Assembly: GCA_034408725.1 (NCBI GenBank)
Contig: JAWXCN010000263.1
Coordinates: 1 to 27,875 of the forward strand
Origin: Candidatus Hydrogenedentota bacterium
Lineage (GTDB): Bacteria > Hydrogenedentota > Hydrogenedentia > Hydrogenedentales > SLHB01
Length of the DNA: 27,875 bases
Direction: 5' to 3'
Below the pieces are notes generated by a model. The model had not been told where the DNA came from and ran no database searches. It saw nothing but the letters and a program-made list of their open reading frames with translations. Shown piece after piece: positions 1-27,875 of the stretch. Position 1 is the stretch's first letter. Every line of letters begins with the position of its first letter. A program made the translations under genes and the position numbers.

Positions 1-618
1 CTTTACAAACCGCTGCATCAGGCCCAGCATCAACAGAGAACTCGCGCCAACGGCAAGGGTTGCAGGTTGAAACGTGTGCGCCGCGGCCGCGTACGCCCCC
101 CATTTTGCGACGAATTCCGCAGGGATCGCCTCGATCCGCAATCCGAAAAATTCGCGCATCTGCGTCGAAAAAATAATGATCGCAATGCCCGAAGTGAAAC
201 CCGTCGTCACCGGGTACGGAATGAACTTGATCATCGCGCCGAACCGGGCGAGCCCCATGACGATCATGATCGCGCCCGCCATCAGCGTCGCCGTTGCAAG
301 GCCCGCAAACCCGTGGCGCGCCGCGATGCTGTACACAATGACGATGAACGCCCCTGTCGGTCCCGCCACCTGGACCCGGCTACCCCCGAACGCCGCTACA
401 ATTAACCCTGCGACGACCGCGGTGTACAGGCCCACCGCGGGCGGGGAGACGCCCTCGCTCGCCGCAACAGATTCGGGAATCGACGCAATGCCAAACGCCA
501 CCGCCAGCGGCAGCGCGATGATCCCCACCGTTACCCCCGCAATGATGTCCTTCGCAACCAACGCGCGCGTGTAGCCTTCGCGCCAACAAATCACGGACTT
601 GGGAAGAAGACGCGGCAC
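1..618 (-). CDS. SulP/SLC26 family anion permease (N-terminal part; runs off the window start)
   Basis: Not in the ORF track. Manual minus-strand translation from GTG at 618 gives VPRLLPKSVICWREGYTRALVAKDIIAGVTVGIIALPLAVAFGIAS...GLYTAVVAGLIVAAFGGSRVQVAGPTGAF...IKFIPYPVTTGFTSGIAIII, which has the SulP signature motifs. The frame stays open to position 1. Confidence 0.92.
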   Translation of the reverse strand, partial: MPRLLPKSVICWREGYTRALVAKDIIAGVTVGIIALPLAVAFGIASIPESVAASEGVSPPAVGLYTAVVAGLIVAAFGGSRVQVAGPTGAFIVIVYSIAARHGFAGLATATLMAGAIMIVMGLARFGAMIKFIPYPVTTGFTSGIAIIIFSTQMREFFGLRIEAIPAEFVAKWGAYAAAAHTFQPATLAVGASSLLMLGLMQRFVK

Positions 619-745
619 AGCTAAACGCCCAACACTGCGGGTGGTACGGGCTGATCACTATGGCGGTGCGCGCTCAAGGCCGAGAGCATACCCCAAATGG
701 GAACGCATCCTGAAACCGGCGGCCAATGCAAAAACGCCTCCTCGG

Positions 746-770
746 GTAGTGCGACAGATATGGTCGCTAC
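746..770. repeat. Short GTAG-type REP-like hairpin
   Basis: GTAG-T-GCGAC-agatatg-GTCGC-TAC; single copy in the window, near the left edge of the low-GC patch. Confidence 0.3.
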
Positions 771-1052
771 GGATGGGGCCGCGGTTTTGGTCTAAACAGG
801 GTGCCCGCTTCGACGCAGGTTTGGCGAGTACGCAATCGTGTTATCAAGAAGTTTCTGTCTGACCTGGGCCAGCAAAATCGCACCCGTGCCCCCGAATCTA
901 ATACCACTCAGGCACGCATTGGGATTCCGCAGCTTATGGGTGTTAAACTCATTGCTAATCACTCGAAAAATCTCCGTTGCAATTCCACGTGAGGTGGCAA
1001 ACGGCGTACAAATTATTTTGAGAATCGTGAGGAAGGTTGCAGGTTAATCCGC

Positions 1053-2321
1053 ATGGGAAAATCCGATAAACATATCGGGAAAGTAATCTCCGAGGCAAAT
1101 AGAAATCCAATTCCGATTCTCTACCCTCCCTCTGGTCGTTTAAAGAAATCGGCTCTTGCCATTGCAAGGTGTATCACCGGTCAAAAGCGGAGACAGGATA
1201 GCACTAGTTTCTCGGAAGCTCCTCGCTTTTTCATTCAAAGTCTGGGCGGAATTGGAAACACGCTCATGGCGACTCCACTGATTGCTGAAGTAAAAAGGAT
1301 TTATCCGCATGCAATGATCGACGTTTACACGACTTCGGCCGCAGCTACGCTTTTGCGACATAATTCAAATGTAAATGCAATTATGGAAGATCGTTCCGTG
1401 CAATCCAATTGGGGCGGTAGATTTGGAAAGATAATGGGCTCCAACTATCTATCTGTCATCGTGCAATTACGAAAAGCTCGGTACGACATCGCGCTACTCG
1501 CCGTTAATTCAATTGACATTAAAAGTGGATTGCGCCCTATTCTGTCGAAGATTCCAACTACAGTGATTCACGGCTATCCGTTTCGGCGAGAAGATGATTA
1601 TACGTTTTTATTTAGTCACATAGTTCCTTATTTGCATCAACATGACTGTGTGTCAAACCTTGATTTGTTAAGAGCCATCACAAATTCTCCCGTATGCAAT
1701 GCCCGAATGGAACTCAATATTCCTGCTCAGTACATCATGAGAGCACAAGGAATTCTGAAAGATAAACGAATAGACGAGAAAGTGCCGATAATAGGGATTT
1801 GTCCTGGTTGTCGCGATTGGGCTCGTGACAAAAGGTGGCCAATCGAAAAATTCGCTCGTTTAGTTAAAGAGGTGTTGTCGATGGATCGCGCCGTACAGAT
1901 CATGGCGGTGTGCGGCCCGCACGAAACGGCGGAAGCCAATGCATTGCAGAAGGCGGTTGTCGATGAACGTTTCGCCGTAGTCAATGATATTGATATATTG
2001 GATTTTGCAGCTGTATTGCAGAGATGCGCCGCAGTGGTTACCAACGATAGTTTGCCGATGCATCTTTGCTCATCGTTGAGTGTCCCTGTCGTTGCGCTTT
2101 TTGGTCCTACTGATCCCATTCGAGTGGGGCCGTGGTTATGTCCGTCGTCGGTTCTGAGTTCCACGGCAGAATACGCGCCCTACTTCAACATGCCTTACTT
2201 TAGCGATTTGGGAGTAGGTGATAATTGTATTGATACGATAGAAGTGGAGCATGTCTTGAGTGCCGTGATGAAATTACGCGAAGACCACGCGGCTTTAACT
2301 GAACGTGAGGTAGGTATATGA
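1053..2321 (+). CDS. Glycosyltransferase family 9 (ADP-heptose:LPS heptosyltransferase-like)
   Basis: GT9 motifs: SLGGIGNTLMATPLI, IGICPG...KRWPIEKFARL, VVTNDSLPMHL, PVVALFGPTDP. Confidence 0.9.
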   Translation: MGKSDKHIGKVISEANRNPIPILYPPSGRLKKSALAIARCITGQKRRQDSTSFSEAPRFFIQSLGGIGNTLMATPLIAEVKRIYPHAMIDVYTTSAAATLLRHNSNVNAIMEDRSVQSNWGGRFGKIMGSNYLSVIVQLRKARYDIALLAVNSIDIKSGLRPILSKIPTTVIHGYPFRREDDYTFLFSHIVPYLHQHDCVSNLDLLRAITNSPVCNARMELNIPAQYIMRAQGILKDKRIDEKVPIIGICPGCRDWARDKRWPIEKFARLVKEVLSMDRAVQIMAVCGPHETAEANALQKAVVDERFAVVNDIDILDFAAVLQRCAAVVTNDSLPMHLCSSLSVPVVALFGPTDPIRVGPWLCPSSVLSSTAEYAPYFNMPYFSDLGVGDNCIDTIEVEHVLSAVMKLREDHAALTEREVGI

Positions 2322-2944
2322 AATTGAAGAATAGACTGCAAGCGATCTATTGGCAGACGTTCCCGCATTATATTTATACGGTTTACAAGGCATATCGAGC
2401 TGGCGTCGGCATACCCGTGCCAAAAAAACTAAAAATACGTACAATTGAAGAATATGCGCGTCGGTTTGAATTGAAGGTTTTCGTTGAAACTGGAACGTAT
2501 AAAGGCGATACGATTCAGGCAACAAGGCACCTATTCGATGAGGTACATTCCATCGAACTCAGCGAGAGACTTGCATCGGATGCGACTCTGCGATTCACTC
2601 ATGATCCGCGAATAACGATTCATCAAGGTGACAGCGGGGAAAAGCTTAGTCAAGTTCTCAGCAATCTCACCAGGCCAACACTGTTTTGGCTTGACGCTCA
2701 TTATTCGGCAGGCGTAACCGCCCGGGGCGAACTTGATTCACCTATTATGCAGGAATTAGATGCAATCATTAATCATGGCGTCCATGGCCATATGATCCTA
2801 ATTGATGATGCTCGAGAATTCACTGGCGACAATGGCTATCCGACAATTGACCAGTTGTACGATTTTGTAATCGAAAAAATGCGTGGCTGGCGCATTCTTG
2901 CATACAACGATGTAATTAGAATCTGGCACCCGGATCCAGAATAA
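2318..2944 (+). CDS. Class I SAM-dependent methyltransferase-like protein of the type found in surface-polysaccharide loci
   Basis: Motifs VFVETGTYKGDT, VHSIELS, IHQGDS, LFWLDAHYS and ILIDDAR. ATGA overlap with the GT9 stop suggests translational coupling. Confidence 0.75.
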   Translation: MKLKNRLQAIYWQTFPHYIYTVYKAYRAGVGIPVPKKLKIRTIEEYARRFELKVFVETGTYKGDTIQATRHLFDEVHSIELSERLASDATLRFTHDPRITIHQGDSGEKLSQVLSNLTRPTLFWLDAHYSAGVTARGELDSPIMQELDAIINHGVHGHMILIDDAREFTGDNGYPTIDQLYDFVIEKMRGWRILAYNDVIRIWHPDPE

Positions 2945-2957
2945 TAGGAGCCTTCTA

Positions 2958-3926
2958 TCAAAATTGAGAACCTATCACCGCACCATCTCCATTTGCGGTC
3001 GGTAGAGTGGAATTGACCTTTAAAGTGCCGTCATCCTCGACGAACAGATACCAAATTGTCCCATTCGGCGACGCAAGTTTTATACTGCCAGGCGTATTGC
3101 CCCCGTCTCCTCGCGTCAGTGTAAGAATTCCTCGTGTAATGCTATCTTCTCCTGCAGTAACATCCCCGCCTTTTATTATGGCATCGCCAGAAGAAACCGC
3201 GTTGCCGGAGTTGTGATCAACTTCAAATTTGCTTGCACCGCTACTGTTGCGAAGATAAGTAGTCGGGTTTGTTCCAGCTTTAACTTCAAAAACACTGGTT
3301 GCCGTTCCGTCTCCGCGTCTAAGCAGAAAGCCAACATATCCTGATGTGCTTGTTGATCGGAAAAAATCGACCGAAGCTTGACCAACACCATCTTGTGGAA
3401 CCGGTTGAAAGCGAACGCTTGCATTTCCGGACGAACGTGTGTGAAAAAACTGTAATTGTGCTGCTGTTCCATTCGCGTCGAAATTTGCATTGCTGCCTGA
3501 CATAAATATTGATCCGGTGAAAGTGCCATTGGTAAATGTGCCGGAGTTCGGTGTTGTGGAGCCGATGGCGCCGGGTGTATTCCAGGGGATGGTGCTATTG
3601 GTGAGCAGTGGTCCGGTTGTGGCGCCGTTGATTTGGGCGTGGACGCCGGTGGTGGTTGTCCAGAGATCGCCATTTACCGGGGTGGTGGGAGCAGTGCCGT
3701 GGGGCAAGGAGATGCTTGCGCGCGCGGTTGAGGATGCTCCGGTGGTGAGTTTCCCGGTGGTTTGGATGTTGCCGGATTTGTCGATGTCGGTTCCGCCGTC
3801 GATGGAATCTGCGATGCCGCCGCCTATGACGAGTTCTTCGATGTAGCGTGGGGTTGGGCCGACCGCGGCAAGGGACACGATTGCGACGAGTGTTACAGCG
3901 GCGGCGGCAATCCATTTATTGGACAT
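2958..3926 (-). CDS. Secreted Gly/Thr/Ser/Asn-rich protein with phage tail-fibre-like motifs
   Basis: Preferred start ATG 3926 with AGGAGG RBS. N-terminus MSNKWIAAAAVTLVAIVSLAA looks like a signal peptide. Motifs GTAPTTPVNGDLWTTTTG, GAIGSTTPNSGTFT and C-terminal IKLASPNGTIWYLFVEDDGTLK resemble beta-rich trimeric fibre segments. Confidence 0.7.
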   Translation of the reverse strand: MSNKWIAAAAVTLVAIVSLAAVGPTPRYIEELVIGGGIADSIDGGTDIDKSGNIQTTGKLTTGASSTARASISLPHGTAPTTPVNGDLWTTTTGVHAQINGATTGPLLTNSTIPWNTPGAIGSTTPNSGTFTNGTFTGSIFMSGSNANFDANGTAAQLQFFHTRSSGNASVRFQPVPQDGVGQASVDFFRSTSTSGYVGFLLRRGDGTATSVFEVKAGTNPTTYLRNSSGASKFEVDHNSGNAVSSGDAIIKGGDVTAGEDSITRGILTLTRGDGGNTPGSIKLASPNGTIWYLFVEDDGTLKVNSTLPTANGDGAVIGSQF

Positions 3927-4016
3927 GACTGGGGTTCCTCCTGGGCTGGTTGGGCGTTGGGCGCCGATAAAAGCCTTCAATGATTAAGGGCAGGGTGTTG
4001 CACTGTGGGGAAGAAA

Positions 4017-4047
4017 GGGAGTGAGGAAGTGAGGAAGTGAGGGAGTG
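4017..4047. repeat. 8-nt tandem repeat (GGRAGTGA)x~4
   Basis: gggagtga ggaagtga ggaagtga gggagtg read directly. Confidence 0.85.
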
Positions 4048-4095
4048 CTTCCCGGCGGTGCTTGCTCATAGGGGTGTACGCACAACAAGGGTTGA

Positions 4096-4332
4096 CCATC
4101 TGTGATGAGCAGCCAAAGCGGCGCCTTGGGGGCCGCCGCAGTCTAAATAGGCTTTCTACTAAAACCTGGTGTTTGGAATGAGGACTATTTGGACTGCGGT
4201 GGCGGAGCGGATAGCGTAGACACCGCTTTGGCTGTTTATGGTCTATGACTTCGTGCGCGCATGGTAAGGGAAGGCCATCTGTGATGAGCAGCCAAAGCAG
4301 CGCCTTGGGGGCCGCCGCAGTCCAAATAGGCT
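4096..4332. repeat. REP/BIME-like cluster: direct-inverted-direct copies of a CAGCCAAAGCGG...GCCRCCGCAGTCCAAATAG element
   Basis: 58-bp direct repeat at 4096-4153 and 4275-4332 (2 mismatches). An inverted variant with a different central loop lies at 4185-4234. Confidence 0.85.
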
Positions 4333-4343
4333 CGCAGAAAATT

Positions 4344-4379
4344 GAAAAAGGCCAGCCGGGTTGCGGGCTGGCCTTTTTC
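4344..4379. terminator. Intrinsic (bidirectional-looking) terminator
   Basis: GAAAAAGGCCAGCC-gggttgcg-GGCTGGCCTTTTTC, a perfect 14-bp inverted repeat with A/T tails, 15 nt downstream of the DUF4189-like gene stop. Confidence 0.85.
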
Positions 4380-4393
4380 GCGCACGAATACTT

Positions 4394-4873
4394 TTAGTTC
4401 GATGACGCGCTGAATGAGCTGCCGCGGTTTTTGCCTTTTTCCCCGCCGGCTTTCCCGATAGTGTCTTCAAAGAGATCGACGATTTGGCAGTTTGTGCCGC
4501 CGGAGTCGCGGCATTCGCGCTTTGCTACGCGCTTGGCTTTTTTCTTTTTGTTGTACCCGAGCGAACCGCCGAGCCACCATGCTCCTCCGCCTTCATCGGA
4601 GAAGGCCACCGCGCCCCAACCGCCGTTCTCGTTCCCGAACCAGAATTCGGGATTGTCAGAACCGTTGCTGGCGCAGTCCGCAATTGCCGCGGCGCTTGCA
4701 GTCGCTTCGTCAACGCCGATGCCGTGGCCCGTCACACCGCTCTCGGGGTCCAGCGCGAGCGCGGCAGCGGCCCAGACTTCCACGCACACGAAGCACAGGC
4801 AGGTGATTACCGCGAGCGATTTCCACCAACCAGTTGCCTTGCCCGTTTCAATTTCATCGTGATCGTACGCCAT
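4394..4873 (-). CDS. Secreted DUF4189-like small protein
   Basis: ATG 4873 with AAGGAGG RBS and a hydrophobic N-terminal segment. Twice-repeated pattern (A-ALA...G...A...A...C...G): ATASAAAIADCASNG and WGAVA...AKRVAKRECRDSGGTNCQIV. Confidence 0.7.
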   Translation of the reverse strand: MAYDHDEIETGKATGWWKSLAVITCLCFVCVEVWAAAALALDPESGVTGHGIGVDEATASAAAIADCASNGSDNPEFWFGNENGGWGAVAFSDEGGGAWWLGGSLGYNKKKKAKRVAKRECRDSGGTNCQIVDLFEDTIGKAGGEKGKNRGSSFSASSN

Positions 4874-4997
4874 TCCGAATTCCTCCTTGCTAAAGATGGT
4901 TTCCCCGCTAGAACCGCACATTGAATACCGCAACACACATTTTGCACTACCAAAACCCATTTGTCGAGGGTGCAATTCCCGAATGGGCAGCCGGCAA

Positions 4998-5795
4998 TCA
5001 AGCGACGATGGCGGCGTGGGGGACGAGGGAAGTCTCGATGAACACGAGTGCGAACTGGGCGACCATGAGACCGTCGATCAGCATTTTCTGGGCGGAAAGC
5101 AAGGGAACGCCGGAGATTACTTTGCGCACGGCCCATGCGCAGGCCCCCAGGGAGGCCAGCAGCGCGAGCGCCGCCGCGACGGTGTAATGGCCAAACACGA
5201 GATTAAGGGCGACGCAGGCCGCTGACACGGCAAGCGCGGCGTCGATGGCCTGCAGCGTCCGGTGTTTGCCGAAACGCGTGGCGACCGTATGGAAGCCATA
5301 GCGCCGGTCGTCCTCCCGGTCGCAGAGGTCGTAGGCGAGTGCGAGAGCGGCAATGAACGAGGCGCGGCCGATTGCAAGTACGACGGCCGTGCCCCAAAGT
5401 TCGATGGGCAACGGAAGCAGGACCGTCACCGCGGACCACGCGAGCGCGATTGCAAGCGGCTTTATCATGAGCATCGAGCGCAACCCGGTATTTCCTGGGG
5501 TGTGCGCCCCGTAATAAAGTGCCCATATCCCGGCAGGCACGAGGGCTGTCCATTGCGCGGCGGCGGGCATGTTAAGAAAGCAGAGCACGGCGGCGAGGCC
5601 CGAAATCGCGGCAAGCCTGCGCGAGACGGGGCCCGTGCGAATGACGTTGTAGGCGAATACTGCGCCGCTAAACACGGCTCCCTCGACCCAACCCAGTTCA
5701 AGAGATTGCCCGAAGAGGAGCCGGGTTTGTTGCACGAGGGCTACGGCGCAACACCCGATCCAGCAGTAGCGGGCAAGGAGGAGAAAGATTGTCAT
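4998..5795 (-). CDS. UbiA-superfamily prenyltransferase-like integral membrane protein
   Basis: Multiple hydrophobic helices; Asp-rich second motif YDLCDREDDRRYGFHTVATRFG (D..D...D...G..T). The first Asp-rich motif is degenerate. Confidence 0.65.
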   Translation of the reverse strand: MTIFLLLARYCWIGCCAVALVQQTRLLFGQSLELGWVEGAVFSGAVFAYNVIRTGPVSRRLAAISGLAAVLCFLNMPAAAQWTALVPAGIWALYYGAHTPGNTGLRSMLMIKPLAIALAWSAVTVLLPLPIELWGTAVVLAIGRASFIAALALAYDLCDREDDRRYGFHTVATRFGKHRTLQAIDAALAVSAACVALNLVFGHYTVAAALALLASLGACAWAVRKVISGVPLLSAQKMLIDGLMVAQFALVFIETSLVPHAAIVA

Positions 5796-5807
5796 CGGAC
5801 TACCAGG

Positions 5808-5861
5808 TTGGACTCCATTTCGTTAAGAGGATATTATAGGCCCTATTTAGCGGCAGGGCAA
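5808..5861. promoter_or_regulatory. Overlapping divergent sigma70-like promoters (aconitase / UbiA-like gene)
   Basis: Plus strand: TTGGAC(5808)-18-TATTAT(5832). Minus strand: TTGCCC(5861)-17-TATAAT(5838-5833). The two -10 boxes overlap. Confidence 0.5.
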
Positions 5862-5878
5862 CGGTGAAGGACGGAGCA

Positions 5879-8152
5879 ATGGCCTTTGATTTGGAGATGA
5901 TTCAGCAGGTGTACGCGGGGTTAGCGGATCGCGTGGCCAAGGCGCGCACGCTGTTGGGCAGGCCGCTAACCCTGACGGAGAAGGTGCTGTACGCGCACCT
6001 TTTTCATAATGCGTTTCCGGCATCGCCGTTCACCCGCGGCGATTCCTACGTCGATTTCGCGCCCGACCGCGTCGCGATGCAGGACGCGACCGCGCAGATG
6101 GCGCTGCTCCAGTTCATGCAGGCGGGCCGTGCGAAAACGGCGGTGCCTTCGACGGTGCATTGCGACCACCTGATCCAGGCCAAGGCCGGCGCCGAAGAAG
6201 ACCTCAAGGCCGCGCTTGGCCAGAACAAGGAAGTCTATGATTTCCTTGCCTCAGTCTCGAATAAATATGGCATCGGGTTTTGGAAGCCTGGCGCGGGCAT
6301 CATTCATCAAGTCGTGCTTGAAAACTATGCGTTCCCCGGCGGCATGCTGATCGGCACCGATTCGCATACGGTAAACGCGGGCGGACTCGGCATGATCGCG
6401 ATTGGCGTCGGCGGCGCGGACGCAGTGGACGTGATGGCCGGCATGGCGTGGGAACTCAAGTTTCCAAAGCTGATCGGCGTTCACCTGACGGGCACACTCA
6501 ACGGTTGGACCTCGTCGAAAGACGTCATACTCAAGGTTGCCGGCATTCTCACGGTCAAAGGCGGCACAGGCGCAATCCTCGAATACTTCGGGCCGGGTGC
6601 GGAATCGATGTCATGCACGGGTAAGGGCACGGTTTGCAACATGGGCGCGGAAATCGGCGCCACGACTTCGATCTTTAGCTTCGACGATTCCATGGTGCGT
6701 TACCTGAACTCGACGGACCGGGCCGACGTGGCCAAGGCAGCAGAAGCCGTGCGCGAGCACCTGCGCGGCGATGCGGAGGTGTACAGCGATCCGGGCAACT
6801 ACTTTGATCAGGTCATAGAGATCAACCTGAGCGAACTCGAGCCACACGTCAACGGACCGTTCACTCCGGACCTTGCGTGGCCCATATCGAAGCTGGGCGC
6901 GGCTGCGAAGGAAAAAGGATGGCCGGTCGAGATCGAAGTGGGCCTCATCGGCTCATGTACGAATTCGTCCTACGAAGACCTCACGCGCGCGGCATCCGTG
7001 GCGCGCGAGGCGCGCGAACATGGTGTGAAAGCGAAATCGGAATACACGGTTACGCCGGGGTCCGAGCAGGTGCGCTATACCGTCGAGCGCGACGGAATTC
7101 TGGAAGAATTCGAGAGTATCGGCGGGGTAGTGCTTGCGAATGCGTGCGGCCCGTGTATCGGCCAGTGGGCACGGCATCGAAGCGGTGGCGACGATCAGCC
7201 GAATACAATTGTGACATCGTTCAACCGGAACTTTGCCAAACGAAACGATGGCAACCCGAAAACACATGCGTTTGTCACGTCACCGGAATTAACCACGGCG
7301 CTGGCGCTGGCCGGACGTCTCGATTTCAATCCGTTGACCGACACGCTGACGGGCAGTGACGGAAAACCCTTCAAGTTGACGCCACCGTCGGGTGAGGAAC
7401 TACCGAAGAAGGGATTCGCATGCGAGGACCCTGGCTATGTCGCGCCCGCAGCGGACGGGAGCAAAGTGGACGTCAGCGTTAAGCCAGGCTCGGACCGGCT
7501 GCAATTGCTTGATCCATTTGCGAAGTGGGAAGGCGGCGACATCAAAGGGCTCAAGTTGTTGTTGAAGGCGAAGGGGAAGTGTACGACCGACCATATTTCG
7601 ATGGCGGGGCCGTGGCTGAAGTATCGCGGCCATCTCGACAACATCTCGAATAATATGTTCATCGGCGCGATCAACGCCTTCAACGATACCGCGAATTCCG
7701 TCAAGAACCAGCTTACCGGCGTGTACGGTGAAGTGCCGGCGACGCAGCGCGCATACAAGGCGTCGGGAATTGGTTCGATTGTTGTCGGCGATGAAAACTA
7801 CGGGGAAGGGTCGTCGCGTGAACACGCGGCGATGGAGCCGCGGCATTTGGGCGTGCGCGCGATCCTCGTGCGGTCGTTCGCGCGCATCCACGAGACGAAC
7901 CTGAAAAAACAGGGAATGCTCGGACTGACCTTCGCGGATAAAGCGGATTACGACAAGATTCGGGAAGACGACGTAATCGATATCGCGGGCCTGAAAACGT
8001 TTGCGCCGGATGAACCGCTGACCGTCGTGCTGCACCACAGCGACGGCACGACGGATTCGTTTCCCGTGAACCACACGTATAACAGGAACCAAATCGAATG
8101 GTTCAAAGCAGGCGGCGCGCTGAACCTGATCCGCGCGGGAGTGAAGGCGTAG
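5879..8152 (+). CDS. Aconitate hydratase, mitochondrial-type (~757 aa)
   Basis: Motifs [49 protein letters not shown] and [12 protein letters not shown]. Start MAFDLEMI at 5879 after GGAG. Confidence 0.96.
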
Positions 8153-8177
8153 ATGCTGGTCCGCCGGATACGCACCG

Positions 8178-8235
8178 ATGAAATTCGAATGGGATTCCAA
8201 AAAAGTGAAACGGAAAGATATATGAAGAAGCGTAA
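8178..8235 (+). pseudogene. Collapsed BrnT-like toxin remnant
   Basis: ATG 8178 reads MKFEWDSKK, the typical BrnT start. About 10 nt later, in another frame, KIYEEA-TAA (8235) is the typical BrnT end overlapping the antitoxin ATG. The core of the gene is absent. Confidence 0.7.
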
Positions 8236-8473
8236 GGAAAATATGCCAGACGAGCTGCGGCCGAGCTATAAACGCTCTGATTTCACATCTGTAGAGCGCG
8301 GGAAGTACGCATCACGTTTGGCGAAAGAGTCCAATATCATCGTCCTTGATCCCGAAGTGGCAAAGGCGTTCCCCAACTAACGCGCGGTAAACCATGCCCT
8401 AAAGAAAATGATCGAAGTCGCCCGCGGAATGGCGCGAGATTCGGTAAAAAGAAGTTCCACGCGCAAACAGTGA
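8222..8473 (+). pseudogene. BrnA-like antitoxin with in-frame TAA
   Basis: MKKRKENMPDELRPSYKRSDFTSVERGKYASRLAKESNIIVLDPEVAKAFPN*RAVNHALKKMIEVAR...KQ*. The family pattern (LRPEY..RGKY..VVLDPDVA.AFP...AVN.AL) continues past the TAA at 8378-8380. Confidence 0.8.
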
Positions 8474-8618
8474 TTGCCCGCGCCATCCAGCGTGACTAGG
8501 GCATTCTTCACGCCCCCTCCGGCAAATTCGCCGTATCGTTTATCATCGCTCACCGCCATTGATCCCCAGGCGGCCAAGACCGCATGATAGCCGTCCACTC
8601 ACAAGGAAGGGGGCGTGC

Positions 8619-10445
8619 ATGGCTAAGAGCGCAGTTCGCCGGGTCGCGAAATGGCTGTTTGGAATCTGGTTGGTATTGATGATCGCGTTGGGCGCGGTGG
8701 CAGTCAACGTCATTTGGTTCAAGCCGTTTTCCATCGGCATTTTTTTCGAGCGCGTATTTCTGGAATACGCATTGATGAACCCCGAACTGCTGACCGACGT
8801 GCGGCTCCTCGAACCCTATGGCATTACAGGACACAACGCGAAACTAAATGACGCGTCGCCCGCGTTCGGCGAGCGCATGTGGGAGAAGGGCAAGCGCGAC
8901 CTCGATACACTGCACCGGTACGATCGCGCGAAGCTCAACGAGAACCAGCAGCTTTCCTATGACGTGCTCGAGTGGTACCTCGACGATGGCGTGCGGGCTA
9001 AGCCGTTTCTGTATCACGACTACCCAGTCAATCAGCTTTTTGGCGTGCAAAACGATCTGCCGACGTTCATGGCGATGAAGCACGAAGTGCGGTCGGCGCA
9101 CGACGCGGAGCAGTACATCACCCGGCTCGATGGTTTTCCCCGCAAGATGGAGCAAGTCGTCGAAGGACTGAAGTTGCGCGAATCAAAAGGCATCCTGCCT
9201 CCGAAATTTGTGTTTGCCAAGGTCCTCAGTGAGATGCGGGGATTTTATGGAGTGCCTCCGCAACAAAACATCGTATACACGGCGTTTCAAGAGAAGCTGG
9301 ACAAAAGCGAAATCCCGGATGCCGATAGAGAAGCGCTGCTGGCGCGCGTCGCGAAGGCGGTTTCCGAAAGCGTTTATCCCGCGTATGAAACATTGAACAC
9401 TCAATTATGCGACATGGAACTGCGCGCAACCGTGGACGATGGTGTATGGAAATTTCCCGAGGGTGATGCGTATTACGCGTACGCATTGCGCAGCCAAACG
9501 ACGTCGGATACGCCGCCCGCGGACGTACACGCGCTGGGCCTTGACGAAGTGGAGCGCATCACCGCGGAAATGCGCACGATTCTCGATGGGCTGGGGATGA
9601 CCGGAAAATCCGTCGGCGAGCACATGCGCGACTTGCAGGACGATCCACAGTTTCACTTTCCCAATAGCGACGAGGGCAGGGCGCAATGCATCGCCGAGTA
9701 CCAGGCGATTATCAATGAAATTGACGGCGGCTTGAGTGACGCATTCGATTTGCGCCCGAATGCCGGTGTTGAGGTCCGGCGCGTGCCGGAGTTCCGCGAA
9801 CAGGGTTCCGCCGGCGCGTACTACGAATCACCATCGCTTGACGGTGCGCGGCCCGGTGTATTTTTCGCCAACCTGCGGAACATGGAAGAAGTCTCGAAAT
9901 GGGGCATGCGCACACTTGCCTATCACGAAGCGATTCCCGGCCACCATTTTCAGCTTGCGATTCAGCAGCAGATTGACGCGCCGACGTTCCGCAAGGTGAT
10001 TCCCTTTACGGCATACGCCGAGGGTTGGGCCTTGTACGCGGAGCAGCTCGCGTGGGAACTCGGGTTTCAGAAAGACCCTTATTCAAACTTGGGCCGCTTG
10101 CAGGCCGAACTCTTCCGCGCGGCGCGACTCGTAGTCGATACCGGCATCCATTACAAACGGTGGCCACGTCAACAGGCGATTGATTACATGATGCAAACGA
10201 CCGGCATGGGTCCAATCGAAGTTTCCGCGGAAATCGAACGCTATATCGTGATGCCTGGCCAGGCCTGCGCCTACAAAATGGGCATGCTCAAAATCCTCGA
10301 GCTGAGGGAGAAAGCAAAAGCGGAACTGGGCGACAAATTCAGCCTGAAGGAATTTCACAACGCGGTAATTGGGAACGGTTCGTTGCCGCTGGAGATTCTC
10401 AAAAATGTGGTGGAGAGGTATATCGCGGAACGTAAGTCCTTGTAG
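8619..10445 (+). CDS. DUF885 family protein (HExxPGHH metallopeptidase-like), N-terminal membrane anchor
   Basis: Motifs TLAYHEAIPGHHFQ, AYAEGWALYAE, RAARLVVDTGIH, EIERYIVMPGQACAYKMG and FSLKEFH. ATG 8619 follows AAGGAAGGGGG. Confidence 0.93.
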   Translation: MAKSAVRRVAKWLFGIWLVLMIALGAVAVNVIWFKPFSIGIFFERVFLEYALMNPELLTDVRLLEPYGITGHNAKLNDASPAFGERMWEKGKRDLDTLHRYDRAKLNENQQLSYDVLEWYLDDGVRAKPFLYHDYPVNQLFGVQNDLPTFMAMKHEVRSAHDAEQYITRLDGFPRKMEQVVEGLKLRESKGILPPKFVFAKVLSEMRGFYGVPPQQNIVYTAFQEKLDKSEIPDADREALLARVAKAVSESVYPAYETLNTQLCDMELRATVDDGVWKFPEGDAYYAYALRSQTTSDTPPADVHALGLDEVERITAEMRTILDGLGMTGKSVGEHMRDLQDDPQFHFPNSDEGRAQCIAEYQAIINEIDGGLSDAFDLRPNAGVEVRRVPEFREQGSAGAYYESPSLDGARPGVFFANLRNMEEVSKWGMRTLAYHEAIPGHHFQLAIQQQIDAPTFRKVIPFTAYAEGWALYAEQLAWELGFQKDPYSNLGRLQAELFRAARLVVDTGIHYKRWPRQQAIDYMMQTTGMGPIEVSAEIERYIVMPGQACAYKMGMLKILELREKAKAELGDKFSLKEFHNAVIGNGSLPLEILKNVVERYIAERKSL

Positions 10446-10451
10446 CCATTG

Positions 10452-10494
10452 GCCTGATGCAGATTGAATATTGAATGTTCAATCTGTACCAGGC
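10452..10494. terminator. Hairpin between convergent genes (possible terminator)
   Basis: gcctgatgcagattgaata-ttgaa-tgttcaatctgtaccaggc, a 19-bp imperfect stem just after the DUF885 stop; no clear U-tract. Confidence 0.5.
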
Positions 10495-10582
10495 AGATTG
10501 CGCGGAGGCACTCGTCTACGGCGGCACGAAAAGCGCCTTGCGAAGCGGAACCGTTGTGTATTCGTGGCAGGACTGGCTATAG

Positions 10583-11380
10583 CTACATCTTCATTTTCTT
10601 GAATTGCCATTCCGGTATCGCCCGGATGATGAGCATGATATAGCGCCAGAACCAGGGGATGTAGGCAACATTTTTCCCGCGCATGATGGCATCATGCATG
10701 TCGCGGGCGGCGCGTTCGGGGGATGCGACGAGTGGGCCGGGCAGGGGCAGTCCCCAGGTCATTTTGGTGTCGACGAAGCCGGGCTTTAACGTGATTACGT
10801 GGACTCCGTGCGGGTGCAATCTATTCCGCAACCCTTGCAGGTAGGTCGTCATCGCGGCTTTCGACGCGCCATAGATGTAGTTCGACTGTCTGCCGCGATC
10901 GCCTGCGACAGATGAAATCCCCGCGATGAAACCCCGGCGCATGGGTTCGAGGTGCGCGGCAAACAATTCGCAAAGTGAAATGGTTGCGTTCACATTGACG
11001 TCGATGGTGCGCCGCGCGATCGCGAAATCTTTTTGCATAACCGGCTGTTCTTCCATGAACCCGAAGCCGAGCACGACACCTTCCAGCGAACTGTTTCCAT
11101 CGCGCACACACTCATCGACAAACGCGGCATGCGTCTCGAACGCTTCAGCATCAAAAGTTTTTGCGACAACCCGCACGCCGTGCCGCAGTTCGAGGTCGCA
11201 GGCGATAGCGTTGGTTTCCTCGCTGTCTCGCGCGCACACGATCAGGTCGTGACCGCGGCGCGCGAATTCACCGGCCAATGCGCGCGCGATGGCCGAGGTG
11301 ACCCCAAGAACAACGACAGTGCCCGGGCCCACGGCTATAGTGGCCGCGGTGGTCAGGGCGACAGAGTTGGCCGCGCTCAT
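10583..11380 (-). CDS. DprE2-like short-chain dehydrogenase (polyprenyl-phospho-ketopentose reductase-like)
   Basis: Motifs VLGVTSAIA, ISSVAGDRGRQSNYIYGASKA and KPGFVDTKMT. ATG 11380 overlaps the upstream TGA (ATGA). Confidence 0.85.
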   Translation of the reverse strand: MSAANSVALTTAATIAVGPGTVVVLGVTSAIARALAGEFARRGHDLIVCARDSEETNAIACDLELRHGVRVVAKTFDAEAFETHAAFVDECVRDGNSSLEGVVLGFGFMEEQPVMQKDFAIARRTIDVNVNATISLCELFAAHLEPMRRGFIAGISSVAGDRGRQSNYIYGASKAAMTTYLQGLRNRLHPHGVHVITLKPGFVDTKMTWGLPLPGPLVASPERAARDMHDAIMRGKNVAYIPWFWRYIMLIIRAIPEWQFKKMKM

Positions 11381-12747
11381 GGTTCGATTGCTCCATCGAC
11401 GATGCCGCAACGCCGCGCAAGCCGCGAAGATAATTTTTGGTTCGGATCGAGCTGTTGTTTCACCGCCTGAAATTCCTTCAAACGGGGATACATCGCCGCA
11501 AAAACTTCAGCGCGGGTGAATGCGTCCTTTGCCATGTACAGCCGGCCGCCGTGGCGCACTACAATTTCATCACAATCGTTAAGAAACGGCTCCAGATCGC
11601 GGGAAATAGGAATGTCGAGCGTCAGGGTCCATCCGTCGATGGGATGCGACAACATGCCTGGGCTCGAGGGGCCCATGCGCTTCAATACCGCGAGAAACGA
11701 CGCGCGGCCCGAGGCGCTCACTTTTTCGAGCAGCGCGCGCATGCCTTCAACGCCCGATAGCGGAAACGTCGCCTGGTACTGCGTGAAGCCTTTCTTTCCA
11801 TAGATACGGTTCCAATGATGAATGGCATCGAGCGGGTAGAAGTACGTGTTGTAGTCAATGATCTGTCCTTCGCGCGTGCGGTGCCTGGCATAGAACAATT
11901 TATTGAATAGGCCGATGCTCAACGGGTTCAACGCGAAACCCGGAAAATCGAACGGAACACCGGGCTGCAACCTGGACGGAACGGACAACGCATCGCCATG
12001 CGACGCTGGCAAACTTTCCGCGTCGACGTGGTCGCCGGACATCAGCACCGAACGGCCCAGCGATTTCCCTTTCGCAATGCAATCGACCCAGGCGACGGAA
12101 TACTTATAGCGATTGTCCGTTTCGCGAATTGAAGACAACACCGCATCGAAATTGGGACACTGCCGATAGTCCACGCGAATGTACGCGCTCGAAATGCGCA
12201 ACAGCCGGATGCGCGCGGTCAGGATGAAACCCGTCAATCCCGCGCCTCCGATGGTGGCCCAGAACACGTGCGCATTTTCCGACGGGCTGCACACGAGCAC
12301 GCTGCCCGTGGGAGTCAATAAGGTGAACTGATCGACGTGCTGTCCGAACGAACCGTCCACGTGATGGTTCTTGCCATGCACGTCATGGGCAATCGCGCCG
12401 CCGATGGTGACGAATTTCGTGCCGGGCGTGACCGGTAAAAACCACCCGCGCGGCACGAAGACTTCCAGAATTTCCGCGAGACTGACGCCCGCTTCGCACT
12501 CGAGCACACCCGCCATTTCGTCGAAGGTCAGCATCCGGTTTAAGCGCGTCGTGGTGATGACACCGCCGCCGGGGTTCACGGCGACGTCGCCATAGCTACG
12601 CCCCAGTCCGCGCGCGATGTACGTGGGTTGCTCGCCGTGTTCGAGGATTTCAGCGATACCGCGCCGCTTCTCAGGGCGAAACACGGCGCATTTCATGCGC
12701 GGCCATCGGCCCCATCCGGCGATTTCTTGTGTACTAAATTCAGGCAC
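11377..12747 (-). CDS. DprE1-like FAD-binding oxidoreductase (polyprenyl-phospho-ribose 2'-oxidase-like)
   Basis: Motifs ARGLGRSYGD, VTPGTKFVTIGGAIAHDVHGKNHH, YSVAWVD, FLAVLK, GGRLYMAKD and MYPRL. Confidence 0.88.
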   Translation of the reverse strand: MPEFSTQEIAGWGRWPRMKCAVFRPEKRRGIAEILEHGEQPTYIARGLGRSYGDVAVNPGGGVITTTRLNRMLTFDEMAGVLECEAGVSLAEILEVFVPRGWFLPVTPGTKFVTIGGAIAHDVHGKNHHVDGSFGQHVDQFTLLTPTGSVLVCSPSENAHVFWATIGGAGLTGFILTARIRLLRISSAYIRVDYRQCPNFDAVLSSIRETDNRYKYSVAWVDCIAKGKSLGRSVLMSGDHVDAESLPASHGDALSVPSRLQPGVPFDFPGFALNPLSIGLFNKLFYARHRTREGQIIDYNTYFYPLDAIHHWNRIYGKKGFTQYQATFPLSGVEGMRALLEKVSASGRASFLAVLKRMGPSSPGMLSHPIDGWTLTLDIPISRDLEPFLNDCDEIVVRHGGRLYMAKDAFTRAEVFAAMYPRLKEFQAVKQQLDPNQKLSSRLARRCGIVDGAIEP

Positions 12748-12819
12748 TCACGGATTCCTATCCTACTTCGGGGCGTAATCCTAAACGGATTCGCGCCTGG
12801 AGTCGAGTATCGCTCAGGG

Positions 12820-13911
12820 TCATCGCAGGATGCTGACACCCTTCACCCGCGCGTAGGCGTGCGCGCCGGTTTCCAACGAAAGATGATCGCGCGATCTGCG
12901 TGTTATTACCGAAAGCAGCAGATTCTGATCATCTCCCGTTGCCGGTCGAAGTTCCAGAACGACGCTACCGGGCGGTCTGTCCGCGATACCGGCAACCCGT
13001 ACGGGAAATTGGTTTACGATGCTGCTCTGCGTGTCGCGCGCGAGTCCAATGCTTACGTCACGCCCCGCAATCTGGAGGCGGACACTCTCGCCTGGTTGCG
13101 CGGAAATTTTCGATGCCCACACCGTGCCGAATGCCGTTTGGAGTTCAGACAGGTGATACGCGCCGTCGTGGCTCACGACGGTCGCATCGAGCACGGAAAA
13201 CACTTCTTCGTGCGTGATACCGGAATCGGTGTACACGCGGGGAAGGATTTCCTGAAGCGGTCCACACGCCACCAGGCGCCCTTCTCGCAACAGGAGCAAC
13301 GTGTCGGCGAGGCGGGCGAGTTCACGCAGGGAATGGCTCACATAAATCATCGGCACCGCGAGGTCCCGGTGCAACCTGTCGAGATACGGCATTAGTTCCG
13401 CGCGGCCGGGTTCGTCTAACGCCGCCAGCGGCTCATCCATCAGCAGCAGTTTCGGGCTCCTCAACAATGCCCGCGCCAGCGCCACGCGTTGCCGTTCGCC
13501 TCCGGATAATCCCGCGGGCATCCGGTCGAGCAGTGGCGCGAGGCCGGTCCATGCGATTGCCTGGTCCACCGTGATCGTGCGTTGCCGGGGCGAAAGCCGG
13601 TTGAAACCGTAGAGAATATTGTCGCGCACCGAAAGGTGCGGAAAAAGGCTTGCTTCCTGAAACACATAGCCCACACCGCGCGAATGCACCGGCATGAAAA
13701 TGTCTCGCTTCTCGTCTTGCCAGATTTCGTCGCCGATGACGAGTTCCGCGTCGCGTGCGCGCGTCAGCCCCGCAACGCACCGGAGCAGCGTCGTCTTTCC
13801 CGACCCGCTGTGCCCGAATACCCCCGTCACGCCGCCATTGGGAATAGTGAATGCGAGGTCGAGCGAGAAACCGCCCGGCGCCGTTTTGAACTGGCCGCGG
13901 ATCGTGCTCAC
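12820..13911 (-). CDS. modC: Molybdate ABC transporter ATP-binding protein
   Basis: Walker A GHSGSGKTT, GYVFQEASLFPHL, LSGGERQRVA, LLLMDEP and C-terminal TOBE domain; overlaps the modB stop. Confidence 0.95.
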   Translation of the reverse strand: MSTIRGQFKTAPGGFSLDLAFTIPNGGVTGVFGHSGSGKTTLLRCVAGLTRARDAELVIGDEIWQDEKRDIFMPVHSRGVGYVFQEASLFPHLSVRDNILYGFNRLSPRQRTITVDQAIAWTGLAPLLDRMPAGLSGGERQRVALARALLRSPKLLLMDEPLAALDEPGRAELMPYLDRLHRDLAVPMIYVSHSLRELARLADTLLLLREGRLVACGPLQEILPRVYTDSGITHEEVFSVLDATVVSHDGAYHLSELQTAFGTVWASKISAQPGESVRLQIAGRDVSIGLARDTQSSIVNQFPVRVAGIADRPPGSVVLELRPATGDDQNLLLSVITRRSRDHLSLETGAHAYARVKGVSILR

Positions 13912-14594
13912 CGCGATACCGTATCCGCGCGCCGGTTGATGGCGTAGACGAGGAGAAATACGGCAAACGAGAATACGAACATGCCCGCCGAGAGGATGTG
14001 TGCCTGCGGGTAATTCAGCGCCTCGACCGAATCGTATATCGCAATGGATACGACACGGGTGCTGCCGGGGATGTTCCCGCCGATCATGAGGACAACGCCG
14101 AATTCGCCCACCGTGTGCGCAAACCCGAGGGTAGCCGCGGTGAGTACGCCGCGCCGCGCCATCGGAAACGCAATCGAGAAGAACCGGTCCCAGGCGTTCG
14201 CGCCAAGCGTAGCCGCGACTTCCAGTGGGCGCTCACCCATTGCCATAAAGGCATTCTGAATAGGCTGTACCACGAACGGCAACGAATAGAGCACCGAACC
14301 AATGACCAGGCCCGGAAATGAAAACACGAGCCGCGGCCCGCCCCACGATTCCCAAAGCCCGCCAACGGGGCCGTGAGGTCCGAGCAAAAAAAGCAGGTAG
14401 AAGCCGAGGACCGTCGGCGGTAGCACGAGCGGCATCGCGACGAGGGCTTCGACAACGACACGTGCGCGGTTCCTGGTGCGCGCAAGCCACCAAGCCAGCG
14501 GAGTGCCCATAATCAACAGCACAACAACGCTCACCGCGGCGAGTTGCAGGGTGAGGAGTACGGGTGTCCAGTCGAATGCTTGCGCGTCAGGCAT
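13908..14594 (-). CDS. modB: Molybdate ABC transporter permease
   Basis: Motifs MPLVLPPTVLGFYLL, YSLPFVVQP and FAHTVGEFGVVLMIGGNIPG. Confidence 0.96.
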   Translation of the reverse strand: MPDAQAFDWTPVLLTLQLAAVSVVVLLIMGTPLAWWLARTRNRARVVVEALVAMPLVLPPTVLGFYLLFLLGPHGPVGGLWESWGGPRLVFSFPGLVIGSVLYSLPFVVQPIQNAFMAMGERPLEVAATLGANAWDRFFSIAFPMARRGVLTAATLGFAHTVGEFGVVLMIGGNIPGSTRVVSIAIYDSVEALNYPQAHILSAGMFVFSFAVFLLVYAINRRADTVSR

Positions 14595-14597
14595 GGT

Positions 14598-15356
14598 TTA
14601 GCGGGCCGGCGCCGAGTAGCCGGACTCCGCAATGATCCGGCGAGCATCCTCGCTCTTGAGAAACGCGCAATAGGCCGCCGCGGCGGTATTTTTTGTTCCC
14701 GCTTCCAGCAGGGCGGCGTCCTGATTCAGCGGCGGATGAGCTTTTCCCGGAACGATCCAATAAAGTTTTTTTTCGCGAAGGTGGACCTGTGAGTACGCGA
14801 CCACGCCGGCCTCCGCGCCGCCGCTGTCGACAAACTGCATGGTTTGCGCGATGTTTTCGCCGTACACGATGCGTCCCTGAAAATGGTCCCACAGATCAAG
14901 GTTCCGCAACGCGGCAACCGCTGCTTCGCCATATGGCGCGGTTTCCGGATTCGCAATGGCCAGGTGCGTAATCTGCGCCGCCTTCAATGCCTCGGCGCCG
15001 TTTGCGATACCCGCGACTACTGGCGAGTAGACTGCGAGACGTCCGATGGCGTATGTGAAACGCGAGCCTTTGGCGGCCAACCCTCTTTTTTCGAGCACCG
15101 CGACATGCTCCTCGTCCGCGGAGAGAAAGATGTCGAATGGCGCGCCGTTGGAAATCTGCGCAAACAACTTTCCGGTCGAGCCCGCGCTGCTTGTTACTGT
15201 GTGACCGGAACTTTCGGCAAATTTTTTCACAAGGGCTTCCTGGGTGGTGATGAAATTCGACGCGACGGCCACCCGGACCGTGCCGTGTTCGTCATCACAT
15301 AGCGCCACACCCGCGAAGACCAGCGCGCAGCATGCCAGCGCCAATAAAGTACGCAT
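14598..15356 (-). CDS. modA: Molybdate ABC transporter substrate-binding protein
   Basis: Signal peptide, VAVASNF, GSTGKLFAQISNGAPFDIFLSAD, AIANPETAPYG and GENIAQT; GGGAGG RBS. Confidence 0.95.
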   Translation of the reverse strand: MRTLLALACCALVFAGVALCDDEHGTVRVAVASNFITTQEALVKKFAESSGHTVTSSAGSTGKLFAQISNGAPFDIFLSADEEHVAVLEKRGLAAKGSRFTYAIGRLAVYSPVVAGIANGAEALKAAQITHLAIANPETAPYGEAAVAALRNLDLWDHFQGRIVYGENIAQTMQFVDSGGAEAGVVAYSQVHLREKKLYWIVPGKAHPPLNQDAALLEAGTKNTAAAAYCAFLKSEDARRIIAESGYSAPAR

Positions 15357-15425
15357 GTAAACCGCCTCCCTACTATGCCGCTGTATTCTAATCCACTTTT
15401 CACCGCCGCCGCTAACCAGCAGGGC

Positions 15426-15464
15426 GATTTTGGATTTTAGATTTTAGATTTTAGATTTTGGATT
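15426..15464. repeat. 7-nt tandem repeat (GATTTTR)x5.5
   Basis: gattttg gatttta gatttta gatttta gattttg gatt read directly. Confidence 0.9.
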
Positions 15465-15484
15465 GAATGCGGCGCAATTCACGT

Positions 15485-15740
15485 CTCGTGCTCGCAGTAA
15501 TTTTCGTGCTCCTGCTCGCTCTCGCTCGTGCTCGATCCCCTCGTAATCGTAATCGTAAATCGGTTCCCTCCAAGTGTCCTGAGTTTGAGATTCGTTCGAT
15601 ATGAAGTTTGGAAATCAGACTTTACATCCCCCTAAATCCCCCTTCAAAGGGGGACTTTGAAGATCGGATTATGCGTATGACTTTTGCCAAGGATTTGGGA
15701 TTCATGACACTAGTCGCGCTTGTGCTCGTAATCGATCCCC
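15485..15740. repeat. Degenerate 6-nt repeat tract (CTCGTG/CTCGTA/ATCGTA) interrupted by MITE copy 1
   Basis: ctcgtgctcg...ctcgtgctcgatcccc tcgtaatcgtaatcgta at 15485-15560. The tract resumes as cttgtgctcgtaatcgatcccc at about 15719-15740. Confidence 0.7.
15574..15710 (-). mobile_element. MITE, IS630-like ends, copy 1 (137 bp)
   Basis: Near-identical reverse complement of 26956-27109. Ends GTGTCCTGA...TCATGACAC, flanked by C-AA and TA-G. Internal hairpin TCCCCCTT-CA-AAGGGGGA at 15637-15654. Confidence 0.85.
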
Positions 15741-15927
15741 CCGCATTTCCAGACGCCGTGTTTGCCATACGCGGCGCCCGTTCCAGCGAGCGGAGCGCTC
15801 CGGTGGTCTGTTCTGCCCGGCAAATACCGCTCTCAAATTGTGTCACGGTGAATGCGGGAGCGCATTCCTGTATGATTCCAGGTTGGAGCCGCGCTCGCGA
15901 CGTGCGCGCCGTTCTAACGAGGATGAT

Positions 15928-18714
15928 ATGGAATCCACACGAAGCGCGTTGGGCGCGGGCAACGAACCCAACAGCCTGAGCCTTGCATTCGTCGAGGGAC
16001 TATACGAAGATTTCCTTCACGACCCGGCATCCGTGCCGCAGGAATGGACTGCGTACTTTCTAAGTCTGAACGGGGCAAGCGCCCCCGTGGCCGCGTTCCA
16101 CGAAGAGCCCCTGCCTGCCACGCGCGCGCATCCGCCCGAATCCGGCGCGATGCAACACCATGTGGACGTCCTTATTCGCAACTACCGGGTGCTTGGGCAC
16201 AAGATTGCGCGCATCGATCCGTTGAATATGCCGCGCCCGCGCCAGCCCGAACTCGATCCCGCTTACCACGGGTTTGCCGCGGAGGACATGGAGCTGCCGT
16301 TCAACGCGGGCACGCTGGCGCCTTCGGGTGAATTGCTGCCGCTTCGAATCATCATCCAGCGATTGCGCAGCACCTATTGCCGGTCCATCGGCGTCCAATT
16401 CATGCATATCGATGATCTTTCAATCCGCGACTGGCTATGCCAGCGGATCGAGGGAACGGCGAACCGCTTTCAACTTAGCCGCGAACAACAGCTCCGTATT
16501 CTCACGCGGCTTACGGACGCGGTGATTTTCGAGGAGTTCATTCAAAAGAAATTTATCGGCGCGAAACGATTTTCCCTCGAAGGCGCGGAAAGTCTGATTC
16601 CATTACTGGAACTCGCCATCGAAAAAGCGGGTGAGCAAAAAGTCGATGAAATCGTGCTCGGCATGGCGCATCGCGGCCGGTTGAACGTGCTCGCGAACAT
16701 CATGGGAAAGAGTCCGAGTCAAATCTTTCGTGAATTCGAAGACAAGGATTCGAGCCTGATCGGCGATGTAAAGTACCACCTCGGACACCATACCGAATGG
16801 GTGACACACACCGGCCACAAGGTGCATCTTGCGCTCGCGTTCAATCCGAGCCATCTCGAGTTTGTGAATCCCGTCGTACTGGGCCGCACCCGCGCGCAGC
16901 AGGACCGCATCAACGACATTGAGCGCCGCAAGAGCATGGCGCTGCTGATCCATGGCGACGCCGCGTTCGCGGGCGAAGGAATCATTCAGGAAACGCTGAA
17001 CCTCTCCGAACTCGAGGGGTATACCACCGGCGGAACCCTCCATATCATTCTGAACAACCAAATCGGGTTCACTACGAATCCGTCCGAAGGACGTTCGAGC
17101 GTATACGCCACGGACATCGCCAAGATGCTCTCGAGCCCTATCTTCCATGTGAACGGAGAAGACCCCGAAGCCGTGGCCCAGACCATCCAGGTGGCAATGG
17201 ACTATCGCCGCACATTCCGGCGCGACGTAGTCGTCGACATGTATTGCTACCGGAGGCGCGGACACAACGAAGGCGACGAACCCGCGTTCACGCAGCCGGT
17301 GCTGTACCGGCATATCGAAAAGCGCCAGCCCGTGCGCGAGGCCTATCTCGCGCACATGCTCAAGCTTGGCGCGCTCACGCGCGACGAGGCCGAAGAAATC
17401 GCCGTGCGCCGCCGGGAGATGCTCGAATCAGAATTGTCCCTCGCGCGCAGTACCGAGCAGGCGCGTCCCGTGAGCACGCTCCGGGGCATCTGGTCGAATT
17501 TCCAGGGCGGCGCGGACCTCGAAGTGCCCGACGCGGATACCGGCGTCGAGAAGGATCTCCTGACGACGCTCCTGGAATCGCAGGCGCGCGTACCTGAAGG
17601 GTTTCAGCCCCATCCGAAAATCGTGCGCATCCTTGACCAACGCCTTGCAATGGCGCGCGGGGAGGCCCCGCTAGACTGGGCCGCCGCGGAAACACTCGGC
17701 TACGCATCGTTGCTGGTGGAAGGTACACGTATCCGCATTACCGGCCAAGACACGGAACGCGGGACATTCAGCCATCGGCACGCCGTGCTGCACAATATCG
17801 AGGACGGCGACCTCTACGTGCCCTTGCGCCATATCTCGCCCAAGCAGGCGACGTTTGAAATCTACAATAGCCCGCTCAGCGAAGCGGGCGTGGTCGGATT
17901 TGAATACGGCTACAGCATTGCGTGCCCCGACGGCCTGACGATTTGGGAAGCGCAGTTCGGCGACTTTTTCAATGCGGCGCAGGTGATTGTCGATCAGTTC
18001 ATTTCCAGCGCCGAAGACAAATGGCGCAGCCTGTCCGGGCTCGTCATGTTGCTGCCGCACGGTTACGAGGGCATGGGCCCGGAACATTCGAGCGCGCGCA
18101 TCGAGCGGTTGTTTTCGCTGACTGCCGAAGACAATATGCAGGTCGTGTACCCGACGACCCCCGCGCAAATTTTCCACGTGTTGCGCAGACAGATCGTACG
18201 GCCCTGGCGCAAACCCCTGATCATACTCACGCCCAAGAGCCTGCTGCGCCATCCCCGGTGCGTGTCATCGCTGGACGATCTTGCCACTGGCAAGTTTCGC
18301 CGGATACTGCCGGATGAAAAGGGCATCACGGACGCGGCGGCGCGCGTGATTCTATGTACGGGCAAAATCTATTACGAGCTTTACGAAGAACGGGAGAAGT
18401 TGAAACGCGATGACGTTGCAATTGTGCGCGTGGAACAACTTTATCCGCTTCAGCCCGCCGACCTGCACGAAGTGTTGAAGCTGTACAAGGACAACACGCC
18501 GGTGCTGTGGGTGCAGGAAGAACCGGAAAATATGGGCGCCTGGCGGCGCATGCGCGGCAAGTTCGGATATATACTCGAGGGAAGACTCCCGTTTTTCGGA
18601 TTGTACCGCCCCGCCTCCGCGAGCCCGGCCACCGGCTCGCCCGGATGGCACAAGAAAGAGCAGCGCGAGATTATTGAAAATGCGTTTGGAACTATCCTCG
18701 GGTACTCGGAATAG
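15928..18714 (+). CDS. sucA: 2-oxoglutarate dehydrogenase E1
   Basis: Motifs KRFSLEGAE, GMAHRGRLNVL, GDVKYHLG, HGDAAFAGEG, RRGHNEGDEP, WEAQFGDF and LPHGYEGMGPEHSSARIER. ATG 15928 follows GAGGA. Confidence 0.97.
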   Translation: MESTRSALGAGNEPNSLSLAFVEGLYEDFLHDPASVPQEWTAYFLSLNGASAPVAAFHEEPLPATRAHPPESGAMQHHVDVLIRNYRVLGHKIARIDPLNMPRPRQPELDPAYHGFAAEDMELPFNAGTLAPSGELLPLRIIIQRLRSTYCRSIGVQFMHIDDLSIRDWLCQRIEGTANRFQLSREQQLRILTRLTDAVIFEEFIQKKFIGAKRFSLEGAESLIPLLELAIEKAGEQKVDEIVLGMAHRGRLNVLANIMGKSPSQIFREFEDKDSSLIGDVKYHLGHHTEWVTHTGHKVHLALAFNPSHLEFVNPVVLGRTRAQQDRINDIERRKSMALLIHGDAAFAGEGIIQETLNLSELEGYTTGGTLHIILNNQIGFTTNPSEGRSSVYATDIAKMLSSPIFHVNGEDPEAVAQTIQVAMDYRRTFRRDVVVDMYCYRRRGHNEGDEPAFTQPVLYRHIEKRQPVREAYLAHMLKLGALTRDEAEEIAVRRREMLESELSLARSTEQARPVSTLRGIWSNFQGGADLEVPDADTGVEKDLLTTLLESQARVPEGFQPHPKIVRILDQRLAMARGEAPLDWAAAETLGYASLLVEGTRIRITGQDTERGTFSHRHAVLHNIEDGDLYVPLRHISPKQATFEIYNSPLSEAGVVGFEYGYSIACPDGLTIWEAQFGDFFNAAQVIVDQFISSAEDKWRSLSGLVMLLPHGYEGMGPEHSSARIERLFSLTAEDNMQVVYPTTPAQIFHVLRRQIVRPWRKPLIILTPKSLLRHPRCVSSLDDLATGKFRRILPDEKGITDAAARVILCTGKIYYELYEEREKLKRDDVAIVRVEQLYPLQPADLHEVLKLYKDNTPVLWVQEEPENMGAWRRMRGKFGYILEGRLPFFGLYRPASASPATGSPGWHKKEQREIIENAFGTILGYSE

Positions 18715-18822
18715 GGCGGACGCGATTGCCGGTTGGTGTCAGAGGATTGCGCGCGCCGGCCAGCGCTAACGGCCATTCCGAAACCGAAACCAGCAATCGC
18801 GACAAAAGTGGAGTCGATCCTA

Positions 18823-20121
18823 ATGCCAGTGGAATTAGTAGTGCCGCCGATGGGAGAGTCCATTTCGGAAGTGCAGATCGGGGCATGGCGAAAACAACCC
18901 GGCGAACCCATCGCGCGGGATGAATCGATCGTCGAGCTCGAATCCGACAAGGCCACCATAGACCTGCCCGCGCCTTCCGCGGGAACGATATCGAAAATTC
19001 TCAAGAAGGAAGGCGAACGCGCCGCCGTGGGCGAAGTCATTGGGTACATGGAGACGTCCCCTGATGTCCCCAAGGGCACCGCGGATACCGCCGACAAGAA
19101 GGCGAAAGCGCCGGGCCCAGCCCAGGCAAATGTCGAAGTGACGGATTCAAAAATCGGCGAGAAGAAACCCCCGGCGCCCGTCATATCCAAGGCGCTGGAA
19201 GGTCCGGCCCGCATCATGCCTTCCGCGCGCCGCGTGATGGCAGAACAGAAGTTGACGCCCAGCGACGTCACGGGCAGTGGACCGGGCGGACGCATTCTGA
19301 AGGAAGACGTCGAGCAAGCCGACAACAAGGCCCTAACATCGCCTGCACCTGCCCCCACACCCGGAGCCGCACCCATCGCGAAGGAAACGCCGCGCCCAAC
19401 GCCTACCGCCGTGCATGGGCAGCGCGACGAAGAACTTGTTCCGATGACGCCTATGCGCAAGCGCATTGCGGAACGCCTTGTCGAAGCGCAGCGTATGGGC
19501 GCGTTGTTGACGACGTTTAACGAAGTCGATATGTCCGCCGTCATCGCGTTGCGGGAACAGCACAAGGCAGAGTTTCAGGAACGGTACGGCGTAAAACTCG
19601 GGTTCATGTCCTTCTTTGTTAAGGCAGCGGTCGAGGCGTTAAAGCAGTTCCCGAAGGTCAACGCCGAAATCCGCCACACGGACATCCTGTATCACCACTA
19701 TTACGACATAGGAATCGCCGTCGGGAGCGGCAAAGGCCTCGTGGTGCCGGTGATTCGCAATGCGGAATTGCTGGGGTTCGCGGACATCGAGCAACGCATC
19801 GGGGATTTTGGAGCACGAGCAAAGCAAAACAAAATCACGCTCGAAGAATTGGAAGGCGGCACGTTTACCATCAGCAACGGCGGCGTATACGGCTCGATGA
19901 TGTCCACGCCAATTGTGAATCCGCCGCAAAGCGGCATCCTCGGCCTCCACGCGATTCAAGATCGGCCTGTCGCGCGCGACGGGCAAGTGGTCATCCGGCC
20001 TATGATGTATATCGCGTTGACGTACGATCACCGTATCGTCGATGGCCGCGAGGCCGTCACGTTCCTGAAGACCGTCAAGGAATACATCGAACAGCCCATG
20101 CGCATGCTGCTGGACCTGTAG
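18823..20121 (+). CDS. sucB: Dihydrolipoyllysine-residue succinyltransferase E2
   Basis: Lipoyl domain [16 protein letters not shown]...LESDKAT, E3-binding [22 protein letters not shown] and catalytic [12 protein letters not shown]. Confidence 0.96.
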
Positions 20122-20129
20122 GCGACATC

Positions 20130-20666
20130 ATGCACACGCTCACACCAAAGCTGCGCATCGCGATTATCGCATCCATCCTGTTGATATCGGTCGGCTGCGA
20201 CCAGGCCACGAAACGCATCGCGCAAACGAAACTCGCGCCCATAGACCGCGTGGAAATCGCGGGCAAGTATTTTGCCTTTCAGTACGCGGAAAATCGCGGC
20301 GCGTTTCTCAGCCTGGGCGCGTCGATGTCCGAATCGGCGCGGTTCTGGATATTCACCGTATTCACTAGCGGCGTATTGATTGTGCTCGCATGGTATGTAT
20401 TCGCGCACACCGCGCTGCAAATCACTGACGTGGTAGCCGTTGCCCTGTTGTTAAGCGGCGGCATTGGAAACATGATCGACCGCATCACGCGAGACGGCCA
20501 TGTCATCGATTTCATGGTCATCGAAATCTGGGGGCCATTGCGCACCGGCGTGTTCAATGTCGCCGACGTCGCCGTGATGGCCGGCGTGTTTTTGTTGTTC
20601 GGCGCGCGGTTGATCTGGCGGCCAAAGGTGGACGAGGAGAAGGCGCATGACGCAACACAACCATGA
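20130..20666 (+). CDS. lspA: Lipoprotein signal peptidase (signal peptidase II)
   Basis: Motifs DQATK, ENRGAFLSLG, GGIGNMIDR, VIDF and FNVAD, with both catalytic Asp motifs present. Confidence 0.93.
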   Translation: MHTLTPKLRIAIIASILLISVGCDQATKRIAQTKLAPIDRVEIAGKYFAFQYAENRGAFLSLGASMSESARFWIFTVFTSGVLIVLAWYVFAHTALQITDVVAVALLLSGGIGNMIDRITRDGHVIDFMVIEIWGPLRTGVFNVADVAVMAGVFLLFGARLIWRPKVDEEKAHDATQP

Positions 20667-22035
20667 CCTCGTAGTCATCGGCGCTGGGCCCGGTGGATAC
20701 GTTGCCGCGATTCGCGCCGCGCAACTAGGGTTGACCGTCGCCTGCGTCGAGGAAGAGAAGCTGCTGGGTGGCGTCTGTCTGCGCGTAGGATGTATTCCCA
20801 GCAAGGCGATGCTCGAATCGAGCGAACATTACGCGGTTGCCAAAAACGATCTCCGTGCGCACGGCATTAACGTCAGCGGCGTCGAACTCGATCTTGCGAC
20901 GATGCTCAAACGCAAGGACGGCGTGGTTCGCACGCTCACCAAAGGCGTCGAAGGATTGTTCAAGAAGAACGCGATCACGCGCTACGAAGGGCGCGGGCGA
21001 ATCGCGGCCGCCGGGAAGGTCACTGTCGCGGGCAAGGAGCCGGTGGAAATCACCGCGAAGCATATCCTCCTTGCGCCGGGGAGCATACCCGCGCCGCTGA
21101 AAGGCGTCGCGTTCGACGGCGACCTTATCGGTTCGAGCACGGAAGCGTTGTCGTATCCCACGGTGCCCACGCACCTCGTGGTCATTGGCGCCGGCTACAT
21201 CGGACTCGAGCTCGGATCCGTATGGCAACGGCTCGGTTCAAAGGTTACCGTGCTCGAATATCTCGATCGCATACTTCCCGGAATGGACCTCGAACTCGCG
21301 CGCGAAGCAGAAAAAGTCTTCAAAAAACAGGGCATTGAATTCCGGCTGGGGGCGAAGGTGACCGGCGCGTCCGCCGGAAAAAATGGGTGCGTGGTGACGG
21401 TCGAAGGCGCTGAGTCTATTTCATGCGACCGCGTGCTGGTCGCCGTAGGCCGCATTCCAAATACCAAAGACCTCGGTCTCGAAACAGTCAAGATCGAACT
21501 CGACGCGCGAGGCGCGATTCCGATTGACGATCATTTCGCGACTGCCGCGCCGGGTGTCTACGCCATTGGCGATGCGGTGCGTGGCCCAATGCTCGCCCAC
21601 AAGGCCGAGGAAGAAGGCATCGCCTGTGTCGAACACATTGTGACCGGCTACGGCCATGTGAATTACAACTGCATCCCCGGCGTGGTGTATACGCATCCGG
21701 AAATCGCGACAGTCGGCAAAACCGAGGAACAACTAAAAGAAGCCGGGACCGCGTTCCGCAAAGGCGTGTTTCCGTTTATTGCGAATGGCCGCGCGAAAGC
21801 GCTCGGTCAGACCGAGGGGCGCGTAAAAATTCTCGCCGACGCGGAAACAGACCGTGTGCTGGGCGTCCACATCATTGGTCCGCGCGCCGGCGATTTAATC
21901 GCCGAAGCGACAGCCGCGATGGAGTTTGGCGCATCAAGCGAAGACATTGCGCGCTGTTGCCACGCGCACCCTACGCTCGCTGAAGTGGTGAAAGAGGCCG
22001 CGATGGCGGTAGCCGGACGCGAGATACATATTTAG
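20647..22035 (+). CDS. lpdA: Dihydrolipoyl dehydrogenase E3
   Basis: Motifs GAGPGGYVAA, redox GGVCLRVGCIPSK, GAGYIGLE, MLAHKAEEEG and HAHPTLAE. Confidence 0.97.
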   Translation: MTQHNHDLVVIGAGPGGYVAAIRAAQLGLTVACVEEEKLLGGVCLRVGCIPSKAMLESSEHYAVAKNDLRAHGINVSGVELDLATMLKRKDGVVRTLTKGVEGLFKKNAITRYEGRGRIAAAGKVTVAGKEPVEITAKHILLAPGSIPAPLKGVAFDGDLIGSSTEALSYPTVPTHLVVIGAGYIGLELGSVWQRLGSKVTVLEYLDRILPGMDLELAREAEKVFKKQGIEFRLGAKVTGASAGKNGCVVTVEGAESISCDRVLVAVGRIPNTKDLGLETVKIELDARGAIPIDDHFATAAPGVYAIGDAVRGPMLAHKAEEEGIACVEHIVTGYGHVNYNCIPGVVYTHPEIATVGKTEEQLKEAGTAFRKGVFPFIANGRAKALGQTEGRVKILADAETDRVLGVHIIGPRAGDLIAEATAAMEFGASSEDIARCCHAHPTLAEVVKEAAMAVAGREIHI

Positions 22036-22040
22036 GGTAA

Positions 22041-22135
22041 TGGGAGTGATGAGAAGAATGAGAGCTATGGGAGAAAAGGGCCCAAGTCTTTCTACAATCG
22101 AACTCCCATAGCTCTCATGCTTCCCATCACTCCCA
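22041..22135. repeat. Long inverted repeat built from 9-nt units (ATGRGARNN)
   Basis: Arms 22041-22073 and 22103-22135 are 33 bp each, 31/33 complementary, with a 29-nt loop; lies between convergent lpdA and the dehydrogenase gene. Confidence 0.85.
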
Positions 22136-22146
22136 CTATTCCATCA

Positions 22147-23280
22147 TTACCCCGTGTACCGAATCCGATAAATGCAATTCGCCGCATCATCACTGACAAG
22201 CATCGATCCATCCGGCATATTCAGCACGTCCGCGGGCCTTCCCCACGCCTTGTTGTTTTGCAACCAGCCGTGGGCGAAGGGTTCGTAAGACACCACGTTG
22301 CTGTCCGCATCCAGCTTCACGCAGACGACACGAAATCCGGTATGGCCCGCCTGCGGTGTCCGGTTCCAGGAGCCGTGTTCCGCGATGAAAATCTGATTGC
22401 GATACTCCTCCGGAAACGCCGTGCCGGTATAGAAGCGCATGCCTATGGCCGCGACGTGCGGATCGAGGTTCTGCGCGGGTGGCGTGAATTCCTCCGGTTT
22501 GTGGCCTTTGCCAAAAGTCGGGTCCGGGATCGCACTGCCATGAATATAGGGGAACCCGAAGTGCATGCCCGCTTTTGGCGCGCGGTTCAATTCATCAGGC
22601 GGGACACCGTCGCCCATAAGATCGCGGCCATTGTCGGTGAACCATAGTTCCTTCGTAACAGGGTGCCAGTCGAAGCCGACGCTGTTGCGGACCCCTCTCG
22701 CGAAAATCTCGCGGCCGCTGCCGTCCGCGTCGAGCCGGGTGATTGTGCCGAAAATCTCGTCTTCGGGTTCGCACACATTGCAGGGCACGCCCACGGGAAC
22801 GTACAGCTTGCCGTCAGGCCCAAATGCGATGAACTTCCAGCCATGGTGAGTCTTGTCGGGATACGAATCATTCACAACCACGGGCGCAGGCTGCGACGCA
22901 TAGGTCTCTTCGATATTCTCAAACTTGATGACCCGATGAATTTCGGCGACGTACAGCGCGCCATCGTGAAACGCCACGCCGCTGGGTTGCACCAGCTTTT
23001 TTGCAATAACTGTTACTTCGTCGGCCTTGCCATCCTTGTCCTTGTCCACCACGGCATGCACGCGGCCATCGCCGTTCTCGCGCGAGCCAACGAATACCGT
23101 GCCGTTGGGACTGAGCGCCATCTGCCGGGCGTTGAAGACCTTGGTGGCGTAGAGTTCAATCTTGAAACCTGGAGGAAGTTTTATGGATTCGAGCGGCAGG
23201 TCCGCCGCGGCAAACGCGGGGCCAACTGCGAGGATGAAAATAACGAACGTGCGAATGACTGACCGGTAGATAGAGATCAT
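22147..23280 (-). CDS. Secreted sorbosone/aldose (PQQ-type beta-propeller) dehydrogenase family protein
   Basis: Signal peptide, LPPGFKIELYA, HHGWKFIAFGPDGKLYVPVG, GVRNSVGFDWHP, AEHGSWNR and GRPADV. Confidence 0.9.
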   Translation of the reverse strand: MISIYRSVIRTFVIFILAVGPAFAAADLPLESIKLPPGFKIELYATKVFNARQMALSPNGTVFVGSRENGDGRVHAVVDKDKDGKADEVTVIAKKLVQPSGVAFHDGALYVAEIHRVIKFENIEETYASQPAPVVVNDSYPDKTHHGWKFIAFGPDGKLYVPVGVPCNVCEPEDEIFGTITRLDADGSGREIFARGVRNSVGFDWHPVTKELWFTDNGRDLMGDGVPPDELNRAPKAGMHFGFPYIHGSAIPDPTFGKGHKPEEFTPPAQNLDPHVAAIGMRFYTGTAFPEEYRNQIFIAEHGSWNRTPQAGHTGFRVVCVKLDADSNVVSYEPFAHGWLQNNKAWGRPADVLNMPDGSMLVSDDAANCIYRIRYTG

Positions 23281-23306
23281 TCCGTGGCTCCTTGTTGAGT
23301 GGCGAT

Positions 23307-23379
23307 ACTATGACCCGGCAACATCCGACAATCAACGCCATCGCAGTGGTTGATTAGTCCCGTCCACGGTCGGTATAGT
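23307..23379. promoter_or_regulatory. Back-to-back divergent sigma70-like promoters (dehydrogenase / gltA)
   Basis: Plus strand: TTGATT(23350)-18-TATAGT(23374). Minus strand: TTGATT(23335)-17-CATAGT(23312-23307). Confidence 0.5.
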
Positions 23380-23477
23380 GGCAATCCCTCGCTCGCCGGG
23401 GAAACAGGGCGCCCCGGCACGCCCGCATTTTCGCGGCAAATGGGGAAGCGGATTTTGTACCGGACTGGAGACGTAGC

Positions 23478-24752
23478 ATGAGCACCGCCAAATTGAATTA
23501 TAACGGCAAGGACTACGAGTTCCCCGTCATTACTGGCACGGAAAACGAAGCTGCTATTGATTTTACGCAGCTTCGCGCGGACACTGGCGCAATCACGTTT
23601 GACCCCGGATACGGCAACACGGGTTCCTGCAAAAGCGCGATCACCTTCATCGACGGCGAAAAGGGAATTCTACGCTACCGCGGCTATCCCATCGAGGAAT
23701 TGGCCGTTTCGTCGAAATTCTCCGAAGTGTGTTTCCTGCTTATCTACGGTCATTTGCCAAGTGAGAAGGAACTCAGCGAGTGGCGCCGCCAGCTCACGAT
23801 AAACAGCAATATTCACGAAAGCATGATCAACTTCTTTGATCATTATCCGCCGACAGCCCACCCGATGGCCATTCTTTCCGCGATGGTCGCTTCGCTCTCG
23901 ACGTTCTACCCGGATTCCGACGACGACGAGCAGCTTGATACCAACATCGTGCGGATACTGGCCAAGGCGAAGACGCTCGCGGCGTTTTCGTACAAGAAGA
24001 CCCGTGGCGAACCCATCATTTATCCGATTGCGTCGCAATCCTACGCCGCCAATTTCCTCTTCATGATGTTTGGATCGCCCGCGGAACCTTATGTGGTGTC
24101 GCCGCTGCTCGAACGCGTGCTGAACATGCTGCTCATCCTGCACGCGGACCACGAACAGAATTGTTCAACTTCCACCGTGCGAATGGTGGGCAGTTCCGGC
24201 GCGAACCTCTATGCCTCAATTTCGGCGGGCATTAGCGGGCTGTGGGGTCCGCTTCACGGTGGAGCCAACCAGGAAGTGATCGAGATGCTCGAACGCATCG
24301 TCTCGGACGGCTGCAACTACAAAAAATACATCGACATGGCGAAGGACAAGAACTCGGGCTTCCGCCTGATGGGCTTCGGCCATCGCGTGTACAAGAATTT
24401 CGATCCGCGCGCTACGCTGCTCAAGAACGCCTGCGACGATGTCCTGAAAGAACTCGGCGTGATCGAGCCGCTACTCGAGATTGCCAAACACATCGAAGAG
24501 ATCGCGCTCAAGGACGATTTTTTTATCGAGCGCAAACTGTACCCCAATGTGGATTTCTACAGCGGCATCATCTACCGCGCGATCGGCATTCCGACCAATA
24601 TGTTCACGGTCATGTTTGCGATAGGCCGCATGCCAGGCTGGATCGCCCAATGGAAGGAAATGCGCGCGGAATCCGGCAACCGCATCCATCGTCCCCGCCA
24701 AATCTACACCGGCGAAGCCAAACGCGAATACGTCCCGGTCGAGAAGCGCTAA
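23478..24752 (+). CDS. gltA: Citrate synthase
   Basis: Motifs FIDGEKGILRYRGYPIE, HADHEQNCST, GPLHGGAN, GFGHRVYK and YPNVDFYSG; GGAG RBS. Confidence 0.97.
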   Translation: MSTAKLNYNGKDYEFPVITGTENEAAIDFTQLRADTGAITFDPGYGNTGSCKSAITFIDGEKGILRYRGYPIEELAVSSKFSEVCFLLIYGHLPSEKELSEWRRQLTINSNIHESMINFFDHYPPTAHPMAILSAMVASLSTFYPDSDDDEQLDTNIVRILAKAKTLAAFSYKKTRGEPIIYPIASQSYAANFLFMMFGSPAEPYVVSPLLERVLNMLLILHADHEQNCSTSTVRMVGSSGANLYASISAGISGLWGPLHGGANQEVIEMLERIVSDGCNYKKYIDMAKDKNSGFRLMGFGHRVYKNFDPRATLLKNACDDVLKELGVIEPLLEIAKHIEEIALKDDFFIERKLYPNVDFYSGIIYRAIGIPTNMFTVMFAIGRMPGWIAQWKEMRAESGNRIHRPRQIYTGEAKREYVPVEKR

Positions 24753-24753
24753 G

Positions 24754-24824
24754 GGAGAGCGGGTTTCCCAACCCGCCATTGATTCGTCCTATTCCTGAAT
24801 GGCGGGTTCGAAAACCCGCCCTCC
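24754..24824. repeat. REP doublet (REPIN-like inverted pair)
   Basis: ggagagcgggtttcccaacccgccatt (24754-24780) and aatggcgggttcgaaaacccgccctcc (24798-24824) are 24/27 complementary. Each arm is itself a GCGGGTT-N4-AACCCGC hairpin. Confidence 0.85.
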
Positions 24825-24828
24825 TTCG

Positions 24829-25935
24829 TTACCGGATCGTCTTATCCGTCGCAGGATCGAAGTAGTGGGCCTTTTCCATCGCGACATCTATGACGTGCGG
24901 CGCGTCAACCGGCGGTTCAGTATCAGAATTAATGCGCGCGGTCAGCGTCAGCTTCGCCAACGCGAGATACAGGTAAATTTCCGAACCCATCGGCTCGACA
25001 ACTTCCACCTTTGCATTGATGCTCTTGCCGTCGATCACGGTCTGCGTCGCGTTCTCGGAGAAATTTTCGGGCCGGATTCCAAGGATAATCTTCTTCCCGC
25101 TATACGGTTCCAACGCGGCCCGGTGCGCGGAATCAGTCGTCAAATCCATCGCGCCGTCGGCGCCACGGAAACGCAGTGCGCCGTTTTGCGCATACAACTC
25201 GCCTTCAATCATGTTCATCGGCGGACTGCCGATGAACCCGGCGACAAACTTGTTCACGGGACGGTTGTACAATTCGAGAGGTGTCGCGATCTGCTGGATC
25301 ACCCCGCCCAGCATGACAACAATGCGGTCGCCCATTGTCATCGCTTCGACCTGATCGTGCGTGACATAGATCATGGTCGATTGCAGGCGGTTGTGCAGCT
25401 TGTTGATCTCCGCGCGCATCTGGACGCGCAACTTCGCGTCGAGATTCGACAACGGTTCGTCAAACAGGAAAACCTTGGGATTGCGCACAATGGCCCGGCC
25501 CACCGCCACGCGCTGGCGTTCGCCGCCGGACAATGCCTTGGGCTTGCGATCAAGCAGGTGTTCGATGCTGAGGATTTTCGCGGCTTCGCGCACCCGCTGA
25601 TCAATTTCCGTCTTCGGATACCGGCGCAGCATCAGACCAAACACCATGTTTTTGTAGACCGTCATATGGGGATACAGCGCGTAGTTCTGAAAGACCATCG
25701 CGATATCGCGGTCCTTCGGCGCAACATCGTTGACCACCCGATCCCCAATGCGGATTTCGCCGGAAGAAATATCCTCCAGACCCGCGATCATGCGCAACGT
25801 CGTCGACTTGCCGCAACCCGATGGGCCAACCAGCACGACGAATTCCTTGTCCTCGACGACCAAAGACGCGTCTTTAACCGCATTGACGCCCCCCTGATAC
25901 GTCTTGAAAATATTTTTGAGTTCTACGCGCGCCAT
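24829..25935 (-). CDS. Carbohydrate ABC transporter ATP-binding protein (MalK/UgpC/MsmX type)
   Basis: Motifs GPSGCGKSTT, VFQNYALYPHM, LSGGERQRVA, FDEPLSNLDAKLR, YVTHDQVEAM and C-terminal regulatory domain. Preferred start ATG 25935. Confidence 0.95.
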   Translation of the reverse strand: MARVELKNIFKTYQGGVNAVKDASLVVEDKEFVVLVGPSGCGKSTTLRMIAGLEDISSGEIRIGDRVVNDVAPKDRDIAMVFQNYALYPHMTVYKNMVFGLMLRRYPKTEIDQRVREAAKILSIEHLLDRKPKALSGGERQRVAVGRAIVRNPKVFLFDEPLSNLDAKLRVQMRAEINKLHNRLQSTMIYVTHDQVEAMTMGDRIVVMLGGVIQQIATPLELYNRPVNKFVAGFIGSPPMNMIEGELYAQNGALRFRGADGAMDLTTDSAHRAALEPYSGKKIILGIRPENFSENATQTVIDGKSINAKVEVVEPMGSEIYLYLALAKLTLTARINSDTEPPVDAPHVIDVAMEKAHYFDPATDKTIR

Positions 25936-26058
25936 GGACCGCCTTTCCCCGCAACATCGCCGGAACCCCGGCACAGATTGGATGAATGAGGATACTACGG
26001 TACATGGGGCAGGGTTTCAACCCGCGAAAAGCCCCAGCCTCTTCGAAAGCGTAATAGG

Positions 26059-26087
26059 TTGACTCGAACGAGAACCGGCCCTACCCT
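26059..26087 (+). promoter_or_regulatory. Possible sigma70-like promoter for the SDR gene
   Basis: TTGACT-17-TACCCT, followed by a GGGGGAGGG RBS and GTG at 26109. Confidence 0.35.
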
Positions 26088-26108
26088 AACGTCGGGGGAG
26101 GGACTTCC

Positions 26109-26933
26109 GTGCGCGATATATCGGGCAAGGTCGCATTGGTGACGGGCGCGGGCAGCGGCATTGGCCGCGAAACCGCGCTTGCGTTGGCGCGGGAAGGCGC
26201 TCAGCTCGTTCTCTGCGACATCAACGCGGATTCGCTCGAAGCGGTGCGCGGAGAAATCGACAGAACGTCGAAATGTCTTCTTGCCGAATGCGTCGATGTA
26301 TCGAGCATCGATGCGATGCGCGTGTTTGCGGACAAGGTCCACGCGATTGTCCCGGCCGTAGATATTCTGGTGAACAATGCCGGCGTTGCAGTAGTGGGCA
26401 CGGTCCTTACCACCAGTTACGAAGACTGGCAGTGGATCGTCGGCATAAACCTCTGGGGCGTGATTCACGGCTGCCATCTGTTTACGCCAAAGATGGCCGA
26501 ACGCGGACAAGGCGGCCACGTGGTAAACGTGTCCAGCATGCTCGGTTTCAATCCATCTCCGGACATCGCCAGTTATTCCACGACGAAGTTTGGCGTGTTT
26601 GGCCTATCGCTGTGCATGTCGGAGGACCTGAAAGAGCACAATATCGGCGTATCCGTGATATGCCCAGGCGTGATTAACACGAACATCACCCGCACAGTGC
26701 GCATAACGGGACACGATGACGCAGACGCGTTGCGCGACAAATATGTCGCGTTCTACGGCAAGCGCAATTACGGTCCGGAAAAGGTGGCGCGCGCGATTGT
26801 GCGCGCGATAAAGCGCCGGCAAGTCATCGTTCCGGTTTCGCCGGAGTCATGGGCGGGATACGTGCTCAACCGGATTTGGCCTGGCGGGAACCGCGCGTTG
26901 TGGCACTGGGTGTCGAAACGCGTAAATAAGTAA
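26109..26933 (+). CDS. Short-chain dehydrogenase/reductase (SDR)
   Basis: Motifs TGAGSGIG, LVNNAG, VNVSS, catalytic YSTTK and ICPG. Confidence 0.93.
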   Translation: MRDISGKVALVTGAGSGIGRETALALAREGAQLVLCDINADSLEAVRGEIDRTSKCLLAECVDVSSIDAMRVFADKVHAIVPAVDILVNNAGVAVVGTVLTTSYEDWQWIVGINLWGVIHGCHLFTPKMAERGQGGHVVNVSSMLGFNPSPDIASYSTTKFGVFGLSLCMSEDLKEHNIGVSVICPGVINTNITRTVRITGHDDADALRDKYVAFYGKRNYGPEKVARAIVRAIKRRQVIVPVSPESWAGYVLNRIWPGGNRALWHWVSKRVNK

Positions 26934-26955
26934 AGGAATGCGCGCGTTCCCGCTA

Positions 26956-27109
26956 GTGTCATGAATCCCAAATCCTTGGCAAAGCCACTCGCATAATCCG
27001 ATCTTCAAAGTTAATCCGATCTTCAAAGTCCCCCTTTGAAGGGGGATTTAGGGGGATGTGAGGTCTGATTTCCAAACTTCATATCGAACGAATCTCAAAC
27101 TCAGGACAC
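26956..27109 (+). mobile_element. MITE, IS630-like ends, copy 2 (154 bp, internal 18-bp tandem duplication)
   Basis: C-TA-[GTGTCATGA...TCAGGACAC]-TA-G. The unit taatccgatcttcaaagt is duplicated at 26994-27011 and 27012-27029. Reverse complement of copy 1. Confidence 0.88.
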
Positions 27110-27875
27110 TAGTCTCGCGAGTAGGTCGTACGAAACGACCGAAAGCTCAATGCCACGAACAGGATAACTGTAAAAAGCGACAGTGCTAATGACGCGATCC
27201 AGAAGATCCCTTCGTATTCAATCTGGGTCGGCTGAGGATAAACGACCCATGCCGTCGCAAAATAAGGTGAGAAGAGTCCTGCCCATCGCTCACTCGAGAA
27301 AGAATGTCTGAAAAAGCTTTCGCTGATTGCAAAGAGGATCATCGAGAACCCAATCAAATGCATTGCAGTTACCATAAAAGAAAGCACCAGGGCTGTCGCC
27401 ATGCGCCGGCCCACTACGGAGCAGAACGCCGTCACGCTCCACGACGTGAGCATGCAGGTTCCCAGCATGATCGAACCGTACGCGAGAATGCGCAGCCCAT
27501 CACCTGTCCAAAGTGGATTCACAAAAATGAGCGGCGCCATTCCAATCATGGCCATCGCGACCATGACATACGCCACGCGAAACGACGCCATCAATTTGCC
27601 GGCAGCGACCGTTTCAGCGGTCAACAGCGATACCCGGAGCGCGTCGAGGTTGGCGCGTTCCGCTTCTTTCGCGAAGAGGTTGCCGGTAATCGCAATAAAT
27701 AACATGGGCAGCAGCACCGCCTGCAGATACAGCCATCCGAAAAAAACTTCGAGGGTCGCATGTTCATTGTTGGCCCATGACACCGCGATAAACGTGAGAC
27801 ACGCCGAAAACGAAAGGCCAAAAGGAACGCCCAGGATCAAGAAACCCGGCCATCCTCGCAAAGGAAACTCGAACC
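27109..27875 (-). CDS. ABC-2-type transporter permease (C-terminal part; gene starts beyond the window end)
   Basis: Motif FAKEAERANLDALRVSLLTAETVAAGKL (E.E..TL..L....L.......GK) and about six TM helices. The frame is open past the TTG at 27861 to the window end (FEFP...). Confidence 0.78.
   Translation of the reverse strand, partial: FEFPLRGWPGFLILGVPFGLSFSACLTFIAVSWANNEHATLEVFFGWLYLQAVLLPMLFIAITGNLFAKEAERANLDALRVSLLTAETVAAGKLMASFRVAYVMVAMAMIGMAPLIFVNPLWTGDGLRILAYGSIMLGTCMLTSWSVTAFCSVVGRRMATALVLSFMVTAMHLIGFSMILFAISESFFRHSFSSERWAGLFSPYFATAWVVYPQPTQIEYEGIFWIASLALSLFTVILFVALSFRSFRTTYSRD

Follow-up and report, generated by a model that had tools for sequence, protein, structure and literature searches.

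How does one intact gene come to carry two kinds of codon usage, and do the genes that share the second kind belong with it? This question is raised by a chromosomal locus of Candidatus Hydrogenedentota, analysed here within a stretch of 27,875 nucleotides (the window). A first-pass annotation had placed a GC breakpoint inside an intact fibre-like gene and proposed that a constant N-terminus had been joined in frame to an incoming module, carrying a new tip and two enzymes that alter the cell's own surface glycan. The locus consists of the following features.

784 to 945, no strand: left boundary of the low-GC segment, between sulP and GT9 (2-lnL interval of the likelihood change point, best position 895)
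1053 to 2321, plus strand: GT9-family glycosyltransferase gene (longest ORF 422 aa; the true start may be later)
2318 to 2944, plus strand: gene for a small class-I SAM-dependent methyltransferase of 208 aa, with a 4-bp overlap with the GT9 stop (ATGA)
2958 to 3926, minus strand: fibre-like gene, probably an in-frame chimera, 322 aa plus stop (intact ORF; the 322-aa form is database protein P0001)
2961 to 3530, minus strand: codons 133-322 with island-type codon usage (GC3 ~0.35), variable middle domain and conserved C-terminal module
2964 to 3197, minus strand: C-terminal module, residues 244-321 (...WYLFVEDDGTLKV...), 60-69% identity across otherwise divergent members
3531 to 3575, minus strand: junction motif PGAIGSTTPNSGTFT, residues 118-132, with invariant positions in the subfamily alignment
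3531 to 3926, minus strand: codons 1-132 with host-type codon usage (GC3 ~0.70), hydrophobic helix, PRYIEEL motif, shaft module and junction motif
3606 to 3770, minus strand: shaft module, residues 53-107 (LPHGTAPTTPVNGDLW...), found in 48 viral-contig loci at 45-73% identity
3864 to 3920, minus strand: hydrophobic helix at the N-terminus, residues 3-21, present in the AF2 model and conserved in the family alignment

The low-GC segment of this genome runs from about 895 to 3540 of the window and measures 2.65 kb. Its GC content is 0.460 (positions 900-3499) versus a genome mean of 0.570, and 0.15% of the 2500-bp windows of the genome have a GC content equal to or below that of the segment. In 200-bp windows, the GC content ranges from 0.38 to 0.52 between 901 and 3500 and from 0.58 to 0.63 between 3501 and 3900, with GC3 values of 0.437 for the GT9 gene, 0.426 for the methyltransferase gene and 0.66-0.76 for the host neighbours. 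A likelihood change point on GC3 (0.356 versus 0.705) places the right edge at 3540, with a 2-lnL interval of 3492-3561, corresponding to codons 122-145 of the fibre-like gene. Slightly to the left of the left edge, independent assemblies end at 726/728 or 643. Both compositional deviation and absence from close relatives, two hallmarks of a genomic island, were found for the segment. Its other hallmarks, an integrase, a tRNA target or flanking direct repeats, were not: the window has no tRNA, no direct repeat flanks the segment across both edges, and 1-8000 contains no integrase-like ORF. In the same-genus genome G003, the sulP-UbiA interval holds different genes. An 80-nt repeat with 92 blastn hits genome-wide has copies 150-400 bp upstream of the start codon of the fibre-like gene, and these copies support the residency of the gene's 5' side. 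Elsewhere in the genome, low-GC islands contain a glycan-modification cluster (on C212), defence genes and a large surface protein.

Along the single ORF of 2958-3926, GC3 falls from 0.71 to 0.36. Sliding windows of 30 codons confirm the step, giving 0.63-0.77 over codons 1-130 and 0.23-0.43 over codons 141-280. A synonymous-codon log-likelihood ratio was calculated using the host genes of the window versus the GT9 and methyltransferase genes as references. Its mean is +0.187 for codons 1-130 and -0.275 for codons 131-322, with reference levels of +0.19 to +0.25 for the host genes, -0.276 for GT9 and -0.231 for the methyltransferase. The change point of this ratio lies at codon 132 (coordinate 3530), and its statistic was reached by none of 2000 codon-order permutations; the same test on controls gave 31-122 of 500 for four host genes and 2 of 500 for the DUF4189 gene. 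Synonymous usage switches from host-like to island-like directly behind PGAIGSTTPNSGTFT, since the motif GAIGSTTPNSGTFT corresponds to residues 119-132. The annotated breakpoint within the intact gene was thereby confirmed (change points at 3540 and codon 132), as was its position directly after the named motif, which ends at residue 132. The strong difference between host-type and island-type codon usage allows the junction to be located to within about 25 codons.

No such intragenic GC3 step is present in five homologous genes (L026, L061, L062, L063 and L069). The junction is spanned by three other assemblies: L024 is identical to the window over 643-4253, while L025 (726-13926) and a Logan contig (728-4123) cross it without differences. 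In the contig-level population data, a level at which rare variants are dropped, neither an alternative allele nor a joint skipping the segment was found.

The fibre-like protein has no match in Pfam, NCBIfam or PHROG and its family is unnamed, with 1-4 matches per genome in 22 of the 24 genomes of the host's taxonomic family. Helix 3-21 is predicted to serve as a signal peptide or, alternatively, as a signal anchor. On viral contigs, the shaft module is carried by ORFs of 239-1322 aa, 13 of the 25 scanned having tail-category PHROGs, and it is repeated within P0007, P0334 and P0335. The core of the junction motif, IGSTTPxxGxF, occurs as three repeats each in P0007 and P0079. The module of residues 244-321 is C-terminal in ORFs of ten viral-contig loci (49-58% identity). 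For both modules together, 14 of 30 scanned carrier ORFs (30 of 58 available) have tail-category PHROGs. The N-terminal part of the protein was matched in none of 12 viral loci. The AF2 monomer has a pLDDT of 71. A homotrimer model scored 0.88 and the best of three controls 0.00; contacts agree to at least 97% between runs, the partner pLDDT is at least 88, and the junction motif is among the tightest trimer contacts of the model. In the calibration, 20 of 30 proteins known as one-chain pairs reached the pass mark, compared with 1 of 23 known as single chains; the reservations are that the trimer is a prediction and no measurement, that the run used three copies, unlike the calibration, and that likeness to solved fibres may help a protein to pass. 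Searches by fold returned weak matches, with a best E of 0.018 in the PDB (Foldseek), a best E of 4.7e-4 at a TM of ~0.2 in BFVD, and VIA Z scores of at most 7.5. The shared modules and the trimer model, which passes its controls, agree with the original description of the protein as fibre-like. It is likely a surface adhesin with a putative carbohydrate-binding distal part.

Comparison with homologues shows where the protein can be divided. In P0008, residues 13-132 are matched at 48% and residues 255-321 at 63%, with a Laminin_G_3 domain in between, and similarity stops exactly at the end of the junction motif. P0328 has the same layout, keeping residues 1-132 and the C-terminal module around a lectin-like middle, and P0334 joins this anchor to yet another distal part. 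A true boundary between modules lies at residue 132, because P0008 and P0328 share what lies on both sides of a differing lectin-like middle. The idea of the motif as a genuine exchange point is well supported by these three proteins, which share the anchor and differ beyond it. Five further homologues (P0002-P0006) align colinearly from end to end, across the junction, with identities over residues 1-135 and 136-322 of 0.62/0.71, 0.59/0.70, 0.58/0.65, 0.57/0.53 and 0.50/0.53, respectively. In P0002-P0004, identity is thus slightly higher in the part read here as imported (0.65-0.71) than in the resident part (0.58-0.62). Segment-wise identity matrices revealed no phylogenetic incongruence between the segments. 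Given this colinearity and lack of incongruence, the swap would therefore have been like-for-like, without giving rise to a novel combination of domains. Conservation within the family peaks at the extreme C-terminus, and it is the middle that varies; this and the colinearity of P0002-P0006 speak against the "new tip" of the first-pass annotation, whose interpretation is partly supported overall.

Next to this gene, the GT9 protein matches PF01075 (glycosyltransferase family 9) with 99.3 bits versus a cut-off of 22 over residues 134-378. All six matched NCBIfam heptosyltransferase equivalog models stayed below their cut-offs, the best being TIGR02195 with 108.9 versus 134.6. Its nearest solved chains are 3tov and 1psw (WaaF), and 3tov, 1psw and WaaC chains are the only ones at E ≤ 0.01; the best homologues have 48-50% identity. 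For the second enzyme, Pfam Methyltransf_24 reaches 14.7 bits, under the cut-off of 26.3. Its 208-aa protein belongs to the class-I SAM-dependent methyltransferases based on matches of its family profile to PDB methyltransferase chains (1yub with E 5e-4, also 3ntv and 1vbf) and on Atlas structure rows with a TM of 0.80-0.84 to class-I SAM methyltransferase clusters. At E ≤ 1e-20, a search of 135 genomes from the phylum found it in this one and in none of the 134 others. The two putative enzymes likely add a (methylated) sugar to the LPS core or another envelope glycan.

The explanation favoured here, with a probability of roughly 0.7, is that a foreign segment made the in-frame fibre chimera at about codon 132 and co-imported the GT9 and methyltransferase genes. 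A segment of ~2.65 kb (~895-3540) would have entered the Candidatus Hydrogenedentota chromosome by a first crossover in the sulP-GT9 spacer and a second one at about codon 132 of a resident gene, directly behind PGAIGSTTPNSGTFT. This resident gene may encode a cell-anchored trimeric protein made of phage-tail-fibre modules, in whose family PGAIGSTTPNSGTFT separates the constant anchor-plus-shaft from the variable distal part. Codons 1-132 would be resident, and codons 133-322 would have been imported with the convergent two-gene operon of GT9 and the small SAM methyltransferase, replacing the outer two-thirds of the fibre-like gene. The exchange itself can be inferred to be a homeologous, motif-guided replacement in which one allele received the distal part of another from its own subfamily, in the manner of phage tail-fibre genes. 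Since no donor sequence was retrieved, its direction and mechanism are derived from composition alone. With GC3 values of 0.70 versus 0.35, the DNA identity of the parental alleles was presumably low, which would make classical homologous recombination less easy.

Whether the fibre and the enzymes also work together is a separate matter, and that they function as a pair is rather doubtful. One alternative, with a little less than even odds, is co-transfer without coupling, in which GT9 and the methyltransferase form an ordinary islet for modification of an envelope glycan (LPS core or polysaccharide). The import would then have ended inside the fibre gene because this gene offered a patch of similarity. 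Cargo of the flexible-genome type in the other low-GC islands, including the cluster on C212, and the presence of LpxC, which makes LPS available as an acceptor, fit such an islet. The enzyme pair also recurs on contigs of 413001, 834412 and 2531 bp for which no fibre homologue is listed, which counts against the pair being tied to the fibre gene, and neither enzyme gene lies within 10 kb of L026, the closest retrievable fibre-homologue locus. Glycan-synthesis genes lie at most two genes from fibre homologues in 6 of 15 loci versus 3 of 20 arbitrary control loci, which is not a significant enrichment (Fisher one-sided p = 0.10; the category is post hoc and the related genomes are non-independent). 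Against co-transfer without coupling, the longest contig listed is 9244 bp for a homologue of the fibre (68%), one of the methyltransferase (57%) and one of GT9 (48%) alike. Judged by equal size only, the three genes thus appear to co-occur once more on one contig, an apparent second case of this combination. Moreover, the imported tract is continuous from GT9 to the distal part of the fibre, with similar codon usage throughout.

At the other end, fib(133-322)-MT-GT9 might be a matched 'reader plus writer' unit, although this is unlikely. Hydrogenedentota would in that case produce phage-derived, membrane-anchored trimeric fibres of their own as glycan-recognition organelles, and the distal part that carries the specificity would be swapped along with enzymes rewriting the sugar on the cell's own surface. 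The fibre would bind, or would have to avoid, the glycan installed by GT9 and the methyltransferase. If true, this would amount to a transferable code for kin recognition, self-masking or aggregation in microbial mats.

An equally improbable coupling is that of enzyme and substrate: GT9 would glycosylate the Ser/Thr/Asn-rich fibre, the methyltransferase would cap the sugar, and the cassette would transfer a part of the fibre along with the enzymes that modify it. TibC and Aah, autotransporter heptosyltransferases that glycosylate their protein substrate, are precedents, and here GT9 adjoins a fibre gene with which it was probably imported. PMT_2 (L066) and Wzy_C (L067), families that include protein O-glycosylation enzymes, lie beside fibre homologues, and the Atlas lists a GT2-containing 822-aa cluster that aligns to the methyltransferase (TM 0.74 by query). 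However, PMT_2 is also present in 1 of 20 control loci, the PDB sequence matches of GT9 at E ≤ 0.01 include no TibC-type chain (the best being 3tov and WaaF 1psw), and no glycosylation sequon or repeat was identified in the fibre.

That the three genes are survivors of the tail-fibre plus serotype-conversion region of a decayed prophage is very improbable. Both fibre modules and the methyltransferase family do occur on viral contigs, and the G003 fibre homologue is located two genes from a Phage_capsid_4 gene. However, the genes of the 27.9-kb window include sulP, DUF4189, UbiA-like, aconitase, 2-oxoglutarate dehydrogenase, citrate synthase and others of this kind, central-metabolism genes among them, and no phage gene, as the first-pass annotation had stated. 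No phage, prophage, tailocin or contractile-injection structural cluster surrounds the fibre-like gene, and no neighbour recurs across the 19 related loci compared. The helix and the PRYIEEL motif are conserved features of a family widespread among the related genomes and were matched in none of the 12 viral loci, the methyltransferase occurs together with a fibre or GT9 homologue in 0 of 138 viral loci, and codon usage in the 5' part of the gene is that of the host. Least credible of all is the absence of any recombination: chimeric MAG contigs do occur and Gly/Ala/Pro/Thr codons are more frequent in the N-terminal part, but an assembly chimera, or selection on codon or amino-acid composition in one native gene, is disfavoured by three other assemblies across the junction, by five homologues lacking the step, and by the nature of the step, which affects GC3 and the choice among synonymous codons for each amino acid and continues through two more genes.

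Exchange of fibre parts is known from classical work on T-even phages and P2, including T4-type gp37/gp38, and from E. coli tailspikes. Like in phage tail fibres, the distal part seems to have been exchanged in frame immediately after a short conserved motif, the shaft and C-terminal modules are common to viral-contig tail-category proteins, and a trimeric intertwined architecture is predicted. Unlike them, this is a stand-alone chromosomal gene outside phage, tailocin and contractile-injection clusters, with an N-terminal hydrophobic helix instead of a baseplate-attachment domain and with a conserved extreme C-terminus and a variable middle. Mosaic phage tail-fibre and tailspike genes are reported to swap receptor-binding parts at conserved motifs (PMC3157838, PMC10408124). 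The mosaic adhesive trimer (MAT) proteins of Bdellovibrio bacteriovorus are described as phage-like trimeric fibres for the cell's own surface, with a conserved ~130-aa beta-rich N-terminal domain after the signal peptide and varied C-terminal domains; tip swapping is proposed, one member binds surface glycans, and there are 21 genes, with constructs spanning ~1000 residues (PMC10769870). The layout here may be called MAT-like, with a conserved N-terminal part and varied distal domains, a likeness of layout and of weak structural matches to the Bd2439 C-terminal domains (Foldseek E 0.16; VIA Z 5.6, rmsd 3.9, 99 aligned). Compared with the MAT features given there, the present protein is short (322 aa versus constructs of ~1000 residues), its conserved N-terminal stretch is ~60 aa versus a ~130-aa beta-rich domain, and there are 1-4 matches per genome versus 21 genes. 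No S74 domain was detected in the fibre-like protein and, unlike Bdellovibrio, this organism is not known to be a predator.

Prophage serotype-conversion modules place glycan-modifying genes next to tail-fibre or tailspike genes. The locus resembles them in having an enzyme pair of foreign composition beside an oppositely oriented fibre gene. It differs in the absence of a phage, an integrase or an att site, in its GT9 and small SAM methyltransferase instead of Gtr-type or acetyltransferase genes, and in a fibre/GT9/methyltransferase combination seen on no viral contig (none of 138 loci). Low-GC flexible-genome islands are known to carry surface-polysaccharide genes, and the segment shares with them its deviating composition, its absence from relatives and its glycan-enzyme cargo. 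Unlike such islands, one of its edges is intragenic, at a module boundary, and leaves the gene intact.

Swapping of receptor-binding parts guided by motifs is textbook knowledge for phages. Phage-like fibres made by cells have so far been reported for a predatory bacterium (PMC10769870). The locus described here would be a third setting: a family of cell-anchored fibres, as yet without a name, is widespread across an uncultured phylum, and one of its alleles is probably a clean in-frame chimera that acquired its imported part along with sugar-modifying enzymes. A junction resolved to ~25 codons is rarely achievable. If the linkage is functional, it would offer a testable case of co-transferred surface 'reader' and 'writer' genes; if it is not, the locus would be a well-resolved case of flexible-genome islands remodelling surface proteins.

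Inside the fibre-like gene at 2958-3926, the GC content falls from 0.58–0.63 at positions 3501-3900 to 0.38–0.52 between 901 and 3500. This gene lies on contig C263 (the window) of a 5.17 Mb genome of 280 contigs and 92% completeness, with the following features around it:

1-618, minus strand, 5' part of the sulfate-permease gene (sulP)
1053-2321, plus strand, GT9 glycosyltransferase gene
2318-2944, plus strand, small methyltransferase gene
2958-3926, minus strand, fibre-like gene
467 bp, spacer from the fibre gene to the DUF4189 gene
4074-4153 and 4253-4332, direct copies of an ~80-nt repeat; 4185-4239, inverted copy
4394-4975, minus strand, DUF4189 gene
4998-5795, minus strand, UbiA-like prenyltransferase gene
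5864-8152, plus strand, aconitase gene

Beyond the aconitase, the window encodes DUF885, dehydrogenases, a molybdate-type ABC transporter, the 2-oxoglutarate dehydrogenase complex, signal peptidase II and citrate synthase. Neither phage genes nor a tRNA were found across the window, in agreement with the lack of phage genes nearby reported by the first-pass annotation. The DUF4189 ORF has an internally uneven codon usage (reached by 2 of 500 permutations), and since its Pfam domain spans just residues 120-174, the true start may lie downstream of the annotated one. Immediately 3' of this gene lies a strong terminator-like hairpin (4344-4379, minus strand; 14-bp stem, then a T run), so that the fibre gene is expected to have its own promoter within 3927-4343. 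The methyltransferase and fibre genes are convergent, with 13 bp separating their stop codons (2944-2958) and no terminator-like site between them; their transcripts may therefore overlap.

By likelihood change-point analysis, the low-GC island ends on the right at 3540 (2-lnL interval 3492-3561, codons 122-145 of the fibre gene) and on the left at 895 (784-945). Positions 900-3499 have a GC content of 0.460, the genome mean being 0.570, and 0.15% of the 2500-bp windows of the genome are equally low or lower. GC3 amounts to 0.437 in the GT9 gene and 0.426 in the methyltransferase gene, with the flanking host genes at 0.66–0.76; within the fibre gene it is 0.63–0.77 over codons 1-130 and 0.23–0.43 over codons 141-280. 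A codon score, calculated as the log-ratio of synonymous usage in nine host genes of the window versus the GT9 and methyltransferase genes, has a mean of +0.187 for fibre codons 1-130 (host genes, +0.19 to +0.25) and −0.275 for codons 131-322 (GT9, −0.276; methyltransferase, −0.231). The score switches at codon 132 (coordinate 3530); none of 2000 codon-order permutations reached the observed statistic. The GC breakpoint that had been placed inside the intact fibre-like gene, right behind a motif, is thus confirmed by the change points of GC3 and codon usage, sliding windows also giving a step, with codon usage turning at codon 132.

An assembly join is a very unlikely cause of this step, as other assemblies run across the junction: one metagenome contig of 3611 bp has exactly the sequence of window 643-4253, another of 41.6 kb matches 726-13926 with one single-base gap, and a Logan contig from another run spans 728-4123 without differences. 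Nor is the step typical of the family, since GC3 is uniform in five homologous genes from other genomes. Among the Logan contigs of four runs, neither a joint skipping the island nor an alternative allele was found, which is evidence neither way; flank and island differ in depth in some Logan runs, and these depths add in other organisms. Assemblies break at 726/728 and, inside the ~80-nt repeat, at about 4123-4303. The break at 726/728, seen in the 41.6-kb contig and in the Logan contigs of run X1, lies ~170 bp left of the GC change point and may reflect strain variation at the left flank of the island, no alternative joint having been recovered. The repeat itself, located 150–400 bp upstream of the fibre start codon, gives 92 blastn hits on the contigs of the genome, often clustered, and looks REP/MITE-like; several assemblies end within it. 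Given this genome-wide repeat upstream, the 5' side of the fibre gene looks long resident.

The 322-aa fibre product has no Pfam, NCBIfam or PHROG family match, and its family profile retrieved nothing at E ≤ 1 among PDB chains. At its N-terminus, residues 3-21 form a hydrophobic helix, after which comes the conserved sequence PRYIEELxIGGG. The homologues form three groups, the first being a colinear group of five proteins of 321 aa (P0002-P0006) with 53–68% identity to the window protein. Some twenty proteins of about 250–420 aa, several labelled Hydrogenedentes, make up the second and share only the first ~60 residues (35–50%) and the last ~75 (60–69%), the middle being unrelated (12–27%). 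The third contains many proteins with just one short module in common. The family was matched in 29 of the 40 relatives searched, including 22 of the 24 genomes of the same taxonomic family, with one to four matches per genome and one copy in the genome studied here. A subfamily profile matched 4506 representatives at E ≤ 0.001 and 111 at E ≤ 1e-30 among 1.84 billion. In the literature collection searched, no paper on Hydrogenedentes together with tail fiber was found.

Two parts of the protein recur on viral contigs. Residues 53-107 (…LPHGTAPTTPVNGDLW…) were detected in 48 loci on IMG/VR contigs with 45–73% identity, at varying positions inside viral ORFs of 239–1322 aa, and residues 244-321 (…WYLFVEDDGTLKV…) form the C-terminus of ORFs in 10 IMG/VR loci (49–58% identity). 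A PHROG scan of 30 of the 58 carrier ORFs (E ≤ 1e-5) left 14 without a match; of the 16 with one, 14 fall in the tail category (tail fibre, tailspike, minor tail), which bears out the fibre likeness first ascribed to this product. The N-terminal helix and PRYIEEL part were matched in none of the 12 viral loci found by family patterns. An AlphaFold monomer has moderate confidence (pLDDT 71, pTM 0.37), and its weak fold matches tend towards tail fibres, T4 gp34/gp37 and the Mu fibre among them, with best rows at E 0.018 (Foldseek, PDB) and E 4.7e-4 with a TM of about 0.2 (BFVD). For the fibre domains, Foldseek gave nothing at E ≤ 0.001 in the PDB, and the VIA wide exhaustive structural alignment reached a Z of at most 7.5, within the chance range. 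A three-copy model of residues 25-322 scored 0.88 versus 0.00 for the best of three controls, which would support binding, the mark being reached by 20 of 30 proteins solved as one-chain pairs and 1 of 23 solved as single chains; three copies are unlike this calibration, and likeness to solved fibres may help the score. The runs agree in at least 97% of contacts with a partner pLDDT of at least 88, the tightest predicted contacts involving residues 107-145 and 250-272. Together, the viral-contig modules and the trimer model suggest that the protein is probably a cell-made, N-terminally anchored and trimeric fibre, built from phage fibre modules.

The codon-usage switch comes immediately after PGAIGSTTPNSGTFT (residues 118-132), a motif that is invariant at most of its positions across the subfamily. 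Homologue P0008 (451 aa) shares 48% identity with residues 13-132, the similarity ending exactly after …SGAFT and returning at residues 255-321 (63%); its middle of 250 residues contains a Laminin_G_3 (concanavalin-A-like lectin) domain (E 2e-16). The layout of P0328 (459 aa) is the same, and P0334 (597 aa) has the anchor in common, along with three copies of the shaft module (residues 53-107) and an unrelated distal part. The IGSTTPxxGxF core is found at repeat boundaries in P0007 (three times, 78-aa period) and P0079 (three times, 54-aa period). Of the 80 homologues from the first search, 8 contain it, and of the 58 viral carrier ORFs, none. Therefore, the family exchanges the part distal to the motif, and the fibre gene of the window bears the compositional scar of one such exchange. 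The motif thus holds as the exchange point, P0008 and P0328 changing their middle exactly behind residue 132.

As to what was exchanged, a constant N-terminus joined to a novel tip had been proposed. This is refuted by the result set beforehand as speaking against it, colinear full-length homologues: P0002-P0006 cross the junction without indels, with near-even identities over residues 1-135 and 136-322 (0.62/0.71, 0.59/0.70, 0.58/0.65, 0.57/0.53 and 0.50/0.53). Segment-wise pairwise identity matrices show no incongruence, the grouping being equal on both sides of the junction. The exchange is like-for-like and leaves the architecture unchanged. A related allele, from a donor lineage with presumably very different codon usage from the host, would have supplied the equivalent segment in place of the resident distal part, plausibly in one transfer with the GT9 and methyltransferase genes.

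The enzyme pair had also been thought to be tied to the fibre gene, which does not hold for the P0006 locus (L026), where neither GT9 nor methyltransferase occurs within 10 kb. The self/non-self or masking role proposed for fibre and enzymes would be hypothetical. The best GT9 and methyltransferase homologues pair up on contigs of equal size (413001, 9244, 834412 and 2531 bp). The contig of P0002, the best fibre homologue, is likewise 9244 bp, and this equal size suggests that all three genes are co-located there; for the 413001- and 834412-bp contigs, a word-seeded search listed no fibre homologue. Among the matches listed in a metagenome scan were the window sequence itself (L024 and L025), L026 and distant relatives. 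The epimerase and GT4 downstream in L026 have 74% and 62% homologues on contig C217 of the genome studied here; this contig was rejected as the orthologous position, as it carries no fibre gene. Fibre homologues of five same-genus genomes (G001-G004 and G013; 34–39% identity) lie in other contexts, with no sulP, GT9, methyltransferase or DUF4189 nearby. Among same-genus genomes, the sulP-UbiA interval is comparable in G003 only, where it (L022 12452-16381, G003:C405) encodes a 255-aa membrane protein and a 663-aa regulator-like protein, both named from sequence alone, and lacks GT9, methyltransferase, fibre and DUF4189; the whole interval differs between species.

Across 19 related loci compared, the fibre gene has no recurrent neighbour, and the regions examined around fibre homologues include no phage or injection-system cluster. 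A viral version of the cassette was rejected, since none of 138 viral loci combines the methyltransferase with a fibre or GT9 homologue. The G003 fibre homologue (L063 7296-12525, G003:C343) has a CBM_4_9 protein and a radical-SAM/SPASM gene upstream and a 126-aa ORF and then a Phage_capsid_4 gene (two genes away) downstream, surroundings that could be phage- or encapsulin-related. Genes for glycan synthesis (GT4, sugar epimerases or dehydratases, Wzy_C, PMT_2; a category chosen after seeing the data) stand no more than two genes away from the fibre homologue in 6 of 15 loci and in 3 of 20 control loci placed arbitrarily on the same contigs, the genomes being kin; with a one-sided Fisher p of 0.10, this proximity is a hint only. 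Two loci have an 867-aa PMT_2 and CBM_4_9 protein (L066 6675-9275) and a 997-aa Wzy_C and TPR protein (L067 6057-9047) beside the fibre homologue. The PMT_2 and Wzy_C families each include protein O-glycosylation enzymes.

GT9 falls clearly into glycosyltransferase family 9 (99.3 bits) but reaches none of the NCBIfam heptosyltransferase equivalog cut-offs; the solved chains closest to it are 3tov and WaaF 1psw, with no TibC-type protein heptosyltransferase among its matches to solved chains. The genome contains LpxC, and its gmhA-like and rfaE-like matches (ADP-heptose pathway) fall under curated cut-offs. A second GT9 (35% identity) lies on contig C234 beside a polysaccharide flippase-type gene. 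As the methyltransferase start overlaps the GT9 stop codon (ATGA), both genes are probably co-translated. The methyltransferase is part of a large class-I SAM methyltransferase family without a name (3571 homologues at E ≤ 0.001), whose profile hits PDB methyltransferases (E 5e-4). Its Atlas structure rows reach a TM of 0.80–0.84, another structure row is a GT2-containing 822-aa cluster, and its feature-search clusters include rhamnosyl O-methyltransferase/CmcI-type and phage groups. On viral contigs it matches 153 stretches (31–48% identity in the 80 loci kept), and among 135 genomes of the phylum it was found in the present one only.

The nearest known counterparts of the window's fibre are mosaic phage tail-fibre genes and the MAT fibres of Bdellovibrio (PMC10769870), its membership in either being tentative at best. 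Elsewhere in the genome, low-GC islands bear a 1384-aa LVIVD/BACON surface protein and a glycan-modification cluster, as well as defence-type genes at four loci (L251-L254, in this order):

C32, ~69000-75000, kinase, ORC/CDC6-like and DNA-methylase set
C251, ~7200-11400, DUF4062-PPDK protein
C120, ~800-7300, Schlafen AlbA_2 protein
C51, ~38500-44000, ABC-3C components (CTD10/DUF2326)

Based on this cargo, a low-GC islet with sugar enzymes is ordinary in this genome. What is unusual about the present island is that one of its edges lies within an intact gene, at a module boundary.
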